Assembly: GCA_023267595.1 (NCBI GenBank) | Contig: JAHFNB010000003.1 | Coordinates: 2,165-66,164 of the forward strand | Source: a bacterium | Lineage (GTDB): Bacteria; Patescibacteriota; Minisyncoccia; Phycocordibacterales; UBA5272 | DNA: 64,000 nucleotides | Direction: 5' to 3' | In this document: positions 1 through 64,000 of the stretch, piece by piece | How the letters are laid out: the number at the start of each line of letters is the position of its first letter | Numbering within the stretch: the first letter of the stretch is position 1 | The notes under the pieces: model-generated | Database searches by the model: none | What the model saw: the letters and a program-made list of their open reading frames with translations, nothing else | Told to the model about the DNA's origin: nothing | Translations under genes and position numbers: made by a program

Positions 1-1
1 G

Positions 2-3000
2 ACTGCACCAGTTGGGACTCTTTCTCAGGTTACTATAACTGGCGCTCCGACAGTTACAGCAGGTGCTACATCAATTAGGCGACAAGATGGTAGATATTTG
101 GTGCTACCAGGAGCAGCAAACAGTTCATCAATTTATGATCCTGTGTCAACGGGATCAAATGCAAGTGGTACATGGCTTACCTATTCTGTTGGATCATCTG
201 TTGCACTTGGTGATGCTGCTCAGGCTATATGGCGACAAGATGGCAAATATTTATTGCTAAATGGCAGTACAACAGATCTTACACTTATCGATCCAGGAGC
301 AAGCAGTGTTCTTCCTCAATTTACAGCACATGGAAGCCCTGTTGTACCTATTACTGGTGGAAAGACTGGCCCTGGACAGACTGCATTTATGTTGCCAGAT
401 GGTAGATATGCAATTGCTATAGGTGGAGCATCCACTACTCTTGCGCTCTATGATATAGGTTATATACGTGGTGGTGATGATGCCGGAGTAAAATTATCAT
501 CATACGAAACAGAATGTATTACAAATAGTAATATAAATGATCGCTCCACTATAAATTGGAACGCAAATTCTGAAGGATCTATTACGGTAAAAGTTAAACT
601 AGGGCAGGGAGCATGTACAAGTGTTTATAAAAATATAAATAAGAGTGGAGATTTAATCGGTGCAACATCTACTACAGACAGTATTCAGATAAAAGTATTT
701 TTTAAACGTAATCTTCCACAATTCTTAGATCAAGAATGGGGAATACGAAAGCAAGGTCTAGTTCGTTATCGAAGAAATAATGCTGACCCAGTATTGTATG
801 ATATATCAGTAGATAATGGTGCAGCATTTCATAAAACACAGTTTGATCTTGGAAATATTGCTTCTACTTCAACTGCATCGACTTCTGCATCAGGACCGGT
901 ATCTGTAAATATTGTTAATGACAAGACTGGTATGGCTATTGCTCTTGCAAATGGTATCGGTATTGGAAGTACTCAAACAACAGGTACTGGAGTTGGATAT
1001 TATCAAGGTGCATCACAATCACACAACGCACTTCAAGTTGCAGATGGAACAAGTACAATAGTAATGAAAAGACCAGATGGAAAATTTGTTATTATAACAG
1101 GAAGTAATACTACAAATTCTCAAATTTATGACCCAGATACAGAAGTATTTACCAATGAAGCAAATAAACCAACAACAAATATAGGACCTGGAGGAATTGC
1201 CTTCAAGCGCCCAGACGGAAACTTTTTTATAGTTATGGGTAATGGTACAAATGTCACGAATATATATGATCCTATTGCAAACATATATAGTGCCGGACCA
1301 AACCTTACCGGTACTGCAGGTAAAGGAGCACAATTTATCCCACTACCTACTGGTCGCGTACTTGTCCTTCATGGTAACTTCACTGCAACTACGACTATTT
1401 ATGATCCAATACAAAATGTAACAATATCTGGTCCACCAGTTCTTTCAAACAGTGCTACGCTTGTACAACCTGTAGGTGCTGGTTCTCTTGTTATTCCAAA
1501 TGCAGATGGCACGTTCTTTATTTCTACTGGAATGCTTTCTGAAAACTGTGCATCAGGTACAGCAGTTGGTTCTGCAATGTTATTTGATCCTTATAATATG
1601 GCATTTTCAAGTAGTACATCACTTGCATTTACTACATCAGGTCCAGGTCCAGGTGCATTTACTTTCCAAAGATCTGATGGTATTTGGGTTATAGGTAAGG
1701 GTATCTCACTTATTGGTTGTGCTCCACACGTTGTAGCCGCAGGTCTTGAATTATATAATCCTGTAACGAAACGTCTTGCTTCTGCAGGTACGTTACTTAC
1801 AACGACTCTTGGTTATGGAGCACACGCAGTGCCTAGACCTGATGGTACCTGGGCAATTTACCATGGTGCTAACATTGCTGGAGCCACGATGAACGGCTCT
1901 ACGACGATGAGTATTTATGTTCCAACGTTAGGTGCATTTATTACAAACGTCAATGCCCCAGCAGGTCTAATTATTCAAGGACCACCGGCATTTACCCCTA
2001 TTCATCAAGGGGCTACTTCATTCCAGCGTGATGATGGAAAGTTCGTAACAATTGCAGGTGCTGCTACAACATCAGCAGCAGGTGTTACGACAACAATTTT
2101 GTATGATGCTGGTTGGGTTTCAAAAGGAACATATAAATCAGAACAAGTAAATATTTCAGGAATGGATACTAACTCAACATTGGTTTGGAAATCAAACGGT
2201 GTACCAGGAATCTCTGCTGAAGTCCGCACTGCAGCCAACCAAGCAGCACTAGGTACTTCAACTCAACGTGATGTTGGAGTTTCTGGTGGATTAATTAATC
2301 CTGCAACAGGTGACACATGGTTCCAAGTAAATTTTAATTTCAAGCGTCAATTCCCATCATATGGAGGTATTTATACTGATGTGTGGTATGGAAATAGTGG
2401 TGGTAATATGCCAGCATCATCTAGAACAATACTTACTCCAACTGTTTATGAATATAAGGTTACAGAAGACAAGGATTTAATTAATTTACAAGCAGATGGA
2501 TTGTCGATGTTTAGAGTGAATTCAACAGGAGATGTATTTACTCAAGTGGGCGCGACGATTAATACTTCAGGTGCCGATCTTGCAGAACGTTATAAGTCGC
2601 GAGAGGTGCTTCAAAAAGGTGAAGTTGTATCTATCGACCCACAAAATAATCATGGTGTGAAGAAAACTGCGTATCAGTATCAACCAGATATGCTTGGAGT
2701 TGTCTCTACAGATCCAGGATTCGTAACTGGTGCATATACTGAAGATTCATATCCAATTGCTCTCATTGGACGTGTTCCAGTAAAAGTAACAACAGAAAAT
2801 GGGATGATACATACAGGTGACTACTTAACATCTGCAAGTGTTCCAGGATATGCAATGAAGGCATCTCTTGCTGGCCGTGTTATTGGTAAAGCCCTTGAGT
2901 CATTAGATGAACGTAAACTTACTGATTGTCCTACAAGTTCTATACTTGTTCCATACAGAAAATGTGGAACTGTTATGATGTTTGTGTCATTAATTGATTT

Positions 3001-4327
3001 TAATGGAGAGTCTATAGATGTTGCTATGAATGACTGGAAAGTAAAGCAGGCATCAATACAGGCTCTTGGTACTGATGCAGGACTTGATATTGCTACATCA
3101 TCTGAAAGTGCATTTGCAACAAATGATGTAGGTAGTCAGTTTATATTCTCAGATACTCGATCATCACAAGTAATGCAGTTCTTGATTGCATTACAAAAAG
3201 AAAGAGATGCAGGTTCAACATCAAAATCAGAAATCTTTGCCGATAGTATTAGTGCTACAGGAGAGGTTATTAGTCCAAAAATAATTACAACACTTATTGA
3301 AGCACGTAGTGGAAAGTTTGGCGTAATCGATGGTCTCTCTATTAATACAGGAACACTTGTTGCAGACACAGTTGTTACCAATACAATTAGTTCAACAAAT
3401 GGTGGTATCACAATGCAATTATTAGCAGACGGCAGATTAGTCCTTAAGAGAATGAATACTGCTTCTACAACTATATCTACCGCATCAACAACTGAAGGAA
3501 TGGTTCTTGGAGATGCAACATCAACAATGGCAACATCTTCTATAGAAACTGCATCAACAACAGAGGATATTATTATCTCATTTGATAATCAAGGTAATGT
3601 ATTCTTTGATGGATCACTTGTTGCAAAGAAAGTATCTACTGGAGCACTGGATGTATCTGGTACTGCAAAGTTCACAGGTGGTCTTGAGGTAACATCTATT
3701 GGTAACGCTAGTTCAAGTATGAATATCTTAAGTGATACATTCTTCTTTGGACGTCCATACTTTACCACAGATACTGGTGGAACTGCAATAATCAAGAAGG
3801 GCGCTGTACGTGTTGAAGTTACTTTTGAACGAGAATATATAGAAACACCAATTATCAATGCATCAGTTGTTTTTGCCACATCAACAACAGATGAACAAAT
3901 CAATTCATTCTTTAACGATGGTGTTCAATTTGTGATCACAAAACGTACAACACAAGGATTCACTATCCTCATTAATAAACCTTCAAGTAATGATATAGTA
4001 TTTAACTGGACCGCGCTTGCAGTTAAAGATTCAAAAGAGTTTACTTCAAAATCAGTTCCAGAAAATATTCCAGATATAACGACAAACACTATACCTACTC
4101 TGGAATCAGATAGTACCTCTACCCCAATAACAAGTACATCAACTGATTCTATTGTGCCGGATACAGCATCTTCTACAAGTTCAAGTACACCTGAGATCAT
4201 TCCAACAGCAATAGATACGAGTGAATCTATTTCTCCGGATATCTTAATTCCCATAACATCTCCACCCGAAGAAACCGAGGTCTCATCACCAGTTATCCCT
4301 AACGAAAATCCTGTTACAACACCATAA
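2..4327 (+). CDS. Giant secreted surface protein, 5'-truncated by window edge. At least 10 tandem ~47-aa beta-propeller-like repeats (consensus R/KxDGxxxxxxGxxxTxIYDP), a central tail-fibre/adhesin-like region and an S/T/P-rich C-terminal tail.
   Basis: Frame 2 is open from nt 2 and already contains a repeat unit (RRQDGRYLVLPGAANSSSIYDP) upstream of the first Met at 98. Repeats with DG(K/R)(Y/F) and IYDP recur through ~nt 2100. Residues ~1330-1409 are low-complexity Ser/Thr/Pro. No TGA/TAA/TAG for 4.3 kb. Confidence 0.7.
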   Translation, partial: TAPVGTLSQVTITGAPTVTAGATSIRRQDGRYLVLPGAANSSSIYDPVSTGSNASGTWLTYSVGSSVALGDAAQAIWRQDGKYLLLNGSTTDLTLIDPGASSVLPQFTAHGSPVVPITGGKTGPGQTAFMLPDGRYAIAIGGASTTLALYDIGYIRGGDDAGVKLSSYETECITNSNINDRSTINWNANSEGSITVKVKLGQGACTSVYKNINKSGDLIGATSTTDSIQIKVFFKRNLPQFLDQEWGIRKQGLVRYRRNNADPVLYDISVDNGAAFHKTQFDLGNIASTSTASTSASGPVSVNIVNDKTGMAIALANGIGIGSTQTTGTGVGYYQGASQSHNALQVADGTSTIVMKRPDGKFVIITGSNTTNSQIYDPDTEVFTNEANKPTTNIGPGGIAFKRPDGNFFIVMGNGTNVTNIYDPIANIYSAGPNLTGTAGKGAQFIPLPTGRVLVLHGNFTATTTIYDPIQNVTISGPPVLSNSATLVQPVGAGSLVIPNADGTFFISTGMLSENCASGTAVGSAMLFDPYNMAFSSSTSLAFTTSGPGPGAFTFQRSDGIWVIGKGISLIGCAPHVVAAGLELYNPVTKRLASAGTLLTTTLGYGAHAVPRPDGTWAIYHGANIAGATMNGSTTMSIYVPTLGAFITNVNAPAGLIIQGPPAFTPIHQGATSFQRDDGKFVTIAGAATTSAAGVTTTILYDAGWVSKGTYKSEQVNISGMDTNSTLVWKSNGVPGISAEVRTAANQAALGTSTQRDVGVSGGLINPATGDTWFQVNFNFKRQFPSYGGIYTDVWYGNSGGNMPASSRTILTPTVYEYKVTEDKDLINLQADGLSMFRVNSTGDVFTQVGATINTSGADLAERYKSREVLQKGEVVSIDPQNNHGVKKTAYQYQPDMLGVVSTDPGFVTGAYTEDSYPIALIGRVPVKVTTENGMIHTGDYLTSASVPGYAMKASLAGRVIGKALESLDERKLTDCPTSSILVPYRKCGTVMMFVSLIDFNGESIDVAMNDWKVKQASIQALGTDAGLDIATSSESAFATNDVGSQFIFSDTRSSQVMQFLIALQKERDAGSTSKSEIFADSISATGEVISPKIITTLIEARSGKFGVIDGLSINTGTLVADTVVTNTISSTNGGITMQLLADGRLVLKRMNTASTTISTASTTEGMVLGDATSTMATSSIETASTTEDIIISFDNQGNVFFDGSLVAKKVSTGALDVSGTAKFTGGLEVTSIGNASSSMNILSDTFFFGRPYFTTDTGGTAIIKKGAVRVEVTFEREYIETPIINASVVFATSTTDEQINSFFNDGVQFVITKRTTQGFTILINKPSSNDIVFNWTALAVKDSKEFTSKSVPENIPDITTNTIPTLESDSTSTPITSTSTDSIVPDTASSTSSSTPEIIPTAIDTSESISPDILIPITSPPEETEVSSPVIPNENPVTTP

Positions 4328-4349
4328 TCTATGATAAAATTAAACGTAT

Positions 4350-4766
4350 ATGAAAACATCAGTTGCTATTAAATCTTCAAAAATTGTAAAGTTAGAAGAA
4401 ACGAAAACAAAATTACAGGCATTACTTACTGCAAAAAATGGAATGATTGTCCTTATCCTTGTTTGTCTTTTTTCTTTAGGATTTGGAATGTATTTTTATC
4501 AAAAAGCAAATAATAATCCACAAAAGATTGCACAACAAGACTTAGAAGATACTATTGCTGCAGTTGGTAAACTTATGGTTCTTCCAGTAGGGGAAGTTCC
4601 AACACTTGCAACTGTTTCAGATCCAGAAAAATTACGTGATCAATCTTTCTTTGCTAATGCAAAAAAGGATGACAAAGTCCTAATTTATAGTACTGCAGGT
4701 AAAGCCATTCTCTACAACCCATCATCAAATAAAATTGTAGAAGTTTCTCCACTGAAGAGTCGATAG
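4350..4766 (+). CDS. Hypothetical single-pass membrane protein
   Basis: 138-aa ORF 23 nt after the giant protein stop. One hydrophobic helix (IVLILVCLFSLGFGMYFY) then a soluble domain. Confidence 0.5.
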   Translation: MKTSVAIKSSKIVKLEETKTKLQALLTAKNGMIVLILVCLFSLGFGMYFYQKANNNPQKIAQQDLEDTIAAVGKLMVLPVGEVPTLATVSDPEKLRDQSFFANAKKDDKVLIYSTAGKAILYNPSSNKIVEVSPLKSR

Positions 4767-4824
4767 TCTACAAAGAATAGTTTATCCAGTTTATTTTTTG
4801 TAGTAATAGGGTATCATAGTAACT

Positions 4825-6168
4825 ATGAAATCTCGTTTAGGAATTATCTTATGTGGTATTGGTATTTCCTTCTGTATCCCAGCCATTTCCCTTGCACAAG
4901 AGTCTACATCAACATCATTTAAAATGTTTGACCCTGTGATTGCACCGGGTGGATTTGCTACATCTACAAGTTTTCAATTATGGAGCACACTTACGGAAAT
5001 TGCTACAGGATTTAGTTCATCAACACTTTTTCAACTCGGCGCAGGGTTTTTGCGATATCCACTTGTTTCTACACCTATTGTTTCTGCTACTGCAGGAGAT
5101 GCACAAGTATTTTTGTCATGGACTGCTTCTCAAGGGTTTTGGCATATCATGCCTTCTACGTATATGCTCGGACGATCTACTATTTCAGGTGGTCCATACA
5201 CATTTAGTTCAGTTGGTTTTGGTTCTACCGTTACCGGTCTTACAAATGGAACCACCTATTATTTCGTCGTGCGTGTTCATGATGTAGATGGAAATGTATT
5301 GGCAACGTCGACTCAAGTCTCTGCTACACCACAAGCAGCAAGTAGTGGCGGTGGAGGCGGTGGAGGCGGTGGAGGCGGTGGAGGCGGTGGAGGCGGTGGA
5401 GGCGGTGGAGGCGGAGGCGCTAGTACACCAACGGCAACTGCAGTTGTATTTTATGGAAGAGCCTATCCAAAAAGTATTGTAACGTTACTTAAAGACGCAC
5501 AAATTGCAGCAACTACAATTGCAGGAGCAGACGCAAATTTCCAGATAAGTTTGTCAGGTATTTCTTCAGGGAATTATATTTTTTCATTATATGGTGAAGA
5601 TAATAAAGGTTTGCGATCATCACTTCTTTCTTTTCCGGTAAGTGTGACGCAAGGTGCTACAACCCAAGTCACTGGTATTTTTATTACACCAACTATTGAT
5701 GTAGATAAAAGTGAAGTACGACAAGGAGATAACATTGCAATTTTTGGACAAAGTACACCTCGTTCAGAAATTATTATAAGTGTGCATTCTGATGAAGAAT
5801 ATTTCCAAAAAAAGACATCAGATAATAATGGTGCATATCTTTTTAATTTTGATACATCAGTTCTTGAAATGGGACAACATCAAACAAAATCGAAGACATC
5901 ACTTGATGGAGAAATTAGTGCTTTTAGCCAAGTGATTGGATTTTTAGTTGGTACGAAAAATGTAGCAGCACTTACAAAAAAGAAAATTTTAAAAGGAGAT
6001 CTTAATAAAGATGGAAAAGTAAACTTAATAGATTTTTCTATTGCTTCGTTTTGGTATAGACGTCCACTTTCAGAATCATTTAAAGCAATTGAAATAGAAC
6101 GTTTAAATGCAGATGGAAAAGTTGATTTAAAAGATTTCAGTATTATGGCATTTTATTGGACCGGGTAA
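4825..6168 (+). CDS. Secreted protein with signal peptide, 24-residue poly-Gly linker and C-terminal type-I dockerin-like duplicated Ca-binding repeats
   Basis: N-terminal signal peptide (GIGISFCIPAISLAQE). C-terminus has two dockerin repeat segments, DLNKDGKVNLIDFS and LNADGKVDLKDFS. Gly24 run encoded by a 9-bp tandem repeat. Confidence 0.7.
   Translation: MKSRLGIILCGIGISFCIPAISLAQESTSTSFKMFDPVIAPGGFATSTSFQLWSTLTEIATGFSSSTLFQLGAGFLRYPLVSTPIVSATAGDAQVFLSWTASQGFWHIMPSTYMLGRSTISGGPYTFSSVGFGSTVTGLTNGTTYYFVVRVHDVDGNVLATSTQVSATPQAASSGGGGGGGGGGGGGGGGGGGGGGGGASTPTATAVVFYGRAYPKSIVTLLKDAQIAATTIAGADANFQISLSGISSGNYIFSLYGEDNKGLRSSLLSFPVSVTQGATTQVTGIFITPTIDVDKSEVRQGDNIAIFGQSTPRSEIIISVHSDEEYFQKKTSDNNGAYLFNFDTSVLEMGQHQTKSKTSLDGEISAFSQVIGFLVGTKNVAALTKKKILKGDLNKDGKVNLIDFSIASFWYRRPLSESFKAIEIERLNADGKVDLKDFSIMAFYWTG
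5347..5418. repeat. Tandem 9-bp microsatellite (GGCGGTGGA) x7 perfect plus one imperfect copy, encoding poly-Gly
   Basis: ggcggtgga repeated head-to-tail from 5347 to 5409, then ggcggaggc. The alternative frames give the VEAVEA and GGGG artefact ORFs at 4940 and 5288. Confidence 0.95.
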
Positions 6169-6172
6169 CTTT

Positions 6173-7042
6173 ATGAATCATTTTTTTAAAAAATTAGTAC
6201 TATGCTTTCTTATCGGTATGACATATATACCTGTTTTTGCTGCATCTATTACACAAAATGTGTCCTCTACATCATATATGGAAGGCGAAGAGTTTTTAGT
6301 TCGTTACACTATTGGAACAGATGGAAAGTATGTTAATACAGTAGACGGAACAATCACATACCCACATGATCTCTTGGAGGTACAAGAGATTAGAGACGGT
6401 AATTCTATTATCAATTTCTGGGTACAACATCCTACTATAGATATACAAGGGATATCTTTTTCAGGGATCATTCCTGGAGGATATCAAGGGGAAGATGCTT
6501 TCTTGTTTTCTGTTCTTTTTAAAGCAAAAAAAACAGGAAAAGGGACACTTGCAGTTACGAATGTAGAAATGTTAGAAAATGATGGCAAAGCATCAAAACT
6601 TCTGGTAAGAAGTAAGATACTTACCTATAGTATTAGAAAAAATGAAAGCAGTGTTCCACCAACTGTGTTATTTGTACAAGAGTCAACAATGCCTGAAGCA
6701 TTTAAAGCAGAAATAGGACAATCAAGTGATATTGCACACGGTAACTATTTTCTTACGTTTGCAACACAGGATAAAGGGTCGGGTATTAGCCACTATGAAG
6801 TAAAAGAAGGATTATTTGGTACTTATGCTACGGCAACAAGTCCCTATGTGTTACTAAATCAAAATCTTGATACAAAGATTTATGTAAAAGCAGTTGATAA
6901 AGATGGGAATGAACGAATAGAGGTTCTTTACCCACAAAATTGGCATCCATGGTATAGTAATTATATCATTAGTATCTTTATATTTGGTCTGCTATTTTAT
7001 CTCTATAAAATAGCAGAGGCGTACCTACCAAAGAGATTATAG
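6173..7042 (+). CDS. Membrane-anchored cohesin-like domain protein (signal peptide, cohesin-like beta-sandwich, C-terminal TM helix)
   Basis: Signal peptide (LVLCFLIGMTYIPVFAAS). Region FLVRYTIGTDGKYVNTVDGTITYPHDLLEV...FSVLFKAKKTGKGTLAVTNVEMLENDG matches the cohesin-type pattern and is paralogous to the N-terminus of the 8225 ORF. C-terminal hydrophobic helix (IISIFIFGLLFYLY). Confidence 0.5.
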   Translation: MNHFFKKLVLCFLIGMTYIPVFAASITQNVSSTSYMEGEEFLVRYTIGTDGKYVNTVDGTITYPHDLLEVQEIRDGNSIINFWVQHPTIDIQGISFSGIIPGGYQGEDAFLFSVLFKAKKTGKGTLAVTNVEMLENDGKASKLLVRSKILTYSIRKNESSVPPTVLFVQESTMPEAFKAEIGQSSDIAHGNYFLTFATQDKGSGISHYEVKEGLFGTYATATSPYVLLNQNLDTKIYVKAVDKDGNERIEVLYPQNWHPWYSNYIISIFIFGLLFYLYKIAEAYLPKRL

Positions 7043-7061
7043 TATACTTATTCTATAATCC

Positions 7062-8093
7062 ATGACTTCTTTTTTGATGTATCTGAGAGAAAATAAGGCA
7101 TCTAGATTTTTTATAGGAGGTGTTATCGTACTCTCTTTTTTTACAGGTATTATTTTTGATGTTTTACTATTACACAAAGTATCTTTTTTTTACTCGAATA
7201 CAAAATGTCTTTCCAATTTAAAATTTGTTAATCCAGAACCAGAATGTGATTTGTATGAAGATAAATTAGAGAGAATGAATACCCTTCAGAATGATTTAGG
7301 GGTAAAAATTAATGGCTATATAGATACCAAACGTGCAACAAAAATAGCAGTATTCACACGAGATTTAAACTCTCAACGATTTGCCGGAGTTAACGATGCA
7401 GAGATTTTCTATATGGCATCTCTCCTTAAGGTTCCTCTTGCAATTGCATATTATCGTTTATCTGAAATTACTTCAGATATTCTTGACCAGAAGATAGTCT
7501 ATAAAGATGTTTCTGATACAGGTATGGAATATTCTTTTCAAAATATTCCTGATTCAAAAAAATTAGTGGAAGGAAAAGAATACACAGTTCAAAAACTTTT
7601 GTTTAATACCCTTGCATATTCTGATAACTCTACGGCTCAATTATTGTTAAATGGGTATATTTCTGAAGATTATTTGCAAAAAATATTGCTTGCTATTGGT
7701 TTACAGGTAAGTAAAAATGGAATGCCTGAAAATCTAGTAACTGCAAAATCATATGCTGGGGTATTTCGTATACTGTACAATGCTTCGTTTTTACAACGAG
7801 AGACGTCTAATGCTATCTTAAAGATATTGTCAGATAGTGGTTTTGCTAATGGTGCAACGAAAAAATTACCAAAGGATATTGTTGTCGCACATAAGTTTGG
7901 AGAAAGAACAATTCTGGATCCTGTTACAAAACAGGTTGTGTCACGACAATTACATGATTGTGGTATTGTCTATGCAAAGGATGGAAAAGAACCATACACA
8001 TTTTGTATTATGACAGAAGGAGAGGATTTTAAAGATTTAGAAACAATTCTACAAGATATATCACTTGAAATTTATCAAGGGATTGTCGAATAG
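7062..8093 (+). CDS. Class A beta-lactamase-like serine hydrolase (membrane-anchored)
   Basis: S-x-x-K motif in FYMASLLKVPLA. SDN motif in YSDNSTAQLLL (compare SDNTAANLLL of class A enzymes). Degenerate KTG motif (HKFGE). N-terminal TM helix. Confidence 0.6.
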   Translation: MTSFLMYLRENKASRFFIGGVIVLSFFTGIIFDVLLLHKVSFFYSNTKCLSNLKFVNPEPECDLYEDKLERMNTLQNDLGVKINGYIDTKRATKIAVFTRDLNSQRFAGVNDAEIFYMASLLKVPLAIAYYRLSEITSDILDQKIVYKDVSDTGMEYSFQNIPDSKKLVEGKEYTVQKLLFNTLAYSDNSTAQLLLNGYISEDYLQKILLAIGLQVSKNGMPENLVTAKSYAGVFRILYNASFLQRETSNAILKILSDSGFANGATKKLPKDIVVAHKFGERTILDPVTKQVVSRQLHDCGIVYAKDGKEPYTFCIMTEGEDFKDLETILQDISLEIYQGIVE

Positions 8094-8224
8094 TAAACTG
8101 TTGAAAACTTTTACGTACATGAATATTTGTAACGTATACTAGTTGGTATGTAGAGATGCATCTTTTGTATGTATCTTATGCAAAAACTTTGAGTACATTT
8201 TCACCAACATTATTTTCATATAGA

Positions 8225-9922
8225 ATGATTTTGCGCATTTTTTTGTCATCTCTATTTTTTTTCACATCGTTACAAAGTGTAAGTGCTGCCAATCTTATTA
8301 TAGTGCCTAGTGGAGGATCCTATAGTGCAGGAAGTTCTTTTTCTGTGAATATTTCTGTGTCAAATAATCAAGATCCTATTAATGGAGTTTCAGGAGTTGT
8401 TTCATTTTCTACTGATACACTTGAACTAACTTCAATTTCAAAATCAGGATCCATAATGACCATGTGGGCAGAAGAGCCGACATTTTCTAATGCAACAGGA
8501 CGTGCTTCTTTTGAAGGTGTTATCTTTAATCCAGGATTTAATGGTTCACAAGGGAAAATTATAGCACTTAACTTTAGAGCAAAAAGAGCGGGTACTGCAA
8601 CAGTAACACTTACTGGTGGATCTGTGCTTGCTAATGATGGTAATGCAACAAATGTCTTAGGTACATTAGGTTCATCAACGTTCACGATAAGCGATGGTGT
8701 TGTAAAAGATACCGTAAAAGAGCCAACCACAACAAAAACAACATCAGGAAATACCCCTGTCATAACCTCATCGTCATATCCTGATAGTACAAAGTGGTAT
8801 AACTCAAAAGATGCATCATTTGCATGGACTGTATCATCATCAGTAACTGCGGTTCGAACTCTGTATGATGAAAATGAAGATGGTACTCCTAATAAAGTAT
8901 ATGATCCACCTATTAATAATCGTTCGTTTACTGTAGATGGTGATGGAGTTATGTATATGCATGTGCAGTTTAAAACTGGAGGCGGATGGGGAAGTATTGC
9001 ATCGTATAAGTTCCAAGTTGATACAGATGCACCAGAAACATTAAAAGCAACATTTCCTGATGGCACAATAACAACGAACCCTACTCCTGCTATTTTAGTA
9101 ACCGCGGCCGATAAACTCTCTGGTGTTGATCGTATTACTATGGCAATAGATGGTAGTGATCCTGTTACGTATACTATTGATCCATCTAACTTGTATCGTT
9201 TGCCAAAACAACTTTCTGGTAAACATACAGTTGTTATCGGTGCTATAGATAAAGCAGGAAACAGTAGTACAGTTTCACTTGAGTACACAATACAAACAAT
9301 AGCAGTGCCTGTTATTACACAATATACGAAACATATTGAACTTGGAGGAACATTGCATATAGAAGGGACAACCTATCCTTCTACTATTGTAGAACTTACC
9401 ATGATTGATAAAGAGGGTACTTCTCAGGTGGAAACTACAACAGCAGATGAATCAGGTATATTTACACTCTCATGGTCAAAGAAATTAGAAACTGGAATAT
9501 TTGATTTAAAGGCTCGTGCAGTAAATCAGAAAGGTGCTATGAGTGATTATTCTGAGCCAAAGACAATCGTTATTGATAACGTTCCTCTTATACGATTAGG
9601 AATATTTATTATGAATTGGTTATCTCTGGTTCTTATAGTAATTCTCGGATTAGTTGCTATTATTGCAACCTTCTGGTTCTCTTTCACACAATTTGGTAGA
9701 TTTAGAAGAAAAGTTCGCCGTACTATGCTTGAAGCAGAAAATACATTGAAAACTAACGTACAGGGATTGCGGCGAGATGTAGAAGAGTTCCATACACTTC
9801 TCATCAAAGCAGAACGTAAACGAAAACTTACCAAAGAAGAGCAAGCAATCTTGAAAAAGTTTAAGAAACGAATTGATACTATAGAAAAAGAAATAGAAAA
9901 TAAACTAGATGCTATAGGATAG
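8225..9922 (+). CDS. Surface protein: signal peptide, cohesin-like domain, Ig-like domains, C-terminal TM helix and cytoplasmic coiled-coil tail. ORF is open from 8156; Met 8225 begins the signal peptide.
   Basis: MILRIFLSSLFFFTSLQSVSA signal peptide. ANLIIVPSGGSY...VSGVVSFSTDTLELTSI...IIALNFRAKRAGTATVTLTGGSVLANDG is a cohesin-like segment paralogous to the 6173 ORF. TM helix LSLVLIVILGLVAIIATFWF, then a K/E-rich coiled coil. Confidence 0.5.
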   Translation: MILRIFLSSLFFFTSLQSVSAANLIIVPSGGSYSAGSSFSVNISVSNNQDPINGVSGVVSFSTDTLELTSISKSGSIMTMWAEEPTFSNATGRASFEGVIFNPGFNGSQGKIIALNFRAKRAGTATVTLTGGSVLANDGNATNVLGTLGSSTFTISDGVVKDTVKEPTTTKTTSGNTPVITSSSYPDSTKWYNSKDASFAWTVSSSVTAVRTLYDENEDGTPNKVYDPPINNRSFTVDGDGVMYMHVQFKTGGGWGSIASYKFQVDTDAPETLKATFPDGTITTNPTPAILVTAADKLSGVDRITMAIDGSDPVTYTIDPSNLYRLPKQLSGKHTVVIGAIDKAGNSSTVSLEYTIQTIAVPVITQYTKHIELGGTLHIEGTTYPSTIVELTMIDKEGTSQVETTTADESGIFTLSWSKKLETGIFDLKARAVNQKGAMSDYSEPKTIVIDNVPLIRLGIFIMNWLSLVLIVILGLVAIIATFWFSFTQFGRFRRKVRRTMLEAENTLKTNVQGLRRDVEEFHTLLIKAERKRKLTKEEQAILKKFKKRIDTIEKEIENKLDAIG

Positions 9923-9956
9923 GTTCCGTATATTCTAATGATATAATAGGTATATT

Positions 9957-11615
9957 ATGAATGGGTCAACCTCTATGCTCTATGCCAAAGATTTAACAAA
10001 TCTCATTTCTGGTGATGTATCAGTAGCAGAGGGAGAAAGAGAAAAAGTCGCGCGTGATACAAGTTTATTTTATGTAAAACCAGAGATTGTTATTTTTCCG
10101 AAAAATAGGGATGATATTTCTCATGTTCTTTCATATGTTCATGCTATAAAAGCAAAAGGCGGAAATCTTTCAGTTACCATGCGTGCTGCAGGAACTTGTA
10201 TGACGGGTGGTCCACTATCTTCATCTATTGTAATTGATACTACACGATATATGAATCATATAGGAGAGGTAACCAAAGAGTCTGCCATTGCAGAATCTGG
10301 AGTGTATTATCGTGATTTTGAAAAAGAAACTCTTAAAAAGGGTTGGCTTATGCCTAGTTATCCTGCATCACGTGAGTTAGCAGCAATTGGAGGTATTGTG
10401 TCAAATAATTCTGGTGGAGAAAAGACACTTGTGTATGGAAAAACAGAAAAGTATATCAAAGCACTTGATGTTGTTTTTGCAGATGGTAGTTCAGATACAC
10501 TTTGTCCTCTTACAAGACAAAATCTTGAAGTAAAGATGAAAGAACAAAGTGAGAGTGGAAGGATACATAGAGAATTGTTTGCTCTTATTGATAATAATTA
10601 TGAAATAATTAAACAAGCAAAACCATCTGTGTCCAAAAACTCCTCCGGATATTATCTATGGAATGTATATGATAAAGAAAAAGATATTTTTGATATAACA
10701 AAAGTAGTAGTTGGCTCTCAAGGAACACTTACTTGTATATCATCTGCAACGGTAACTGGTGTGCAAGTAAAAGAACATTCTCGAATGCTTGTTATGTTTT
10801 TACCAACAACATCACACTTAGGAGAGATTATTCCACAAATACTTAAGCATAAACCAGAAACACTTGAATCCTATGATGATCATACCTTTAAAATAGCAGT
10901 TCGATTTTTCAAAGATATTGCACTTCGTATGGGGGGAGATATGTTTACGTTAGGATTTCAATTTTTACCAGAGTTTTGGATGGTTGTAACAGGAGGCGTA
11001 CCAAAAATAATTCTTATGGCAGAGTTCACAGGAGAATCTGAAGAAGAGGTAGAACAACAAGTACAAACTGCCTATGATGATATGAAGCAGTTTGATCTTC
11101 CAATAAAACGTACAAAAAATGCTTTAGAATCAAAGAAGTATTGGACATTTCGTCGAGAGAGTTTTAATCTTCTTCGTACTCGCTTACAAGGATACCGTAC
11201 TGCACCTACCATTGATGATATTATTGTTCATCCAAAAGATTTACCAGAGTTTTTGCCACAATTAGAGACTATTTTTTCAAAATATGATTTGATATATACC
11301 ATTGCAGGACATATGGGGGATGCTAATTTTCATGTTATTCCACTTGTTAATCTTCATAAAGAGGGGATTGTAGATCAATTACATAAACTTATGGACGAAG
11401 TGTACGACTTGGTACTTTCTTATAATGGTTCTATTTCTGCAGAACATAATGATGGATTATTGCGCACTTCATATCTTTCAAAAATGTTTACTCCAGAAGT
11501 TATTTCACTTTTTGAAAAGACAAAAGACATCTTTGATCCACTTCATATTTTAAATCCTATGAAGAAAGTGTATCCTGACAAAGAATTTGCATGGAGTCAT
11601 ATTGATACCAAATAA
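9957..11615 (+). CDS. FAD-binding oxidoreductase, PCMH-type FAD-linked oxidase family (GlcD / D-lactate dehydrogenase-like)
   Basis: FAD-binding PCMH signature (VIFPKNRDDISHVLSYVHAIKAKGGNLSVTMRAAGTCMTGG; GGIVSNNSGGEKTLVYGKT). C-terminal FAD-oxidase C-domain length and HxD motif (GHMGDANFHV). Confidence 0.75.
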   Translation: MNGSTSMLYAKDLTNLISGDVSVAEGEREKVARDTSLFYVKPEIVIFPKNRDDISHVLSYVHAIKAKGGNLSVTMRAAGTCMTGGPLSSSIVIDTTRYMNHIGEVTKESAIAESGVYYRDFEKETLKKGWLMPSYPASRELAAIGGIVSNNSGGEKTLVYGKTEKYIKALDVVFADGSSDTLCPLTRQNLEVKMKEQSESGRIHRELFALIDNNYEIIKQAKPSVSKNSSGYYLWNVYDKEKDIFDITKVVVGSQGTLTCISSATVTGVQVKEHSRMLVMFLPTTSHLGEIIPQILKHKPETLESYDDHTFKIAVRFFKDIALRMGGDMFTLGFQFLPEFWMVVTGGVPKIILMAEFTGESEEEVEQQVQTAYDDMKQFDLPIKRTKNALESKKYWTFRRESFNLLRTRLQGYRTAPTIDDIIVHPKDLPEFLPQLETIFSKYDLIYTIAGHMGDANFHVIPLVNLHKEGIVDQLHKLMDEVYDLVLSYNGSISAEHNDGLLRTSYLSKMFTPEVISLFEKTKDIFDPLHILNPMKKVYPDKEFAWSHIDTK

Positions 11616-11652
11616 GTTTGTATTTTTACGGGGATTTCGTATACTTCATAGT

Positions 11653-12009
11653 ATGAAAATAATTCATGGGATTTACCACATATTTGATCTCTTAGAAGAT
11701 AAAATACGTGCAGGGTTATCACGACATGCTTTTATCTATACGTTTGTGGGAGGGACAGGTATTGTTTTATTTTGGCGAGGAGTATGGCATACAGCAGATA
11801 TTTTAGAAAGAAAAGGTGGTGTATGGGGGGTTATGTTTTCATCTGGTGGGTCACTGTTGCTTGGTGTTTGTATTTTGCTTGCTACAGGACTTTTTGTTTC
11901 TATGTTTATCGGAGATTCAATTATTATTTCAGGAATTAATAAAGAAAAAAAGAAGATTGAGAAAGTAATTGAAGAAGTAAGTGAAGTAGAAAAAGAAGTT
12001 ACTATATAA
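11653..12009 (+). CDS. Hypothetical small membrane protein. ORF is open from 11587 and overlaps the upstream gene; Met 11653 is the likely start.
   Basis: Two hydrophobic segments and a K/E-rich tail. No recognisable family. Confidence 0.4.
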   Translation: MKIIHGIYHIFDLLEDKIRAGLSRHAFIYTFVGGTGIVLFWRGVWHTADILERKGGVWGVMFSSGGSLLLGVCILLATGLFVSMFIGDSIIISGINKEKKKIEKVIEEVSEVEKEVTI

Positions 12010-12013
12010 TCTT

Positions 12014-12523
12014 TTATTCAGATTTTTTTGTCATCATGATTACTTGTACTTTTCTATACTCTGCATGCCAACCAATGTTATTAGCAAGAAGTTGAAGTAT
12101 AGAAGCAAAAGATGCAATTGCTAAGAATAGAAACAAGAAATAACTATTTGGAATCATTAAAAATACAAAGAGTGAACACAATGAAATCCAAACTCCCATA
12201 CACCACGGACATGTTGCCAGTTTATAGAGTGTTGCTTTTAGCGAGTTCTTGGATTCCACAAAAGAATAGTAACCATGTTCTTCTACGGTATCCATTAACC
12301 CTTCACGTATAAATAGAAAAACATTATCGTAGACAAAAAGACGAATCATTCGAAATACTGCAAGTGTGATGATACACAGATTTAATATAGAGATTGTTTC
12401 AGGGAGTTTACCTGTAGTATATAAAACTTTATAAAACAGTATCATTGTCCCCATAAATACAATAATAAAGAAAATATTCCATTTTTTAATGTTATTTTGA
12501 AGTATATAATCTTTCGCATTCAT
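12014..12523 (-). CDS. Small polytopic membrane protein with CxWC motif (DUF1360-like, tentative)
   Basis: 169 aa with 3-4 TM helices. LATCPWCMGVW motif resembles the Cys-x-W-Cys motif of DUF1360-family membrane proteins. Convergent with the 11653 gene. Confidence 0.4.
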   Translation of the reverse strand: MNAKDYILQNNIKKWNIFFIIVFMGTMILFYKVLYTTGKLPETISILNLCIITLAVFRMIRLFVYDNVFLFIREGLMDTVEEHGYYSFVESKNSLKATLYKLATCPWCMGVWISLCSLFVFLMIPNSYFLFLFLAIASFASILQLLANNIGWHAEYRKVQVIMMTKKSE

Positions 12524-12655
12524 ATAAGATCAGTATAGCATTTCTATGTGGGTGTATTTTTGTAAGAAAACTCTGATATTTTCGTCATTATATATACATC
12601 CCTACACGATATGGGAATTACTTATTAAAGTGGCACACATAATTAAAAAATATAT

Positions 12656-13171
12656 ATGATAACAACAATTGGAGTATTTAAAACACACATGGAAGCAGAA
12701 AGTACATTACATGAACTTCGTGATTTTGGAATTGATGAATCAGATTTATCATATTTATATATCAACAATGAAGGGAATATAAAAGATGGTGAAGAAGGTA
12801 GCAAAATGGGGGATGGAACTATATCTGGTGCAACAACAGGTGCAATTATAGGTGGTATTGCAGGACTTGTTATTGCAAATGGTATTTTACCAGGGTTAGG
12901 AACACTTATTGTCGCAGGTCCTCTTGCTGCAGCATTAGGGTTTACAGGTATTGCTGCAACTGCAGTAGCAGGGGCTGCAACTGGAGCCGTGGCAGGTGGA
13001 TTAATTGGAGCACTTAGTCATATGGGTATATCTGAAGATGATGTACATATTTATGAAGATTATGTTCGTCGTGGAGATATTCTTGTTATTGCGCGTGCTA
13101 CTGAAAAAAGTACAAAAGATATCTTTATGAAAAATGGTGCATCAAGTGTACGAAATTATACGGTAGAGTAG
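12656..13171 (+). CDS. YflT/DUF1269-like general-stress protein with glycine-zipper membrane segment
   Basis: N-terminus MITTIGVFKTHMEAESTLHELRDFGIDESDLSYLYIN resembles the YflT heat-induced stress domain. Central G/A-rich hydrophobic repeats (GAIIGGIAGLVIANG...GAATGAVAGGLIGAL). Confidence 0.45.
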   Translation: MITTIGVFKTHMEAESTLHELRDFGIDESDLSYLYINNEGNIKDGEEGSKMGDGTISGATTGAIIGGIAGLVIANGILPGLGTLIVAGPLAAALGFTGIAATAVAGAATGAVAGGLIGALSHMGISEDDVHIYEDYVRRGDILVIARATEKSTKDIFMKNGASSVRNYTVE

Positions 13172-13319
13172 TGAGGAAATTATTGTGACTACAAGTTTTC
13201 TTTCGTCGTCACTCAAGAAACTCGCAGCCCACCCCTCGTGGTTTTGTCTGCTGACAAAACATCACTGCGGCCCTCCACAAAGCACAAAACCTGCAGCAGT
13301 GCAGGTTTTTGTGTTTTTG

Positions 13320-13392
13320 TGGACCCTAGCGGAATCGAACCGCTCACCTCCGGAGTGCAAAACCGGCGCTCTACCATATGAGCTAAGGGCCC
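13320..13392 (-). tRNA. tRNA-Ala (anticodon UGC)
   Basis: Reverse complement GGGCCCTTAGCTCATATGGTAGAGCGCCGGTTTTGCACTCCGGAGGTGAGCGGTTCGATTCCGCTAGGGTCCA folds as a cloverleaf. G3:U70 Ala identity pair. Anticodon loop TTTGCAC with U33 and A37. T-loop GGTTCGATTCC. CCA not encoded. Confidence 0.85.
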
Positions 13393-13516
13393 AATATTTT
13401 ATCTTATTACCTACTTTATTTTTTGCACTATAGCATAGCACTTTTTACATAGATATAAGTCACAAAATTATACCAGAATATTGCCCTAATCGCAAGTAAG
13501 ACATATACTATGTTTC

Positions 13517-14806
13517 ATGTATAAAACAATACTTTCTCTTTCATGTATCGCCTTAATTCTTGTAGTTGGTACTTTCTATTTTAAATACCGTAGTTCTCCC
13601 CAAAAAGAACTTGCAGTTACTACATCATTACCTATTTTACTCTATCCAGAAAGTGGGGAAGTAACCTTTAAAATTTTAGGAAGTACATCATTTCAAATAG
13701 CAACGTCTTCTCCTACAATAATTCCTAACCAAACAATAGTTCATACAGAGACTGGTAAAGCATCTGTCCTTTTACCAGATAACTCCATGATTTCTCTTGA
13801 TACAAATACTGAAATAACAATAAATTATTCATCATCTAAGACTTCTGTGTATCAAACATTAGGGACAACATATCACCGTGTGCAGACACTTCTTACAGGA
13901 TCTAGTTATCAAGTACAAACACCAGGAACACTTGCAGCAGTTCGTGGTACAAAGTTTGCTATCAAATATGATTCAAAAACAAAAAAGACAAAAGTTGCTG
14001 TAACAGAACACAATGTTGAAGTTTCTACCATTCCACCTGGTTCTCAAATAACAGGAACTACAACACCATTTACTGAAACTATCTCACTTGGTGAAGGGAA
14101 AACTGTAACCGTTGCTATGGTAACCAAAGTTCCTAAGCAAGGAGAATCTGCGATGCAGATTGCAGATACTGTAAAAGATGATGATATGCGTATATGGGTG
14201 GAGGTTAATAAAAATGATGATAGACGTCTTGATGATATTAAAAAGAATATAAAAAGTGATGAAGATATTCGTGTAGAAATAAAGAAAGAAATATTTAAGG
14301 ATATAAAAGAAGATGTACAATCAGAAGTACTCGATACAAGAAAAGATAGTATTGAAACCAACATTGTTGATAAAAAAGTAAATCTTGATTCTACAAAAAC
14401 AGAAATAAAAACAGAACCAAAACCTATAGTAGAAACAAAACCTACAATAGAGACAAAAACTGAAACTACAGTAAAAACAGATACTACATCAAACACACCT
14501 GTTACCACTTCATCACTTGTAAAAAAAATGGATGAAGAACAGTACTTTAATGGTTTCAATGATATGTTTATTAAATACTTCTATCTGGATGAAAATGATA
14601 CACCATGTATAACTTCTATCTTGCCACAAGAACGTGTTCGTCAGGTTACATCATTTGCAAATACTAATGGATATCCATTTACTTCAACAACGCTTCTTTC
14701 TTTTGCTCAAGCCATACAAGGATATTGTACAAATAAAGATGTTGCTACAAAAATAAAATTACAAGCACGATTTGACGAAGAGTTTCCCTATAAAGACAAC
14801 TTCTAG
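13517..14806 (+). CDS. FecR-domain protein (membrane-anchored) with K/E/T-rich low-complexity linker and C-terminal domain
   Basis: N-terminal TM helix. FecR-like segment ...SYQVQTPGTLAAVRGTKFAIKYD.... Stop lies 2 nt before the CHASE2 cyclase start (operon). Confidence 0.6.
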   Translation: MYKTILSLSCIALILVVGTFYFKYRSSPQKELAVTTSLPILLYPESGEVTFKILGSTSFQIATSSPTIIPNQTIVHTETGKASVLLPDNSMISLDTNTEITINYSSSKTSVYQTLGTTYHRVQTLLTGSSYQVQTPGTLAAVRGTKFAIKYDSKTKKTKVAVTEHNVEVSTIPPGSQITGTTTPFTETISLGEGKTVTVAMVTKVPKQGESAMQIADTVKDDDMRIWVEVNKNDDRRLDDIKKNIKSDEDIRVEIKKEIFKDIKEDVQSEVLDTRKDSIETNIVDKKVNLDSTKTEIKTEPKPIVETKPTIETKTETTVKTDTTSNTPVTTSSLVKKMDEEQYFNGFNDMFIKYFYLDENDTPCITSILPQERVRQVTSFANTNGYPFTSTTLLSFAQAIQGYCTNKDVATKIKLQARFDEEFPYKDNF

Positions 14807-14808
14807 GT

Positions 14809-16701
14809 ATGAATGAGGTTGTATCGTTCATTAAACAATATATAACATTTGCAGTGGGATTTGTTGTTGTAACTGTCGTCGTCGTGTTTATTGCAGTATC
14901 TACTCGTGGAGAATTGCTAACACAACAATTTTTTGATCCATTACGAATAACTTCATCACGTGACGAGGTTCGTATTGTTGGTATTGACGATGCATCCCTT
15001 CAAAGTATCGGAGCATGGCCATGGGATAGAAGTATATTTGCAAAACTTACTTCTTCTTTATATGAGCATGGAGCAAAAGCAGTTGTGTACGATGTTCTTT
15101 TTTTAGAACCACGTAGTGGGGATATTGTATTCAAAAAAGTATTAGATGATTCTATTACACCAACTGTTCTTGCGGCAAAAAATAATAATGGAGCACTTTT
15201 AGAAAGTTTTTTACGTGGTGGTAATACACGTATAATCAGTTCTCTTCCACAAGTTACTCCAGATACAGATGGAAAAGTACGTATGTATCCACAAGGAAAA
15301 GAAATTGGTAATGTGTGTGTAGATACACTCGCACATAGTGCTTTTCTTATTTATATTCATAAGCAGTTTATATGCAATGAAAGTTATAATTCATTTCGTT
15401 ATCCAACATCTATACAAACAGTATCAGTACAAGATGTTCTCAATAACAAGATTCCTAATGATTTTTTCAAAAATAAAGTTATTTTTATCGGATCTACAGC
15501 ACTTGATCTAGAGGATCACTTTGTGGGTATGAGTGGTGAAAAAGTTTCAGGTGTTTATGTTCATGCAAGTATTTTTACATCGCTCCTTAATAATGTCTCA
15601 GATAGAACTCTCACTACTACAGAGACAACGGTTCTTATAACTCTTTATGGACTATTATTTCTCTTAGTGTTATATCGTACTAAGACTATTATCACCCAAT
15701 TACTTGTGGGAACTGGTTTTATTATTATCCTTATAACAGGAACACTTACCATGTTTTCATATGGAATAATACTTCCATTTCCTTGGCTTATTCTTGTAAC
15801 TTTTTTGATTGCAGGATATAACGCACTGTATAGATTTATCAAAGAACGAAAACAAAATGAATATATATCATCTTTATTTTCAAAATATGTTCATAAAGAT
15901 GTCTTAGAAGAACTTATGAAATCATCTTCCTCACTTCGTTTTGATGGAGAACGTCGTGAGATGAGTATTTTGTTTTCTGATATTCGAGGTTTTACTTCAT
16001 TTTCTGAGACGATGACACCTGAGGAACTCACGAAATTATTAAATGGATATTTAAGTGCCATGACTCCTGCAATATTAGAAGAAAAGGGGACAATTGATAA
16101 GTTTATTGGGGATGCAATTATGGCATTTTGGAATGCTCCACTATTTGTTGAAGATCATACAACTCACGCAGTAAAAGCAGGATTACGCATGGAGCATGCT
16201 TTACGATTATTTAATACAAAACATAAATCAAACTTAGCAGTAGGTATTGGTATTCATTTTGGAAACGTTATTGTTGGAAACGTAGGTTCAGAAGAAAGAG
16301 TAAACTATACCATTCTTGGAGACGCAGTGAATCTCGCATCACGCGTAGAAGGACTTACGAAGAAATATGGGGTTGGTTTATTGGTAACAGAAGAAGCAAA
16401 AGAACGTGTACATGATGCAAATATTATTTTTAGAAAATTAGATATTATTACCGTAAAAGGAAAGAGTAAACCAACAGTTCTTTATGAAGCACAAACATAT
16501 AATAAAGAAATCAAAGAAATATTTACTCATTACGAACATGCTTTTGTTCACTATCAAAATAAAAAATGGGACGAAGCAGAAACAATCTTTAAAGAATTAG
16601 AGAGTAAAGGTGATATTCCTTCTTTACACATGTTAGAGCGTATTCCAATACTCAAGAATGATCCTTCATTTGATGGTGTATGGCACTTTGATGAGAAGTA
16701 A
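14809..16701 (+). CDS. CHASE2 sensor-domain class III adenylate/guanylate cyclase with C-terminal TPR-like tail
   Basis: N-terminal TM then CHASE2 (RIVGIDDASLQSIGAWPWDRSIFAKL). Three further TM helices. Cyclase catalytic motifs ILFSDIRGFTSFSE, FIGDAIMAFWNAP, IGIHFGNVIVGNVGSEERVNYTILGDAVNLASRVE. Confidence 0.85.
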   Translation: MNEVVSFIKQYITFAVGFVVVTVVVVFIAVSTRGELLTQQFFDPLRITSSRDEVRIVGIDDASLQSIGAWPWDRSIFAKLTSSLYEHGAKAVVYDVLFLEPRSGDIVFKKVLDDSITPTVLAAKNNNGALLESFLRGGNTRIISSLPQVTPDTDGKVRMYPQGKEIGNVCVDTLAHSAFLIYIHKQFICNESYNSFRYPTSIQTVSVQDVLNNKIPNDFFKNKVIFIGSTALDLEDHFVGMSGEKVSGVYVHASIFTSLLNNVSDRTLTTTETTVLITLYGLLFLLVLYRTKTIITQLLVGTGFIIILITGTLTMFSYGIILPFPWLILVTFLIAGYNALYRFIKERKQNEYISSLFSKYVHKDVLEELMKSSSSLRFDGERREMSILFSDIRGFTSFSETMTPEELTKLLNGYLSAMTPAILEEKGTIDKFIGDAIMAFWNAPLFVEDHTTHAVKAGLRMEHALRLFNTKHKSNLAVGIGIHFGNVIVGNVGSEERVNYTILGDAVNLASRVEGLTKKYGVGLLVTEEAKERVHDANIIFRKLDIITVKGKSKPTVLYEAQTYNKEIKEIFTHYEHAFVHYQNKKWDEAETIFKELESKGDIPSLHMLERIPILKNDPSFDGVWHFDEK

Positions 16702-16781
16702 ATTATTTCTTGTTTTTTCTTCTTTTTCTGATAGTATTCTTGTAGAAACTCAGGTTTTCTGAATATTACTGGAGAATTTTA

Positions 16782-17009
16782 ATGCAAACTGATGAGAGTG
16801 GATTAGATGAAGTCAGAGACTCAATCATGGTTATTTTTGAAGGTTACGGAACACTTGCTGATCTTGAAAAGATCAGAGCAATTGCTTCGAATGGTCATCG
16901 TAATTGTGACCTCGGAAGTATACCAGCATGCACATGTGGTAATGTTGAAGCAAAGAATTTTATGTCTGTCTTCGAAGGGCAGAAAAATATGAAAGACCTA
17001 CTCAGATAA
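16782..17009 (+). CDS. Hypothetical small Cys-containing protein
   Basis: 75 aa. GGAGA Shine-Dalgarno 6-7 nt upstream of ATG. Followed by a strong terminator. Confidence 0.4.
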   Translation: MQTDESGLDEVRDSIMVIFEGYGTLADLEKIRAIASNGHRNCDLGSIPACTCGNVEAKNFMSVFEGQKNMKDLLR

Positions 17010-17016
17010 ATTACCA

Positions 17017-17045
17017 GAAGCCGCCTTTTAGGCGGCTTGCTTATT
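17017..17045. terminator. Bidirectional intrinsic terminator between convergent genes
   Basis: gaagccgcc-tttta-ggcggcttg hairpin flanked by A/T runs on both sides. Confidence 0.7.
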
Positions 17046-17727
17046 TCCATAAATGAGTTCCAACTCTATCTTCTGCAAACTTATGATTTACATCACGATG
17101 TAACATTTCGTCTTTAATTGTTGCAGAAATCATATCAGATAACGTTGCATCTTTTTTCAGATTCCAATATGTCTTTGCAAACTCTGTTGCAGGAATATCT
17201 TTATGGACACCATTTTTTACAAGTTCCAAGTAATGTTCATAACTGTGTATGGCTTCTTCTTCAAAATAACCGACAACTCGATGTGCAGTTTTTGGAGAAA
17301 TGAGATACAGAATAAAATAGAGATGATAAAAGAAAAACTGTACTATCATGATGAGAAGTTTCTCAAATGCATTTGGCTGTACTATTTCACTGTAGATAAT
17401 GAGATGTACTCGTTCATTTTCTGCTTCGTCTAGTAATGTACGTATCCATCCTCTATCATCACGAATGAATCGTAAAGATTTTAAATGTTGTAGTAATCCA
17501 CCAACCATTCCAGGAACGGCTGCAATTGTTTCTAACACCACTGCACGATGCCCATAACGATTTTGAAATAAAAAGTCTGCACATGTAGCAGAGAAATGCA
17601 CTATAGATTTTGCTATATAATCCGATGTACTTTTCGGAGTTTGTCTGAATTGTTCTTGATGGTTCGTAATACGAGGGATAACTGCATGGGTATCTTCAAA
17701 CATATCATCACTTTTCTCTTCTAACAT
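17041..17727 (-). CDS. aox: Alternative oxidase (AOX; non-haem di-iron quinol oxidase)
   Basis: All four AOX di-iron helices present: LETIAAVPGMVGGLLQH, LLDEAENERVHLIIY, HRVVGYFEEEAIHSYEHY, IKDEMLHRDVNH. Confidence 0.8.
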   Translation of the reverse strand: MLEEKSDDMFEDTHAVIPRITNHQEQFRQTPKSTSDYIAKSIVHFSATCADFLFQNRYGHRAVVLETIAAVPGMVGGLLQHLKSLRFIRDDRGWIRTLLDEAENERVHLIIYSEIVQPNAFEKLLIMIVQFFFYHLYFILYLISPKTAHRVVGYFEEEAIHSYEHYLELVKNGVHKDIPATEFAKTYWNLKKDATLSDMISATIKDEMLHRDVNHKFAEDRVGTHLWK

Positions 17728-17793
17728 AGTATTTCTAGTATACCCTAGTGAACCACTTTTATAAAAATCCCCCTACATGGTAGAATACTAAGC

Positions 17794-19068
17794 ATGTTAG
17801 ACATCAAATTTATTCGCGAAAATAGCGAACTTATTAAACTGGCTGCAACCAAAAAACATCTTTCATTTAATGTCGATGAATTGGTAAAGGTAGATACAGA
17901 ACGGTTAAATCTTTTAAAAGTAGTAGAAGATTTACGAGGAGAACAAAATCGAGCAAGTGAAGAAATTGCAAAATCAAGTGGTGAAGAGAGAAATGGTTTG
18001 ATAGAATCTATGCGCCGCGTGAAAGAAGATCTCAAGAAAAAAGAAGAAGAATTAGAAGACGTTATGAAAAGTTGGCGAGTACTCATGTTATCAGTGCCAA
18101 ATATTCCAGATGTTTCAGTTCCAGAAGGAGCAAGTGATGCAGATAATAAAGAAGTAAAAAAATGGGGGACTATACCAACTTTTTCATTCACACCACTTGA
18201 TCATATAGCACTCATGGAAGGTCAGGATATGGTAGATTTTGAGCGTGGTACCAAGACTTCTGGGTTTCGTGGGTATTTCCTCAAAAATGATGCTGCTATG
18301 CTAGAAATGGCAATTTGGCAATACATTATGAATACGTGGCAGACAAAAGGTTTTATACCAATGCTTGTTCCTTCACTTGTTAAACGTGAAGCATTATTAG
18401 GTACAGGATATTTACCTCAAGGTGAAGATGATTTGTATAAAGATGGTAATGATTATTTTGCAGGAACAGGCGAGGTTGCCACTATGTTTTTTCATAGCGA
18501 TGAAGTATTGGAACAATCATCTCTTCCAAAAAAATATATTGTGTGGAGTCCATGTTTTCGTAAAGAAGCAGGAAGTCATGGTAAAGATGTAAAAGGTCTC
18601 ATTCGTGTTCATGAATTTTATAAATGCGAACAAGTGGTTTTATGTGAAGCATCTCATGAACAATCAGTAACATACCATGAAGAAATTACACGTAACGCAG
18701 AAGAAATGATGGAAGCACTAGGACTTCCATACCATACAGTTGCAAATTGTGGTGGAGATCTTGGTTTGGGACAAGTAAAAAAATATGACATTGAAGTGTG
18801 GATGCCTTCTCAAGAGAAATATCGAGAGACACATTCTGCAAGTTATTTTCACGATTTTCAAACACGACGTTTAAATATTCGTTACAAGGATACTGAAGGA
18901 AAACTTCTCTACACTCATTCACTTAATAATACTGCAGGTGCAACACCACGCCTTGTTACAGCAATTATAGAAAATTATCAACAGGCAGACGGAACCATCA
19001 AAGTACCTGATGTACTTGTACCTTTTATGAATGGAAAAACGATACTCGGAAAATCTTTCCGTTCATAA
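17794..19068 (+). CDS. serS: Seryl-tRNA synthetase
   Basis: MLDIKFIRENSELIK N-terminus, coiled-coil arm, class II aaRS core (GTGEVATMFFH, FRKEAGSHGKDVKGLIRVHEF, NNTAGATPRL). Confidence 0.9.
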   Translation: MLDIKFIRENSELIKLAATKKHLSFNVDELVKVDTERLNLLKVVEDLRGEQNRASEEIAKSSGEERNGLIESMRRVKEDLKKKEEELEDVMKSWRVLMLSVPNIPDVSVPEGASDADNKEVKKWGTIPTFSFTPLDHIALMEGQDMVDFERGTKTSGFRGYFLKNDAAMLEMAIWQYIMNTWQTKGFIPMLVPSLVKREALLGTGYLPQGEDDLYKDGNDYFAGTGEVATMFFHSDEVLEQSSLPKKYIVWSPCFRKEAGSHGKDVKGLIRVHEFYKCEQVVLCEASHEQSVTYHEEITRNAEEMMEALGLPYHTVANCGGDLGLGQVKKYDIEVWMPSQEKYRETHSASYFHDFQTRRLNIRYKDTEGKLLYTHSLNNTAGATPRLVTAIIENYQQADGTIKVPDVLVPFMNGKTILGKSFRS

Positions 19069-19930
19069 TATTATGAAGAAGAGACGACGTATTCTCTGGA
19101 AAAAAGTCGGTTTCTATAGTTTTATATTTATTACTATGGTAGCACTTTTTTATATAGCCTTTAGAACACCACTATTTACGATTACATCCTATGAATTACT
19201 AGGAGTTCCACAAGAAAATGAATCTATTATTAGAAGTCGATTAGAAGAAATCGCACAAAAACCACTGTATAAAATATTTCCGAGTAATAGAATATTTTCA
19301 TATCGCAAGTTGTATATTAAATCTTTAATTACAGAAATAGTGCCCACAACAGAAACTATAACCTTATTTCCAGTAGGTTTGCACACATTGCGTATAACGG
19401 TGACACCATATACACCACTTTTTAGTATTGATGATACCCATGCAATCACAAAAGATGGAGTTATCTATGAAGTACAGAAATCAAAACTTGATTTACCAAT
19501 TTTTGAAAGTGCCTCATCAACAACAAAGACGTTTCAAAGAGAAGGTGTGACTGTGGTAATACTAGATGATAAAACTGTAGAACTACTTTCTCCTATCGCA
19601 ACCTTAGTAGAAAAAATAGACTCTGTACTATTTCCTGTTTTTAAAATTACTATTGACGGGTTTGGTGACGTCAAGTTATTTGATAAGCAAGAAAAAAGTA
19701 TGGTACTTATTGCTTCAAGTAATGATATGAAAAAAGTCTGGTCTAATCTTTTAAGTGCAATAGATACTGAACCACTCAAATCAAAGTTAGTAAAAGATAA
19801 AAATAATTTACTGTATCTTGATACTCGATTCGGAAATAAAGTTTTTTATAAGTTTACAAATATCCCCAAGACAGATATAATCCCATCCTATGTTGCTACT
19901 ACGACATCTTCAACGACTATTTCACATTAG
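19031..19930 (+). CDS. Membrane protein, possibly FtsQ/DivIB-like (N-terminal TM plus POTRA-like segment)
   Basis: Basic N-terminus then TM helix (VGFYSFIFITMVALFYIAF), followed by ITSYELLGVPQENESIIRSRLEEI, reminiscent of a POTRA domain. Overlaps the serS end by 38 nt. Confidence 0.35.
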   Translation: MEKRYSENLSVHNIMKKRRRILWKKVGFYSFIFITMVALFYIAFRTPLFTITSYELLGVPQENESIIRSRLEEIAQKPLYKIFPSNRIFSYRKLYIKSLITEIVPTTETITLFPVGLHTLRITVTPYTPLFSIDDTHAITKDGVIYEVQKSKLDLPIFESASSTTKTFQREGVTVVILDDKTVELLSPIATLVEKIDSVLFPVFKITIDGFGDVKLFDKQEKSMVLIASSNDMKKVWSNLLSAIDTEPLKSKLVKDKNNLLYLDTRFGNKVFYKFTNIPKTDIIPSYVATTTSSTTISH

Positions 19931-19952
19931 TCTAAATATACAGAAAGTAACC

Positions 19953-20996
19953 ATGAATCCAGTTCGTGGTTTTTGGCAACGTCTTATTGATGAAAAACTA
20001 AGTAACGGTGATCCATTAGTTGTTGTTGCACCTATGGCAGATGTTACCGATGTTGCATTTCGTAGTATGATTGCAAAGTATTCAAACATGGGGGAAATAG
20101 ATGGTGGGCCAGATGTGATGTGGACTGAGTTTGTTTCGGCAAATGGATTATGTAGTAATGGAAGAGAAATATTGAAACGAGATCTTGAGTATTCAGAGTT
20201 AGAACGTCCTATTGTTGCACAGTTATTTACTTCAACTCCTGAAAATATGAGACAAGCAGCAGTACTATGTCGCCAACTTGGATTTGATGGTATTGATATT
20301 AATATGGGATGTCCTGATAAAAGTATCGAAAAACAAGGTGCTGGTGCAGGTCATATCAAAGATTGGAAAACCGCCCAAGCAGTAATACGTGCTGCACAAG
20401 AGGGGGCAGGAAACATCCCTGTTTCAGTGAAAACTCGTCTTGGATATAACAAAGTAGAAATCATGCAGTGGCTACCAAAATTACTCGAATGTAATATTCC
20501 AGTGCTTACTGTACATCTTCGTACAAGAAAAGAGATGTCAAAAGTAGATGCACATTGGGATATGATGCCAGAGATTGTAAAACTTGTTCGAGAGATGACA
20601 GGAGAAGTAAAAGATGGTGGGACTATTATATTAGGAAATGGTGATATTACGTCAGTAAAAGATGGAAAAGAAAAAGCACGTATTACTGGGTGTGATGGTG
20701 TCATGATTGGGCGAGGAATATTTGGTACACCATGGTTTTTTAATGAAGCAGAGTTTGAAAAAGGAAAATCTGTAGAAGAACGGTTACGTATATTAGTTGA
20801 ACATACAAAGTTATATGAAGAAAAACTAGGTGATATAAAAAGTTTTGCAATTATGAAGAAGCATTATAAAGCCTACGTAAATGGATTTGATGGTGCAAAA
20901 GAACTTCGTATGGAGTTGATGGAATGTAACAATGCAAAAGAAATAGAAGAAAGAATAAATGCTTATCTAATAGAAAATAAAAAACTGGCGGTGTGA
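19953..20996 (+). CDS. dus: tRNA-dihydrouridine synthase (Dus family). ORF is open from 19890; Met 19953 is the likely start.
   Basis: VVAPMADVTDVAFR, DGIDINMGCPDKS, LTVHLRTRKEMSKVDAHW and ILGNGDITS...GCDGVMIGRG match the Dus TIM-barrel with catalytic Cys. Confidence 0.85.
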   Translation: MNPVRGFWQRLIDEKLSNGDPLVVVAPMADVTDVAFRSMIAKYSNMGEIDGGPDVMWTEFVSANGLCSNGREILKRDLEYSELERPIVAQLFTSTPENMRQAAVLCRQLGFDGIDINMGCPDKSIEKQGAGAGHIKDWKTAQAVIRAAQEGAGNIPVSVKTRLGYNKVEIMQWLPKLLECNIPVLTVHLRTRKEMSKVDAHWDMMPEIVKLVREMTGEVKDGGTIILGNGDITSVKDGKEKARITGCDGVMIGRGIFGTPWFFNEAEFEKGKSVEERLRILVEHTKLYEEKLGDIKSFAIMKKHYKAYVNGFDGAKELRMELMECNNAKEIEERINAYLIENKKLAV

Positions 20997-21031
20997 TACC
21001 CGCCAGTTCGTCGCCTTATATTTTTGGCGAC
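20985..21031. terminator. Tandem hairpins forming a bidirectional terminator between dus (+) and a small minus-strand gene
   Basis: ctggcgg-tgtgatac-ccgccag followed by gtcgcc-ttatattttt-ggcgac. On the minus strand hairpin 1 is followed by TTTTTATTTT. Confidence 0.65.
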
Positions 21032-21246
21032 CACAATCCCACAAGCAAACGCTCGTGAATGGGACGCTTCAAGCGTTCACGAATTAGGGCTGAAGTAGCC
21101 TCTTTTTTCGTGTTGAAGGGATAGTATTCTCCATCTCCAGCAACCCATGCTTCTTCGTTGGTGTAACTCACCATTGCCCACTGCTCGGGCTTTATACCGA
21201 AGAAGTTAAACGAAGAGATATCTTTACTGCCTTGTGCGAGCGGCAT
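21016..21246 (-). CDS. Hypothetical small protein
   Basis: 76 aa. Terminated by the tandem hairpin terminator above. No family recognised. Confidence 0.35.
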   Translation of the reverse strand: MPLAQGSKDISSFNFFGIKPEQWAMVSYTNEEAWVAGDGEYYPFNTKKEATSALIRERLKRPIHERLLVGLWSPKI

Positions 21247-21462
21247 ATCTTTCTCCTATGGATGATGTTGAACCCCAACATCTAAGGTACTTCACTGAGC
21301 ACTTGAATCAGTGCCAAATTTATCCCAAAAGAAAGAACTACCATTACGCACAAATGGTAATGTAACATATATTATATTATTTGTCAATAAATACAAAGAA
21401 AAGACTTATATATTTATTGATGTTAGGATACAAGCAGAATAGTTTTTGATAAGGGAGTAATC

Positions 21463-21711
21463 ATGCTTAATGCGCAGATGGTTCAAAAAGGGGTTCCTCT
21501 TGGTATCGGATCATTTTCTTATGTGCCACCAGTAAAAAAAGGACAGCACCTTGTCGCAGTGCTTACAATTGCCAGTGGTACAAAAATGGCTATTGAAATC
21601 ATTGACGAAAAAACATTTTATGATGTTGGAATATTTTGTGTCACCCATGTTGGGACAGGATATGCTTTTTTCTTACTTGGCGAAGAAGAATTCAAATCCT
21701 GTATTACTTAA
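21463..21711 (+). CDS. Hypothetical small protein
   Basis: 82 aa. Sits upstream of dnaX on the same strand. Confidence 0.35.
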   Translation: MLNAQMVQKGVPLGIGSFSYVPPVKKGQHLVAVLTIASGTKMAIEIIDEKTFYDVGIFCVTHVGTGYAFFLLGEEEFKSCIT

Positions 21712-21770
21712 ACTGCTCATGAGTGAAATCTGGAGCAGTTTTTTATTATAAAAATGATATAATTATCCTC

Positions 21771-22784
21771 ATGAAATCCCATCTCGCTCTCTATCGTAAA
21801 TATCGTCCAGAAACTTTTTCAGATGTTGTTGGTCAAGAGCACATAGTCACATTACTCACAACTTCTATTAAACAAAAGAAAATATCTCACGCGTATTTAT
21901 TTTGTGGGGGTCGTGGTACAGGAAAGACAACGGTAGCAAGAATCGTAGCAAAAGACATTGGATGTAATCCTGAAGATATTATTGAAATAGATGCAGCCTC
22001 TAATCGCGGAATAGATGAAATACGAGCATTACGAGATGCTGTGCGTACTTCACCTTTTTCATCACCGTATAAGGTTTATATTATTGATGAAGCACACATG
22101 CTCACTAAGGAAGCAGCAAATGCACTACTTAAAACATTAGAGGAACCACCATCACACGTTATCTTTATTCTTGCAACAACAGATCCTGAAAAATTACCAC
22201 AAACAATAGTTTCTCGATGTCAAAAAATTGTCTTTCAAAATCCAAGTAGAGAAACATTAGCCCTCCATTTAATGAACATCGCCTTAGAAGAAGGTTTTAA
22301 ACTAGATAATAAAACTGCTCTTACTATTGCATCACATGGTAAAGGATCATTTCGTGATTCTCTTGGAATATTAGAACAGGTTATATCTACAAGTGGAAAG
22401 ACAATCGTTTATGAAGATGTGACACATTTGTTAGGTACTCCAGAAAAAGAAGCACTTATCATATTACTGGGTGCAGTATGTACTAAAAATCAAAAGACTG
22501 TTGTGGAGACAATACATGTATTGTCATCCAAAACAGATAGTCTGCGTGCTTATGATGAGTTTATTGAACTTGTTCAACAAGCACTCTATATACGAATAGG
22601 TGAAGGTAAAAAGGGTGATAGTAAGGAGGATACAGAATTAATACGTCTAGCAAGTGAATACCCACGTGTCATTGCCTCAAAATTAGTCCTAGAACTACTC
22701 AGTAAACGTCATCTACTTGAAGTATCAACTAGCCATGCATCGCTTGCTTTTACAGCAATTTTACTATCACTTATAGAAGACTAG
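21771..22784 (+). CDS. dnaX: DNA polymerase III subunit gamma/tau (short form). ORF is open from a GTG at 21723.
   Basis: LYRKYRPETFSDVVGQEHI, Walker A GGRGTGKTT, DEAH-like IIDEAHML, sensor motifs LLKTLEEPP and SRCQ. Confidence 0.8.
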   Translation: MKSHLALYRKYRPETFSDVVGQEHIVTLLTTSIKQKKISHAYLFCGGRGTGKTTVARIVAKDIGCNPEDIIEIDAASNRGIDEIRALRDAVRTSPFSSPYKVYIIDEAHMLTKEAANALLKTLEEPPSHVIFILATTDPEKLPQTIVSRCQKIVFQNPSRETLALHLMNIALEEGFKLDNKTALTIASHGKGSFRDSLGILEQVISTSGKTIVYEDVTHLLGTPEKEALIILLGAVCTKNQKTVVETIHVLSSKTDSLRAYDEFIELVQQALYIRIGEGKKGDSKEDTELIRLASEYPRVIASKLVLELLSKRHLLEVSTSHASLAFTAILLSLIED

Positions 22785-22795
22785 TTGAGGGGTAC

Positions 22796-22824
22796 TTGAC
22801 AAAAATAGTATAGGGTGCTATACT
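22796..22824 (+). promoter_or_regulatory. Near-consensus sigma70-type promoter: TTGACA, 17-bp spacer, TGcTATACT (extended -10)
   Basis: ttgaca at 22796-22801, 17-nt spacer, tatact at 22819-22824 with TG at -15/-14. Predicted TSS near 22831. Confidence 0.6.
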
Positions 22825-22830
22825 GTATCT

Positions 22831-22980
22831 ATTCTGATCTTTCGAGGGAGGCAAAGCATGGGTAAGACCTTGCAAGTCTCGTTGTACAGCCCATAAGACC
22901 GTAAGGTCCTAAATTGGGTAGAGGGCAGGGCAGAGGACCAAACAGCCCCGGCGTGCCAATTCGCCGGGGCTGCTTTTTTT
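22831..22980 (+). ncRNA. Candidate ~150-nt structured small RNA of unknown class, bounded by a consensus promoter and an 11-bp-stem intrinsic terminator
   Basis: No plus-strand ORF with an RBS. Several internal hairpins (ATGGG...CCCAT; AGACC-TTGCA-AGTCT; GGTCCT...AGGACC). Ends with cagccccggcg-tgccaatt-cgccggggctg followed by TTTTTTT. Confidence 0.45.
22943..22980. terminator. Intrinsic terminator (strong on + strand; also abuts the stop of the minus-strand gene 22979..23407)
   Basis: 11-bp GC-rich stem, 8-nt loop, 7 T residues. Confidence 0.8.
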
Positions 22981-23407
22981 ACTCTGGAATAAGAAAGAAT
23001 GCTGCAACGATTGCTCCAATCCATGAAATAGTAGATATGGCACCACTTATAAGAAGGGGTGCTTTTTCTCGTGTAGAAAGTGAGATAAATGTTTTTTCTG
23101 TTGCAATGTGTGATATTTTCCCAATCACAAGCCCATTAATAATAAGTGTAAAAACAAATCCCATTTTAATATAAAATTGTGGACGAGTTAAAAGAAATTC
23201 TCTCATTGGATAAAATAAGACACTACCCGTTATAATCATAAGTCCTAACCCAATCCATGTACCATGATGATATGTGCTGATATCTTTCTTTGACAATAGT
23301 TGTTCTTTTCCTGTCATCCATAAGAATCCAGCATGATCTGCACGAATAACATTCCATGCAACATAGAGTAGTGATAGTAAATGAAGAGGTAAAAATAGTT
23401 GACTCAT
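22979..23407 (-). CDS. Hypothetical polytopic membrane protein
   Basis: 142 aa with 4 predicted TM helices. 6 nt downstream of the cytochrome b5-domain gene on the same strand. Confidence 0.5.
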   Translation of the reverse strand: MSQLFLPLHLLSLLYVAWNVIRADHAGFLWMTGKEQLLSKKDISTYHHGTWIGLGLMIITGSVLFYPMREFLLTRPQFYIKMGFVFTLIINGLVIGKISHIATEKTFISLSTREKAPLLISGAISTISWIGAIVAAFFLIPE

Positions 23408-23413
23408 AGAAAA

Positions 23414-23911
23414 TTATTTACAGACAAATTGACAGTTTGGTCCACTTCTTCCGACGTATGTTCCATCTGGACACATTTTTGCATCCATAGTACACGCAAC
23501 AGGTGAAGAAGTTTGACCTACTGTTCCGATTTTAAATGTTGTTAGTTTTGCATTTGGTTTTGAAGCACCACCGTGTTGTAAATTAAATGCAGTAGATCCA
23601 TCACGTCCACAAATCGCAAGTATTGCCAGTTTTCCACCGGGATGTTTGTTGATCCATGTTGTTAAATCATAGACACTACCGTTAATAATTGCGTAACACG
23701 ATTCCGCAGTATTATGTGTTTTCACATCTTCTACAGTAAATGTTTTTGACGGAATTACTTGTGGTGTAGTAGTTGCATTTGGGTTAATAGATTCTTGTTG
23801 AGAAGAATTATTTACTGAAGAAACTGGGGAATAAGCACTTTCTTTTGTATAGATGTAGAGTCCCCCTATGAAAAGTAATGTAAGAACTAGATAGGTAATA
23901 ATTTTCTTCAT
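23414..23911 (-). CDS. Cytochrome b5-like haem-binding domain protein (N-terminal anchor, C-terminal Cys-rich tail)
   Basis: FTVEDVKTHNTAESCYAIINGSVYDLTTWINKHPGG matches the cyt b5 HPGG haem-ligand motif. Four Cys in the last 30 residues. Confidence 0.6.
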   Translation of the reverse strand: MKKIITYLVLTLLFIGGLYIYTKESAYSPVSSVNNSSQQESINPNATTTPQVIPSKTFTVEDVKTHNTAESCYAIINGSVYDLTTWINKHPGGKLAILAICGRDGSTAFNLQHGGASKPNAKLTTFKIGTVGQTSSPVACTMDAKMCPDGTYVGRSGPNCQFVCK

Positions 23912-23997
23912 AATTAACTGCAGTATACTATAAAATACGTAGTGTAAGGATACTTTCTTTCGCTCTTTATGTACATAGCATATACTAGAAGGTATTT

Positions 23998-25074
23998 ATG
24001 TTAGATACATTTAAATCTTTAAAAATCTATACTGCCCATTCAACTACTATTATCTTTCTAGCAGGATTTTTGTTTGATATGGTGATGTTGCCAGACTTAG
24101 ATGATCCTTTTGCACGATATGTTGGATTTGGGTATTTATGTGCGGTTGCACTACTTATCATGTTTCGGGAATGGGTTATTTCACAAAATAAGGCCACTCT
24201 TTTTGAGCAACGTACTTACTCTGTTGCAACTTTTTTAATATCATATTGTTCAGGTGCAGCATTATCATTTGTTTTTATTTACGCATTACGTAGTGCTGCT
24301 TTTTCAGTTAGTTGGCCACTCTTTTTAATCCTTGCATTATGTATTGGATTAAACGAACTAGTTTCAACACACAATTTACGTTTTAACTTAGATATCGGTA
24401 TTCTTTTATTTGCTATCTTGTTTTATACAATATTTAATACACCACTATTTCTTGGAGTCCAAAATAATTTTAGTTTTTTGGTAAGTATTGCCGTATCTAT
24501 GGGGGTGTCTCTTATCTATATTTATTTTTTACAATTTACTTCAGAGAATGCTACACATGAAGCACCTCGTGGGTATGCACTTGCCATAGGTATTCCTATG
24601 TTTGTCGGAATGCTCTATATGTTAAATATAATCCCTGCAGTTCCTTTGTCACTTAAGGAGGGTGGTGTATATCACTCAATCAAACGTGTTACATCAGGTG
24701 AGTTTATTGGTAATCAAGAAGTAGACACTCGAATACTTGCACGTTATCGTACTCCTACATTTCATCTGACGCCAGAAGATACAGGAGTGTATTTCTTTTC
24801 TGCAGTAAATGCACCGGCAGAATTATCTGCTCCAATATCACATGTATGGGAGTATTATGATGTCATAAAACAAGAGTGGATACCTACAACAAAAGTCTCT
24901 TTTACTCTAGATGGGGGACGAGAAGATGGTTATCGCGCATATTCCAAAAAAGATGCAATTACCGATGGATTATGGCGAGTAACGGTAATGGTAGATGATA
25001 AGCGTGTTGTTGGGAGAGTAAAGTTTAATGTAGTACATTCTCCTCCTGCTTCTCTAGTAGAAATTAAACTTTAA
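23998..25074 (+). CDS. Polytopic membrane protein with C-terminal soluble beta-rich domain
   Basis: ~6 TM helices over residues 1-220, then a hydrophilic ~130-aa domain. No family assigned. Confidence 0.5.
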   Translation: MLDTFKSLKIYTAHSTTIIFLAGFLFDMVMLPDLDDPFARYVGFGYLCAVALLIMFREWVISQNKATLFEQRTYSVATFLISYCSGAALSFVFIYALRSAAFSVSWPLFLILALCIGLNELVSTHNLRFNLDIGILLFAILFYTIFNTPLFLGVQNNFSFLVSIAVSMGVSLIYIYFLQFTSENATHEAPRGYALAIGIPMFVGMLYMLNIIPAVPLSLKEGGVYHSIKRVTSGEFIGNQEVDTRILARYRTPTFHLTPEDTGVYFFSAVNAPAELSAPISHVWEYYDVIKQEWIPTTKVSFTLDGGREDGYRAYSKKDAITDGLWRVTVMVDDKRVVGRVKFNVVHSPPASLVEIKL

Positions 25075-25958
25075 AGCAGGTTGCAACGTATTCGTAAATC
25101 ACGAATATCTTCTGTACTTGGTGTGAGTGTATTACTTTGATTAAGCATATACATAATAGACTTTGGATTATCGTTATGATTAAGTGAAAGCGCATGTCCT
25201 AATTCATGTGCAAGTACACGAATTAGTTTTTCTTTAGTACCAAACTCATATATCGTAATAGTTTTTGTATTTGGGTCATACGTTCCTTCTTCAAATTCTT
25301 TTCCTGCAGTTTTATTTATGGTTGTAATTTTCGCATTAGCATTATCTATTAAAAGGTTATAGGTATGGATAAAAGTATTAATAGAATCAACAAGTGTGTT
25401 TAATGCTACTCTTTTTTGTTCTAGTGTTGTATATGTTGTTTGTAACGATGTATGTTCTTGTACAAGTGCATCGTATATATCAGATGGCGCTCCACCATGA
25501 GCATTCCAGTAGGTAACTTTGGCATTATATGCAGTTTGTTCTTGTTCAAACTGATGTACAAGATTTGTATAAATTCTTTCATCAGAAGTATAAGTATTTT
25601 GAAGAGAAGTATATTGTTGTTTTACCGAGAGTGCAGAAGCATTTAATTTTTCTGTATCTGCTTTTAAGATATTATTCTGTTCAGTTGTTTTTTGCCGTGT
25701 ATCATATACAAGATTGACGGTAATAGCACCATTTTCACTATATTCAAAAAGGTTTTTCTCTATAGCCTTTTCCCAGATAGCACTTGCTTGGTTAAGATCT
25801 TCAAGAAATGTTTTTTTACTTATACCAAACTCATCATCAAAGGTACCAAGTGTATACGTGATGACTGAGTTGCACGTATAGTTTTTTTGATAGAAACTAT
25901 AACCATAGTAACCTCCACTTAGAAGTAATATCAAGAGTATAAGTTGAGTCTTTCTCAT
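25071..25958 (-). CDS. Metzincin (matrixin-like, M10-type) zinc metalloprotease with signal anchor and coiled-coil region
   Basis: HELGHALSLNH zinc-binding motif (HExxHxxxxxH) followed by SIMY Met-turn. N-terminal hydrophobic helix. Confidence 0.75.
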   Translation of the reverse strand: MRKTQLILLILLLSGGYYGYSFYQKNYTCNSVITYTLGTFDDEFGISKKTFLEDLNQASAIWEKAIEKNLFEYSENGAITVNLVYDTRQKTTEQNNILKADTEKLNASALSVKQQYTSLQNTYTSDERIYTNLVHQFEQEQTAYNAKVTYWNAHGGAPSDIYDALVQEHTSLQTTYTTLEQKRVALNTLVDSINTFIHTYNLLIDNANAKITTINKTAGKEFEEGTYDPNTKTITIYEFGTKEKLIRVLAHELGHALSLNHNDNPKSIMYMLNQSNTLTPSTEDIRDLRIRCNLL

Positions 25959-26032
25959 ATAAAGAATAATAGCATGTAGATAAAAACCACACAGGAGGTG
26001 TGGTTTTTATTATTCACAATGTAAAACAAAAA

Positions 26033-27136
26033 TTATTTTGTCTTAAACGATACTCTGTCTCCGTAACTTACACCAAGACTATTTTCCGCAACAATTCTGT
26101 AGAAATAATTAGTATTTGATACAAGACTAGAGATGTTAGATGATAAAGGTATATCATTTGTTCCAACACCTGCTGACATATGTGTAGTTGTCTTTAGAAG
26201 GGTAGCACCCAGTAATGAATCAGTACTGTATTCAAACCAGTATATAGTTTGCATACCGTTTGGATTGACTGTTCCTCGTAATGTCGCAGATGTTGTTTTA
26301 AGTGTGTTTGCATCAAGAGTATCAACAAGAGGTTTTGCGGTATCACTTGGACCACTTGTTTTAAAGGTAAATGTTGTTCCTGTAACTGTACCCCAACTAT
26401 TTTGTGCATTAATTCGGAAGTAGTAATTTGTTAGTGGTTCTAAGTTTGTAATTGGAAGAGACACGGATGTTTTCCCATTACTACCTGTTATTGTTTGAAG
26501 TGATGTTGTGTATCCAAAGTTTGAAGTTCTACCATATTCAAACCAGTATTGTGTATTTACTTGATTTGGTGTTACTTCTCCTTGAAGGGTTGCGCTTGTT
26601 CGTGAGATTTCATTACTAGTAAATGTTTTTACCGTTGGTAATGATCCTATTGGACTTGGATTTCCTGCATCTGTAGTAAATGTATATTGAATTCCTGCTA
26701 CTTTACCATATTGATTTTCTGAGACAAGACGATAGTAGTATGTTGTATTTTTATTTAATCCTGTTATATATGCAGGAGAAGTTAGTGCATTATATCCTGA
26801 ACCAATATTTTGCACTACTGTTTTACTTCCTAGATTTTGGGTTATTCCATACTCAAACCAGTAGTTAGTAAAAAACCCATGAGGTACTACAGTACCTGTT
26901 ACAGATGCTGCAAACTCACTTGTTGTTACATTTGGACTGGTGACAGGAATCGGAGCACCTGCTTCTCGTATTGTTGTTGTAGTTGTTGTCGTTACTGAAG
27001 GATTTTTTATACTTATTGGTGTCGTTGTTGACATTGTGTTATCAGTTAGAACAGGAGAGTTTATGTTTACATAGTAAAGAAGCGAACCGACTGCAATAAG
27101 ACCAAGTATTCCTATAAATAAAGTTGTGTTTTTCAT
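26033..27136 (-). CDS. Secreted protein with four tandem fibronectin type III-like domains
   Basis: Signal anchor. Repeating ~90-aa units each with YWFEYG and YY(Y/F)R(L/I)(V/N)(S/A)(E/Q)N motifs. Confidence 0.6.
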   Translation of the reverse strand: MKNTTLFIGILGLIAVGSLLYYVNINSPVLTDNTMSTTTPISIKNPSVTTTTTTTIREAGAPIPVTSPNVTTSEFAASVTGTVVPHGFFTNYWFEYGITQNLGSKTVVQNIGSGYNALTSPAYITGLNKNTTYYYRLVSENQYGKVAGIQYTFTTDAGNPSPIGSLPTVKTFTSNEISRTSATLQGEVTPNQVNTQYWFEYGRTSNFGYTTSLQTITGSNGKTSVSLPITNLEPLTNYYFRINAQNSWGTVTGTTFTFKTSGPSDTAKPLVDTLDANTLKTTSATLRGTVNPNGMQTIYWFEYSTDSLLGATLLKTTTHMSAGVGTNDIPLSSNISSLVSNTNYFYRIVAENSLGVSYGDRVSFKTK

Positions 27137-27392
27137 AATAATAGATGTGTGATATGTTTATGCTCGAATAATACGAAGAAGAAAAAGGACGATAGCAATA
27201 ACAAGAAGTATATGTATGAAACTTCCGATAGTGTATCCAGTAATAATTCCTAGAAGCCAAAGAATAATAAGAACGACTGCAATTGTAGAAAGCATGTATG
27301 TATGATTAAAATGCACATTAATAATTGACTCGTCTGTATAGATTACGCAGTCATGTGTACATATAACGACGTCTGCAAGAGATAAATCTTAC

Positions 27393-27902
27393 ATGAGTTA
27401 TAAAAAGAAAAATTATCTTAGAATAAAATGTTGTAAGATTTTTATTTGTAAAGCGTCACAGGTAGTATCAACACTATTTTCTATGAATTACTTTTATAAC
27501 TTTAAAAACTACATCCTTATCGGTATTATCGTTATCCTTATACCTTTTGCGTATGCAAAAAATCAGGATGATGAAGATATGGATATTATTGCGATGAACA
27601 CGTTTATTGGGCCAATGGAAGAAATAAAGTTTATTCCAATAGACAAAGTAAAACGTGGTGTTATAAAAAGTGTAGATAGAGTAGAAAACACATTTATTAT
27701 TCAAATGAGCACAACAACATCACTACGTATTGAGACTACTGCAACAACAACATTTTCTGAAGGTGAAAATCTACCTATAAGTTTTTACGATATAAACCCT
27801 ACTATGAAAGTCTATATATTTGGTTATATGAAGAGTGATAACTCTGCTATGCTTGCATCAAAAATAATTGTTGCACATAAATCAAGGCTAGAGAGAAAAT
27901 AA
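27393..27902 (+). CDS. Hypothetical secreted protein. Signal peptide begins at Met 27483.
   Basis: Hydrophobic ILIGIIVILIPFAYA, then an acidic segment. Confidence 0.4.
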   Translation: MSYKKKNYLRIKCCKIFICKASQVVSTLFSMNYFYNFKNYILIGIIVILIPFAYAKNQDDEDMDIIAMNTFIGPMEEIKFIPIDKVKRGVIKSVDRVENTFIIQMSTTTSLRIETTATTTFSEGENLPISFYDINPTMKVYIFGYMKSDNSAMLASKIIVAHKSRLERK

Positions 27903-27963
27903 GTACATATTTTGACAAAAGGTATTATTATATGCATAATATAAGAAGTTAGTTCAACCCTTT

Positions 27964-28374
27964 GTGAGGTGTCACATGGAACAAAATCAAAAGTCACCCA
28001 TCTCAGAAATGATTGTGTTACTAAGAAGAATGCTCATCGATTTTCCAAATTACGAAGGAAAAACGATGACGCGTGTAAGGAAAGTATCTGAAAGTAGCCA
28101 AGTCCTCGAAGAATTCTTTGATGATGGGCATGGTCACTCAAATGCAACTTCAATGCAAGTGACTCCAATCGAACCTCTAATTTTTCTCGAGGCAGTAAGG
28201 AACCAGTACATCACAGGTGTACCCTTAAGAAATAATGCAGGAATTTACTGTATTTCTAGGGAAGACTTTATCTTGACCCATTTTGGGAAAATCAAATACA
28301 ATGATCTCTTTCAACATCAAAAACTTCAAGAACAAAAAGACAAGCAAGAAAATTTTGCAAAAACCGCCCAATAG
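27964..28374 (+). CDS. Hypothetical cytoplasmic protein
   Basis: 136 aa. Stop embedded in a bidirectional terminator. Confidence 0.4.
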   Translation: MRCHMEQNQKSPISEMIVLLRRMLIDFPNYEGKTMTRVRKVSESSQVLEEFFDDGHGHSNATSMQVTPIEPLIFLEAVRNQYITGVPLRNNAGIYCISREDFILTHFGKIKYNDLFQHQKLQEQKDKQENFAKTAQ

Positions 28375-28386
28375 GGCGGTTTTTAA
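28359..28386. terminator. Bidirectional intrinsic terminator
   Basis: aaaaccgccc-aata-gggcggtttt, A-run upstream and T-run downstream. Confidence 0.8.
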
Positions 28387-28841
28387 TATTCTATCGTGAA
28401 AGGAAATGATACAGATGCATCATGTTCAGGTAATCCTGAAGGGTTATCTTTTTTAAGAACAAGAGTTGCTTTGCCTATGTAGGAATTTGGCACCTTAATT
28501 TCTGCTTTAAAGGGCACAAAATTAGTAGTCATCCAATCACTTTGTGCTTGCGCAATAGCAGTCATAAGTATTTTCCCATCTTTATCTAATATTTGTATAG
28601 GAAATGATGCTTCAAAAAACCAATTTCCACGTGCTTTACCAATCACAGAGAATTCTTTTCCAGTCACAGCATCTGGAAATGGGAGATCTACAATAATGAG
28701 ATCTAGAGAAGCATTTGTATAAGTGATGTGTGAATTAACGACAGTGTCAGAAGAGAGTTTTGTCTTAGGCGTGGGTTTATACCAATAGAAGAATAAAATA
28801 CCACATATGATAAGGACTATAACAAGAATATTTTTTTTCAT
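28383..28841 (-). CDS. Secreted Gmad2-like immunoglobulin-fold protein (paralogue of the 35123 ORF)
   Basis: Signal peptide. GKARGNWFFEASFPIQILDKDGKILMTAIAQAQSDWMTTNFVPFKAEIKV aligns with GEARDTMFNNGKFPIIIADQTGKVVGIAIAEATTNWSIPGWVRFQVKI in the 35123 ORF. Confidence 0.45.
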   Translation of the reverse strand: MKKNILVIVLIICGILFFYWYKPTPKTKLSSDTVVNSHITYTNASLDLIIVDLPFPDAVTGKEFSVIGKARGNWFFEASFPIQILDKDGKILMTAIAQAQSDWMTTNFVPFKAEIKVPNSYIGKATLVLKKDNPSGLPEHDASVSFPFTIEY

Positions 28842-29258
28842 TTATGATTTTTTTAAAGACCATGCATTACCAACTCCATGCCCTGCCATGTAAAGTAGTC
28901 CTGCAAACATAACAAAATGGTCTACAAAGAATCCAAACTCCATTCGATTTCCTTTCCATAGACTTGGGCCATGAAATGCAAATCCTAAGAAAATTGCATA
29001 GACTCCAAGTAATAATGCTGCTTCAGAAAACCAGACACCAAAAATAATTGCTAATCCAAGAGTGAGTTCAAAAAATGCTGCCACCCATGCAAGAATAAGA
29101 GGAATAGGGAATCCAACGTTACTTATATACATAGCCGTACCATTAATATCTTGAAATTTAAAGTAAGAGGCCATAATAAAGACACCTCCCATAATTATTC
29201 GTGCCAAAAGGAGTCCGTACGTCTTCCAAAACGGATTATGTGCAATTGCTTTAAACAT
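28842..29258 (-). CDS. DoxX-family membrane protein
   Basis: 138 aa with 4 TM helices. N-terminus YGLLLARIIMGGVFIMASYFKF is typical of DoxX. Confidence 0.65.
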   Translation of the reverse strand: MFKAIAHNPFWKTYGLLLARIIMGGVFIMASYFKFQDINGTAMYISNVGFPIPLILAWVAAFFELTLGLAIIFGVWFSEAALLLGVYAIFLGFAFHGPSLWKGNRMEFGFFVDHFVMFAGLLYMAGHGVGNAWSLKKS

Positions 29259-29273
29259 ATGTGATTGTAGAGA

Positions 29274-29528
29274 CTATGATAGGTGTGCTGAAACGAGTTT
29301 TGTCATCTCAAACATGTTCACTGTTTTCTTACCACCGAATACCTTCTTGAGATTCTCATCTGCATTGATATTACGCTTATTAGTAGGATCTTGAAGATCA
29401 TTTTTCTTGATGTAAACCCAAAGTTGCTTTACGACTTCTGCGCGAGCCATAGGACCCTTACCGACAACTGCAGCCAATTCTGGACTGATTGTCATTGGTT
29501 TCATAAATGCTGAATTTGCTTTTGGCAT
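29274..29528 (-). CDS. SWIB/MDM2 domain protein
   Basis: MTISPELAAVVGKGPMARAEVVKQLWVYIKKNDLQDPTNKRNINADENLKKVFGGKKTVNMFEMTKLVSAHL matches the SWIB fold consensus. Confidence 0.8.
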   Translation of the reverse strand: MPKANSAFMKPMTISPELAAVVGKGPMARAEVVKQLWVYIKKNDLQDPTNKRNINADENLKKVFGGKKTVNMFEMTKLVSAHLS

Positions 29529-29651
29529 ATTTAAAATAATTTATTTGGTATAGAGACAGTATAGCGCCCTAAGGGGAAATAGGGAAGGATGCTAAGAATA
29601 GGTGGGGATAGAACGAAATCCCCATGACTAGTGGGGATTTAACAAAAGGGT

Positions 29652-30119
29652 TTATTTTTTGATGAATTTACCATTTTCTATCAAAATAAAACCATCTTCT
29701 TTTGAAACAAATATTCGATTTCTTATGGTAATGGAGAGTAGTTCGCCAAGTGGACTTTCTTTACTGGTAACTTGTAAAGAGTTACTTAGTCTTTTTACGA
29801 TAACTTGACGGTTACCTTTTCGTAAATCATCTTGATTCACTTGAAATTTTTGTTCAGGGGATGTAAAAATGAGATAGCGTATAATCATCCCCATAAAGTA
29901 AAATATCTCATCTGTATACGTCGAGAGTCCACGGTACTCCTTATCAGGAGGACATAAGGTAAACTCTATGGTTGTAGAAGTTCCAGCCGAGAAAAAATCA
30001 TGTTTTTGTAACTCGAGGATAACACGGTTAGGGATTTCAATGGTCCCACCCCTTTTTGCTACTTCAGAGGCAATACTAAGCCAAAGATATCGTGCTTGTT
30101 TAGATGTGTGGGTAGCCAT
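29652..30119 (-). CDS. Hypothetical protein
   Basis: 155 aa, no recognisable motifs. Confidence 0.4.
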   Translation of the reverse strand: MATHTSKQARYLWLSIASEVAKRGGTIEIPNRVILELQKHDFFSAGTSTTIEFTLCPPDKEYRGLSTYTDEIFYFMGMIIRYLIFTSPEQKFQVNQDDLRKGNRQVIVKRLSNSLQVTSKESPLGELLSITIRNRIFVSKEDGFILIENGKFIKK

Positions 30120-30271
30120 GAGTGGGCTTTCCTTCTATCTGTTAATGGTGAAGAACTTAGTTAACTATAATATACTATATATATTATACCTTGTCAAGAT
30201 ATATGAATATTTTTATATACTTTATTGTCTTTATAATATTGAAATAAAAGGAAAATACACAATGATTGGGA

Positions 30272-30544
30272 CTATTTTAAAAAATGACTAATAATAAGTG
30301 AAATAATCAAAGAAATTATACAAATAATCAAAAATCCAACCATATATACAAAAGCAACCGTAGTTCCTGTAACAGCAAGACCAATATGAGATGTGTTATT
30401 TATTTTATAGAAAAAGTAACCAATAATACCTATTAAACCAAGTAAAGCAAAAATTGAATGATACAGGATGATTTTTGATTTCTTCATACTATAAAACTTT
30501 ACACTGTATATAGCATTACACCTAGAAAAACTAATACGAAGCAA
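30272..30544 (-). CDS. Tiny two-TM membrane protein
   Basis: 90 aa, two hydrophobic helices. AT-rich surroundings. Confidence 0.3.
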   Translation of the reverse strand: MLRISFSRCNAIYSVKFYSMKKSKIILYHSIFALLGLIGIIGYFFYKINNTSHIGLAVTGTTVAFVYMVGFLIICIISLIISLIISHFLK

Positions 30545-30798
30545 GCAAAGAATCCAATAGTTTTTAAAAAGAATGTGAGTGCCTCTTGTTTATGTCCATC
30601 AACATATAAACGAAGAGGTTGGTAAAAGAATAAGAATCCCATCACTGCAACAGAAAGCACCAATAAACTAAGCATAAACATCGGGATAAATACTGTCTCT
30701 TTTTCTTCTCCTAATGTTGAAAATGTAGTGATAAGTGAAACAACTAACACTATGTACACTGAGGCTGCTAGTGAATGTATAAATGGATTTATTTTCAT
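30499..30798 (-). CDS. Tiny two/three-TM membrane protein
   Basis: 99 aa, hydrophobic helices. Overlaps its neighbour by 46 nt. Confidence 0.35.
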   Translation of the reverse strand: MKINPFIHSLAASVYIVLVVSLITTFSTLGEEKETVFIPMFMLSLLVLSVAVMGFLFFYQPLRLYVDGHKQEALTFFLKTIGFFACFVLVFLGVMLYTV

Positions 30799-30826
30799 GA
30801 ATCTAGTATAACAGAATTGAGACCTT

Positions 30827-31087
30827 TTACCTTAAATAAAAATAGAAACTAGTGGCTATTAGTATCTGAATGAAAATTACGAGTAAAAAACCTTTGAGAC
30901 TTGTAATTGATGAAGATTTAAATGAGTAGACCATCAAAGAAAGAAGATATACGATCATCGCCATTCCTATAACTACGAGGAGATTTGGGCCTTCAGGATC
31001 GTTAAAAAACATAAACATTACCCTAGAACATGTTATAGATGTTATACCTAAGATAAATAAGAATATCTTTTTTGATTTGGAAGACAT
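30827..31087 (-). CDS. Tiny two-TM membrane protein
   Basis: 86 aa, two hydrophobic helices. Confidence 0.35.
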   Translation of the reverse strand: MSSKSKKIFLFILGITSITCSRVMFMFFNDPEGPNLLVVIGMAMIVYLLSLMVYSFKSSSITSLKGFLLVIFIQILIATSFYFYLR

Positions 31088-31099
31088 GGTTCTAATGTT

Positions 31100-31243
31100 C
31101 TAGTTATCACAAGGGGAACTTATGTAATTACCTTGTTGACATATTATTATTTTGAAAACAGATAACTTCATATTGATAAAAAATAGACTTGTCATTATTA
31201 CAAAAACCATAAGTAATAAAAGATGTCGTTCATTTTGAGTCAT
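31100..31243 (-). CDS. Possible micro-protein with one TM helix. The track ORF extends to 31327 but would then run over direct repeat R1; Met 31243 is the likely start.
   Basis: MTQNERHLLLLMVFVIMTSLFFINMKL... Confidence 0.2.
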   Translation of the reverse strand: MTQNERHLLLLMVFVIMTSLFFINMKLSVFKIIICQQGNYISSPCDN

Positions 31244-31272
31244 GTGTGAAGTATAACAGACTATAATCTTTT

Positions 31273-31300
31273 CTTTGCTGGGGTTGTGGGACGAAGTTGG
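31273..31300. repeat. Direct repeat R1: degenerate tRNA-Gln 3'-end-like sequence (att-like)
   Basis: ctttgctggggttgtgggacgaagttgg. Shares tttgctgggg plus a gggac.gaa core with R2, and the first 12 nt with the real tRNA-Gln 3' end (R3). Confidence 0.6.
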
Positions 31301-31377
31301 AACTTTTTTAATACAATAAGTTGACACAAATATATAGATACTGTATTGTATTTTTAATCGAACTTTAAGGAGATCAC

Positions 31378-31734
31378 GTGTCCGACTGGCATATTACACC
31401 GAGGATTAAGGTCCGAGCCCATGCTCAATATTTGGACTTGCTTTCACACACGGTAAGCCGATGCGGAAAAGAGTTTTCTGAAAATAGAGTAGTATGTCCG
31501 AAAGGGCTCTATCGGAATGGGTATAGTAATCGTGCACTCAACTACTGTCTTGATATTGGTTTTTTGGTTCAGAGTGAAAACTCTTCCATGTGTTCGGTAA
31601 CAGTCGAAGGCGAAAGAGCACTTGAAGACTTAAAACAATACAGAATCAAAAGACAAATTGAGATCCTTCAAAAGAAAAAGAAGAAAATAGAGGATCAGAT
31701 TGCAACACTGCAAAAGGCCTACCGCCAAGCATAA
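31378..31734 (+). CDS. Hypothetical small protein with C-terminal coiled coil, carried on a ~0.5-kb islet between R1 and R2
   Basis: 118 aa. Ends in a very strong terminator. Cys/His-containing N-terminal half, K/E/Q-rich C-terminus. Confidence 0.45.
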   Translation: MSDWHITPRIKVRAHAQYLDLLSHTVSRCGKEFSENRVVCPKGLYRNGYSNRALNYCLDIGFLVQSENSSMCSVTVEGERALEDLKQYRIKRQIEILQKKKKKIEDQIATLQKAYRQA

Positions 31735-31735
31735 A

Positions 31736-31765
31736 CAAAATCGCTTCGGCGGTTTTGTTTTTTTT
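31736..31765 (+). terminator. Intrinsic terminator with UUCG tetraloop
   Basis: caaaatcgc-ttcg-gcggttttg, then TTTTTTT. Confidence 0.8.
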
Positions 31766-31792
31766 CTAACATAAAAATTTCTGCAAAATTAT

Positions 31793-31820
31793 TTTGCTGG
31801 GGCTGTGGGACGAAGTTGGG
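31793..31820. repeat. Direct repeat R2: second degenerate tRNA-Gln 3'-end-like sequence
   Basis: ttttgctggggctgtgggacgaagttgg, 26/28 identical to R1. Confidence 0.6.
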
Positions 31821-31833
31821 ACAAAATTAATTT

Positions 31834-32718
31834 CTAGTTAAAGCATTTTTCAATCAGCTCATCACAATTATCATAGATTTTAATTTCTACAGCTGGTATA
31901 CCGAACTTCTTATTTAAAAAGTCTATAATATAATCTTTTTTGTCTTTATTTTTAATCGTCACATGAATTTCTGATATAGAATATGGTGTAAACTCAATAT
32001 TATCTAAATTTATTTGTAGCCCATTACCTAGCCCTAAGATATATAATTTTTTAGTTCCATACATTTTTAACACATGTTTTTCACTTTCATGACAAGATAT
32101 TGCATCTATTACATCTTGTAGCTCACTCTTTTTTGTCTTTAAATGCCTATACAAACGATTAGCACTCTGTGATTCTTGTTCTGAATAAAAATTACCATGT
32201 GGATAGAAAGTTTGTACATAAGCCGAGAGGTTGGCTATTCTTGACCTATAGTCAACCTTTCTTTCTTTTTCTGTTAAATATTCAAAAAGAAGAATATTTT
32301 TGTCTAAAACATTATCATAGTTATAATTTATAAAAGCTATTTTATTTTCTAGATTATTACTATCTAAAATTTTTTGATTTAATTTATTTATCCAACCATC
32401 CTCATTTTCTTTATAGAGTTCTGTAAAAATTATTTTCATTATCAAAAAAATATAATTTTCAATTGTTAGACCGTTGGAACGATAATTCCTTGATCTTGAC
32501 TCTTTTGTAATACATTCGTCTATTGTATTATACTCTTTGCCATCTCCTACTTTTCTAAGCCAAGAAAGAATCTCTTCTTTATATTTTAAAGCTTTATCTT
32601 CCATAAACTTTTTTTCGATTAAGATAACAAGTTTATCCCAAGTAGGTAGTCCATAATCTACAGAGGCACCAGCACCAAGAATTAAAAGATGTTCTACTCG
32701 GCTACTAAGTTCTTTCAT
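31834..32718 (-). CDS. Stand-alone SIR2-like (SIR2_2 / DHS-like NAD-binding) protein; candidate NADase defence effector
   Basis: N-terminal LLILGAGASVDYGLPTWDKL (GAGxS...GLPxW signature). NYNYDNVLD (N-Y-D motif). YPHGNF (HG motif). LYILGLGNGLQ. On an islet between R2 and tRNA-Gln. Confidence 0.65.
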   Translation of the reverse strand: MKELSSRVEHLLILGAGASVDYGLPTWDKLVILIEKKFMEDKALKYKEEILSWLRKVGDGKEYNTIDECITKESRSRNYRSNGLTIENYIFLIMKIIFTELYKENEDGWINKLNQKILDSNNLENKIAFINYNYDNVLDKNILLFEYLTEKERKVDYRSRIANLSAYVQTFYPHGNFYSEQESQSANRLYRHLKTKKSELQDVIDAISCHESEKHVLKMYGTKKLYILGLGNGLQINLDNIEFTPYSISEIHVTIKNKDKKDYIIDFLNKKFGIPAVEIKIYDNCDELIEKCFN

Positions 32719-32894
32719 TTGATTTTAATTTATTTAGTTTATTAAAACTAGTTGTTGATTTAATAGTATACAAGGATTCGGTCACAAAACTCCCTCGCTT
32801 TGCTCGAAGTACTTTCGCGACCCCGTATTCGAGTCCTTACGTACGTGAAGCAGTTCACGTACTGTACCCCGAAAAGAAATAAGCTTTGCTTTTT

Positions 32895-32921
32895 CTTTGC
32901 TGGGGTACAAGGACTCGAACC
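32895..32921. repeat. Direct repeat R3 = 3' end of the intact tRNA-Gln plus flanking caaag
   Basis: ctttgctggggtacaaggactcgaacc. The first 12 nt are identical to R1. Confidence 0.6.
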
Positions 32922-32970
32922 TCGATACTCAGGACCAAAACCTGATGTCCTACCATTAGACGATACCCCA
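32900..32970 (-). tRNA. tRNA-Gln (anticodon UUG)
   Basis: Reverse complement TGGGGTATCGTCTAATGGTAGGACATCAGGTTTTGGTCCTGAGTATCGAGGTTCGAGTCCTTGTACCCCAG folds as a cloverleaf. U1:A72 (Gln identity). Anticodon loop TTTTGGT. T-loop TTCGAGT. Confidence 0.8.
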
Positions 32971-33007
32971 ATATTATCAAACTATTTTACACTACTCATT
33001 ATTTATT

Positions 33008-33086
33008 GTCCTGAGTGTCAGGACCACTGTATTTTACCGCTTCGTAAACTCCGCTTGCTGATGTCCTACCATTAGACGATACCCCA
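33008..33086 (-). pseudogene. Fragmented tRNA-Gln copy: exact duplicate of tRNA positions 1-29, then a 31-nt insertion at the anticodon loop, then GGTCCTGA; the 3' half is missing
   Basis: 33058-33086 is identical to 32942-32970. The reverse complement reads TGGGGTATCGTCTAATGGTAGGACATCAG-[CAAGCGGAGTTTACGAAGCGGTAAAATACAG]-TGGTCCTGA then diverges. Confidence 0.5.
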
Positions 33087-33258
33087 AATAAACAGACGTT
33101 AGATTTTAGACAATAGACTATAGATTTTCCTCTAATGTCTAGTGCTTAATGTCTAATAACTGTGCAAAATATTCTACCATGAAAAGATTGCTTGCGCGAG
33201 AGTAATGTATATGAGTATACTCATCTCATTACCTATTTAATTTCTCAAAAATTATTTT

Positions 33259-33498
33259 ATGAAAGGCTTTACACCAGAACATACTTCTACAGAAAATCTT
33301 TCAAAACCTCCTACTACAGAACTTTCTAGTGATTTAACAGGGAAATTACACTTTGCAGAAGAACGTTACAAAACGATGGAACCAGTAAGTGGAAAATTGG
33401 CCTCAATACTTGCTCATGCTGCAATAGTTGCTGCTAATGATGAGCATTTTGAAAGAAAGGAAAATACAAATAGTGATACATACCAGATGATTGGATAA
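33259..33498 (+). CDS. Hypothetical small protein
   Basis: 79 aa, hydrophilic. Confidence 0.3.
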   Translation: MKGFTPEHTSTENLSKPPTTELSSDLTGKLHFAEERYKTMEPVSGKLASILAHAAIVAANDEHFERKENTNSDTYQMIG

Positions 33499-33571
33499 AT
33501 ATTGACAAAATCATTTCTTTATGAGAGAGTAAGGACACGATTACCCTTTATTTAAAAGGGAAAACGCATCT

Positions 33572-33862
33572 ATGGCTATCATTTTAAATCTTAAAAAAAT
33601 ACTCGAACAATCTGAACTTTCTGCAGAAGAAGTTCGGGCATTTGAAATAGGTCTTGCATACCTTACAAAAGATCAACAAGAAACATTTGTGACTTTACTT
33701 GCCAATGATCCAGAACTCATCTACCCACTATATATAAACTTTAAGGCAAAACTTCGCGCCGCACGTGGAACAAAACAAGAGTGGGAAGAAGCAGTAGAAA
33801 CTGAAATTGTTCAACTCGAAGACTACCTTGCAAAGAAACGAGTAGGGGATGAGATAAAGTAA
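33572..33862 (+). CDS. Hypothetical small helical protein
   Basis: 96 aa. Followed by a strong terminator. Confidence 0.4.
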   Translation: MAIILNLKKILEQSELSAEEVRAFEIGLAYLTKDQQETFVTLLANDPELIYPLYINFKAKLRAARGTKQEWEEAVETEIVQLEDYLAKKRVGDEIK

Positions 33863-33893
33863 TAAGTTAGAAGTTAAATGCTAGATACTTAAA

Positions 33894-33928
33894 GAAATCT
33901 GATGCCTACGGCATCAGATTTCTTTTTA
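33894..33928 (+). terminator. Intrinsic terminator
   Basis: aaatctgatgcc-tac-ggcatcagattt (12-bp stem), then CTTTTTAT. Confidence 0.8.
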
Positions 33929-33991
33929 TATTTTTCTAGCATTAAGCATCGAGCCTCTAACTCTAGGTTCTCTCTGATATACTTATCTCTA

Positions 33992-34531
33992 ATGAAACAT
34001 CTAGTGTCTAGTCTGCAACTTATTTTTATACGCAAAGATAGTCGTTTTGTTATTATCACCACCACAGTTCTTTTTTTGTTGTTGCTTTTACTTGTACAAA
34101 ATGGAAGTGCGGCTCAGAATATCTTAGGGTTTGAAGTTCTGCCACCATTTAAACGGTTCACTCTTGCACTTGCAACATTCTTTGATATACAAAACACATT
34201 CACCATATCCTCTCTTATTCTTGCAACATTAGGATCATTACTTGGTGGTATTAATATTTCACTTGCCTATACCTATATACGTATGCGTGGTGAAATTGTT
34301 GTAAAAAGTGGACTCTATAGTGGTGTAGGGTTATTTTTTGCATTCTTAGGTATTGGATGTGCAGCATGTGGAACGGCATTACTCAGTGTTGTATTAAGTT
34401 TTTTTGGCTTTTCCACTATGCTTTCCTTACTACCATATCAAGGAGAAGAAATAGGATATATCGGTCTTATATTTTTATGTATAGCAACGTATACACTTGC
34501 ACAAAAAGTTGCATTACCAAACGTGTGTTAA
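33992..34531 (+). CDS. Hypothetical polytopic membrane protein. The track ORF from 33902 begins inside the terminator.
   Basis: 4-5 TM helices. Lies 7 nt upstream of the thermonuclease gene. Confidence 0.45.
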   Translation: MKHLVSSLQLIFIRKDSRFVIITTTVLFLLLLLLVQNGSAAQNILGFEVLPPFKRFTLALATFFDIQNTFTISSLILATLGSLLGGINISLAYTYIRMRGEIVVKSGLYSGVGLFFAFLGIGCAACGTALLSVVLSFFGFSTMLSLLPYQGEEIGYIGLIFLCIATYTLAQKVALPNVC

Positions 34532-34540
34532 ACTTTTTAT

Positions 34541-35110
34541 ATGAAAGCACTTGCTGAATGGTATAAAAAAGTAGGATTACTCGGAGTAATTGCTATCCTT
34601 ATCGTTGTTACCTCAGCAGTCTATGAAGGTCAATATCAAAAACTCTACGATATTGGCATTCCAACAGAAATTAAAAATACTCTTGGTACATATTACACTG
34701 TTACAAAAGTTGTAGATGGAGATACACTTCATATTGATATCAATGGAAAAGATGAGAAAGTACGTCTCATAGGTATAAACACTCCCGAAACAGTAGATCC
34801 TCGTACTCCTGTACAATGTTTTGGTAAAGAAGCATCTGCTCGTATGAAAGAATTAAGCCAAGGAAAACTTGTACGTATTGAGTATGATGAATCACAAAAT
34901 ACACGTGATGTATATGGACGAATTCTTGCATATGTATACTTGGAAGATGGTCAAATGCTTAATCGTAAAATGATAGCCGAAGGATATGCATATGAATACA
35001 CATATTTAACACCATATAAATATCAAAAAGAATTCAGAGAACTACAGACGTTGGCTCGTACATCTCTTCGAGGGCTATGGTCAACAGATACATGTAGTGG
35101 AAGTAAATAA
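34541..35110 (+). CDS. Thermonuclease (staphylococcal nuclease/SNase family), membrane-anchored
   Basis: N-terminal TM, then VTKVVDGDTLHIDINGKDEKVRLIGINTPE...QCFGKEASARMKEL...RDVYGRILAYVY, matching SNase catalytic-core motifs. Confidence 0.8.
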   Translation: MKALAEWYKKVGLLGVIAILIVVTSAVYEGQYQKLYDIGIPTEIKNTLGTYYTVTKVVDGDTLHIDINGKDEKVRLIGINTPETVDPRTPVQCFGKEASARMKELSQGKLVRIEYDESQNTRDVYGRILAYVYLEDGQMLNRKMIAEGYAYEYTYLTPYKYQKEFRELQTLARTSLRGLWSTDTCSGSK

Positions 35111-35122
35111 TCAAGAACTATC

Positions 35123-35833
35123 ATGGAAACAATGCTCAATCTTTTAAAGTTTCTCTTACGAGTCTCTATCGCACTCATGGTTTTATGGGTTATCTTATGG
35201 CTTGTAGGTATGTTTATACCATCATACAAGTTTCGTAATATTTTTTCTTCTACCACACATGGTGGGCAAGGGTGGTTACCTGCACCTGGAGCATGGGCAA
35301 CTTTATCAAAACCAAAAACACCAAATGGAACAGATACTCTTTATAGAGGCGGTATATATGGTACTGTAGATACCCCTTCATATACCATGAACAATGGTAT
35401 TCCTGTTGAGTTTATTTCCTATACACAATCTGGTACACAAATGAAAACCACTATAAATACCAGTAATATTTATGACCAAAGTTTTAATGGTATAGCATCA
35501 TCATACACAGAAAAATCTCTTTACATTCGTAATCTTTCTATATATGAAGGTGGACATGTGTATACGGGTCTTTCATTTACAGGAGAAGCACGAGACACCA
35601 TGTTTAATAATGGAAAGTTTCCAATTATTATTGCAGATCAAACAGGGAAAGTAGTAGGGATTGCGATTGCAGAAGCAACAACTAACTGGTCAATACCAGG
35701 ATGGGTACGTTTTCAAGTAAAAATAAATGGAGTACTTCCTGATAAAATCCCATGTACTATGGTGTTTCAGTCATCTGTGACATATCAAGGGAAACAACCA
35801 GTACGTATTTCTATTCCTATCGTGTGTAATTAA
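35123..35833 (+). CDS. Secreted Gmad2-like immunoglobulin-fold protein (paralogue of the 28383 ORF)
   Basis: Signal anchor, then a C-terminal ~100-aa domain aligned to the 28383 ORF. Confidence 0.45.
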   Translation: METMLNLLKFLLRVSIALMVLWVILWLVGMFIPSYKFRNIFSSTTHGGQGWLPAPGAWATLSKPKTPNGTDTLYRGGIYGTVDTPSYTMNNGIPVEFISYTQSGTQMKTTINTSNIYDQSFNGIASSYTEKSLYIRNLSIYEGGHVYTGLSFTGEARDTMFNNGKFPIIIADQTGKVVGIAIAEATTNWSIPGWVRFQVKINGVLPDKIPCTMVFQSSVTYQGKQPVRISIPIVCN

Positions 35834-35881
35834 AAGAAAAAAGAATCGTCTTTGCAAATTGAGTGCATTACGATTCTTTAA

Positions 35882-36196
35882 TCAAAACAAATCTTTTTGT
35901 ATAAATTCACCAGTTGGTTTTCCTAACCCATCTAGAACTTGGATTACCTCTGGAGGTTCTTTTTCACGTTCGCCACTACCTTTACTTTTTCCATCCAATA
36001 AAGGCTTGGTTGGTTTTATAATTGGTGCATTTTCAATAGATGCACGTGCTTGCGTGACAGAATGAGGCTCCACATTAATTTTTACATTTCCTGAAGCAAG
36101 TGCTCTTGCTTTGAGACGTTCGGCATATTGAAGTAAGGTCTCATCGGGATGCTTTTCCATTTTGTTTCCTTTCGGAACATTTTCTGGTCTATACAT
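35882..36196 (-). CDS. Hypothetical small basic protein
   Basis: 104 aa, K/E/P-rich. Confidence 0.35.
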   Translation of the reverse strand: MYRPENVPKGNKMEKHPDETLLQYAERLKARALASGNVKINVEPHSVTQARASIENAPIIKPTKPLLDGKSKGSGEREKEPPEVIQVLDGLGKPTGEFIQKDLF

Positions 36197-36229
36197 ATTC
36201 TGAAATCTTTTTATATAATAGTCAAGTAT

Positions 36230-36682
36230 TTATACAACGAGTCTATCAATAACTTGTTTTACAAGTGTTCCATCTGCATTGCCACCAAACTCTTTCATCA
36301 TCATTCCCACAAATTTTCCCTTCATGTCTCCAGTAATAGGAGATTCTGCAAGTTTTTCTTTTACTTTTATTTCTATATCTGCTTCTGACATTTGTGCAGG
36401 AAGAAATTCTTCAATAATAGCAAGTTCTTCTTTCTCATCTTCTGCTAATTCTGGACGACCACCTGCAATAAATTGATCTATAGAATCTTTACGTTGCTTT
36501 GCAAGACGTTTGATAACTTTCATACAATCTTCATCTGATAATGGATCAGTAGGAGGGCGACCTTGGGTAACTAATTCATTAGTAAATGCTGCAACAAGCA
36601 TACGAAGTGTACCTAATCGTACAGTATCTTTCGCAAGCATTGCAGGCTTAATTGCGGCTTTAATTGTTTCTTGCATAATCAT
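36230..36682 (-). CDS. yqeY: GatB/YqeY domain protein
   Basis: AIKPAMLAKDTVRLGTLRMLVAAFTNE...KVIKRLAKQRKDSIDQFIAGGRPELAEDEKEELAIIEEFLP matches the YqeY consensus across its length. Confidence 0.75.
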   Translation of the reverse strand: MIMQETIKAAIKPAMLAKDTVRLGTLRMLVAAFTNELVTQGRPPTDPLSDEDCMKVIKRLAKQRKDSIDQFIAGGRPELAEDEKEELAIIEEFLPAQMSEADIEIKVKEKLAESPITGDMKGKFVGMMMKEFGGNADGTLVKQVIDRLVV

Positions 36683-36722
36683 AAAAGTATAGCATATTTG
36701 AAAATGTTATACTGGACAGGAT

Positions 36723-37772
36723 ATGTCAGATTCAATTCTTCTTATTGTTGGTGTTGTTATCGTGATTCTTCTCCTTGTTATTATTGTACGAAAACCAAAA
36801 GTTGAAACACAAGAAGACCAAAGTTTTCTTATACTCCAAGATCAACTGGAACGTCTCACACGCACAATGGATGAACGACTTCGTACGTCTCAAACTGATC
36901 TTCATCAAGTACTACGCCATCAAGACAGTGAAGCAAAAAAGTTAATCACTGATATTACACGTGAATTAACAGAAGTAAAAGAATCAAATAAACAAGTTTT
37001 CTCTATTACTGAACAATTACAAAATCTCGAAAAGGTGCTCAAACATCAGAAACAACGAGGAAACCTTGGTGAAGCATCACTTGAACTCATCTTGGCCAAT
37101 ATTTTGCCACCAGGAGCCTATAAAACGCAATATCAGTTCAAGAATGGTGAGACTGTGGATGCTATCATTCAAACTAAGGAAGGAATCATCCCCGTGGATG
37201 CAAAGTTTTCACTAGATAACTATACACGCATTATCAATGAAAAAGATGATGAGAGACGTAATGATTTGGAAAAAGATTTTCGTAATGATTTGAAATTACG
37301 TATTGATGAAACTAGTAAATACATTCGTGAAAATGAAGGTACTCTCCCTTTTGCTTTTATGTTTATCCCTGCAGAAGGTATTTATTATGATTTACTCATT
37401 AATGAAATTGGTGCTGTAAAAGTAAATACTCGAAGTCTCATTGATTATGCATATAAAGATAAGAAAGTGATTATTGTTTCTCCTACAACATTTTATGCGT
37501 ATCTTCAATCAGTGCTTTATGGATTTAAAGCCTTTAAGATAGAAGAAAGTGCAAAAGGTATTCAAAAAAGAGTAGAAGACTTAGGAAAACATTTAACTGC
37601 ATATGAAGACTATATGCGAAAATTAGGAAGCACACTTGGAACTACGGTGAATCATTACAATACTGCATATAAAGAACTTAAAAAAGTAGACAAGGATGTT
37701 ATGCGTATAACAGGAGAAGAGGTAGGTATTGAAACAGTCATGATAGATAAACCAAGTATTGATGAGGAATAG
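36723..37772 (+). CDS. rmuC: DNA recombination protein RmuC
   Basis: N-terminal TM, long coiled coil, then the RmuC core (LELILANILPPGAYKTQYQF...DAIIQTKEGIIPVDAKFSL). Confidence 0.75.
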   Translation: MSDSILLIVGVVIVILLLVIIVRKPKVETQEDQSFLILQDQLERLTRTMDERLRTSQTDLHQVLRHQDSEAKKLITDITRELTEVKESNKQVFSITEQLQNLEKVLKHQKQRGNLGEASLELILANILPPGAYKTQYQFKNGETVDAIIQTKEGIIPVDAKFSLDNYTRIINEKDDERRNDLEKDFRNDLKLRIDETSKYIRENEGTLPFAFMFIPAEGIYYDLLINEIGAVKVNTRSLIDYAYKDKKVIIVSPTTFYAYLQSVLYGFKAFKIEESAKGIQKRVEDLGKHLTAYEDYMRKLGSTLGTTVNHYNTAYKELKKVDKDVMRITGEEVGIETVMIDKPSIDEE

Positions 37773-37802
37773 AAAAACGCGGTCTTACGACCGCGTTTTT
37801 GT
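37773..37802. terminator. Bidirectional intrinsic terminator
   Basis: aaaaacgcggtc-ttac-gaccgcgttttt. Confidence 0.8.
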
Positions 37803-38045
37803 TACTGTGAATACTCGAATGAGTAACGTCACCCACCCACCGACTAGGTAGAAAAAATAGCGAAGAGTGTAACCAAAAATTGCAGGCATTGGATTCTCCT
37901 CGATATCTTCTCGAATGATTTTAAGGAGTTGTATGCCATATTCCTTTTTTGCATACTTTATGTCAAAGAAAATGGCAGAAATCCCTCCGAAAAACCAACC
38001 ACCAAAAAGTATTAAAAGAACAATAGTATCCATAGAATCTCCCAT
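37785..38045 (-). CDS. Hypothetical small membrane protein
   Basis: 86 aa, two TM helices. Confidence 0.4.
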   Translation of the reverse strand: MGDSMDTIVLLILFGGWFFGGISAIFFDIKYAKKEYGIQLLKIIREDIEENPMPAIFGYTLRYFFYLVGGWVTLLIRVFTVTKTRS

Positions 38046-38128
38046 ATTCTTGGATTAGATTAGACAGTATACTACGTTACTGATTCGGTATTGCGCGATT
38101 GGCAAAAATAGTGTATAATTTCTCAACT

Positions 38129-38446
38129 ATGTCATTTGCAGTTATTCAAACAGGTGGAAAACAATACAAGGTCGCCGTAGGGGACGAAATTGCCGTTGAG
38201 AAGATCTCAGGTGATTACAAGGTGGGAGACAAAGTTACCCTTGATTCTGTCGTCTTAAAAGATGATGGAAAAGTAACTGAAGTTGGCGCACCTTTTATAA
38301 AAGATTCTGAAATAGAAGCAACTATTACTGAATCAGGAAAACTAGATAAAGTTATGATAGTACGCTATCGAGCAAAATCTCGTTACCATAAACGAAACGG
38401 TCATCGTCAACCATACATGACGCTAAAGATTGAATCAATTAAATAG
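38129..38446 (+). CDS. rplU: 50S ribosomal protein L21. ORF is open from 38099.
   Basis: MSFAVIQTGGKQYKVAVGDEIAVEKI matches the L21 N-terminus. Length ~105 aa. Confidence 0.85.
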   Translation: MSFAVIQTGGKQYKVAVGDEIAVEKISGDYKVGDKVTLDSVVLKDDGKVTEVGAPFIKDSEIEATITESGKLDKVMIVRYRAKSRYHKRNGHRQPYMTLKIESIK

Positions 38447-38448
38447 TT

Positions 38449-38472
38449 AAAAGCCCTCGAAAGAGGGCTTTT
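38449..38472. terminator. Bidirectional intrinsic terminator between rplU and recR
   Basis: aaaagccctc-gaaa-gagggctttt. Confidence 0.8.
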
Positions 38473-39097
38473 AACTTCTTCTTTCTAGTGCACTTGTAAA
38501 CGTCGCACGGTCGACATATTCAAGTTCAAGACCAGAGGAGAGTCCACGTGCAAGGTGAGATAATGTTACTTTATCAATTCCTACAATTTGTTTAATAGTT
38601 TTCTCTATATATTCAGTGGTTGTATCACCATAATCAGTCACCGGTAATGCAAAAATGATTTCAGATAATGTTTCTGCTTTGAGTGAATCATGAATACGTG
38701 CTGTAAGTTCTCGAATACGAATGATCTCTGATGGTTTTTCCGTAAGTGGTGGAACCAGACCTCCTAGAATAAAATAAAGACCATTGTATGATCCAGTCTT
38801 TTCAATAGCATCCATATCCAGTTCTTTTTCAACAATTAAAAGAAGGGAACTATCTCGTGATTCTGATTCACAAATATCACACAGAAGTTTTGCGTTACCA
38901 TTACTCTTGTCACCAAAAAAACGAAAACATCGTTCACATTGTTTACCTGTGAATTTCAATTCTTCAAGTGCTTTAATGAGTTGTTCTTTATAATGTGAAT
39001 GTTCACGTAAAAGAAAATAAACAAAACGCTTTGCTTGTTTTGGTCCAATCCCAGGAAATCTCATAAAGAGTTCTGAAAGTCTATCTGTTGCATTCAT
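38471..39097 (-). CDS. recR: Recombination protein RecR
   Basis: FPGIGPKQAKRFVYFLL helix-hairpin-helix. C4 zinc finger (CERCFRF...CDIC). Toprim region. Confidence 0.85.
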   Translation of the reverse strand: MNATDRLSELFMRFPGIGPKQAKRFVYFLLREHSHYKEQLIKALEELKFTGKQCERCFRFFGDKSNGNAKLLCDICESESRDSSLLLIVEKELDMDAIEKTGSYNGLYFILGGLVPPLTEKPSEIIRIRELTARIHDSLKAETLSEIIFALPVTDYGDTTTEYIEKTIKQIVGIDKVTLSHLARGLSSGLELEYVDRATFTSALERRS

Positions 39098-39198
39098 ATG
39101 ATACTACGTAGTATATCAATAAGAAGAAATATTGACATCGTAATAATTTTGATATAGAAATATGAATAGGTAGTACGGAAAATAAACATGGAGGATAT

Positions 39199-39450
39199 AT
39201 GGAAGAAATCCAATTCTCAGATCTAAGTCCACACAGTATGGCCTTTCGCATAAAGGTCAACAAATCAGAAAGTGGAAGCGGAAAATTCGAATTCTGCTAT
39301 TTTGAAACTCGTACTGGTCTTGACTCGTGTCTCAAAGAGTATATGACTATTGGAGTCTCTGAAAAAGTTGAAGTATGGGCAGATCTTAAGACTTTAAAAG
39401 TCTATACGACAGAGGAAGGAAAACTCAAAGAAATCATTTTGCAAAAATAG
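39199..39450 (+). CDS. Hypothetical small protein
   Basis: 83 aa. Confidence 0.35.
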   Translation: MEEIQFSDLSPHSMAFRIKVNKSESGSGKFEFCYFETRTGLDSCLKEYMTIGVSEKVEVWADLKTLKVYTTEEGKLKEIILQK

Positions 39451-39503
39451 TAAAGTTCTTTCGGTCCGTCGTATAAAACTCAACTCAAAAAGGATTCATA
39501 ACT

Positions 39504-39821
39504 ATGGGATTAAAAAAAGGTGAAGTAGCAAGGAGGAGAAATACAAAAGCAAGAGATGAACTCACACTTCATATACTCGGAGCCCAGTTCCATAAAGTAG
39601 ACATGGAAATTGTCCGCCTCCTTGTACAAAGGGCAAAACTGACTAAGAAAGTCGGTGAAGTAAAGAAAAATCTCGGAATTCCTCTTGTACGAAGAGAAAT
39701 TGAAGAGGAGCGAGTCGAAGCAGTGCTTCTCCAAGCAAGGAAACTTTTCCACCCCAATCCGAAAGATGTCGAAACAATTTTTCGTCTCATCATCGCAACA
39801 TCCACCGTATTACAAGTGTAA
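39504..39821 (+). CDS. Hypothetical small basic protein
   Basis: 105 aa. Followed by a terminator. Confidence 0.4.
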   Translation: MGLKKGEVARRRNTKARDELTLHILGAQFHKVDMEIVRLLVQRAKLTKKVGEVKKNLGIPLVRREIEEERVEAVLLQARKLFHPNPKDVETIFRLIIATSTVLQV

Positions 39822-39827
39822 GAAAGT

Positions 39828-39858
39828 AGGGCTACATGATATTCTCGTGTAGCCCTTT
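39828..39858. terminator. Intrinsic terminator
   Basis: gggctaca-tgatattctcg-tgtagccc, then TTTAATATT. Confidence 0.6.
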
Positions 39859-39872
39859 AATATTGGAAATAA

Positions 39873-41372
39873 TTAAAACTCAGGTGAACCAACAGATGGC
39901 ATAACGAAATCTCCAAACTCACTTTTTTCAACAGAAAGGAATGATGTCTTTTTGTCATCAAAGAATAATTCTACAATCCCTGTTGGCCCATTTCTATGCT
40001 TTTCGATGAGTATTTCTACAATGTTTTTCTTTTCGGTATTTTCACCATATTTATCTTCACGATGAATAAACATTACAACATCTGCATCTTGTTCAATAGA
40101 ACCAGAGTCACGCAAGTCAGATAATCGTGGGCGTCCACCACGAGATTCTACTGCGCGAGATAACTGTGAGAGCGCAATTACAGGTGCATTGAATTCCTTT
40201 GCTAACCCTTTTAAAGAACGAGAGATCTCGGTTACTTGATTTACCATATTGTCATAACTTTTTGCCGTGCTCATTAATTGCAAGTAATCTACAATAATAA
40301 GACCAATTGGTTTATCAGAATTAAGACGACGAAGAACACTACGCATATTAAGAACAGAGTTTGCTGCTTTATCATCTATAAAAAGAGGTGCTTTCATGAG
40401 TTCATGCATACCCGTTTGTAATCGCGCAAACTCTTCGTCTAAAGTAAGACGTGATGTACGTAACTTCCATCCATCTACTTGAGATTGTGCAGATAACATT
40501 CTATCTACTAGTTGTTCTTTACTCATTTCAAGAGAAAATATTGCAGTAGGAACACCGAATTTAACAGCAGCATTACGTGCAAAGTCTAGTGCAAGTGATG
40601 TCTTTCCAACAGAAGGACGTGCCGCAAGAATAATAAGATCAGATTTTTGAAAACCTGATAATTTATTATCTAAATCTTTATAGCCAGATGGAACACCACG
40701 TAATTCTCCTGTATTTTCTGATAACTTTTCAATACGTGTCCATGTTTCTTCGATGAGTTCTTGAAAGGCTATCAAGCGATGAGATGAACTTCCTTTTGTG
40801 GTAATTTCATAGATTTGCTTTTCTGCAGACTCTAAAATATTCTCAAGAGGTTCTGATTCATCATATGAAATCTCTGCAATATGTGTACTTGCTTCTATGA
40901 GACGACGAAGTAATTCTTTCTTGCGAACTATCTGTGCGTAATATTTAATATTTGCTGCAGAACCAACCAAACCAAGCAATTCTGAAAGATATGGTGCACC
41001 CCCAATTTGGTCAAATTCTTTTCGAGAACGCAGTGACGCAGACACAGTTAAAATATCTACCGGCTCTTTTCTGTTAACAAGATCTTCGATAACTTCGTAT
41101 ACTATTTTATGTTTTTCTGCATAAAAACTTTGTGCAGAAATAATATCTACAATTTCAAAAAGAGATTCAGAAGAAAGAAGAAGTGATCCAAGTAATGCTT
41201 TTTCTGATTCTAAATCTTGTGGAGGAATACGAGGACCACGAAATGGATCTTCTGAAACGGGCGATCTAGCATTTGTTTCAGAGTATTTACGACGTTTTGT
41301 ATTGTGTGTAGAAAGACTCTCTGGTGGCAACATAATACCTGAAGTGTACACGGAATAGGCACTCTTGCACAA
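39873..41372 (-). CDS. dnaB: Replicative DNA helicase DnaB (true start may be a few codons downstream)
   Basis: N-terminal DnaB domain (PPQDLESEKALLGSLLL). Walker A (AARPSVGKTSLAL). RecA-like core motifs. Confidence 0.85.
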   Translation of the reverse strand: MCKSAYSVYTSGIMLPPESLSTHNTKRRKYSETNARSPVSEDPFRGPRIPPQDLESEKALLGSLLLSSESLFEIVDIISAQSFYAEKHKIVYEVIEDLVNRKEPVDILTVSASLRSRKEFDQIGGAPYLSELLGLVGSAANIKYYAQIVRKKELLRRLIEASTHIAEISYDESEPLENILESAEKQIYEITTKGSSSHRLIAFQELIEETWTRIEKLSENTGELRGVPSGYKDLDNKLSGFQKSDLIILAARPSVGKTSLALDFARNAAVKFGVPTAIFSLEMSKEQLVDRMLSAQSQVDGWKLRTSRLTLDEEFARLQTGMHELMKAPLFIDDKAANSVLNMRSVLRRLNSDKPIGLIIVDYLQLMSTAKSYDNMVNQVTEISRSLKGLAKEFNAPVIALSQLSRAVESRGGRPRLSDLRDSGSIEQDADVVMFIHREDKYGENTEKKNIVEILIEKHRNGPTGIVELFFDDKKTSFLSVEKSEFGDFVMPSVGSPEF

Positions 41373-41422
41373 AAGAAAATACTATTGTAATTACCTAATA
41401 AATAGGGGATTACGTGGATAAC

Positions 41423-42814
41423 CTAGATTTTACTGATCATTTGACCGTTTTCAGTATCTTTTATTACAAATCCTTGTTTTTCTATCTCATTGCGAAGTCT
41501 ATCTGATTCTTCAAAGTTTTTTTCTGCGCGCGCAACCTCTCTTGTATCTAATAAGACTTGTACATCATGAGGGATTTCCATGTTTCCCTTTTCTATAGTA
41601 TGAAGTGAGAGGCCAAGTATGGCACTCATATTCATAAGTGTTTGATATTTATCTTCATTAGATATTGATTCATCCTTAATAAGTTCCCATAGAGTAGCAA
41701 TAGAACTTGGAGTACCTAGATCATCATACAAACTTTCTAAAAACTTTTGTTTATATAATACATTAACATTTCCGTTTTCTGTTATATGTTCCCCACACCA
41801 ATTTTTCAGTTTATTATACGCAACAGATGCTGCATCCAATGCTTCAAAAGAAAAGTTTAATTCCTTTCTATAATGTGCGGTGAGCAAAAAATATCGATAG
41901 GCAAGTGGATCATATCCTTTTTCCACAAGTGTTGAAAGTGTAAGAAACTCTCCAGAGGATTTTGCCATTTTCCCTGTCGTGTCATGTAAATGATTGTTAT
42001 GCATCCAATAGTTGACATATTTTTCTCCTGTAGCAGATTCACTTTGTGCAATTTCATTTGTATGATGTACGGGTATATGTTCTATTCCTCCTGTATGAAT
42101 ATCAAAGTGATTTCCCAAATATCTCATAGACATTGCAGAACATTCTATATGCCACCCCGGAAAACCTCGTCCCCATGGAGATTCCCATTCCATTTGACGC
42201 TTATCTTTTGGGTATGAAAATTTCCACAATGCAAAATCTGTAATATTTCTTTTCTCTTTATTTTCTTCTACACGTGCACCAGATTTCAAACCTTCTATAT
42301 CTAATTTTGCAAAATCTGCATACTCTTTATCTTTTGATGTGTCGAAATATATTCCGTCAGGAATTTTGTACGTATATCCTTTATTTTCTAGTTCACGAAT
42401 GAGTGCAATTTGTTCAGGAATGTGATCAGTAGCACGTGGAAAAATAAAATCTTTAATAGGAATATTGAGTAATTCTAAATCATGGAAATATGCATCCGTA
42501 TACATTTTTGCTATATCCCATACACTTTTTCCTTCACGGCGTGCACCTTTTTCCATCTTATCTTCTCCATCATCTCCATCATCAGTTAAATGACCAACAT
42601 CAGTAATATTGATTACATGAGTCACATTATAATGAGAAGACACAAACATTCTACGCAATGTATCTGCAAAAACTGCTGCGCGCATATTTCCTAAATGTTG
42701 AAAATGATATACCGTTGGTCCACACGAATAGATTTTCACTTCTCCTTGTGTAATGGGCTCAAAGTCTTCTATGTTCTTTGATTGTGTGTTGTAAATACGA
42801 ATATCTGAAGACAT
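41423..42814 (-). CDS. cysS: Cysteinyl-tRNA synthetase
   Basis: HIGH-region variant (CGPTVYHFQHLGN) and KMSKS motif (KMAKSSGE). Confidence 0.9.
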   Translation of the reverse strand: MSSDIRIYNTQSKNIEDFEPITQGEVKIYSCGPTVYHFQHLGNMRAAVFADTLRRMFVSSHYNVTHVINITDVGHLTDDGDDGEDKMEKGARREGKSVWDIAKMYTDAYFHDLELLNIPIKDFIFPRATDHIPEQIALIRELENKGYTYKIPDGIYFDTSKDKEYADFAKLDIEGLKSGARVEENKEKRNITDFALWKFSYPKDKRQMEWESPWGRGFPGWHIECSAMSMRYLGNHFDIHTGGIEHIPVHHTNEIAQSESATGEKYVNYWMHNNHLHDTTGKMAKSSGEFLTLSTLVEKGYDPLAYRYFLLTAHYRKELNFSFEALDAASVAYNKLKNWCGEHITENGNVNVLYKQKFLESLYDDLGTPSSIATLWELIKDESISNEDKYQTLMNMSAILGLSLHTIEKGNMEIPHDVQVLLDTREVARAEKNFEESDRLRNEIEKQGFVIKDTENGQMISKI

Positions 42815-42871
42815 TATCTCTAAAAGTTATTCCTTCCATTCTACCATAAAAAACGATATACTGCGTACAAT

Positions 42872-44083
42872 ATGTATACATTTTCTAAGAAAAATATTAT
42901 TCAAAGTGTAGGGGTGGGGACATTTGTATTTGGTTTATTTGCGCTTGGGTTTTTGGTAGGAAATGGTATGGCAACTAGTTCATATGCTGCAAGTAATCCA
43001 CAAAACAGTGAACTTCTTGGAAAAGTACAAAGTACGTTAAACGACAAGTTTGTTTTTTGGAAATCATCATCAACGCTCCCAACTGATAAAGAACTAGAAT
43101 ATGGAATGATAGAAGGGTATGTTTCTAGTTATAAAGATCCGTATACTGTTTTTTTACCGCCACAAGCAGCAAAGAGTTTCACTGAAAATGTTACAGGTTC
43201 TTTTGGTGGAGTAGGAATGAATGTTGGCATGAAAGATGGAAACATTGTTGTTATTGCTCCACTTAAAGATTCACCAGCAATGAAAGCAGGAATACTTGCG
43301 GGAGATATTATTACTGCGGTTGATGGAAAAAACATGATCGGTCTTGCATCAGATGAAGCAGTAAATCTTATTCGTGGGAAGATAGATACTAATGTTACTA
43401 TCACTGTTTTACATAAAGATGCAAAAACTGTAAAAGATATCACTATTACTCGTAAAGAAATAAAGATTCCTACTATTGATACCGAAAAGAAAAATGGTGC
43501 TTTTGTAATACATCTCTATAATTTCTCTGCAGAGTCACCTGATTTATTCCGTAATGCGTTAAATGATTTTATTGCTTCAGGATATAAGTATCTCGTTATT
43601 GATTTACGTGGAAATCCAGGGGGGTATCTAGAGGCCGCAGTAAATATGAGTAGTTACTTCTTACAGGAGGGACAAGTTGTTGTTACTGAAAAACAAGGAA
43701 AAGGCGAAGGGATACTCAATCACAGAAGTACAGGGCTAACTGGAGTGCCTACAGGAACAAAAATAGTGGTACTTGTAGATGGTGGCTCTGCATCTGCATC
43801 TGAGATAATGGCAGGGGCACTCAAGGATCAAGGTGTCGCAAAAATAGTTGGAGAAAAAACATTTGGAAAAGGGTCTGTTCAAGAACTCGTAAACTATGAT
43901 GACGGGTCATCTCTTAAAGTTACTATTGCAAAATGGTATACACCAAATGGTATTAACATTTCAGTAAGTGGTATCAAGCCTGATGTAGAGTCCGTAGCAA
44001 CAACAACGGTAAAAGGAAAGGATGGTAAAGTACTTGATGTGCCACTTTTGAAGGCTATTGAAGTTGTAAAGACAATGAAGTAG
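42872..44083 (+). CDS. ctpA: C-terminal processing (tail-specific) protease, S41 family
   Basis: PDZ domain (GGVGMNVGMKDGNIVVIAPLKDSPAMKAGILAGDII). LVIDLRGNPGG. ASASEIMAGALKD. GEKTFGKGSVQ. Confidence 0.85.
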   Translation: MYTFSKKNIIQSVGVGTFVFGLFALGFLVGNGMATSSYAASNPQNSELLGKVQSTLNDKFVFWKSSSTLPTDKELEYGMIEGYVSSYKDPYTVFLPPQAAKSFTENVTGSFGGVGMNVGMKDGNIVVIAPLKDSPAMKAGILAGDIITAVDGKNMIGLASDEAVNLIRGKIDTNVTITVLHKDAKTVKDITITRKEIKIPTIDTEKKNGAFVIHLYNFSAESPDLFRNALNDFIASGYKYLVIDLRGNPGGYLEAAVNMSSYFLQEGQVVVTEKQGKGEGILNHRSTGLTGVPTGTKIVVLVDGGSASASEIMAGALKDQGVAKIVGEKTFGKGSVQELVNYDDGSSLKVTIAKWYTPNGINISVSGIKPDVESVATTTVKGKDGKVLDVPLLKAIEVVKTMK

Positions 44084-44092
44084 TATAGGGAG

Positions 44093-44533
44093 ATGAAAGT
44101 TATTCTCTTACAAGATATTGCACGACTAGGGAAGCGAGGAGATGTGAAAGATGTGGCAGATGGCTTTGCTATTAATGTTCTCATCGCAAAAAAACAAGCC
44201 TTACAAGCAACCCCTTCTGAACTAGCAAAGTGGAAACAAAAAGAAGATTCAAAAAAACATAAGAAGGATATGGAGACTAACTTGTTCACACAATTGATTG
44301 ATAAACTCCGTTACAACCAAATAAATATCTCGGGAAAAAAAATGGATAGTAAGAGTCAACTTTTTGCACAAATCAAAGATGTAGATATAGTAGAAGCAAT
44401 TTTTAAGGCTACTCATATTTCTATTGATACAAAACAAGTTATTATCCCTACCCCAATTAAATCAAAAGGCTCACATACCATAGAACTTAAACAGGGAAAT
44501 TCTAAAGAAAAAATTGTAATACAAGTAGCCTGA
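44093..44533 (+). CDS. rplI: 50S ribosomal protein L9
   Basis: MKVILLQDIARLGKRGDVKDVADGFAINVLIAKKQAL N-domain. Confidence 0.85.
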   Translation: MKVILLQDIARLGKRGDVKDVADGFAINVLIAKKQALQATPSELAKWKQKEDSKKHKKDMETNLFTQLIDKLRYNQINISGKKMDSKSQLFAQIKDVDIVEAIFKATHISIDTKQVIIPTPIKSKGSHTIELKQGNSKEKIVIQVA

Positions 44534-44551
44534 AGTGAGATGCTTAACACT

Positions 44552-44580
44552 AAAAAAACGTACCTATGGTACGTTTTTTC
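44552..44580 (+). terminator. Intrinsic terminator after rplI
   Basis: aaaaacgtacc-tatg-gtacgtttttt. Confidence 0.8.
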
Positions 44581-44603
44581 TCCTATCTTCAATCTTTCAA
44601 CTT

Positions 44604-44876
44604 TTATATTACATTTGCTACTTTCTTTTTCTTAATTGAACCATCAAGATGCTTCATTCGCTTATCTGAAAATGAGACGATACCTGAAGTAAGAGCAAAA
44701 AGAGTATGGTCTCTTCCGAGCCCTACATTTTTACCAGGGAGAATTTTTGTCCCTCGTTGACGCACAATAATAGCACCAGCAGATGCCATTTCTCCTGCAT
44801 AAAGTTTGGTACCGAGATACTTTGGTTTACTATCTGTTAGGTTTTTTGCCGAACCTGCGGCCTTTCTTGTTGCCAT
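44604..44876 (-). CDS. rpmA: 50S ribosomal protein L27
   Basis: [27 protein letters not shown] matches the L27 core. Confidence 0.9.
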
Positions 44877-45060
44877 AGTTTATACTAAATAATGAATGTT
44901 ATGGGACACAGTATACAAGAAATCTTAAAAAAGATCAATAGTGGACTTACCTATCGTGATTGTCTTAGTATAGGTATTACTGTACTTTTTCTTCTTATAT
45001 TTTTCTGGTATATACAAGGGGAAATTAGTGAAAACAGGTTCCCTGTGACCTATACAGAAA

Positions 45061-45180
45061 AATAAAAAAATGGCGAGACTGAAGAGTTACAGTCTCGCCG
45101 AAACATACACTCGCCCAGGGAGAAGAGGCGAGCCACATGGAGAGCCTCGCAACTCCCATATGTATCTCACACAGTAAACC
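45061..45180 (-). promoter_or_regulatory. GC-rich structured element with a minus-strand intrinsic terminator and alternative pairings; candidate attenuator/leader or sRNA upstream of rpmA
   Basis: Perfect 10-bp hairpin ggcgagactg/cagtctcgcc at 45072-45099, followed on the minus strand by UUUUUUUAUU. GGCGAG and CTCGCC each recur three times, allowing mutually exclusive helices. Confidence 0.35.
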
Positions 45181-45386
45181 AAAAATATTATTTTGTCAAG
45201 TGTTTTTATCCACTGTTTTTCTCTAGTCTTGTATAGACTTTAAAGATTTTTAACTCTACACTTAAAATATATGGCAAAAGAAACAAAAACATATAGAAAA
45301 GAAAAGAAGAAACCAAAAAAGGTTCGATAGTTACATTACAAAAAAACTGACTAAGTGATGGTCAGTTTTTTGTTATACTATAAGTT

Positions 45387-45986
45387 ATGATTCTCACTCC
45401 TCGTCTTCACCATGCTATTAAATTGGCTTCGCATTTACATCGTTTTCAAACAAGAAAAGATGTGAACTTAACTCCCTACATTAGTCATTTAATTTCTGTA
45501 TCAATTATAGTATCTAGTATTACTGATGATGAAGATATAATTATTGCAGGACTCATGCACGACTCACTTGAAGATGTCCCAAATTACACATTTGATATGT
45601 TGGTACGTGATTGTGGTATACGTGTAGCAGAAATCGTAAAGCACGTTACAGAACCACTGGATGGAAATAAATCAAAAGATGATCAATTTCCTTGGTTACA
45701 AAGGAAAGAAGCATACTTACATGTCTTAAAAACTGGAGGAATAGAAAGTGCACTTGTTTCTGCAGCCGATAAAATACATAATACTCAATCTTTTTTACAG
45801 GATATACAAGAAGATAAAGAAACATTTTTAAAACGCTTCAAATCTAGTACAAAAAATAAAATCTGGTTTAATGAACAAGTACTTCTAATCCTAGAGGAAA
45901 AATTAGATAAAGACCATACACTAGTTAAGCAATTGAAAGAATGCACTGAGCAATTCAAGAATCTATTAAACGAAAATGAAAAATAA
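45387..45986 (+). CDS. HD-domain phosphohydrolase (SpoT/RelA-type (p)ppGpp hydrolase-like)
   Basis: His...HD pattern (HLISVSIIV...AGLMHDSLED) and a later D (VSAADKIHN), as in small alarmone hydrolases. Confidence 0.6.
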   Translation: MILTPRLHHAIKLASHLHRFQTRKDVNLTPYISHLISVSIIVSSITDDEDIIIAGLMHDSLEDVPNYTFDMLVRDCGIRVAEIVKHVTEPLDGNKSKDDQFPWLQRKEAYLHVLKTGGIESALVSAADKIHNTQSFLQDIQEDKETFLKRFKSSTKNKIWFNEQVLLILEEKLDKDHTLVKQLKECTEQFKNLLNENEK

Positions 45987-48900
45987 TAATATCTCCACAT
46001 TTGAAGAACGATATAAAAATCTTAACAAAGAGCAGAAACATGCTGTAGACACTACAGATGGTCCAGTTATGGTCATAGCAGGCCCTGGAAGTGGGAAAAC
46101 AGAACTCTTGTCACTTCGTGTAGGAAATATCTTGAAACGAGGTACTGCACGACCATCAAATATATTATTACTTACCTTTACTGACACAGCAGCCGCAAAT
46201 ATGCGAGAACGTCTCGAATCTCTCATTGGTACAGATGCATATCGTGTTGCTATTTATACCTTCCATTCATTTTGTACAGATATTATTGGACGATACCCTG
46301 AATATTTTTTTGAAAATGCACACTTTAAACCTGCAAGTGATCTTATTCAAAGTGAAATAGTAGAAAGAATATTCAAAAATCTTCCTCATAAACATATTCT
46401 TGGTGGATATCACCCTGAACGAGGGTATGCATATCTCTATACTACTCAAAAAAAGATACAAGATATTAAAAAAGGAGGTCTTAGCCCATTACGATTTAAG
46501 GAATTATTAGAAGAAAATACAAAAGCATTGGAATTTCTTAATCCAATTCTTGCAAAATATCTTCCAGAACGTATTGGGAAAGATTCTTTGTCTTCATTTG
46601 AAAAACTTAGACAGGAATGCAAGAAAACAAATACAAGCCTAGGAAATGCATATGCACACACCATAGAAGAAACCTATAAAGAATGTGAAAAAACTGGAAA
46701 AACTACTCCATTTTCAACATGGAAAAGTGACTATACCGGAAAAGATGATAACGGGAAACGAGTCTTTAAAGATGCTTTAATGCTACCAAAGTTATATGCT
46801 CTTGCAGATATTTATGAGATGTATCAAGATGCACTTCATAAAGATGGCTATTTTGACTATGAAGACATGGTTCTTGAGGTAGTGTACGCGCTTGAAAAAC
46901 ATGTAACACTTCGCACAGAATTAGAAGAAATGTATCACTATATTATGGTAGATGAGTTCCAAGATACTAACAATGCTCAACTCTCATTAGTAAAAGCAAT
47001 ATCAAGCAACAAAGTACATGAAGGCAGGCCTAATGTATGTGTTGTAGGAGATGATGACCAAACCATCTATAAGTTTCAGGGTGCAGAAATAACAAACATT
47101 CACATGTTTAAAGAACTCTATAAAGATGTAGAAACGATCGTACTTACAGAGAACTACCGATCAACACAAAAGGTGCTTGATTTTGCGCGTAGCATTGTCC
47201 TTCAAGGAGTTAACCGTCTAGAAAATAGAGAGAAAATACGTAAAGACCTCGTTGCAAAAAATACAAAGTTAGAAAAAGGAAATATTCACGTACATTCTTT
47301 TACAAGTATTGAGGAGGAGTGTGCGTATATTGCACAAGAAGTAAAAACATTACTAGATAAAAAAGTTCCTGCACGAGAAATTGCTTTCATTGCTAGAAAA
47401 CATGATCAACTTATTACACTTCTCCCATATCTAGATGTACTTCATGTGCCTTATACCTACACACGAAAAGAAAATGTATTTGATGAACCACATGTACAAG
47501 AACTGATTATTCTCTGTAGATTTTTGGCAACCGTTGGAGACACATCATTAGAGCGAGATGATCTATTACCCCAAATACTTGCATTTCCATTTTGGAATAT
47601 TGACCGTATTGATATTTGGCGTATTGCAGAGTATGCAAAAAAAGAAAATATCTCGTGGTTATCTGCGATGCAAGTATCGGGTAATTCTTATATACAAGAA
47701 CTATCTCATTTCCTAATAGAATTAGGCATACTATCTCAAACATCTCCCCTTGAAATTATTCTTGATATGTTGATTGGAAGTAAAGAGATACCACTTACAA
47801 AAGAAAGCGAACATGATGATGATACACCGTACCTGTTTCCTTTACATCTTACAACGACATTTACTTCTCCTTATAAAGAATATTACTTTGGGAAAAATGC
47901 TTTAAAAGAAAATCCTAGTGCATACATAAACTTTCTCTCATCACTACGAGTCTTTATACAAGCATTACGAAACTACAAAGAAGGTGAATTACTACGAACT
48001 CATGATGTAGGGGCCTTTGTAGATCTGTACACTGATTACAATATACCACTTACCAATGACACTGTATTTGCGCATGATGAGAATTCTGTATCATTACTCA
48101 CATCACATGGTGCAAAAGGACTTGAATTTGCATACGTCTTTATCATTGGTGTTAACGACACAATATGGGCGGGGAAAAAGAGGGCTCAGTCACTTAATTT
48201 TCCGAGTAACCTTCCACTTGGTCCTGCAGGAGATACAGAAGATGACTTTATCCGACTTTTTTATGTAGCCCTTACTCGTGCGCGTCACACACTGTATATT
48301 ACTCACCACAACAGTCCATTTCGATTCTTATCTTCAACTGATATAGAAACTACTTCTCCAATGAGTCTAGAGAAAGAACTACTTACTAAAGGATTGCAGG
48401 TTTATCACATTCCACCATTTGCTCATGATGAAAAAGCATTATTGCAAAAAGTTGTAGAAAATTATATGTTATCACCTACACATTTAAACAATTTCCTTGA
48501 TATCACAAAAGGTGGACCACTTCTTTTTTTGGAACAAAATCTCTTACGATTTCCTCAAGCAAAAACAAGTAGTAGTGTGTATGGTAGTGCAATACATAAA
48601 GCATTAGAAGATACACATATTCTTACGCGTAAACATAATAAAGTACCTTCTCTTACCACTATCATAGATATTTTTGAAAAAGAATTACACAAAGGAAGAC
48701 TATTAGACTTTGAAGAAAAGAAATTACGTGAGAGAGGAGAAAAAATCCTTACTCGTTACTATGAACTTAAAAAAGATACCATACATGGGAAAGATTCAGT
48801 AGAACTCAATTTCAATAAACAATCTGTCATGATAGAGGGCGCATTACTTACAGGGAAAATTGACCAAATACAAGAAGATAGTAATGGTAACTGGACAGTA

Positions 48901-49281
48901 ATTGATTTAAAAACAGGAAAAGGAGTAGATGGATGGGATGCGTCAAAACTTTCATCATATGAAGAAATCAAACTGCACAATTATCGTCATCAACTGATGA
49001 TGTATAAGATCCTTGTAGAACATTCAAGGGACTATCATACGCACACGGTTATAAAAGGAATACTAGAGTTTGTCGAAGAAGAATCAGATGGGAAGATTCA
49101 AGAAATTTCTCTTTCATTTGATGATAAAGATACGAAGTATGAATTGGAAAAATTTAAAAAATTACTTGTTGCTGTGTATACAAAAATTGTCACTTTGGAT
49201 TTTCCAGATACTTCAGAATACAAACAATCAATAGATGGTATAAAAGAGTTTGAAGAAGATTTAATACAAGGGGTAATATAA
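45976..49281 (+). CDS. AddA/RecB-like ATP-dependent helicase-nuclease (UvrD-family SF1 helicase with C-terminal PD-(D/E)XK nuclease)
   Basis: GPGSGKT Walker A, DEFQDTN, TENYRST helicase motifs. C-terminal GKIDQIQEDSNGNWTVIDLKTGK and YRHQLMMY (RecB nuclease motifs). Overlaps the HD gene by 11 nt. Confidence 0.75.
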   Translation: MKNNNISTFEERYKNLNKEQKHAVDTTDGPVMVIAGPGSGKTELLSLRVGNILKRGTARPSNILLLTFTDTAAANMRERLESLIGTDAYRVAIYTFHSFCTDIIGRYPEYFFENAHFKPASDLIQSEIVERIFKNLPHKHILGGYHPERGYAYLYTTQKKIQDIKKGGLSPLRFKELLEENTKALEFLNPILAKYLPERIGKDSLSSFEKLRQECKKTNTSLGNAYAHTIEETYKECEKTGKTTPFSTWKSDYTGKDDNGKRVFKDALMLPKLYALADIYEMYQDALHKDGYFDYEDMVLEVVYALEKHVTLRTELEEMYHYIMVDEFQDTNNAQLSLVKAISSNKVHEGRPNVCVVGDDDQTIYKFQGAEITNIHMFKELYKDVETIVLTENYRSTQKVLDFARSIVLQGVNRLENREKIRKDLVAKNTKLEKGNIHVHSFTSIEEECAYIAQEVKTLLDKKVPAREIAFIARKHDQLITLLPYLDVLHVPYTYTRKENVFDEPHVQELIILCRFLATVGDTSLERDDLLPQILAFPFWNIDRIDIWRIAEYAKKENISWLSAMQVSGNSYIQELSHFLIELGILSQTSPLEIILDMLIGSKEIPLTKESEHDDDTPYLFPLHLTTTFTSPYKEYYFGKNALKENPSAYINFLSSLRVFIQALRNYKEGELLRTHDVGAFVDLYTDYNIPLTNDTVFAHDENSVSLLTSHGAKGLEFAYVFIIGVNDTIWAGKKRAQSLNFPSNLPLGPAGDTEDDFIRLFYVALTRARHTLYITHHNSPFRFLSSTDIETTSPMSLEKELLTKGLQVYHIPPFAHDEKALLQKVVENYMLSPTHLNNFLDITKGGPLLFLEQNLLRFPQAKTSSSVYGSAIHKALEDTHILTRKHNKVPSLTTIIDIFEKELHKGRLLDFEEKKLRERGEKILTRYYELKKDTIHGKDSVELNFNKQSVMIEGALLTGKIDQIQEDSNGNWTVIDLKTGKGVDGWDASKLSSYEEIKLHNYRHQLMMYKILVEHSRDYHTHTVIKGILEFVEEESDGKIQEISLSFDDKDTKYELEKFKKLLVAVYTKIVTLDFPDTSEYKQSIDGIKEFEEDLIQGVI

Positions 49282-49371
49282 ACAAAAGTTCTCTTGACGA
49301 CTTTTACTGTAAGTGGTAGTTTTACATAAATAGTTGTTTTCTGTAGGCCAACTTTTGGAGGAGGAAGCATT

Positions 49372-49758
49372 ATGCACGAAGGAGGAAGGATGGAACCGAC
49401 CTCGAGGGAATATTTCTTTGCCCACTCGAGAGATGAGATTTTCATACATCTCTTGGATGCACAAAAGAAATTTTTTCCGATGGGAAGAGTGAAGCAAAGT
49501 TTTCCCATAAACATTTTTTCTTCAAACCCATTTCCCGATTCTCGGGAGGAATGGTTTGGGGTCAGGATCGAAATTCCGAAAGAAGTCATGAGGAAGAAAT
49601 ACTTTCTCTTCGGAAATCTTGTTCCTGTCATTATCTGGGATCCTGTAGTCACTGTACAATCGCGCCCGTATCCCGAGCAAGGTCTCGTACTGTACACGAG
49701 AAATGAAGGTAAAAACCTTGAAGAGAAAATCCGAAAAATGACAGGGATACAATACTGA
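49372..49758 (+). CDS. Hypothetical protein inside an unusually long, GC-richer spacer
   Basis: GGAGG Shine-Dalgarno 7 nt upstream of ATG. 128 aa. Followed 28 nt later by a hairpin terminator. No family recognised. Confidence 0.3.
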   Translation: MHEGGRMEPTSREYFFAHSRDEIFIHLLDAQKKFFPMGRVKQSFPINIFSSNPFPDSREEWFGVRIEIPKEVMRKKYFLFGNLVPVIIWDPVVTVQSRPYPEQGLVLYTRNEGKNLEEKIRKMTGIQY

Positions 49759-49785
49759 TGAAAGAATCATTCCAGATGCCGCACA

Positions 49786-49820
49786 ACGCAAGTTATGTGC
49801 GGCATTCTCTATTCTAGTGT
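49786..49820 (+). terminator. Intrinsic terminator (10-bp stem)
   Basis: atgccgcaca-acgcaagtt-atgtgcggcat, then TCTCTATT. Confidence 0.55.
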
Positions 49821-49846
49821 GATAACGTATACTAACTATCAATACT

Positions 49847-50728
49847 ATGGGAGATAAATATACTGCTGTTTGGGTATCACATTCATCAATGGGAGATTTT
49901 CTTAAATGTCCTAGACTTTACTATTTACACAATATGTACAAAGACAAGAAAACAGGGCACAAAATAACTATTGTGAATCCTCATATGGCGCTTGGTGTTG
50001 CAGTACATGAAGTATTGGAATCTCTGGGTGATTATCCTGCACATGAACGTATGAAGCAGGATTTACGCGCAGATTTTGAAGAAGCATGGAAAAAAGTAAG
50101 TGGAAAACTAGGAGGGTTCATCACAGATACTGAAGAACAGGAGTTTAAAGAGCGTGGCATAAAAATGTTGGAAAATGTACAAAAGGATCCAAAGTTTCTC
50201 ATTAATAAACGTATCAAACTTCCACGCGAAACTATGAATCCAAACTTTTTTTTAAGTGAAGATCATAATATTATCTTAAATGGTCTAGTGGACTGGATAG
50301 AATATTTACCCGATGACACATTACATATCATTGATTTTAAAACAGGAAAGAAAGAGGAAAGTGATTCATCTCTACAACTTCCTATCTATTTACTGCTCTG
50401 TAATGCATTACAAAAAAGAAAAGTGACAAAAGCCAGTTATTGGTATTTAGAATCAGGAAATGTAGTAGAAAAAGAATTACCTGATGCAGAGACTGCGTAC
50501 AGAGACGTCATGGATGTGGCACTCAAAGTAAAGGAGGCACGTAAGTTAGCAAAAAGGGATGGAGAAGATAAAGTATTTATTTGTCCAAAAGGTGCCTATG
50601 ATCCAATAACGAAAGAAGGTGGATGTTTTAACTGTATTCCTTATGAAAAGATTCTAACAGGGGATGAAAGTGTAGAATTTGTAGGAACAGGAGGATTCAA
50701 TCAGGATATGTATATGGTAAAGAAATAA
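49847..50728 (+). CDS. Cas4/AddB-type PD-(D/E)XK nuclease with Fe-S cluster cysteines (short AddB-like partner of the helicase-nuclease)
   Basis: N-terminal Cys (LKCPRLYYL). HIIDFKTGKKEE plus QLPIYLLL (nuclease D/E-K and QxxxY). C-terminal CPKG...GGCFNC cysteine triad. Confidence 0.6.
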   Translation: MGDKYTAVWVSHSSMGDFLKCPRLYYLHNMYKDKKTGHKITIVNPHMALGVAVHEVLESLGDYPAHERMKQDLRADFEEAWKKVSGKLGGFITDTEEQEFKERGIKMLENVQKDPKFLINKRIKLPRETMNPNFFLSEDHNIILNGLVDWIEYLPDDTLHIIDFKTGKKEESDSSLQLPIYLLLCNALQKRKVTKASYWYLESGNVVEKELPDAETAYRDVMDVALKVKEARKLAKRDGEDKVFICPKGAYDPITKEGGCFNCIPYEKILTGDESVEFVGTGGFNQDMYMVKK

Positions 50729-50792
50729 GGCTTTTGCGGAATACTGTCTAAAATAGAGACTATCATATTTACTTTTAGTTATCCACTTGTAG

Positions 50793-50810
50793 TAGAACAA
50801 ATGTTCTACT
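50793..50810. promoter_or_regulatory. LexA (SOS) box of the Gram-positive GAAC-N4-GTTC type, overlapping the lexA start region
   Basis: gtAGAACaaatGTTCTac is a perfect palindrome. Confidence 0.6.
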
Positions 50811-50821
50811 ACACTGTAGAT

Positions 50822-51385
50822 ATGGATGATAGAGAAAAAATAATCACATATTTTGCTACACATGAGAGAATGCCAACTTATGAAGAAATGAAAAAGGTTT
50901 TTGGAGTTGCTTCCAAAAATACTGTTTCTTACAAAGTAGAAAAATTAATCGAGGAAGGAATAGTCAAGAAAGAAGGACGCAGGTTATCTATGGTATCTAC
51001 TGGTACCATAATGAAACTAGGAACTGTACAAGCAGGATTCCCATCACCTGCGGAGCATTCTGAAATGGATCTCATTTCACTGGATAAAATGCTCATACGA
51101 AAGAGGACGCCAACGTACATGATAGAAGTGGTAGGTGAATCTATGAAGGATGCAGGAATATTTGCAGGAGATTTTGTCCTCGTAGAACGTGGAAGAAAAC
51201 CGCTTGTTGGAGAAATAGTACTTGCTCTTGTAGAAACTGAATACACCCTCAAATATTTCCAAGTAGAAAAGGGGAAACCTGTTCTTGTTCCTGCTAATAA
51301 AGCCTTTAAAAAAATATATCCAGACCCTGAAAAATTACGCATAGAAGCAGTACTCACTGCAGTTATCAGAAAATATTACAGATAG
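50822..51385 (+). CDS. lexA: LexA repressor (S24 peptidase). The track ORF starts at 50801 inside the SOS box.
   Basis: Winged-HTH N-domain. C-terminal S24 fold with GESMKDAG (Ser nucleophile) and ...LKYFQ... Lys region. Confidence 0.75.
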   Translation: MDDREKIITYFATHERMPTYEEMKKVFGVASKNTVSYKVEKLIEEGIVKKEGRRLSMVSTGTIMKLGTVQAGFPSPAEHSEMDLISLDKMLIRKRTPTYMIEVVGESMKDAGIFAGDFVLVERGRKPLVGEIVLALVETEYTLKYFQVEKGKPVLVPANKAFKKIYPDPEKLRIEAVLTAVIRKYYR

Positions 51386-51401
51386 GTATATACTGCATGT
51401 A

Positions 51402-51839
51402 ATGGAAGAATATACATCAAAAAAGAAGCAATTATACCTTGTGAGTTTCTTCCTCATACTTCTTGCTTTTATCATTGGATGGACATTTTCAAAAAATTCT
51501 CACACAACCAAAATTACCAACCCAGAAGAAATAGAACAGTATGTTGGGGATATTTATAAAAATATGAATTCTGACTTGTACGCATCAATAGATGATAAAA
51601 AATTTGTACAATTTGCAACTACTACTATAGAAAAGAAATGTCCATTTTATAAGCCAGATGGCATAACGTATAGAGCATGTTTATCTGACTGGGAACAAGA
51701 ATTAGAAGGGAAAAATCTTGTAGAACAAAATGATGAAATACATGCATATTGTTCGACTTTTACCCAAAAATATACTGACGAAACATCACTTGCAGGACAA
51801 GAACTATTCTTAAAATGTGCAATTTATAAATCGCAATAA
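51402..51839 (+). CDS. Hypothetical membrane-anchored protein
   Basis: N-terminal TM helix. Cys-containing ectodomain. Confidence 0.4.
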   Translation: MEEYTSKKKQLYLVSFFLILLAFIIGWTFSKNSHTTKITNPEEIEQYVGDIYKNMNSDLYASIDDKKFVQFATTTIEKKCPFYKPDGITYRACLSDWEQELEGKNLVEQNDEIHAYCSTFTQKYTDETSLAGQELFLKCAIYKSQ

Positions 51840-51889
51840 ACAGGGGAAAAATATCCTAGAACAAAGATGATACGTAGTATACTTATACT

Positions 51890-54613
51890 ATGAGCATACC
51901 TTTTCGGTACACTGTTAGAAATCTCACACGTATTGTCTTTCTCTCTCTCGTATACTTCCTCTCTTTTGAAACTCTATTTGCTGCACAAGTAAACACTATT
52001 ACAAGTCCACAAAGTGGTATGGTATATCAAACAGGAAAACCAGTAACACTTTCTGGAATCTATAGTGAAGACGCAGGTGGTAGGAACTTTTACATTCTAG
52101 ACTGTAATGGAACCAATCAAGAATGTTTTGAAAATCCTGGTGTTATAAAATATGATACAGGTAGTAATGCATCTCCAAATGGCGCATTTACATTTTCTCT
52201 AGGGACACTTGCAAATGGATCACATTCATTACGATTTGGAACAGTGGTATCTAATGGTTGTGGAATTGGTGCAGGAGTATGTACACTATCATTTCGAATC
52301 TCTGGGCCCATCACTTTTTCTGTTGGCACTGTAACAAGTACTGCTTCAGCAGTTGGAGTAGGTGGATATACTTGTGGACCTGCTCATGGAGTACCTGTAA
52401 AAACTGCGCCGACAATTAATTCTGATCTTTGTAAAGCAGGAAATGCAGGATCTGGAGTTCCAGGGGAGGTTACTGATAAAGGAAGTACATGGAATTGGAA
52501 CTGTTATAGTTCCACTGAAAAAATGTCCTGTACAGAATATCAAGACACATTCAGTTGTATTTCTAGTCGTTCAAAAAATGGAAACTACATATCCTGTAGT
52601 GCTCCAAAACTAACAACGAGTGCTCCTGTAGCAGTGAGCATATTTACCAATACTCCAAAAGTTTCTCTTATAAGTTCTGTCGCACAGGTTCAATTGGGAG
52701 GATCTCACACACTTACTTGGAATAACCAAGAAGTTACTGGATGTTCTGCGAGTGGAGACTGGTCAGGGGATTATAAAGGTCTCTCTGGTTCCCAAACATT
52801 TTCAAATATTACAACAAATAAAAAATATATACTCACATGTCTTACAAATCTTGGAGAGCCTATAACAAGTACCGTTACTATAACTATTATTCCTCCAACA
52901 TGTACAACATCATCTGAGCAACAAACAATTTCATGTACAAATACTCAAACAGGATCAATAGTACAAACAAGAACAAGTAGTTGTCCTAATCCATACGGAA
53001 CACCAGTGTGGTCTACATGGAACGACACTACAAATTCCTGTAAACAAATACCGATTCCAACTGCCACTATAAATGTGAATACTTCTACTGTTCCATCTGG
53101 TTTGGGAGTGGCTATTACATGGTCATCTTCTTTGGCAACCACTTGTGAAACCTCATGGAATGGCCCAAATCAGCCTACAAGTGGAAGTATTTACACAGGT
53201 GCACTCATTGGACCACGTACAGAAACATACTGGATAAATTGTCAAAATACTGGGGGGTCTTCAGGAAGAATATCTAAAGTAATTACAGTCTTATCTCCAC
53301 CAGAAATAATAACACCACCTAGTCCTCCTACTGTTACTATTGTTCTAGATCCTCCAACAATTACACAAGGAGATATTATTCATGTACGTTTTACTTCATC
53401 AAATGCATCATCATGTACTAATTCATGGGACACGATGACTTCCACAGTTGGTGATACTGTTGTATCACCACAAACCAATACACTCTATTCAGTAACATGC
53501 ACAGGACTTGGTGGATCTATAACACAATCATCATCAGTAACTGTTAATCCAAAAATAATTTCTCCTCTAGTTACACAAACACCAAAAAAACAACCAGAAT
53601 CAGTTACGACAGAAATTCAACCTACTCAACAAGCACCAACTCCAAATATAGTAGTACCAGAACCAACAAGGACAACAGTGGAAACACCTGTACCAACTCC
53701 TACTTCTACAGAAAAAATAGAACCTAATACTCAAACAGAATATCGTCGAACAATCATACAACCAACACAACCACAATCTGATGCCTTACCAATTGCTAAA
53801 CCATCAGAACCTCAAACAACATCTGTTCCAACTTCACCTACGAAACAAACAGACGTGCAGCAAGTACAAGATATTCCTGCACCATACACTATAAAACCAA
53901 ACCAACAAAGTAATATTCAAATAACACAAGATGGTATGCCTGCTATCTCATTTACTGCAGATGCTACCCATATTTCTTATGATGATTCAGTTACATTACA
54001 ATGGTCTACACGAAATGCTACCGGATGTCGAAGTATAGGTCCATCATGGCCATCAGTTTATAAAGCAGTACAAGGAAAATATTATATAGGTAATCTAACT
54101 GAAACTAAAACGTTTATTCTTACATGCAAAAACGAAACATTTGCTGCAACAACATCTCTTACTATTACTGTTGATCCAAAACCTGCAAGCACATTAAATA
54201 TCACACGACCAAGTAGTATGCCGACAATAGTACCATTCCAAACATCTTCCCAAGTACAACAAACCTCACAAACAAAAACTGCTCCTACAACAACATCTGA
54301 AACACCAAATCAAACAAATACTACTTCTGCTACTTCAAATACATCTCCTACCGTAAAACAACCAGAATCTAAACCAGTCGTATTATCTCCGTATGTAAAC
54401 TTTTTCTATACAATAATTAATGGAAATGTCATTCTCAAGTGGGACACAAGAAATGTTACTTCATGTTATTCCTCTGGCGCTTGGTCTGGATACCAAGCAT
54501 TACAAGGAACTAAAAACATAGGCTCTTCCGTAACAGGGAAGACCTATACACTTACCTGTAAAGGATCATACCCACTCAGTCGTTCTGTTACTATAAAAAC
54601 AAAAGGACTATAA
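51890..54613 (+). CDS. Large secreted protein with at least five ~90-aa Ig-like repeats (each with two conserved Cys) and a long Pro/Thr/Gln-rich linker
   Basis: Signal peptide. Repeats such as VTLQWSTRNATGCRSIGPSWPSVYKAVQGKYYIGNLTETKTFILTC recur (consensus L.W.s.n.tgC..sG.WsG...l.G......t.t.T..LtC). Confidence 0.55.
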   Translation: MSIPFRYTVRNLTRIVFLSLVYFLSFETLFAAQVNTITSPQSGMVYQTGKPVTLSGIYSEDAGGRNFYILDCNGTNQECFENPGVIKYDTGSNASPNGAFTFSLGTLANGSHSLRFGTVVSNGCGIGAGVCTLSFRISGPITFSVGTVTSTASAVGVGGYTCGPAHGVPVKTAPTINSDLCKAGNAGSGVPGEVTDKGSTWNWNCYSSTEKMSCTEYQDTFSCISSRSKNGNYISCSAPKLTTSAPVAVSIFTNTPKVSLISSVAQVQLGGSHTLTWNNQEVTGCSASGDWSGDYKGLSGSQTFSNITTNKKYILTCLTNLGEPITSTVTITIIPPTCTTSSEQQTISCTNTQTGSIVQTRTSSCPNPYGTPVWSTWNDTTNSCKQIPIPTATINVNTSTVPSGLGVAITWSSSLATTCETSWNGPNQPTSGSIYTGALIGPRTETYWINCQNTGGSSGRISKVITVLSPPEIITPPSPPTVTIVLDPPTITQGDIIHVRFTSSNASSCTNSWDTMTSTVGDTVVSPQTNTLYSVTCTGLGGSITQSSSVTVNPKIISPLVTQTPKKQPESVTTEIQPTQQAPTPNIVVPEPTRTTVETPVPTPTSTEKIEPNTQTEYRRTIIQPTQPQSDALPIAKPSEPQTTSVPTSPTKQTDVQQVQDIPAPYTIKPNQQSNIQITQDGMPAISFTADATHISYDDSVTLQWSTRNATGCRSIGPSWPSVYKAVQGKYYIGNLTETKTFILTCKNETFAATTSLTITVDPKPASTLNITRPSSMPTIVPFQTSSQVQQTSQTKTAPTTTSETPNQTNTTSATSNTSPTVKQPESKPVVLSPYVNFFYTIINGNVILKWDTRNVTSCYSSGAWSGYQALQGTKNIGSSVTGKTYTLTCKGSYPLSRSVTIKTKGL

Positions 54614-54684
54614 ATAAAATAAGGGGAAAGAATAAATATCTTAAATTTACCAAAATACAATAAATATGCTATAATGTCTAGTAT

Positions 54685-55434
54685 ATGAAAACTAGTGTTT
54701 ATCTTTACGGTAAAAACCCTTTACAAGAAGCAATTCTCGCACATAAACGAGGATCACCTCTTACTATTGAAAAACTATTTCTTACCAAAGAAATATCTCA
54801 AGACCCAAGTATTGTGAGTTACCTTCAAACATATAAACTTGAAACTGAAATAGTAACATCCTCAGAAATAGAAAGTATGGTTGGTAGAAATGCTATACAC
54901 CAAGGAATATGTGCACTACTTAAGGAGCATCTACTTTATACACCACTTGAGCAAGTACTTGCAAAAATAAAGATCTCATCTACAAATAATCTTTTCGTAC
55001 TTCTTGATGAACTAGAAGACCCACATAATGTCGGTGCAATCATTCGTAGTGCTTCTGCATTTGGTGCACAAGCAATATTGTTACCTGAACATGACCAAGT
55101 ACAATTAAATGGCACTGTTATAAAATCTGCTTCTGGTATGAACTTTACTATTCCTATAGTACGAATTGGAAATATCAATACAACGCTTCGAAAATTAAAA
55201 GATGAGGGGTTTTGGATTTATGGTTTAACAGGAAATGGTGATACAAAACTTAATGAAACAACCTTTGATAGTAATACAATTCTCGTAGTAGGTAGTGAAG
55301 GATCGGGTATCCGTGAAAAAACACTTGAACTTTGTGATTTTAAAGTATCTATTAGCACAAGTGAACTTTGTGAATCATTAAATGCATCGAACGCAACTGC
55401 AGTCACTCTGTACGAATGGAGAAAACAAAACTAA
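54685..55434 (+). CDS. rlmB: TrmH/SpoU-family RNA 2'-O-methyltransferase (RlmB-like)
   Basis: LLDELEDPHNVGAIIRSASAFGAQAILLP. ILVVGSEGSGIREKTLELCDFKVSI. Confidence 0.8.
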   Translation: MKTSVYLYGKNPLQEAILAHKRGSPLTIEKLFLTKEISQDPSIVSYLQTYKLETEIVTSSEIESMVGRNAIHQGICALLKEHLLYTPLEQVLAKIKISSTNNLFVLLDELEDPHNVGAIIRSASAFGAQAILLPEHDQVQLNGTVIKSASGMNFTIPIVRIGNINTTLRKLKDEGFWIYGLTGNGDTKLNETTFDSNTILVVGSEGSGIREKTLELCDFKVSISTSELCESLNASNATAVTLYEWRKQN

Positions 55435-55438
55435 TACT

Positions 55439-56698
55439 ATGAAATCAATTCCACACGAAACAAAAGTATGGGATGTTGTTGTTATTGGTGGAGGAGCATC
55501 TGGCATGATGGCTGCTGGTCGCGCAGGGGAATTACACAAAGATGTACTTCTCCTTGAGAAAAATGATACTCTGGGTAAAAAATTACTCATCACAGGTGGT
55601 GGTAGGTGTAATGTGACAAATAATAAAAAAGATAACCGTATTTTACTTGCAAAATATAAAGGGAATGATCAGTTTTTATATTCTGCATTTACACAATGGA
55701 ATGTAAAAAATACATTAGACTTTTTTCATGTACGAGGAATGGATACAAAAGAAGAAAATGAAGGAAGAGTATTTCCATTATCTAATTCTGCACAATCAGT
55801 TTTTGATGTTCTTGTAACATATTTACAACAAGGAAACGTGACTATACAAACAGGTACACTAGTATCTGGAATATCAATCAATAAAAAAACAGGGGATTTT
55901 GACATAAAAACAAAATTACACGGCACTATACATACAAAGAAATGTATTATCGCAACTGGTGGAACATCTCGCCCAGAAACTGGATCTACAGGAGATGGTT
56001 TTAAATGGCTTTCTAAATTAGGTCACACAATTACAACACCAGAAGCATCACTTGTTCCAATCGCACTTACTGATACTTGGACGAAAAAAGTAAGTGGACT
56101 AACATTACCTGATATCAAATTGACAACGTATCAAAATAATCAAAAACAAGAATCTCACAAGGGGAAAATTTTATTCACACACGTAGGTATTAGTGGTCCA
56201 ACAGTTCTTGCAATGAGTAAAGAGGTTGGTGAATTATTAAAATATGGGACAGTAAGTATTATACTTGATCTATTTCCACATCTTGATATTCCAGCACTCA
56301 AGCAACAACTACAAAGAATACTTGTTGAACAAAGTAATAAAAAATTAAAAAATGCACTTAGTATATTAATTCCTGCATCACTTGTATCACCATTACTGGA
56401 ACAAGCACATATTGAAAGAGAAACTTTCTGTCATAGTGTAAGTAGCGAAGATAGAATAAAACTCACAGACTTTTTAAAAACTATTCCACTTCATGTAAAA
56501 AATCTATTGAGTGAAGATAAGGCTATTATTTCATCTGGTGGTGTAAATCTTAAAGAAATTAACTTCAAAACTATGGAATCACGTCTTGTACCTAATCTGT
56601 ATGTTACTGGAGATGTACTTAATATAGATAGACCGTCTGGCGGTTATAGTTTGCAATTATGTTGGACAACAGGATTTGTGGCAGGAAGCAATTGCTAG
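55439..56698 (+). CDS. HI0933-family NAD(P)/FAD-dependent flavoprotein (BaiN/aminoacetone oxidase-like). ORF is open from 55382.
   Basis: WDVVVIGGGASGMMAAGRAG dinucleotide-binding fold. LLITGGGRCNVTN signature of the HI0933 family. Confidence 0.75.
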   Translation: MKSIPHETKVWDVVVIGGGASGMMAAGRAGELHKDVLLLEKNDTLGKKLLITGGGRCNVTNNKKDNRILLAKYKGNDQFLYSAFTQWNVKNTLDFFHVRGMDTKEENEGRVFPLSNSAQSVFDVLVTYLQQGNVTIQTGTLVSGISINKKTGDFDIKTKLHGTIHTKKCIIATGGTSRPETGSTGDGFKWLSKLGHTITTPEASLVPIALTDTWTKKVSGLTLPDIKLTTYQNNQKQESHKGKILFTHVGISGPTVLAMSKEVGELLKYGTVSIILDLFPHLDIPALKQQLQRILVEQSNKKLKNALSILIPASLVSPLLEQAHIERETFCHSVSSEDRIKLTDFLKTIPLHVKNLLSEDKAIISSGGVNLKEINFKTMESRLVPNLYVTGDVLNIDRPSGGYSLQLCWTTGFVAGSNC

Positions 56699-56722
56699 GT
56701 ATAGTGACTTTTTTATCAAAGA

Positions 56723-59700
56723 TTACTTTAAATCTATATACTTTTTTCCTGGGTATCTGAAGAAAAATACTGGTATCAGTATAAGTGTAAGAACCATAGC
56801 AAATGCTAATCCAAACATAATAGCAAATGCAAGTGGCCCCCATAGCGCAGAAACTCGAGCCAATGGAATCATACCTACAACAGTTGTGATAGTTGTTAAG
56901 AAGATTGGACGCAGACGAATAGCAGAAGCGTCCAGTATTACATCTCGTAGATTTTTTGCTTCATTACCATCCTCTTTCTTTTTCTTTTCTATATCTAATC
57001 TATGTAATATAGAATCTAGTAAAATAATTGCATGATTAATTATCACACCAGAAAGTGCAATAAGCCCTAACATTGATGAAAATGATAATGCTTGACCTGT
57101 TAACGTAAGACCTCCTAATACTCCAATAAGTGAAAGTGGGATAGTGAACAGGAGATAGAATGCATATCTGAATGAATTAAATTCAAGTACAAGTATTGCA
57201 AGCATTCCCGCCATTCCAGCAAGTAATGCAAGTCCCATTTCAGTGAACGTTTTGTTTATCTCTTCATTATCTCCACCATATTTAATGACAACTGATTCTG
57301 GAAGATGTAACTCATCTTCATGCTTCTTAAATTCATTTGTAATTTTAAGAGCATTTCCATCAGTAGTTAATTTACTACTTACTGTCGCAATTCTCTTTTG
57401 ATCTTCATGATTTATAACTGCACGAGATTCAGAAATTTTTGTCGTGATGACTGAACCCAATAAAATTGTCCCACTCGGAGTTACAACAGGAATTCCTTTT
57501 ATACTATCCAGTGTTGTTTTAATTGTGTCTTCTGGATTTATGAAACCAGCATTCAAATCTGCTTTTACAACTATATCAATATCTGTGCCATTTTTTTTAA
57601 TGGTAGTTGCTGTTACCCCAGAAACTGCAGTGCGCAGTAAAGAAGCAACAGAAGAAGCAGATAAACCAACTTGAGTTGCTTTGATACGATCAATTCCTAT
57701 TTCAAATTGTGTCCCATCATCTTTTAATGAAGTCGTAACATCTTGAGTCCCAGAAATAGAGGAGAGAATTATCTCTGCTTTATTTACAGCATCTCCTAAC
57801 TCTTCTAGATTATCTCCAGAAAAATTTATAACAACAGGATCACCACTAGGTGGTCCATTATTCCCTTGATCGACTTTTACATCTGCTGATATAACAGGGG
57901 AGAGTTCATTACGAATTTTTCCAACTATTTCAGTTGAAGTTAATTTACGATTCTTTGGTAGAATAACGGTAATATTTGCCAATTTAGACCCAGATCCACC
58001 GCCTGAACCAGACAAAGCAGAAGATGCTCCAACAGTCGTTACAAATGATTCAACGTAAGGCGAGTTGTATAAGATTTCTTCTACTTCACGCACGGATAGA
58101 TCTGTTTTTGTTAATGGAGTTCCTTGTGGACGTTCAATAGAAATAAATACATAATCTTGATCATCTTGTGGAAAAAATGAAACATTGAGTAATCCTGTTA
58201 TTGGGAGTGAGATTGCAATAACAAATCCTATTCCAAGTGTCCAAAAAAATCTCTTTTGAGATTTTGCACTATTTAAAATACCTCCCAAAAATCCTTTGTA
58301 CCATTCTTGAATCTTATGTGACCATTCTTCTTGCATATCCTCAAACTTATTCTTATGTTCTTTTGTTAAAAGAATTGCAAGTAATGGAACAAACCCTAGA
58401 GCAACCACAATAGATGCCATCAAAACAAAAATAATCGTAAATGGAATTGAAGAAATAAATTTACCAACAATTCCAGAAAGGAAAAAGAGTGGGGCAAACA
58501 CAGCCACAGTTGTCATAGTTCCAGCAATTAATGGCCAAGCATACTCTTTTATAGATGCAATGGCTGCACTTTCTGCACTTCCATATATTTTTATACGCGT
58601 GTGTATGGCTTCAGCTACCACAATACCAGAATCCACCAGAATTCCAATAGCAAGAATAAGCGAAAACAATGACATGAAGTTAATCGTATTCCCAGATAGA
58701 TACAGTCCTGTGAAGGCTATCACAAAAGAAAGTGGAATAGACAATCCTGCAACAAGAGACTCACGCCATCCAATAGTTAGAAAAAGCATGAGCATCACAA
58801 GAGCCACAGTTTCTAGACCTGTTTCTGTTAAGTTAGTTAAATCTTTTTTTACTAACTCTCCAGTATCGAGCGAAACTACTACTTGCGCACCAGATAATTT
58901 AGTAGTCTTTAATTCATCTATCTTGTCCCGAGCCGCCTTAGCAATCTTTGTCACATCTCCACCTGATTTTTTATAAATATTTAAAGTAAGTGCATTTTCT
59001 GAAGGTGCACCATTTACTGATATACGTGAAAAAGTAGAAGGTGGAGCAAGTCCATCAGCAATAAATGCAACATCACGCAAATAAACTGGCACTCCACTTG
59101 CTGATTGAATTGTAATATCTGGAACTTCTATCGCATCTTCAATTGATCCAGCAAATTTAATTGGATAATCTATATCAGATACTGTTATATTCCCAATCGG
59201 AAAAGAAGCATTTGCTCCTTGAATTGCTCCTATCACTTGATTTAAAGAAAGACCATAATTAACTAATTGCTCTTTTCTAACCACTACTTGTATCTGTCTT
59301 TCACGAGTTCCTGAAATTTCCACCTTTGAAACTCCATCAACTTTTTTTAATTCTTTTTTCAAATCTTCACCCAAAGCCGTAAGCCCAGCCGGAGACAAGT
59401 CTTGAGAAATGGAAAGTATAAGCATCGGTTGATCTGCAAAGTTTATTTTTGTAACTATTGGATCTGTTGCATCAGCCGGTAAATCTCCTTTTACTCGATC
59501 AACAGCATCTTTTAAATCCTGAATAGACTTTTCTATATTTGCACTTGCGTTAAATTGAGCAGTAATAACAGAAACTCCTTCACGAGATGAAGAGGTTACC
59601 TTATCTATATTTTCAACATTTGCAATTTCACCTTCTAACTTATCTGTTATAAGTTTTTCAGTATCAGAAGCAGAGGCTCCGCGAAGCACCGTAGAGACTA

Positions 59701-59839
59701 TTCCCATAGGAATAATGACCTCAGGTGCTGATTCTTTTGGAATAGAGACGAGAGAATAAGTACCCATTAAAATGAGTATAGTCATGAGCAAATAAGTAAA
59801 TGCTCGTTTCTTTAGAAAAAATGTCCAGAGTGAGTACAT
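56723..59839 (-). CDS. RND-superfamily efflux transporter permease (AcrB-like, 12 TM, two large periplasmic loops)
   Basis: 1038 aa. Duplicated 6-TM plus periplasmic-domain architecture. Conserved GxxxD/E TM motifs. Confidence 0.85.
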   Translation of the reverse strand: MYSLWTFFLKKRAFTYLLMTILILMGTYSLVSIPKESAPEVIIPMGIVSTVLRGASASDTEKLITDKLEGEIANVENIDKVTSSSREGVSVITAQFNASANIEKSIQDLKDAVDRVKGDLPADATDPIVTKINFADQPMLILSISQDLSPAGLTALGEDLKKELKKVDGVSKVEISGTRERQIQVVVRKEQLVNYGLSLNQVIGAIQGANASFPIGNITVSDIDYPIKFAGSIEDAIEVPDITIQSASGVPVYLRDVAFIADGLAPPSTFSRISVNGAPSENALTLNIYKKSGGDVTKIAKAARDKIDELKTTKLSGAQVVVSLDTGELVKKDLTNLTETGLETVALVMLMLFLTIGWRESLVAGLSIPLSFVIAFTGLYLSGNTINFMSLFSLILAIGILVDSGIVVAEAIHTRIKIYGSAESAAIASIKEYAWPLIAGTMTTVAVFAPLFFLSGIVGKFISSIPFTIIFVLMASIVVALGFVPLLAILLTKEHKNKFEDMQEEWSHKIQEWYKGFLGGILNSAKSQKRFFWTLGIGFVIAISLPITGLLNVSFFPQDDQDYVFISIERPQGTPLTKTDLSVREVEEILYNSPYVESFVTTVGASSALSGSGGGSGSKLANITVILPKNRKLTSTEIVGKIRNELSPVISADVKVDQGNNGPPSGDPVVINFSGDNLEELGDAVNKAEIILSSISGTQDVTTSLKDDGTQFEIGIDRIKATQVGLSASSVASLLRTAVSGVTATTIKKNGTDIDIVVKADLNAGFINPEDTIKTTLDSIKGIPVVTPSGTILLGSVITTKISESRAVINHEDQKRIATVSSKLTTDGNALKITNEFKKHEDELHLPESVVIKYGGDNEEINKTFTEMGLALLAGMAGMLAILVLEFNSFRYAFYLLFTIPLSLIGVLGGLTLTGQALSFSSMLGLIALSGVIINHAIILLDSILHRLDIEKKKKEDGNEAKNLRDVILDASAIRLRPIFLTTITTVVGMIPLARVSALWGPLAFAIMFGLAFAMVLTLILIPVFFFRYPGKKYIDLK

Positions 59840-59867
59840 AAAGATAGTTATGATAAATACATACTAA

Positions 59868-61481
59868 TTACTGAGTAATCTTTACGATGGCACCATCTTT
59901 TAATCCACGTGCATCAGTTACTATTGATTCAGATCCATTCAATCCAGAAAGAATCTGTATTTCTTCGCCCAAAATTGCACCTTCTGTCACTTTAATAGAA
60001 ATAAGTGAACTTGTAGAACTTACTGTAAATACATATGCTCCATTTGGTGTAAGTTTCAATGCTGACAGGGGAATCTTTATTGGACCAGATGTCGACGTTA
60101 TTTTTGTGACTGTTTTACTAACATCCACTCGTACTGATTGACCGTTTATAAGCCTAGAAGATGTATCTGTAATACCAATACGAACTTCTATTTTCTTTGT
60201 ACGAGGATCAATTGCTGAAGCAATACGAGTCACCAGACCTTTAACATTTGAATCAATTATCACAGGACTATTAACCGTGATACGTTTTGCATCATCTTCA
60301 GTAACATAAGCAACTATTTCTAGTGATCCATTATTAGAAACAACTGCAACTTCTGTAAAAGCAGAAACGAAATCTCCGGTTTCAATAGATAGGGAGTTAA
60401 GTGTTCCATTTATTGGACTTCTAACTACGGTTTTTTCAAGTCTAGAGATTGCAGCATTATAAGCACCTTGAGCCTGTTTCACTTGAGCATCTGCTGTAGT
60501 CACATTTGTATCAATATCACCCGAAGTTTTACCAGCAACGGCTTGTGCTGCCAAACTTGCGTTAAGTGTAGTCTTTGCGCTAACAATTGCAGAAATAGTG
60601 CTTGAAATAGTCCCACGAGCAATACTCACATTTGCAATTCCTACCGATATCACACTCGTCGAATAATTATTATCTGGTATTGCTTTTGAATATGCGGTTG
60701 CTAAATCATCCAAATAAGTCTTAATTATCTGTGCATCAGTTTGTATAGAATTTAATTCAGAAATCAAATCACTATCTGTAGTTAAGGTACTGTTTTCTAA
60801 TTGTCTTGCAGTAAGCATTGTTTCTATTTTCTTACGACGAGCCTCTAGAGAAAGAGTGAGATTAGCATCGGGGACAGACATACTGAATTTAACATCTTGA
60901 TTACGAGGATTTGTATATACTGCATCTGTTTTAACATGAATAATATCATCCATGTTAACAAATGCGCTTGAAATAGTATTGAGTGCATTTGTCTTAGAAT
61001 CAGAAAGAGAAGAATTTGTTGTTCTACTATTTATACGAGCAATATCACGTGCTACTTTTGCTGCATCGTAAGATCCTTCTGCTTGCAATACTGCAGCCTT
61101 TTCACTTGAGTTTTCAAACTCTGCAATCACTTGTCCTGCCTCAACATAATCACCAAGTTTTTTATAAACTCGAGTCAATTTACCAGAAGTTTCAGAACGA
61201 ATAGTTGCTTCACTTACGGAAGTAACAGTACCAAGAAGAGGAAGAGGTGAGTCGTTATTTGCCAAATCAGAAACCAAAGCAACTTTAACTTGACGAGGAG
61301 ACTTTGTCACCTCAGCATCTGTTTTTGCTCCACTGAAAGATCGTACACTAACTACACATACTATAACCAAAACAACAGCAATAATTATTTGCTTCCATCT
61401 AGACTGTTCTTTGTACCAAATCCATGACTGATTTTTAATATCTTTTGAGTCATTTATAATTTTTTCTAAGTGTTTATTCAT
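59868..61481 (-). CDS. Efflux RND/HlyD-family periplasmic adaptor (membrane fusion protein)
   Basis: N-terminal TM. Biotinyl/lipoyl-like hairpin (IRSETSGKLTRVYKKLGDYVEAGQVIAEFE). Long coiled coil. Beta-barrel C-domain. Confidence 0.75.
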   Translation of the reverse strand: MNKHLEKIINDSKDIKNQSWIWYKEQSRWKQIIIAVVLVIVCVVSVRSFSGAKTDAEVTKSPRQVKVALVSDLANNDSPLPLLGTVTSVSEATIRSETSGKLTRVYKKLGDYVEAGQVIAEFENSSEKAAVLQAEGSYDAAKVARDIARINSRTTNSSLSDSKTNALNTISSAFVNMDDIIHVKTDAVYTNPRNQDVKFSMSVPDANLTLSLEARRKKIETMLTARQLENSTLTTDSDLISELNSIQTDAQIIKTYLDDLATAYSKAIPDNNYSTSVISVGIANVSIARGTISSTISAIVSAKTTLNASLAAQAVAGKTSGDIDTNVTTADAQVKQAQGAYNAAISRLEKTVVRSPINGTLNSLSIETGDFVSAFTEVAVVSNNGSLEIVAYVTEDDAKRITVNSPVIIDSNVKGLVTRIASAIDPRTKKIEVRIGITDTSSRLINGQSVRVDVSKTVTKITSTSGPIKIPLSALKLTPNGAYVFTVSSTSSLISIKVTEGAILGEEIQILSGLNGSESIVTDARGLKDGAIVKITQ

Positions 61482-61502
61482 ATATTTTTTATAAATTATT
61501 TT

Positions 61503-62003
61503 TTACTTCTTGGTAAGAAGGTTGGATAATACTTGATCAAAATTCTTTGTAATACTTTTTCGATCCTTTTCTTTTATAACTGAAAATATTGCTTGTAATT
61601 CTTTATCTATAATAGTACGAGCAGAATCAAATGACTTAGTACCTTTGGTGGTCACCTTGATGATATGCTTACGACGATTTTTCTTATCTTCTGTACGAGA
61701 AAGTAAACCCATCTTTACTAATGTTGATATATGGCGACTAACTGTTGCTTCTGTTAAATATAATTGTTCTGCTATAGCCGACTGAGAAACAGGTCCAGAA
61801 TTTGAACAATGAAACCCTACAAGAATCATAAACTGAGAGAAGGATATAGATTTTGACTTAAGAAGGGCATGTTCTAAGTGTTTTTGCACAAGAAAATACA
61901 TCTGGTGTACAGAATACATGAATCCTTTTGAAAAATCATGTTTGTGATTTATATCTTTAAAATCTACACAGATTGGCTTCATTTGTGCTAGTATACCATG
62001 CAA
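61503..62003 (-). CDS. MarR-family transcriptional regulator
   Basis: Winged HTH: QSAIAEQLYLTEATVSRHISTLVKMGLLSRTEDKKNRRKHIIKVTTKG. Confidence 0.75.
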   Translation of the reverse strand: MHGILAQMKPICVDFKDINHKHDFSKGFMYSVHQMYFLVQKHLEHALLKSKSISFSQFMILVGFHCSNSGPVSQSAIAEQLYLTEATVSRHISTLVKMGLLSRTEDKKNRRKHIIKVTTKGTKSFDSARTIIDKELQAIFSVIKEKDRKSITKNFDQVLSNLLTKK

Positions 62004-62602
62004 GTGGAACTATTAGCAAACTAAGTATTTAAAGAATACTCCAAGTTAATCTTAAAGTATAAAGACAGGGAAATTATTTCTATATTACTTGATGCTGGGG
62101 AAGGGTGGTAACTACACTTCAATGTAAAGAAGATATGAGCATTACTATTTTACTTGCAATTTCTCCTTATTTTGTAAGGGGATTGATTATAGGGTAATGT
62201 CGCACAATATATCTTTTACGACGTATTAGGATAGGATAAGACCAGTTTAAAGACCACAAACAAATTCAGTCTAAATAATCTAATTTAAAATACTTAAGAA
62301 AAGATTTGCTACGAAACTAACAAGATGACTGAGAATCCCTGCTATTGCATAGATAATGTAAAGCACTAATTGGAGGAGACTATTGATTACTGTATTCATA
62401 TTCTAATACTACCACAATACTAGGGGGCTCTTCTCCCCTTTTATTCTAGATAAATAAAAAGAAAGACAGGTAATTATTTAATCTTTGTAAAAACAATCCA
62501 TGCACCGACAACAATACCGGTAAGTAAGATTGCAAAAATAACAAGCGCAAATGCTGGGACAGTAAATGATATCATAATAGTATAAGTATACCTCTTATTT
62601 GA

Positions 62603-63886
62603 TTACAAGTAACTAAGCGGATTAAGGTACCCATCACGTGGTGCAAGTGGCATAATCATATATGTACCACAAACTTTACTCTTATATTCTGTCGGACCTG
62701 ATATATGTACTGCATCTGAGGCATATACCGTAAAATGAAGGTGTGGCCCAGTACTGTATCCCGTGTTTCCTGATAATCCAATTTTTTGACCAGACACTAC
62801 CTGTTGACCTGCAACCACTTGTATTACTGATAAATGTGCATAGAGTGTAGTTAGACCATTCATATGACGAATAAGTATCCACTTGCCGTATGACACACCA
62901 CTACACGCAGTATCAGTATTCCCAGTTCCAATGACAGTTCCTGCGCCTGCAGATAAAATTGATGACCCGACCTTTACTCCAAAATCTATCCCATTATGTC
63001 CTGATCCGTTATACACTTGAGGATTTTTACTTGCAAACGGAGTATTTCCAAAATACTGGGTAATTAAAATATTTTCAACAGGGTATTGAAGAACTCCCTT
63101 TCCATATTTTGGAAGTTTACTAGCATCTACTATAACCTTTAATCGTGATTCAACATCAAGCATTTCGACTTCTAACTCCCCTTTCTTCCTCTTTCTATCT
63201 GCTAATAGTTGTTGGTACTCACTTTCTTTATTCTTTGTCTGAACAAGAAGTGTATTTTTTTCTTTACTAGTTTGTTCAACAAGAATTTTTTGGTCAGTAA
63301 GTGTTGCATTAAGTGATTCTAATTTTTGCTTGTTTGTTTCATATGTTTTCTTTTGATCACTCAATGTTTGTTTAATATCTGATAATTCTTGTACTTTTTC
63401 ATTAACAGCATGAGAAATATCTGTTCCACGTTTAATAGTATCTATCGTATCTGATAAATGAGAGCCATCACTAAGAGCAGCAACAAAAGGAGGAACAATT
63501 TGTTCAGAATGAACAAGTGCTCGCAACATTTCTGCAAGGGCTTCTTTATTTTTACTAAGTGTTGTTTGTGTAACTACTATTTTCCCTTGTGTATCAACAA
63601 TGTTCTTCTGTGCTTCAGTTATACGCAGACGTGTACGATCTATTTCTTTTGCAAGAAGTAAACGACGTGCTTCAAGATTAGCAAGTGCTTGTTTCAATGT
63701 CTTTGCTTCCCCTTGAGTCTTTCCTATTTTGTCATTATATTCTTTAATTTCTCTATCAAGGGCTTCTATTTTTGCAGACAGAGAATCTAAACTTGACTGC
63801 AACTCATCTGCTGTCTCTCCAGATACATGGAGTGGCATTATAACAAGGAAGAAAATAAAAAATAAAGTACAAAAATATCGAGACAT
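62603..63886 (-). CDS. M23-family peptidase with N-terminal coiled coil (EnvC-like murein hydrolase/activator)
   Basis: Signal peptide, ~230-aa coiled coil, then M23 motifs (HNGIDFG; YAHLS; GNTGYSTGPHLHF). Confidence 0.8.
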   Translation of the reverse strand: MSRYFCTLFFIFFLVIMPLHVSGETADELQSSLDSLSAKIEALDREIKEYNDKIGKTQGEAKTLKQALANLEARRLLLAKEIDRTRLRITEAQKNIVDTQGKIVVTQTTLSKNKEALAEMLRALVHSEQIVPPFVAALSDGSHLSDTIDTIKRGTDISHAVNEKVQELSDIKQTLSDQKKTYETNKQKLESLNATLTDQKILVEQTSKEKNTLLVQTKNKESEYQQLLADRKRKKGELEVEMLDVESRLKVIVDASKLPKYGKGVLQYPVENILITQYFGNTPFASKNPQVYNGSGHNGIDFGVKVGSSILSAGAGTVIGTGNTDTACSGVSYGKWILIRHMNGLTTLYAHLSVIQVVAGQQVVSGQKIGLSGNTGYSTGPHLHFTVYASDAVHISGPTEYKSKVCGTYMIMPLAPRDGYLNPLSYL

Positions 63887-64000
63887 ATATTAAAAACTAT
63901 GGATCTATTTTTTTACATACACGTGTAATGCGATTATATACTTCATCTTTTCCTAAAATATAACAAATAGTGAACGGATCGACTGATTTTTCTTGGCCAG

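Follow-up and report, generated by a model that had tools for sequence, protein, structure and literature searches.

A dockerin gene linked to two membrane-anchored cohesin genes in a CPR bacterium: probable parts of a non-cellulosomal docking platform at the cell surface

Anchoring scaffoldins of the OlpA/OlpC type from Clostridium thermocellum (PDB 3ul4, 4dh2) carry single type I cohesins that are bound by type I dockerins. The locus described here resembles them in an envelope-anchored single cohesin and in a C-terminal two-repeat, type-I-like dockerin on a secreted protein (its capture is predicted here); OlpA/OlpC structures were among the best fold matches of the cohesin model, and type I dockerins were the best sequence matches. 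Unlike the SLH repeats of OlpA/OlpC, the anchor is a C-terminal transmembrane (TM) helix, with a cytoplasmic tail in one protein; the dockerin carrier is without enzyme or CBM, each dockerin gene comes with two different anchors, the host belongs to the CPR bacteria and shows no cellulolytic genes in the DNA analysed, and dockerin loop 2 is atypical. The Archaeoglobus fulgidus cohesin 2xdh, the best structural match (E 1.9e-10, TM 0.76, 20% identity), likewise comes from a non-cellulolytic organism and has no assigned biological role; its partner dockerin is encoded nearby. It differs in being archaeal, its likeness to the gene trio below is at module level only, and it is not known to belong to a conserved operon of three genes that encodes membrane-anchored cohesins. 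Clostridium perfringens toxin/glycosidase cohesins (2vo8, 2jh2, 2w1n; Foldseek ranks 13, 29 and 30) offer another likeness, a non-cellulosomal cohesin–dockerin pairing that assembles secreted proteins; there both partners are large glycoside hydrolase modules, whereas here neither partner has a catalytic domain and the cohesins are membrane-anchored.

SEML1_0315 of the saccharibacterium Southlakia epibionticum is a dockerin-domain cell-envelope protein reported as essential, for which adhesion to or degradation of host glycans was speculated and neither a cohesin partner nor an operon was described (Wang et al. 2023, PMC10633639). By description, it and ORF 4825–6168 of the present locus are both CPR dockerin-domain proteins, of different CPR classes. 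No published description of an operon of one dockerin and two cohesin genes was found in the literature.

The window (the whole stretch of DNA analysed, 64 kb) holds five consecutive + strand ORFs at 4350–9922 with spacings of 4–62 nt, directly 3' of a 1409-aa ORF that runs off the window start; the ORF list thus agreed with the five same-strand genes of the earlier note, and its domain calls for this interval all held against Pfam, PDB matches, fold model and translations. Features were assigned as follows:

98..4327, + strand: giant secreted protein, C-terminal 1409 aa, cut by the window start (ORF list; homologous giant genes in relatives)
4350..4766, + strand: small membrane protein, 138 aa; N-terminal TM helix aa 31–50 (nt 4440–4499), ~85-aa external domain
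4825..6168, + strand: dockerin-bearing secreted protein, 447 aa; signal peptide, no membrane anchor; read as adaptor
aa 26–80 of the dockerin protein, + strand: SxNF-motif segment, low-confidence in the AlphaFold model
aa 84–168, nt 5074–5328, + strand: Fn3 domain (AlphaFold pLDDT 80–93)
nt 5341–5421, + strand: 27-Gly linker, disordered in the AlphaFold model
5347..5414, + strand: perfect 9-bp tandem repeat GGCGGTGGA x 7.6, coding for most of the poly-Gly linker
aa 204–378, nt 5434–5958, + strand: two beta-sandwich domains (AlphaFold pLDDT 80–93)
aa 386–447, nt 5980..6165, + strand: type-I-like dockerin module (Pfam Dockerin_1, PDB matches, AlphaFold)
6173..7042, + strand: short cohesin anchor, 289 aa; signal peptide; cohesin domain paralogous with that of the 588-aa ORF
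aa 24–158 of the short anchor, nt 6242–6646, + strand: cohesin domain (BLASTP paralogy to the 588-aa ORF)
aa 195–247, nt 6755–6913, + strand: Ig-like/OmpL47-type domain (NCBIfam OmpL47, below cut-off)
aa ~262–280, nt 6956–7012, + strand: C-terminal TM helix
7062..8093, + strand: serine hydrolase of class-A beta-lactamase fold, 343 aa, membrane-anchored (TM aa 15–37); PF13354
8156..9922, + strand: long cohesin anchor, 588 aa; signal peptide
aa 44–182 of the long anchor, nt 8285–8701, + strand: cohesin (Pfam, AlphaFold, Foldseek)
aa ~200–295, + strand: conserved domain without family assignment
aa 315–373, nt 9098–9274, + strand: OmpL47-type/Ig-like domain
aa 401–474, nt 9356–9577, + strand: Big_13 domain (Pfam E 2e-7)
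aa ~486–510, nt 9611–9685, + strand: TM helix
aa 514–588, nt 9695–9919, + strand: conserved cytoplasmic tail with heptad repeats

Dockerin protein (ORF 4825–6168): The duplicated C-terminal dockerin module of the earlier note was recovered with Pfam Dockerin_1 (PF00404; cut-off 22.9 bits), which gave 23.4 bits on the whole 447-aa protein and 29.4 bits on the tail alone, the alignment covering the first repeat only; phmmer of the last 72 aa against PDB returned type I dockerins as the top 10 matches, with both repeats spanned. Each repeat consists of a loop (DLNKDGKVNLIDF at aa 392–404; (R)LNADGKVDLKDF at aa 426–438) and a helix with DFSI.AF, and a linker helix lies between them; three helices were predicted with pLDDT ~90 (AlphaFold). 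All 18 family members matched Dockerin_1 (best E 1.8e-9), and the family profile retrieved dockerins only as top PDB matches (E 6.9e-7, both repeats covered). Generic EF-hand repeats fit less well: EF-hand models score on the tail below threshold and are outscored by dockerin models in 18/18 members. Both repeats share D-[FL]-S-I-x-A-[FY]; among the type I dockerins already characterised, such symmetry is linked to dual-mode binding. Position 1 of the second Ca-binding loop is Arg instead of Asp, here and in a widespread subfamily, and Ca2+ binding by this loop may therefore be impaired. Foldseek with the model of the protein matched tandem FnIII arrays and no enzyme. Poly-Gly runs of ~5 to 27 residues occupy the same position in homologues. 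Database relatives of aa 200–447 numbered 1194 (65–74% identity), some of them named 'dockerin type I repeat-containing protein' by NCBI.

Cohesin proteins (ORFs 6173–7042 and 8156–9922): The N-domains are paralogous, as had been claimed (BLASTP, 30% identity, E 2e-13). With Pfam Cohesin (PF00963; cut-off 24.1 bits) the isolated N-domain of the 588-aa ORF gave 24.2 bits, and like the dockerin score this barely exceeds the threshold; ORF 6173–7042 stayed below it (13.3 bits). Among 21 aligned N-domain sequences (20 homologues of the 588-aa-ORF cohesin and the N-domain of ORF 6173–7042) 17 matched the model, best E 5e-9. The cohesin of the 588-aa ORF was modelled with pLDDT 95.9 (AlphaFold); Foldseek returned solved cohesins as the top ~36 matches (E down to 1.9e-10, TM 0.7–0.8), A. 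fulgidus 2xdh being followed by type I cohesins crystallised with dockerins, and adhesin and Ig domains appeared at lower ranks. The cohesin-like beta-sandwiches of the earlier note are upheld by these matches together with the paralogy. Conserved residues of both cohesin families fall on strands 3, 5, 6 and 8, the strands with which type I cohesins contact the dockerin in solved complexes; an L-x-N-D-G-x-G-T motif after strand 8 is common to both. NCBIfam OmpL47 on the short anchor gave 27.6 bits (cut-off 40). In the long anchor the Ig-like domains, TM helix and cytoplasmic tail noted before were found again (Big_13; anchor and basic heptad-rich tail in the translation), with GRFRRKVRR directly after the helix (positive-inside). 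In an alignment of 27 orthologues the tail is as conserved as the ectodomain, its invariant residues spanning R522–L584. By the translations, signal peptides are present on the dockerin protein and both cohesin proteins, C-terminal anchors on the cohesin proteins only, an arrangement that fits an extracellular dockerin–cohesin interaction. In the short-cohesin protein of one relative (locus L045) a dockerin repeat replaces the membrane anchor; this natural chimera suggests that dockerin repeat and membrane anchor are interchangeable ways of attachment.

Linkage in relatives: The whole 64 kb contains one dockerin and two cohesins, in line with the self-contained set described earlier. Loci were chosen by the dockerin protein from metagenome contigs (at least 600 pattern matches, at least 519 of them relatives; 80 loci kept). 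Wherever enough sequence was available, the dockerin gene was followed by the short cohesin gene (71/71 independent loci) and accompanied by the long cohesin gene (60/60). A search anchored on the long cohesin found the trio in ~19 of 23 species-representative genomes, and the same trio is present in a Wolfebacteria MAG and other Parcubacteria contigs. These counts support the view that the three genes form one set; conservation of the full five-gene order was not borne out, only dockerin/short cohesin/long cohesin being kept. In two genomes (L001/L006 and L024) neither a dockerin nor a short cohesin gene lies within 10 kb of the long cohesin gene, which can therefore, at least by genomic position, exist apart from the trio. 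Downstream neighbours vary (FAD oxidase in the near clade; tRNA-modification gene or glycosyltransferase elsewhere). Distance-matrix correlations of the dockerin with either cohesin (r 0.63–0.68) were no higher than for any other pair and carry no co-evolution signal beyond shared ancestry.

Upstream genes: At least two sets precede the trio among related loci. The first, as in this genome, comprises giant protein, hydrolase and small TM protein(s); giant genes stand before small TM, dockerin and both cohesin genes in L002, L004/5, L039/41, L045, L081, L091/92 and L106. The dockerin gene is immediately preceded by one to three small TM genes in all 'giant-type' loci (8/8) and never in the other configuration; the SxNF+Fn3 N-terminus of the dockerin protein likewise occurs in 8/8 and in 0/26, respectively, only ~6 of the eight loci being independent. 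Because its N-terminal part changes together with the upstream genes, the dockerin protein is read as an adaptor; the association with cargo may only reflect two sub-lineages. The second set, found in most related loci and with no member in this window, consists of several ~365-aa paralogues and a ~330-aa membrane protein with a C-terminal TM helix and weak WxLIP_PGBD (DUF916) matches (E ~0.01). This layout of paralogous secreted proteins and a DUF916-like protein before the trio is reminiscent of the WxL/Csc clusters of Lactobacillales, which combine WxL proteins with a DUF916 'WxL-interacting protein'; the DUF916 matches are, however, below the Pfam threshold, and the C-terminal domain common to the paralogues gave no WxL, Pfam or PDB match. 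The resemblance is taken as a lead, not as membership.

Accessory and giant proteins: ORF 7062–8093 matched Beta-lactamase2 (PF13354) with E 6.9e-31, as expected for the class A beta-lactamase-like hydrolase called before; it failed the NCBIfam equivalog bla_class_A (76.8 bits, cut-off 200). Two motifs, SxxK and SDN, are kept without change across the family; HK[FI]G stands in place of KTG, and conservation is lacking at the position equivalent to Glu166. The protein looks closer to a PBP than to a true beta-lactamase, and its substrates are probably, at a guess, peptidoglycan-like. Its position between the cohesin genes, described as embedded, holds for this genome only: in relatives the gene is missing or lies upstream, either behind the giant gene or as the first of the operon. 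The small TM protein had no match in Pfam or NCBIfam. In the part of the giant protein inside the window the sole Pfam match was a weak H_lectin, and the C-terminus of the protein shows no anchor.

Cellulosomes are defined by their cohesins and dockerins, and cellulosomal modules gave the best matches in sequence and structure; a minimal cellulosome, or another enzyme complex that degrades polysaccharides, is nevertheless highly improbable. The one dockerin sits on a protein made up otherwise of Fn3/Ig-like modules; with one cohesin apiece, the cohesin proteins are not multi-cohesin scaffoldins; the names of the closest homologues place the host in Parcubacteria/CPR; and the five genes and the 20 other largest window ORFs gave no GH, CBM, PL or CE domain, in agreement with the non-cellulosomal reading of the earlier note. 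Joint work of the trio at the surface without dockerin–cohesin contact is a less remote alternative, though an unlikely one: the dockerin would then be an EF-hand-like module stabilised by Ca2+, with some other ligand or none, and direct binding of glycans or host-surface ligands would fall to the cohesin-like sandwiches. The sub-threshold EF-hand scores, the missing position-1 Asp of loop 2, the borderline Pfam scores of both modules, the generic beta-sandwich nature of the cohesin fold with adhesin and Ig domains among lower matches, and the lack of a co-evolution signal all suit it; against it stand the preference for dockerin models in every family member, with top PDB matches that are dockerins only over both repeats, ~36 consecutive bona fide cohesins as top fold matches, and the strict one-dockerin/two-cohesin linkage, which is hard to explain without module interaction.

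Somewhat less probable again is that the module signals rather than merely anchors, with the long cohesin protein serving mainly as a transmembrane sensor; whether the dockerin protein occupies its cohesin, or an external ligand competes for that site, would be passed on via the coiled-coil tail to a partner inside the cell. Tail conservation equal to that of the ectodomain, the occasional occurrence of the long cohesin gene without the other two and an ECF-type sigma factor gene directly downstream in one distant locus (L031) point this way. That adjacency is, however, confined to the one locus, downstream neighbours differ between lineages, the tail shows no recognisable signalling domain (only sub-threshold DUF matches in Pfam), and oligomerisation or positioning would equally account for its conservation.

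Since the trio is found together in relatives, ORFs 4825–6168, 6173–7042 and 8156–9922 probably form a docking platform on the cell surface that has nothing to do with cellulose breakdown, with the dockerin protein as adaptor. The two cohesin proteins would be exported by their N-terminal signal peptides and held in the cytoplasmic membrane by the single C-terminal helix, each thus showing one cohesin atop an Ig-like stalk; the long one would add its ~75-residue tail, which resembles a coiled coil. The dockerin protein, predicted to be a secreted Fn3/Ig-like chain with a flexible poly-Gly hinge and no anchor of its own, would be retained on the cell by binding of its dockerin to one or both neighbouring cohesins; we infer this binding and its stoichiometry, and any role in host attachment is conjectural. 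In the 'giant-type' version, the accessory members would be the small TM protein and the hydrolase of beta-lactamase fold. What varies in the system is the set of upstream genes and the N-terminal part of the dockerin protein; the core of that protein is 65–74% identical across several Parcubacteria lineages, which suits a conserved platform more than an adhesin that evolves fast. The adaptor would couple lineage-specific large surface proteins (candidate cargo here, the giant protein 98–4327; in most relatives, the set of ~365-aa paralogues) to invariant membrane anchors.

The surface genes are five consecutive forward-strand ORFs, all confirmed as the earlier note had listed them:

4350-4766, + strand, small TM protein, 138 aa
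4825-6168, + strand, dockerin protein, 447 aa
6173-7042, + strand, short cohesin protein, 289 aa
7062-8093, + strand, beta-lactamase-fold hydrolase, 343 aa
8156-9922, + strand, long cohesin protein, 588 aa

The ORFs are separated by 4–62 nt, and the block is preceded by a 1409-aa ORF (the giant protein) that is cut at the window start. In a consensus scan of positions 3800-12600, promoter- and terminator-like sites were not enriched within the block (fewer than in shuffled sequences); this is compatible with co-transcription, yet is no evidence for it. Source names of the closest homologues were Candidatus Paceibacterota, Nomurabacteria, Kaiserbacteria, Wolfebacteria and Parcubacteria; G+C content of the window is ~35%. 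Both indicate that the genome is of the Parcubacteria/CPR type. ORF 4350-4766, with a single TM helix and a domain outside the membrane, gave no family match in Pfam or NCBIfam.

Dockerin protein (ORF 4825-6168): two dockerin repeats, DLNKDGKVNLIDFSIASFWY and RLNADGKVDLKDFSIMAFYW, occupy the last 62 residues. Pfam Dockerin_1 (PF00404) scored 23.4 bits with the whole protein and 29.4 bits with the isolated tail (cut-off 22.9), by which the dockerin call made earlier passed the Pfam check; 18/18 orthologous family tails matched the same model (best E 1.8e-9). In a phmmer search of the tail against the PDB the ten best matches were type I dockerins, aligned over both repeats; a profile of the 18 orthologous tails reached a type I dockerin at E 6.9e-7, both repeats being spanned. 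When the whole protein was the query, poly-Gly linkers of engineered proteins dominated the PDB matches, and this search was set aside for the one with the tail alone. Type I was defined by two tandem repeats of ~22 residues, each with a 12-residue Ca2+ loop (D1, N/D3, D5, D/N9, D12) followed by a helix. Repeat 1 (DLNKDGKVNLID) has the canonical loop; repeat 2 (RLNADGKVDLKD) has Arg, not Asp, at loop position 1, as has the consensus of the widespread subfamily. Three helices (aa 401-410, 417-426 and 435-446; AlphaFold, pLDDT ~90), the expected number, are predicted. The two repeats are near-symmetrical, a property that underlies the dual binding mode in known dockerins.

The remainder of the protein consists of a signal peptide, a 55-residue segment with repeated S-x-N-F-like motifs (low-confidence model), an Fn3 domain, a linker of 27 Gly and two beta-sandwich domains. 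No catalytic module was found in it by Pfam, AlphaFold model or Foldseek, only Fn3/Ig-like modules. Matches of the N-terminus (aa 24-172) among 1.84 billion representatives were dominated by the Fn3 domain, of which giant proteins carry several copies; little was returned on the SxNF segment. A 9-bp unit repeated in perfect tandem at 5347-5414 (GGCGGTGGA × 7.6, 100% matches) encodes the poly-Gly linker. Since the run at this site ranges from about 5 to 27 Gly in homologues, the linker length probably changes via in-frame slippage.

Cohesin proteins (ORFs 6173-7042 and 8156-9922): the N-domains of the two proteins are paralogues (BLASTP, 30% identity, E 2e-13), in agreement with the first inspection. 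The isolated N-domain of ORF 8156-9922 narrowly passed Pfam Cohesin (PF00963; 24.2 bits, cut-off 24.1; profile positions 11-130 of 139), the full-length ORF gave no match to this model, and 17 of the 21 N-domain sequences of the alignment matched (best E 5.3e-9). ORF 6173-7042 scored 13.3 bits, below the cut-off, and is assigned to the cohesins because of its paralogy to the long-cohesin N-domain. The N-domain profile gave nothing significant against PDB sequences (best cohesin match E 0.6); the sequence by itself was too divergent, and a fold search was therefore needed. The AlphaFold2 model of the long-cohesin N-domain, built on the N-domain alignment (pLDDT 95.9, pTM 0.89), is a nine-stranded beta-sandwich (jelly-roll) superposable on solved cohesins, the form expected of the family. 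In Foldseek against the PDB the top ~36 matches were cohesins (types I, III and non-cellulosomal; E 2e-10 to 2e-5, TM 0.6–0.8), headed by the non-cellulosomal Archaeoglobus fulgidus cohesin 2xdh (E 1.9e-10, TM 0.76) and followed by type I cohesins solved with dockerins. The predicted cohesin identity thus holds at the level of fold and family, owing to the confident model, the Foldseek matches and the Pfam matches of the family, and is borderline on the scores of the window's own sequences.

Each cohesin protein starts with a signal peptide and has one hydrophobic helix, its membrane anchor, towards the C-terminus. The long one contains, in addition, OmpL47-type and Big_13 Ig-like domains and, after the positive-inside stretch GRFRRKVRR, a cytoplasmic tail that is conserved as much as the ectodomain (27 orthologues). 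Strands 3, 5, 6 and 8 carry conserved residues in both cohesin families, including a common L-x-N-D-G-x-G-T motif; in solved type I complexes these strands form the dockerin-binding face, and their conservation is consistent with predicted docking. Mirror-tree comparison of 53 non-redundant triads (dockerin, adaptor body, two cohesin domains) gave r 0.61–0.72 for all pairs, and the distances did not point to which cohesin co-evolves with the dockerin. In the databases most such cohesin genes are filed as 'hypothetical protein' or 'Bacterial Ig-like domain', and the system is therefore invisible to routine annotation.

Variants of the cohesin genes were seen at several homologous loci. In L045 (metagenome contig Ga0315294_10002975) a short-cohesin paralogue at 7788-8663 has a single dockerin repeat (LSGDGKVNLVDFSIVAFYWTG) in place of the membrane anchor, and is followed by a normal short cohesin and a long cohesin. 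This gene would be either an 'adaptor-scaffoldin-like' cohesin+dockerin chimera or an assembly artefact; as a chimera it would fit the dockerin being an attachment device. One or two extra long-cohesin-type paralogues (350–490 aa) lie between or after the standard pair in loci L033, L059, L063, L065 and L007, so that not every locus has exactly two cohesin anchors.

Gene linkage: two sets of loci were used, one anchored on the long cohesin (23 loci from species-representative genomes, plus contigs obtained by exact protein look-up) and one anchored on the dockerin protein in metagenome contigs. In about 19 of the 23 long-cohesin-anchored loci the dockerin protein gene is followed by the short cohesin, the long cohesin and the FAD-linked oxidase, in that order. 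Loci L001/L006 and L024 (two genomes) have the long cohesin gene without dockerin or short cohesin genes nearby, and L007 has an extra long-cohesin paralogue in their place. The dockerin protein core (aa 200-447) has 1194 database relatives, many at 65–74% identity and some bearing the NCBI name 'dockerin type I repeat-containing protein'; the three contexts examined individually, a Wolfebacteria MAG and a 693-kb contig included, each contained the trio of dockerin protein, short cohesin and long cohesin. In the metagenome scan at least 519 dockerin-protein relatives were confirmed among the 600 pattern matches listed, and 80 loci were kept. With HMMs purpose-built for the two cohesin genes, the short-cohesin gene was found directly downstream in 71/71 of the kept loci having ≥1 kb of downstream sequence, and the long-cohesin gene in 60/60 of those having ≥1.8 kb, both counts being among the matches listed. 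The five-gene order proposed in the earlier note as a conserved unit was not borne out; what is conserved is the trio, accompanied by exchangeable accessory and cargo genes. The docking set of that note gained from the linkage counts and lost the embedded position of its hydrolase, which among the genomes compared was seen in this window only.

Beta-lactamase-fold hydrolase (ORF 7062-8093): an N-terminal TM helix precedes a domain of the PF13354 beta-lactamase fold family (E 6.9e-31). The protein and its operon-linked homologues all keep SxxK and SDN, with HK[FI]G in place of KTG (HKFG in ORF 7062-8093); the residue equivalent to Glu166 varies among these homologues. NCBIfam bla_class_A gave 76.8 bits (cut-off 200), below the level of a class A equivalog. 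Of the initial assignment as a class A beta-lactamase-like hydrolase the fold was retained and the class was not; the protein is better described, on these motifs, as a putative PBP-like serine hydrolase with a beta-lactamase fold. Among the genomes compared its gene lies between the cohesin genes in this window only: locus L002 has two opposite-strand copies upstream of the dockerin gene, seven genomes have one copy as the first gene of the operon, and others lack it in the 10-kb flanks. Its position here is a local rearrangement of a recurrent accessory gene.

FAD-linked oxidase (9957-11615; FAD_binding_4 + FAD-oxidase_C): this gene is 67–76% identical in the near clade, where it is always directly downstream of the long cohesin, even in locus L001 that has no dockerin gene. 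It was considered as a member of the system and rejected, being adjacent in the near clade only and absent from 80/80 dockerin-anchored loci kept among the matches listed; because it is unlinked there it is regarded as a neighbour, and its linkage probably reflects conserved neighbourhood, not function.

Loci L008-L028 form the clade closest to the window by long cohesin. In their dockerin (e.g., L017 8112-9098) the repeats are joined by a short linker, and two conserved Cys (KC-DLN... and ...YC-WTG) are positioned so as to clamp the ends together; the dockerin subtype of the window has neither. Identity to the window in this clade is 36–43% for the dockerin protein and 50–56% for the long cohesin; in more distant lineages the relation is reversed (68–70% and 35–43%, respectively).

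Other genes of the window: a FecR-domain protein and then a CHASE2-adenylate/guanylate cyclase are encoded at 13517-16701, a few kb downstream of the surface module (a FecR gene lies downstream of the trio in L002 as well); a 367-aa Fn3/PhoD_N-like repeat protein (26033-27136, − strand; 32% identity to repeats of a 706-aa protein upstream of the trio of locus L029) adjoins a matrixin-like (Peptidase_M10) gene (25071-25958, − strand), and these two may be further surface or secreted proteins; a 907-aa ORF (51890-54613) had no Pfam match at E ≤ 0.001.

Upstream configurations: the commonest set (L013 1320-8988, L017 174-8148 and most of L008-L028) comprises a protein of ~1100 aa, between two and four paralogues of ~365 aa and, after these, a protein of ~330 aa that has its TM helix at the C-terminus; it may be a fibre or surface-layer gene set. 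The set with ~365-aa paralogues was found in most genome loci and in 26/51 metagenome loci with enough upstream sequence (among the matches listed). The window-type set has a giant protein and from one to three genes for small TM proteins, usually together with the beta-lactamase-like gene. The SxNF+Fn3 N-terminus of the dockerin protein was present in 8/8 giant-type loci vs 0/26 loci of the other type (among the matches listed; two pairs among the eight are near-duplicates), the N-terminus in the latter being a Cys-rich or another module; this association could be due in part to shared ancestry.

The ~365-aa paralogues are arranged in tandem and have a common C-terminal domain of ~170 aa ending ...AGTY..LVYVATANF, for which no WxL, no Pfam match (single members) and no PDB match (profile) were found. 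A WxL/DUF916 (Csc) cluster was considered for the upstream genes of these related loci and rejected: the ~330-aa TM protein matched WxLIP_PGBD (DUF916) at a sub-threshold 16–17 bits (cut-off 27.3), and no WxL domain was found.

The following four-step mechanism is the best-supported reading of these data. The two cohesin proteins would be type I membrane proteins, each displaying one cohesin; the anchor-less dockerin protein would be retained on them via the canonical Ca2+-dependent interaction; its variable N-terminus would couple lineage-specific large surface proteins to the invariant platform; and the poly-Gly tract would serve as the flexible hinge of this adaptor. Binding is predicted, its sole support being the genomic linkage of the dockerin and cohesin genes. 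Less probably, these are surface proteins functioning together with no cohesin–dockerin contact, as the atypical second dockerin loop and the borderline Pfam scores would allow; the perfect linkage of the dockerin and cohesin genes and top matches that are exclusively dockerins and cohesins argue against it. The dockerin may pair with the two cohesins in turn or may bridge them; a 1:2 ternary complex stays speculation because the literature search gave no usable report of one dockerin binding two cohesins at once.

The conserved cytoplasmic tail of the long cohesin protein and the occasional solitary occurrence of its gene suggest a signalling role; no signalling domain or consistent downstream partner was found. 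A cellulosome has dockerins on glycoside hydrolases/CAZymes and scaffoldins with several cohesins and a CBM. The single dockerin here is on a non-catalytic carrier of Fn3/Ig-like modules, neither cohesin protein has more than a single cohesin (the 64 kb encode one dockerin and two cohesins in all), and no GH or CBM was found in the 27 ORFs scanned in the window; a cellulosome is excluded for this window, as the description of a non-cellulosomal set without glycoside hydrolases had anticipated.

Cohesin–dockerin pairs are best known for joining the parts of cellulosomes; modules of both kinds are also widespread outside cellulosomes, where they are known mostly as scattered and uncharacterised. 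The closest mechanistic analogues of the predicted docking set are OlpA and OlpC of Clostridium thermocellum, single-cohesin anchoring proteins to which type I dockerins are attached; their anchors are SLH-based, whereas those here are transmembrane, and enzymes are absent here. The cohesin nearest in structure, that of A. fulgidus, is functionally uncharacterised. Full-text literature searches gave no description of the three-gene operon, nor of cohesins in Parcubacteria/Patescibacteria. What is unfamiliar is not the modules but their architecture, the strict 1:1:1 gene unit, the bacterial group that has it and its likely use. A saccharibacterial envelope protein with a dockerin domain has been reported to be essential (PMC10633639).

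The case for a docking set is now much stronger than could be made from the sequence alone, with binding predicted and a role in adhesion putative; the earlier interpretation as a whole is partly supported. A wider reading, which we think rather unlikely as it stands, would make the trio the invariant core of a Parcubacteria-wide surface-organising machine, in which two membrane-spanning cohesin anchors, one wired to the cytoplasm by a conserved coiled-coil tail, hold the dockerin adaptor, and the exchangeable adaptor N-terminus plugs in lineage-specific giant adhesins or fibre subunits. If this were true, these episymbiont-like bacteria would build their attachment surface chiefly with this machine, and cohesin–dockerin chemistry would be used for cell-envelope architecture, not for enzyme assembly. 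As found, a strictly linked unit of one dockerin and two different membrane-anchored cohesins, with no enzymes, recurs across a large group of ultra-small bacteria that have not been cultured. It gives work on their surface biology and host contact a concrete object, three small expressible domains, and, since upstream genes and adaptor N-terminus change together, a rationale for finding the surface proteins that each lineage displays.

Follow-up and report, generated by a model that had tools for sequence, protein, structure and literature searches.

Within the 64,000-nt stretch of DNA analyzed here (the window), a gene for a short clamp-loader ATPase of the dnaX/holB type (positions 21723 to 22784, stop codon at 22782 to 22784) is followed by a convergent gene for a 142-amino-acid membrane protein, and between the two lies a compact set of transcription signals (22796 to 22980, plus strand) enclosing a GC-enriched body. 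The surrounding gene order (Dus, dnaX, the convergent 142-aa gene, cytochrome b5, DUF2914, M10 peptidase) is shared with relatives. The nearest relatives of dnaX and its neighboring genes are all from metagenome-assembled Patescibacteria (CPR), labeled Saccharibacteria, Paceibacteria, and Gracilibacteria, and the host itself is an uncultivated member of this group; long unbroken open reading frames under table 11 argue that it uses the standard genetic code.

Promoter, terminator, and base composition

A promoter scan places a perfect −35 box, TTGACA, at 22796 to 22801 and an extended −10 box, TGcTATACT, at 22816 to 22824, both on the plus strand; the spacer from TTGACA to TATACT (22819 to 22824) is 17 nt long and ends in TGC, with the TG at 22816 to 22817. 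Scored against TTGACA, TG, and TATACT, the site at 22796 to 22824 reaches 13 of 13, and the next best sites on both strands of the whole window reach 11, which bears out the description in the initial annotation of TTGACA-17-TGcTATACT as the best promoter of the window. A consensus scan lists the same site at 11 of 12, with the TG dinucleotide. The pattern TTGACA-N13-15-TGNTATAMT occurs once in the window, against 0.04 occurrences expected from dinucleotide-preserving shuffles. A sigma-70-type promoter of this form would start transcription near 22831; the distance, 7 nt past the −10 box, suggests A22831 as the first nucleotide.

On the same strand, 119 nt from the promoter, is an intrinsic terminator (22943 to 22980) composed of an 11-bp stem with 10 GC pairs and an 8-nt loop (22943 to 22972), followed by C and seven T's (22974 to 22980). 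The GC stem and T7 tract reported earlier are present, and at −26.2 kcal/mol this is the most stable hairpin before a T-run in the window. Its T-run overlaps the stop codon (22979 to 22981) of the convergent 142-aa gene. The terminator stem has a pairing probability of about 1 in the partition function, with no competing antiterminator; because the stem is always formed in the ensemble, the unit does not look like a switch. Transcription would end at about 22978, giving an RNA of roughly 145 to 150 nt.

The interval is also GC-richer than its surroundings, as had been noted: positions 22854 to 22973 are 57.5% GC compared to 35.1% for the window, ranking second among 120-nt windows and above the tRNA at 13264 to 13383, and the unit as a whole (50 to 57% GC) is comparable to tRNAs. 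The top GC spot of the window (69%) lies elsewhere, at 5350 to 5412, where the open reading frame at 4825 to 6168 (weak dockerin match) contains GGTGGAGGC seven times in tandem, which codes for a poly-glycine linker.

Promoter usage and leaderless genes in the host

The genome has a promoter form of its own, TGNTATACT, found in 12 copies where 3.7 are expected and mostly directly 5′ of start codons; examples of TGnTATACT at 12532 to 12540, 36686 to 36713, 39110 to 39118, and 45371 to 45379 end 6 to 12 nt before start codons. A further box, GGGYGCTATACTGT, at 29556 to 29569, is nearly identical to the −10 element of the unit and likewise stands 5′ of another gene. Because the genome itself uses TGnTATACT, the promoter of the unit is native in kind. 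It is unlike the other native promoters in having a perfect −35 box and in having no start codon at the predicted transcript start, where ATG, GTG, and TTG are all absent.

Across the window, a −10-like hexamer occurs within 20 nt upstream of the start codon in 22 of 55 open reading frames (40%), compared to 6.4% of random positions, and Shine-Dalgarno-like tetramers precede only 4 of the 55, equal to the background rate of 7.6%. From these frequencies, host mRNAs appear to be mostly leaderless, and translation seems to do without Shine-Dalgarno sites. A literature search on small RNAs (sRNAs) and leaderless translation in CPR bacteria found nothing pertinent in the collection searched.

Predicted transcript and its coding potential

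The predicted transcript core (22831 to 22941, plus strand) comprises 111 nt at 50% GC. Folding of the full transcript gives −59 kcal/mol (z = −3.1), a signal that comes from the terminator; without it, the core folds at −30.5 kcal/mol, within the spread of its shuffled versions (−28.9 ± 3.8; z = −0.42). The earlier characterization of the interval as hairpin-rich consequently applies to the terminator and not to the core. The minimum-energy fold of the core, which lacks shuffle and covariation support, is a three-way arrangement of a closing helix, P2 (22845 to 22883), and P3 (22889 to 22919). The closing helix pairs the pyrimidine-rich 5′ end with a G-rich 3′ tract, and the loop of P3 is GUAA (22901 to 22904) within the hairpin GACC-GUAA-GGUC (22897 to 22908), the one GNRA hairpin of the unit. 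The G-rich tract itself, GGGUAGAGGGCAGGGCAGAGGA (22916 to 22937, plus strand), is a candidate interaction region.

The initial annotation held that the interval has no open reading frame preceded by a ribosome-binding site, which is literally wrong. A mini-open reading frame on the plus strand (22846 to 22896) has the Shine-Dalgarno-like motif GGGAGG at 22846 to 22851, then 6 nt, an ATG at 22858, 12 codons encoding MGKTLQVSLYSP, and TAA at 22894 to 22896. The unit might then be a short leadered mRNA for this 12-residue peptide, or a leader-peptide attenuator. The ATG is the sole one in the transcript, and we estimate the a priori chance of its 6-nt spacing from GGGAGG at about 1 to 2%. Even so, a Shine-Dalgarno motif would be out of place in a genome that shows no enrichment of such sites, and both GGGAGG and the ATG would be buried in helix P2. 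An attenuator would need a gene to control, and none follows on the same strand; its terminator would also need a competing structure, which is lacking. Finally, a Pfam search returned nothing for either the peptide or its read-through frame. Since the genome does not use Shine-Dalgarno sites, GGGAGG lies inside P2, no same-strand gene is downstream, and there is no Pfam match, the 12-codon reading frame is probably fortuitous and not meaningful, and we consider it quite improbable that the unit serves to make or use this peptide. The notion that the mini-open reading frame, taken with its read-through frame, represents a gene for ribosomal protein L34 that has since decayed was rejected, with no Pfam match at an E value of ≤10. 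A riboswitch or leader-peptide attenuator was likewise rejected as a class, given a terminator pairing probability of about 1, a convergent next gene, and no riboswitch model match.

An occupied junction in one lineage

We located contigs of relatives through homologs of the 142-aa protein, and the identities given here are those of that neighboring protein. Relatives with the same gene order include L083 and L084 (75%), L086 and L087 (77%), L088 to L090 (67%), and L097 (81%). In five same-order relatives (67 to 81%), the ends of dnaX and the 142-aa gene share 4 nt or leave a gap of 2 to 8 nt, with no hairpin; aligned with them, the window is longer by about 190 nt, the excess lying exactly between the two stop codons. 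This segment (22785 to 22978, between the dnaX stop and the stop of the 142-aa gene) is absent from L083, L084, L086, L087, L088, and L097. Because same-order relatives have the empty site, we regard the unit of about 190 nt as a lineage-specific insertion, one that appears to be recent and confined to one species. At greater distance, L091 (64%) has a DUF454 protein gene in place of the unit, and more distant Patescibacteria have a tRNA, a protein gene, or unrelated genes after dnaX. A scan of GTDB genomes based on dnaX returned 80 loci; in the nearest of these (60% identity), dnaX is followed by protein genes or a tRNA and never by the RNA of the unit.

Independent assemblies (L081 from Logan, L082 from ENA, and a 141-kb ENA contig) carry the roughly 190 nt of the unit without a single difference, and the unit is therefore not an assembly artifact. 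L082 (ENA ERZ27279937 k141_4388443) is a 978-nt contig carrying the 142-aa gene and the whole RNA unit; it ends at window position 22790, 6 nt past the dnaX stop and at the left edge of the insertion, an end point that may reflect strain polymorphism in that sample, with and without the insertion.

One could suppose that the terminator is the selected part of the insertion, insulating the convergent dnaX and 142-aa/cytochrome b5 units from each other, with the short RNA a by-product. The near-abutting or overlapping genes of the relatives, which lack a hairpin, would fit such a role, as would the fact that the strongest hairpin of the window stands right where the two genes meet, flanked on its two sides by an A-run and a T-run. 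Insulation alone leaves unexplained why a perfect promoter lies 119 nt upstream and why a GC-rich body of 111 nt intervenes, and in the minus direction just three U's follow the stem, which is not called as a terminator on that strand. We regard this explanation as improbable.

Searches for homologs

Searches by blastn, nhmmer, and a single-sequence covariance model over about 690 kb of related DNA, which took in a further 10 kb of the host contig and about 60 kb of relatives around another locus, recovered only the unit itself. Among viral contigs, six exact patterns gave one 21-nt match, inside a phage tail-protein coding sequence and best attributed to chance; the viral chance matches amount to two phage contigs, both with a gene of a single tail-protein family. 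In JGI metagenomes, one two-anchor pattern matched inside an FHA-domain protein gene of a GC-rich contig, also by chance, and blastn against phage and plasmid records found no homolog of the unit. An antisense open reading frame of 68 amino acids, used as a protein probe for loci miscalled as genes, gave no word hits, and three phmmer matches to it were rejected as unrelated tandem-repeat proteins. The related, viral, metagenome, phage, and plasmid sets thus yielded no homolog from which conservation or covariation could be drawn.

These results bear on a rival account of the insertion, in which foreign or rearranged DNA carrying a promoter and a terminator by chance is transcribed without function and awaits removal by selection. 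Occurrence in one species only, with the same junction empty in five relatives at 67 to 81% protein identity, is consistent with this account, and so are a core that folds no better than shuffles and the failure of every collection searched to yield a homolog; a foreign origin would also account for a GC content so much higher than that of the genome as a whole, and L082 may stop only 6 nt from the left edge because the population is polymorphic. The account has more difficulty with the signals themselves. The promoter is of the idiosyncratic TGnTATACT type of the host and is the best in the window, a pairing of best promoter and best terminator at sRNA-typical spacing is unlikely in random foreign DNA, and the segment sits exactly between two stop codons with neither gene damaged. 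On balance we think a functionless insertion unlikely.

Comparison with known RNA families

The Rfam search proposed in the initial annotation assigned the unit to no known family. At gathering thresholds, cmscan with all 4,227 Rfam 15 families found only two tRNAs in the window and nothing at the unit, and ARAGORN found no tRNA or tmRNA there. With the cutoff relaxed to an E value of ≤10 on positions 22700 to 23080 (381 nt), there was no SRP, 6S, or riboswitch match; the weak matches obtained (MicC, NsiR1, SurA, Spot 42) are terminator driven and far below threshold. The isolated core (22826 to 22945, 120 nt) had zero Rfam matches at an E value of ≤10.

The suggestion of a divergent 4.5S or 6S RNA accordingly finds no counterpart in any Rfam model, SRP and 6S included, on the region or the core at an E value of ≤10. 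SRP RNA (4.5S, ffs) resembles the unit in size range, GC enrichment, a GNRA-capped hairpin, and proximity to dnaX as in some Bacillota. The unit differs in having no covariance-model match (RF00169 or RF01854) and no symmetric or asymmetric helix 8 motifs, its GUAA hairpin being flanked by AUAA and CUAAAU instead of the symmetric (AGCA/GGA-type) and asymmetric helix 8 loops to which Ffh binds, and in that no conservation in relatives was seen: the syntenic site is empty in five of them, and about 150 kb of their DNA yielded no copy. 6S RNA (ssrS; RF00013 and related models) is similarly a small RNA with a strong promoter that looks abundant, but the unit has no model match, is shorter than typical 6S RNA, and ends in a terminator, and its minimum-energy and suboptimal folds are branched, with a three-way arrangement in place of a rod with a central bubble. 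Within the reach of sequence and structure models, both classes are rejected.

Linkage of ffs and dnaX is known in Bacillota. The initial annotation had drawn on this synteny, and because the unit is a lineage-specific insertion the argument does not apply: the five same-order relatives have no intergenic space at this point, and distant ones have a tRNA or protein gene. One might still propose a highly divergent housekeeping RNA (SRP/4.5S or 6S) that has moved beside dnaX, citing that linkage, the constitutive-looking promoter, and the GUAA hairpin at 22897 to 22908. The model searches, the isolated core included, the nonconserved GUAA flanks, and the absence of a rod with a central bubble all speak against it, and one would expect close relatives to keep an essential RNA at this locus, or at least to reveal it by sequence. 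We consider this explanation very improbable.

What does hold from the initial annotation is a discrete transcription unit of about 150 nt and unknown class, as judged from its predicted boundaries. Generic trans-acting sRNA genes have their own sigma-70 promoter, a body of about 50 to 300 nt, and a Rho-independent terminator, and the unit has the corresponding parts, with its own promoter and an intrinsic terminator around a short body. It resembles them further in its length of about 150 nt, its strong terminator, its place between convergent genes, its lack of convincing coding capacity, and its narrow phylogenetic range. It is unlike them in that no family, homolog, seed, target, or chaperone evidence was found, and the usual blocking of ribosome-binding sites by sRNAs is not obviously applicable in a leaderless host without Shine-Dalgarno sites.

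A second sRNA-like unit and other features of the window

A second orphan sRNA-like unit is predicted at 45063 to 45199 on the minus strand, with TTGACA at 45199 to 45194, a 15-nt spacer, and TGgTTTACT (−10 at 45178 to 45173). Its RNA would be about 104 nt long, have CCUCUUCUCCCUG as a hairpin loop, and end in a strong terminator (stem 45099 to 45072 plus T7), and its fold scores z = −5.5. Among Rfam models it resembles anti-hemB (38.9 bits, E = 8.6e−8, below the gathering threshold of 49.5) and, also below threshold, CcsR1. RNAs of the anti-hemB/CcsR1 type have a CU-rich loop, and the second unit is like them in its loop CCUCUUCUCCCUG and its terminator; the first unit (22796 to 22980) is unlike them, being G-rich and not CU-rich. 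The second unit was not detected by nhmmer in the syntenic loci of relatives (L098 to L101). Given this second example, small RNA genes of this build appear to be a feature of the genome. Pairing between the G-rich RNA and the CU-rich loop of the second unit was considered and rejected, since dinucleotide shuffles pair about as well (P = 0.18 and P = 0.54), and its apparent rank among genome windows is a composition effect.

Convergent with the second unit is an uncalled open reading frame of 54 codons (44903 to 45067, plus strand), MGHSIQEILKKINSGLTYRDCLSIGITVLFLLIFFWYIQGEISENRFPVTYTEK, which has a hydrophobic stretch and a box TTTATACT upstream and shares a hairpin with that unit. Elsewhere in the window, a tRNA-Gln(TTG) gene lies at 32899 to 32970 on the minus strand, and a 30-nt exact direct repeat of its 5′ half occurs at 32942 to 32971 and 33058 to 33087, 116 nt apart, which resembles what an integration or excision beside the tRNA leaves behind. 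Just past the small open reading frames of the 32970 to 33900 intergenic stretch, a 16-bp hairpin of −22.7 kcal/mol followed by a T-run (33886 to 33935, plus strand) overlaps the annotated start of the open reading frame at 33902 to 34531, a start that is probably miscalled.

Interpretation and implications

Our best reading is that the unit is a stand-alone noncoding sRNA gene, young, orphan, strongly expressed, and trans-acting, a reading to which we give about even confidence. The argument for it is that the best promoter and the best terminator of the window enclose a GC-enriched body without a 5′ start codon, and the second unit of the same build at 45063 to 45199 on the minus strand counts in its favor. 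Counting against it are the lack of a homolog, the z value of −0.42 for the core, and absence from relatives as close as 81% identity.

If this stand-alone gene exists, it would have arisen or arrived recently as the insertion between convergent stop codons, and its RNA would most likely act in trans by base-pairing or protein binding, with single-stranded and G-rich segments as the contact surface; the G-rich tract would be the most distinctive candidate for such a surface. No target for the RNA was identified within the window. Because host genes lack Shine-Dalgarno sites and are mostly leaderless, occlusion of a ribosome-binding site is unlikely, and an mRNA 5′ end, a coding region, or a protein would be a more probable target. 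A more specific and tentative proposal, which we hold to be possible but doubtful, is that the unit encodes a regulatory RNA that was born or acquired only recently and has not yet spread beyond a single species, and that its G-rich body acts elsewhere than on ribosome-binding sites, for example by sequestering a protein or a CU-rich RNA.

To our knowledge, almost nothing is known about the regulatory RNAs of Patescibacteria, and for now the unit is one candidate among many. Together with the second unit 22 kb away, it suggests rapid gain and loss of small RNA genes at gene junctions in reduced genomes, and the insertion and the empty site form a natural comparison for the birth of an RNA gene. 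An RNA of this kind, acting where there is no Shine-Dalgarno signal and mRNAs are mostly leaderless, must differ in mode from the textbook enterobacterial model. If this more tentative proposal of a newly born or acquired regulator is correct, the unit would be the founder of a new sRNA family and would show how reduced symbiont genomes gain regulators.

Follow-up and report, generated by a model that had tools for sequence, protein, structure and literature searches.

Is the tRNA-Gln(UUG) gene of this Patescibacteria (Paceibacteria/Nomurabacteria-like) bacterium, with partial copies of itself on either side, a place where mobile elements have come to rest, or do the copies have another origin? 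The question was raised by a first-pass annotation of the window (the whole 64-kb stretch of DNA analysed here), which described direct repeats of the tRNA 3' end downstream of the gene, a duplicated 5' half upstream and an inverted T-arm copy enclosing a palindrome, and took them together as marks of repeated site-specific insertion and excision. Its four observations on the sequence all hold up and go far beyond chance; they do not all carry the same meaning. It is argued below that small elements moved by large serine recombinases (LSRs) probably use the tRNA-Gln 3' end as attB, the downstream repeats R1 and R2 (Table 1) being junctions and the remaining tRNA-like pieces being older. Related loci are referred to by L numbers.

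Table 1. Features at and downstream or upstream of tRNA-Gln, in window positions; att assignments are putative
Feature	Position	Strand	Description
tRNA-Gln(UUG)	32899-32970	minus	ARAGORN; Rfam tRNA 59.9 bits
Candidate attB left half-site	32906-32921	minus	GGTTCGAGTCCTTGTA, within tRNA-Gln 3' end
Candidate crossover core	32899-32905	minus	CCCCAGC, tRNA-Gln 3' end
R2	31796-31822	minus	attP-left-type half-site joined to core: GTCCCAACTTCGTCCCACAG-CCCCAGC
R1	31277-31303	minus	same site type as R2: GTTCCAACTTCGTCCCACAA-CCCCAGC
tRNA trailer	32871-32898	minus	small hairpin AAGC/GCTT with A-rich and T-rich flanks, terminator-like
Y-shaped module	32766-32870	minus	from alignment and consensus fold
Upstream module	32984-33087	minus	5'-half copy, insert, hairpin, predicted tRNA promoter
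Cassette cargo 1: standalone SIR2-fold protein, 294 aa	31834-32718	minus	same orientation as tRNA
Cassette cargo 2: orphan ORF, 118 aa	31378-31734	plus	between R1 and R2

Direct repeats of the tRNA-Gln end and the genes they bound

R1 and R2 are identical at 28 of their first 30 nt (31274-31303 and 31793-31822), and the consensus of these 30 nt finds two matches in the window where 0.00 are expected. CCCCAGC and 3-9 further nt are common to tRNA-Gln, R1 and R2, always in direct orientation; R1 shares the exact 16-mer TTTTCTTTGCTGGGGT with the tRNA-Gln 3' end and its trailer (31269-31284 = 32891-32906) and runs on into AAAGAAAA, matching the tRNA trailer letter for letter, while TTTGCTGGGG occurs three times in 64 kb against 0.07 expected. 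Profile matches extend over 31790-31832 for R2 (nhmmer E = 4.5e-10) and 31273-31314 for R1 (E = 1.1e-08). A further sense copy of the tRNA-Gln end, S2, overlooked in the first-pass annotation, lies at 32766-32780; in the window it is without the CCCCAGC core. No inverted copy of R was found anywhere in the window with up to three mismatches allowed. With as little as 10-16 nt of core in common with the tRNA, the repeats might be dismissed as chance or low-complexity matches; that reading, of negligible probability, is refuted by the expected counts just given and by the recovery of the same family in nine independent loci, in the same context each time. The description of R1 and R2 as direct repeats resembling the tRNA 3' end is sound.

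The two genes bounded by the repeats are of different kinds. The SIR2-like gene ends 11 nt before the start of R2. Its product is matched by the PADLOC SIR2 model (E = 3e-5) and modelled by AlphaFold2 with a pLDDT of 93; the top Foldseek matches are FAM118B, SIR2-HerA, SPARSA, DSR2 and ThsA (E = 9e-6 to 1e-3), with TM-scores of just 0.35-0.5. N131, N133, D135 and H174, presumably the catalytic residues, are invariant across 31 SIR2-fold homologs, and the fold and the Asn/His of the catalytic region are held in common with defence-type SIR2 proteins (ThsA, DSR2, SIR2-HerA, SPARSA, FAM118B). The protein is probably an NAD-degrading defence protein. It differs from the defence-type proteins in standing alone, without a partner gene or sensor domain, and no partner or sensor component (HerA, pAgo, SLOG, TIR etc.) adjoins the gene in the window. 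Its homologs are likewise solitary and mostly placed straight after a tRNA; around those at other tRNAs no direct repeats of the tRNA end were found. The 118-aa ORF has its own promoter-like (31321-31349) and terminator-like (31733-31760) sites and a single homolog in 5.8 billion proteins, in L108, which is also flanked by degenerate R-sites.

In the 80 syntenic relatives the genes downstream of tRNA-Gln have no homologs, while the 96-aa and 209-aa genes upstream of it are nearly universal; a hypervariable downstream flank beside a conserved upstream one upholds the hotspot reading. In L010, the closest relative, the stretch from the tRNA module to SWIB is occupied by other genes. Among near-identical public contigs neither an empty-site allele nor a size polymorphism turned up, and the relatives, which do differ in gene content, include none near enough for a clean empty site. 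Two short contigs, L006 and L007, were considered as alternative junctions and rejected, their non-matching ends being Illumina adapters.

The window holds no recombinase to account for the repeats. The statement that no integrase is present was confirmed, as Pfam gives no integrase domain in any window ORF of at least 220 aa and tblastn no LSR or Rep homolog in the 64 kb. The cassettes of the window can consequently be at most non-autonomous or decayed members of an LSR-element family.

A site family linked to tRNA-Gln and to LSR elements

R1 and R2 are members of a conserved family of sites, (AT-rich)GTTC[C/G]AAnnTCGTCCCACAGCCCCAGC, of well-defined length (27-37 nt), with 16 copies in nine related loci: 13 recovered by profile (E = 1e-10 to 3e-6) from related loci totalling ~1.3 Mb, plus three in L110 and L111. 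Every one of the 16 lies downstream of a tRNA-Gln and in the orientation of the tRNA, mostly 3-70 nt past a stop codon. The left arm of the site is conserved across genomes and not tRNA-derived, and its subtypes match LSR subtypes. Successive sites are 519 nt apart in the window, 681, 630 and ~600 nt in L093, 472 nt in L027 and 576 nt in L041. In L093 they form an array of at least eight R-type sites, ~0.55-0.7 kb apart with 1-2 ORFs per interval, whose degeneracy rises with distance from tRNA-Gln and whose cargo includes NUDIX, GNAT, GrpB and SRPBCC genes.

Four relatives have an element inserted precisely at the tRNA-Gln 3' end, with an R-type site as its far junction. An intact LSR is encoded in three of them (L094; L110, with two elements; and L111); here the LSR elements directly abut the tRNA 3' end, and a rolling-circle Rep sits in the tRNA-proximal element. 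The fourth, L045, has Rep and an LSR remnant; L040 also carries an LSR. An integrase, which the first-pass annotation had suggested seeking beyond the window, is thus found in relatives and is an LSR. The L094 insert, of 5.9 kb, lies exactly between the tRNA-Gln 3' end and the trailer known from L041, with the direct repeat CCCAGCAA on both sides; its genes include an LSR (Resolvase + Recombinase + Zn_ribbon) and Rep (PF23343), and an R-type site forms its distal end. In L110 two LSR elements stand in tandem; the second (LSR2, with its recombinase at L110:5433-6956) ends in GTTCCAACTTCGTCCCATAGCCCCAAC, the R subtype of the window and the one to which R1 belongs. The elements of L111 and L045 have the same build as those of L110.

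The site and the tRNA end can be compared motif by motif. GTTCSA occupies -16..-10 in tRNA-Gln and -21..-15 in both R subtypes, and GTCC stands in the same register, -9..-6, in both tRNA-Gln and R. In LSR att sites the motif of the zinc-ribbon domain is shifted by 5 bp between attB and attP (PMC3783163); at the level of sequence, the half-site spacing of R against tRNA-Gln agrees with this attP-versus-attB geometry. The right half is less clear: a P' arm, ATTTCATCAATAGTGCAATTTTTAGGTG, is conserved among LSR1-type elements, its inverted symmetry with P is only ~50% in a hand alignment, and among cassettes no conservation is seen right of the R core, where a P' arm would be expected.

The following course of events may be proposed. 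The tRNA-Gln(UUG) 3' end would be a chromosomal attachment site, consisting of the attB left half-site and core of Table 1, for a small mobile-element family of Paceibacteria-type Patescibacteria moved by LSRs. Each insertion would leave the tRNA intact and create, at the far end of the insert, a hybrid junction of the element's attP left arm with the shared core. R1 and R2 would be two such junctions of the 'LSR2' subtype, bounding two single-gene cassettes, one with the SIR2-fold protein and one with the 118-aa orphan; cassettes lacking a recombinase would be either stripped-down remnants or non-autonomous units, the recombinase being supplied in trans. I infer, for this genome itself, the making of R1 and R2 by an LSR, the order of insertion and any present-day mobility. 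The view of the tRNA-Gln 3' end as a site-specific insertion hotspot is borne out by the R-site family, the LSR elements and the variable downstream flank, and that of R1 and R2 as att-type junctions delimiting two small inserted cassettes finds support in the R-site family at tRNA-Gln and in the LSR-element ends of relatives.

R-sites mostly follow stop codons directly, on the tRNA strand, and end in the ACCCCAG(C) of the tRNA; the module next to them, on the same strand, resembles structured RNA (see below). They might accordingly be 3'-UTR signals acting at the RNA level, which mimic the tRNA-Gln 3' end in the 3' processing or stabilisation of co-transcribed mRNAs, their linkage to the gene being explained by shared machinery. 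This is very improbable. The 118-aa cassette lies on the opposite strand, which places R1 upstream of its promoter; an R-type site is the exact end of the inserted LSR element in L094, L110 and L111, and in L110 it falls inside the LSR gene that follows, at the 3' end of that gene; moreover, the complementary strand needed for a tRNA-like helix is absent.

The arrays also call integrons to mind, in that they consist mostly of single-ORF cassettes (0.47-0.83 kb), each ending in a site 3-70 nt past the stop codon, with most ORFs co-oriented with the tRNA and an identical 7-nt core in all sites. The long L093 array has cargo of the integron-cassette kind, and a highly structured element lies between tRNA and array. 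R could then be an attC-like folded-strand or tyrosine-recombinase site, the tRNA end or the Y-shaped module would correspond to attI, and the tRNA promoter would drive cassettes that have no promoter of their own. However, neither the window nor the scanned loci with arrays contain IntI or any other tyrosine recombinase (Phage_integrase-type domain), R-sites lack both an inverted partner and hairpin potential and so do not qualify as attC, an LSR is the sole recombinase found physically linked to them, and the half-site spacing follows LSR rules. A platform of this sort is improbable.

Structured modules on either side of the tRNA

The inverted T-arm/acceptor copy of the first-pass annotation exists (TTCGAGTCCTT, 32828-32838, plus strand, then a hairpin and GTACCCC), and it lies wholly within the Y-shaped module. 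The closing stem of this module, GGGGUAC/GUA(U)AC, reuses the acceptor sequence of tRNA-Gln; the other parts are hairpin HP0 (stems 32841-32849 / 32854-32862, loop 32850-32853) and, as a long arm, AAGGACUCG...CGAAUCCUU, whose core is 'unit B'. HP0 is what had been called a perfect 22-nt palindrome (32841-32862): its 9-bp stem stands, whereas the 4-nt loop GCAG is not palindromic. Among relatives six of the nine HP0 pairs are altered on both sides and none is broken. In the consensus fold of the module 96% of cells are paired and 10 pairs show compensatory changes; none of 500 shuffles was as good, and fold z-scores range from -2.7 to -7.9. The two sides of the tRNA trailer are likewise complementary, lengthening the pairing of the tRNA 3' strand with the downstream GGGGTAC, and this inverted repeat covaries in relatives (TCACAC/GTGTGA, AACACA/TGTGTT, TTTGT/ACAAA, AAAGAAA/TTTCTTT).

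On the other side of the gene, the reported duplication of the tRNA 5' half is exact over 30 nt (32942-32971 = 33058-33087, i.e. tRNA positions 1-29 and one flanking base). It is accompanied by a 32-nt insert (33026-33057) and then by GGTCCTGA, equal to tRNA positions 36-43, which together with its own inverted copy forms a hairpin at 33008-33024. This hairpin overlaps the -35 box of the predicted tRNA promoter (-35 AGGACA, 33012-33007; -10 TAAAAT, 32989-32984). The upstream module is present in L010, L025 and L030, with inserts in L040 and L043, and as the hairpin alone in L034.

Both modules are kept in many relatives whose intergenic DNA is otherwise unalignable, and their stem sequences follow the local tRNA-Gln sequence. 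The Y-shaped module and the upstream 5'-half copy with its promoter hairpin are older conserved features, not fresh scars; the reading of the 5'-half duplication and the inverted T-arm as signs of recent insertion and excision did not hold, both being conserved in relatives and the stem covarying. The best guess is that the modules are structured RNA co-transcribed with the tRNA, serving as processing or insulating punctuation before the cassettes; two conserved G-U pairs are the one feature that favours RNA over DNA. Neither module matches Rfam, even at permissive thresholds, and with RF00005 and ARAGORN the true tRNA-Gln alone scores, even at E up to 10, the pieces having no cloverleaf.

Several other identities were considered and set aside. 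A MITE or dispersed repeat does not fit motifs that occur only beside tRNAs in the window and ~1.2 Mb of loci; nor does this lineage place an antisense copy after every tRNA, since only a subset of tRNA-Gln(UUG) loci has one. A retroviral-type primer-binding site is discounted by the antisense copy pairing with the genomic trailer and not with the CCA end, and the motifs of group II intron domain V, hammerhead ribozyme, SRP RNA and 6S RNA misfit by inspection. The module is not the P' arm of an LSR element either: the trailer is unlike the conserved LSR P' arm, and the LSR element of L094 inserts between tRNA and module. In a scan of viral contigs, the R1/R2 consensus, the R-site and unit B had no match and the LSR protein no relative; matches to the tRNA 3' end in L008 and L009 are unrelated phage tRNA-Gln genes.

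As a separate observation, a related 'unit A', a structured element with clear covariation, lies downstream of tRNA-Ala (in the viral contigs it gave just two chance matches inside coding sequence), and the tRNA-Ala of the window weakly shows the antisense-copy feature too.

Could all the tRNA-like pieces, R1 and R2 included, be decayed tandem or inverted duplications of tRNA-Gln, produced by slippage or unequal crossing-over and involving no mobile element? The 3' arm of the module does resemble the tRNA-Gln 3' half with an internal deletion (AGTTTTGTGACCGAGTCCTTGTAC vs GGTTTTGGTCC...CGAGTCCTTGTAC), the upstream piece equals the 5' two-thirds of the tRNA, and in L014 and L043 the copies follow the local tRNA variant. 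For the two modules a duplication origin may be true. As an account of everything it is unlikely: the left arm of R-sites is conserved, not tRNA-derived, and varies in step with LSR subtypes; LSR and Rep insertions have exact boundaries; gene content between the repeats is unrelated among relatives; and neutral relics would be unalignable at such divergence.

The preferred reading, of LSR elements using the tRNA-Gln 3' end, has weak points of its own. In the window, L093, L041, L027 and L021 the cassettes sit beyond the Y-shaped module and not against the tRNA, which simple serial insertion does not predict unless the module came last or S2 is a secondary attB. Canonical LSRs recombine attP with attB only, so that tandem insertion beside an existing attL requires relaxed specificity. 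The 16-nt identity of R1 with tRNA and trailer is also more than an LSR needs. A possible though rather doubtful variant is that serine-recombinase cassettes, with one attP-type site apiece, are stacked in integron-like fashion at tRNA-Gln and expressed by read-through from the tRNA promoter. The Y-shaped element, a copy of acceptor and T-stem sequence of the tRNA, would then either punctuate the RNA, as an RNase P/Z-type signal, or offer a protected secondary landing pad. If this were true, the Y-shaped element would be a new class of structured nucleic-acid element.

The locus among known systems

Insertion hotspots at tRNA genes are textbook knowledge, and Dehalococcoides already offers a precedent for serine-recombinase islands in tandem at an RNA gene. 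Less ordinary here are single-gene cassettes of integron size, whose 27-37-nt site is well defined, the tiny-genome Patescibacteria host, in which little is known of the exchange of accessory and defence genes, and a sequence geometry from which attP, attB and enzyme can be concretely assigned. If this is confirmed, the pairs of R-site and LSR would be ready-made new integrase/att pairs, and the arrays a simple marker for flexible gene pools in metagenome-assembled genomes. The Y-shaped tRNA-mimicking module and unit A of tRNA-Ala are uncharacterised structured elements that merit a dedicated RNA study.

The ssrA islands of Dehalococcoides (McMurdie et al. 2011, PMC3146451) resemble this locus in being tandem islands downstream of one small-RNA gene, each delimited by a copy of the 3' end of that gene in direct orientation, with an element-derived conserved motif just upstream of each repeat that cannot be aligned with the gene, and with a serine recombinase (~500 aa) encoded beside attL; some lack an integration module and have been discussed as cis-mobilisable (PMC3146451). 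In contrast, tRNA-Gln and not tmRNA is the target here, and the small-genome host belongs to the Patescibacteria; many of the units are no multi-kb islands but cassettes of 0.5-1.2 kb with a single gene, autonomous versions carry a rolling-circle Rep, and a conserved Y-shaped tRNA-mimicking module is present at the locus.

Like the tycheposons of Prochlorococcus (Hackl et al., bioRxiv 10.1101/2020.12.28.424599), these elements build hypervariable islands by integration at tRNA genes, with older elements pushed outward by new arrivals, partial tRNA copies and fragmented integrases as scars, and replication genes next to cargo that includes defence genes. Tyrosine recombinases are, however, found in 910 of 937 tycheposons (bioRxiv 10.1101/2020.12.28.424599), whereas LSRs alone were seen here; the replication gene is an HUH Rep (PF23343) instead of a primase or helicase, and the cassettes are much smaller.

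With the large serine integrase systems A118/LI, Bxb1 and phiC31 (Rutherford et al. 2013, PMC3783163) the locus shares a short common core, a proximal motif in register and a distal motif 5 bp nearer the centre in attB than in attP, although here the correspondence is one of sequence geometry, the right half-sites being poorly defined, and the tandem arrays, unlike canonical LSR systems, imply insertion beside an existing attL. With integrons, finally, it has in common arrays whose cassettes mostly hold a single ORF, with a conserved site at the ORF 3' end, and apparent growth at one anchored end beside a strong promoter (here that of the tRNA); it departs from them in having no IntI tyrosine recombinase, in R-sites that are not hairpin-forming attC, and in being anchored at a tRNA gene.

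Repeats at the tRNA-Gln gene and its hypervariable flank

The first-pass annotation had described the tRNA-Gln(UUG) gene as an integration hotspot, and every repeat or duplication it listed is present. R1 and R2, the two repeats downstream of the gene, agree at 28 of 30 positions, and their consensus has two matches within the window against 0.00 expected; an exact 16-mer is common to R1 and the 3' end of the tRNA with its trailer, and TTTGCTGGGG occurs three times in the window (expectation 0.07). Positions 1-29 of the tRNA, with one flanking base, are duplicated exactly upstream, and the T-loop, T-stem and acceptor strand are copied in inverted orientation, the copy being split by a hairpin. 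This had been called a perfect palindrome; the hairpin stands, the palindromy does not, for a 9-bp stem encloses a 4-nt non-palindromic loop. The reported lack of an integrase is borne out, no recombinase domain being found in any window ORF of 220 aa or more. No polymorphism was seen among near-identical contigs.

Positions of the features discussed
Feature	Locus	Position	Strand
tRNA-Gln(UUG)	window	32899-32970	minus
R1	window	31274-31303	
R2	window	31793-31822	
118-aa ORF	window	31378-31734	plus
SIR2-fold 294-aa gene	window	31834-32718	minus
Downstream module	window	32766-32870	minus
Inverted copy split by hairpin	window	32826-32870	
Upstream module	window	32984-33087	minus
5'-half duplicate	window	33058-33087	
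tRNA-Ala	window	13319-13392	
CTGC-loop hairpin and unit A	window	13189-13318	minus
Alternative oxidase gene	window	17041-17727	minus
Cyt-b5 gene	window (L001 numbering)	18808-19305	
Adapter-derived ends	L006	1-49, 1273-1287	
Adapter-derived ends	L007	1-18, 1242-1256	
Truncated tRNA-Glu	L008	~385-420	
RVT_1 + Trypsin_2 fusion	L027	1684-3345	
Second repeated motif	L093	~6075-6115, 8800-8840, 10430-10460	
LSR frame into tRNA	L094	13276-14790	
LSR frame into tRNA	L110	10001-11515	
LSR frame into tRNA	L111	10001-11515	

The window comes from a metagenomic contig of 141 kb. With the flanking RmuC protein as query, 334 relatives were retrieved, the best 80 of which are all Patescibacteria MAGs (Nomurabacteria, Paceibacterota, Yonathbacteria and similar), the closest being L010 (93% protein identity). 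In 15 of these loci a tRNA-Gln(UUG) keeps its position and orientation relative to RmuC. Upstream of the tRNA, nearly every one of the 80 loci has homologs of the 96-aa and 209-aa genes; downstream, homologs among the 80 were found only for the SWIB gene (L010, L015) and the 86-aa ORF (L017, L042, L023), and none for the SIR2-like gene or the 118-, 75-, 99-, 90- and 155-aa ORFs. L010 retains SWIB on the far side, but other genes intervene, among them those for a META-domain protein and a short-chain dehydrogenase. The downstream flank of tRNA-Gln is hypervariable.

Two short public contigs carrying the 155-aa gene (L006, L007), considered as variants, were rejected as assembly artefacts, their ends being Illumina adapter; their insert boundaries are identical in two samples. 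On an unrelated phage contig (L008), an ORF has inserted into the tRNA-Glu gene beside a phage tRNA-Gln and left it truncated, the copy in L009 being intact. Elsewhere in the window lie genes for an alternative oxidase (PF01786, E = 2e-70) and a cytochrome b5-domain protein, both unexpected in a Patescibacteria genome, the group being usually described as devoid of respiratory components.

Probable junction sites and large serine recombinases

Site-specific insertion at the tRNA had been proposed, and for R1 and R2 the proposal is supported: their site family is tied, in relatives, to large serine recombinase (LSR) elements. A search by pattern and then by profile, both built from R1 and R2, yielded 13 clear copies in 7 loci (E = 1e-10 to 3e-6): four in L093, two each in the window, L027 and L041, and one each in L021, L045 and L094; L110 and L111 hold three more. 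The consensus is an AT-rich run, then GTTC[C/G]AAnnTCGTCCCACAG, then CCCCAGC, the terminal sequence of the tRNA. Every site has a tRNA-Gln upstream of it in the same orientation, and most follow the stop codon of an ORF pointing the same way by 3-70 nt. In L093 the four strong sites are spaced 630-1207 nt apart, with at least four degenerate ones farther out, and one or two small ORFs lie in every interval (NUDIX, peptidase S51, pyrophosphatase, SRPBCC, GNAT, GrpB). Among 5.8 billion sequences the 118-aa protein has a single homolog, at L108, which is likewise flanked by degenerate R-sites. The L093 array also contains a second repeated motif, CCAATTAAGAGTTCTGAACyTrCTTACTwGAGGCrGC, interspersed among its R-sites, which may mark junctions of a different kind of element.

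In L094 a 5.9-kb segment, with CCCAGCAA on both flanks and an R-type site at its distal end, lies exactly between the 3' end of tRNA-Gln and a trailer that in L041 directly abuts the tRNA. Besides two peptidoglycan-binding proteins and a rolling-circle Rep (PF23343), the segment encodes an LSR; this has Resolvase, Recombinase and Zn_ribbon_recom domains, and its gene overlaps the tRNA at the 3' end. The syntenic locus L110 carries two tandem elements, in the order tRNA, LSR1-Rep-..., R (CGTTCGAATATCGTAC subtype), LSR2-...-Mrr-AIPR, R (GTTCCAACTTCGTCCCATAGCCCCAAC); the last site is of the subtype of R1 and R2, and the two recombinases share 41% identity. The arrangement is repeated in L111, where the tRNA is a tRNA-Gln(CUG), and in L045, with Rep and an LSR remnant. 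The LSR family exceeds 1700 members, many database homologs being exactly 504 aa long. In L094, L110 and L111 the LSR frame continues into the tRNA-Gln gene and reads it in antisense, so that the last ~20 LSR residues (..GYKDSNLDTQDQNLMSYH) are encoded by the tRNA.

Numbered from the leading C of CCCAGC, the tRNA has GTCC at -9..-6 and GTTCGAG at -16..-10; the R-site likewise has GTCC at -9..-6, and its two subtypes both have GTTCSAA at -21..-15. In LSR attB half-sites the zinc-ribbon-domain motif is 5 bp nearer the centre than in attP (11-19 vs 16-24), the recombinase-domain motif being in register (Rutherford et al., PMC3783163). Judged by this spacing, R1 and R2 look like attP-left arms joined to the core, the form expected of attR-type junctions. 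Awkward for insertion at the tRNA is that the R-bounded cassettes of the window and four relatives lie beyond the downstream module and do not abut the gene; nor are right half-sites conserved among cassettes. Tandem insertion is non-canonical for LSRs.

Structured modules beside the tRNA

The tRNA-like pieces adjoining the gene had been taken for insertion and excision scars, but they are not fresh ones: they are conserved in relatives, and the downstream fold shows covariation. Positions 32767-32840 are 90% identical to L010, the remaining intergenic DNA being unalignable, and the downstream architecture recurs in L010, L021, L023, L027, L041, L043, L014, L092-L095 and L098: tRNA, trailer with a small terminator-like hairpin, GCTGGGGTACA, the hairpin HP0 (9-10 bp, loop CTGC), GTAAGGACTCGAA, a structured core (the alternative units B or A) and CGAGTCCTTGTAC. 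The consensus fold is Y-shaped, its closing stem GGGGUAC/GUACCCC being the acceptor-stem sequence of the tRNA; it has 34 pairs, with 96% of cells paired and compensatory changes at 10 pairs, and none of 500 shuffles was as good. In HP0, 6 of 9 pairs covary and none is broken. Two conserved G-U pairs favour the tRNA-sense strand, and in L014 and L043 the copies track the local tRNA variant. No Rfam family matches the module. Because LSR elements insert between tRNA and module (L094), the latter behaves as resident DNA rather than a fresh scar.

Downstream of tRNA-Ala, a hairpin with the CTGC loop of HP0 is followed by unit A (..GTGATG-stem-AGCA-stem-CCACGAG..GCGAG-stem-GACG-stem-ACTTGTAG). Unit A, whose stems covary and which has no matching Rfam family, also lies downstream of tRNA-Gln in L010, L027, L014 and L043.

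Upstream, the 5'-half copy, a 32-nt insert and a GTCCTGA hairpin are conserved in L010, L025 and L030; in L040 and L043 the module is present with nested inserts. The -35 box predicted for the tRNA promoter coincides with the 3' arm of this hairpin. Hairpin-forming inserts (e.g. CTCCCGATTTCTTAGATTG...CAATCTGTAGAAATC) are nested in the D-loop region of the 5'-half copy in L040, L043, L041 and L094.

Cargo and comparison with known systems

For the 294-aa protein Pfam gives no match and PADLOC a weak one, to SIR2; the protein's model (pLDDT 93) matches the defence-type SIR2 domains of FAM118B, SIR2-HerA, SPARSA, DSR2 and ThsA, and N131, N133, D135 and H174 are invariant in 31 homologs. In 6 of 8 other loci examined (5 of 7 proteins) a homolog lies 5-130 nt downstream of a same-strand tRNA, namely tRNA-Gln(CUG) in L101, L102 and L103, tRNA-Gln(UUG) in L104 and tRNA-Asn in L106 and L107; these homologs are 45-57% identical, and no repeat of the tRNA end is detectable near them. 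The corresponding flank of other relatives carries defence-type genes: an EcoRI-like methylase with GmrSD/HNH, a reverse transcriptase-trypsin fusion, SocA/Panacea and an NYN domain. In L027 the fusion (RVT_1 + Trypsin_2) lies directly 3' of the tRNA-Gln module and SocA/Panacea farther along, both being defence-type cargo of the hotspot.

To sum up, tRNA-Gln is a genuine hotspot, and a mechanism of a known kind, here in an unusual miniature form, accounts for it; what is new at the locus is the neighbouring structured modules. Integrons resemble it in cassette size and layout, yet their defining features are missing here, and the closest tRNA-based analogue is the tycheposons of Prochlorococcus. 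Of the systems described so far, the nearest is the ssrA genomic-island array of Dehalococcoides, in which 3'-end repeats each stand beside an element-derived motif, a serine recombinase lies at attL and some islands are without an integration module (PMC3146451); its logic and that of the tRNA-Gln locus are alike.
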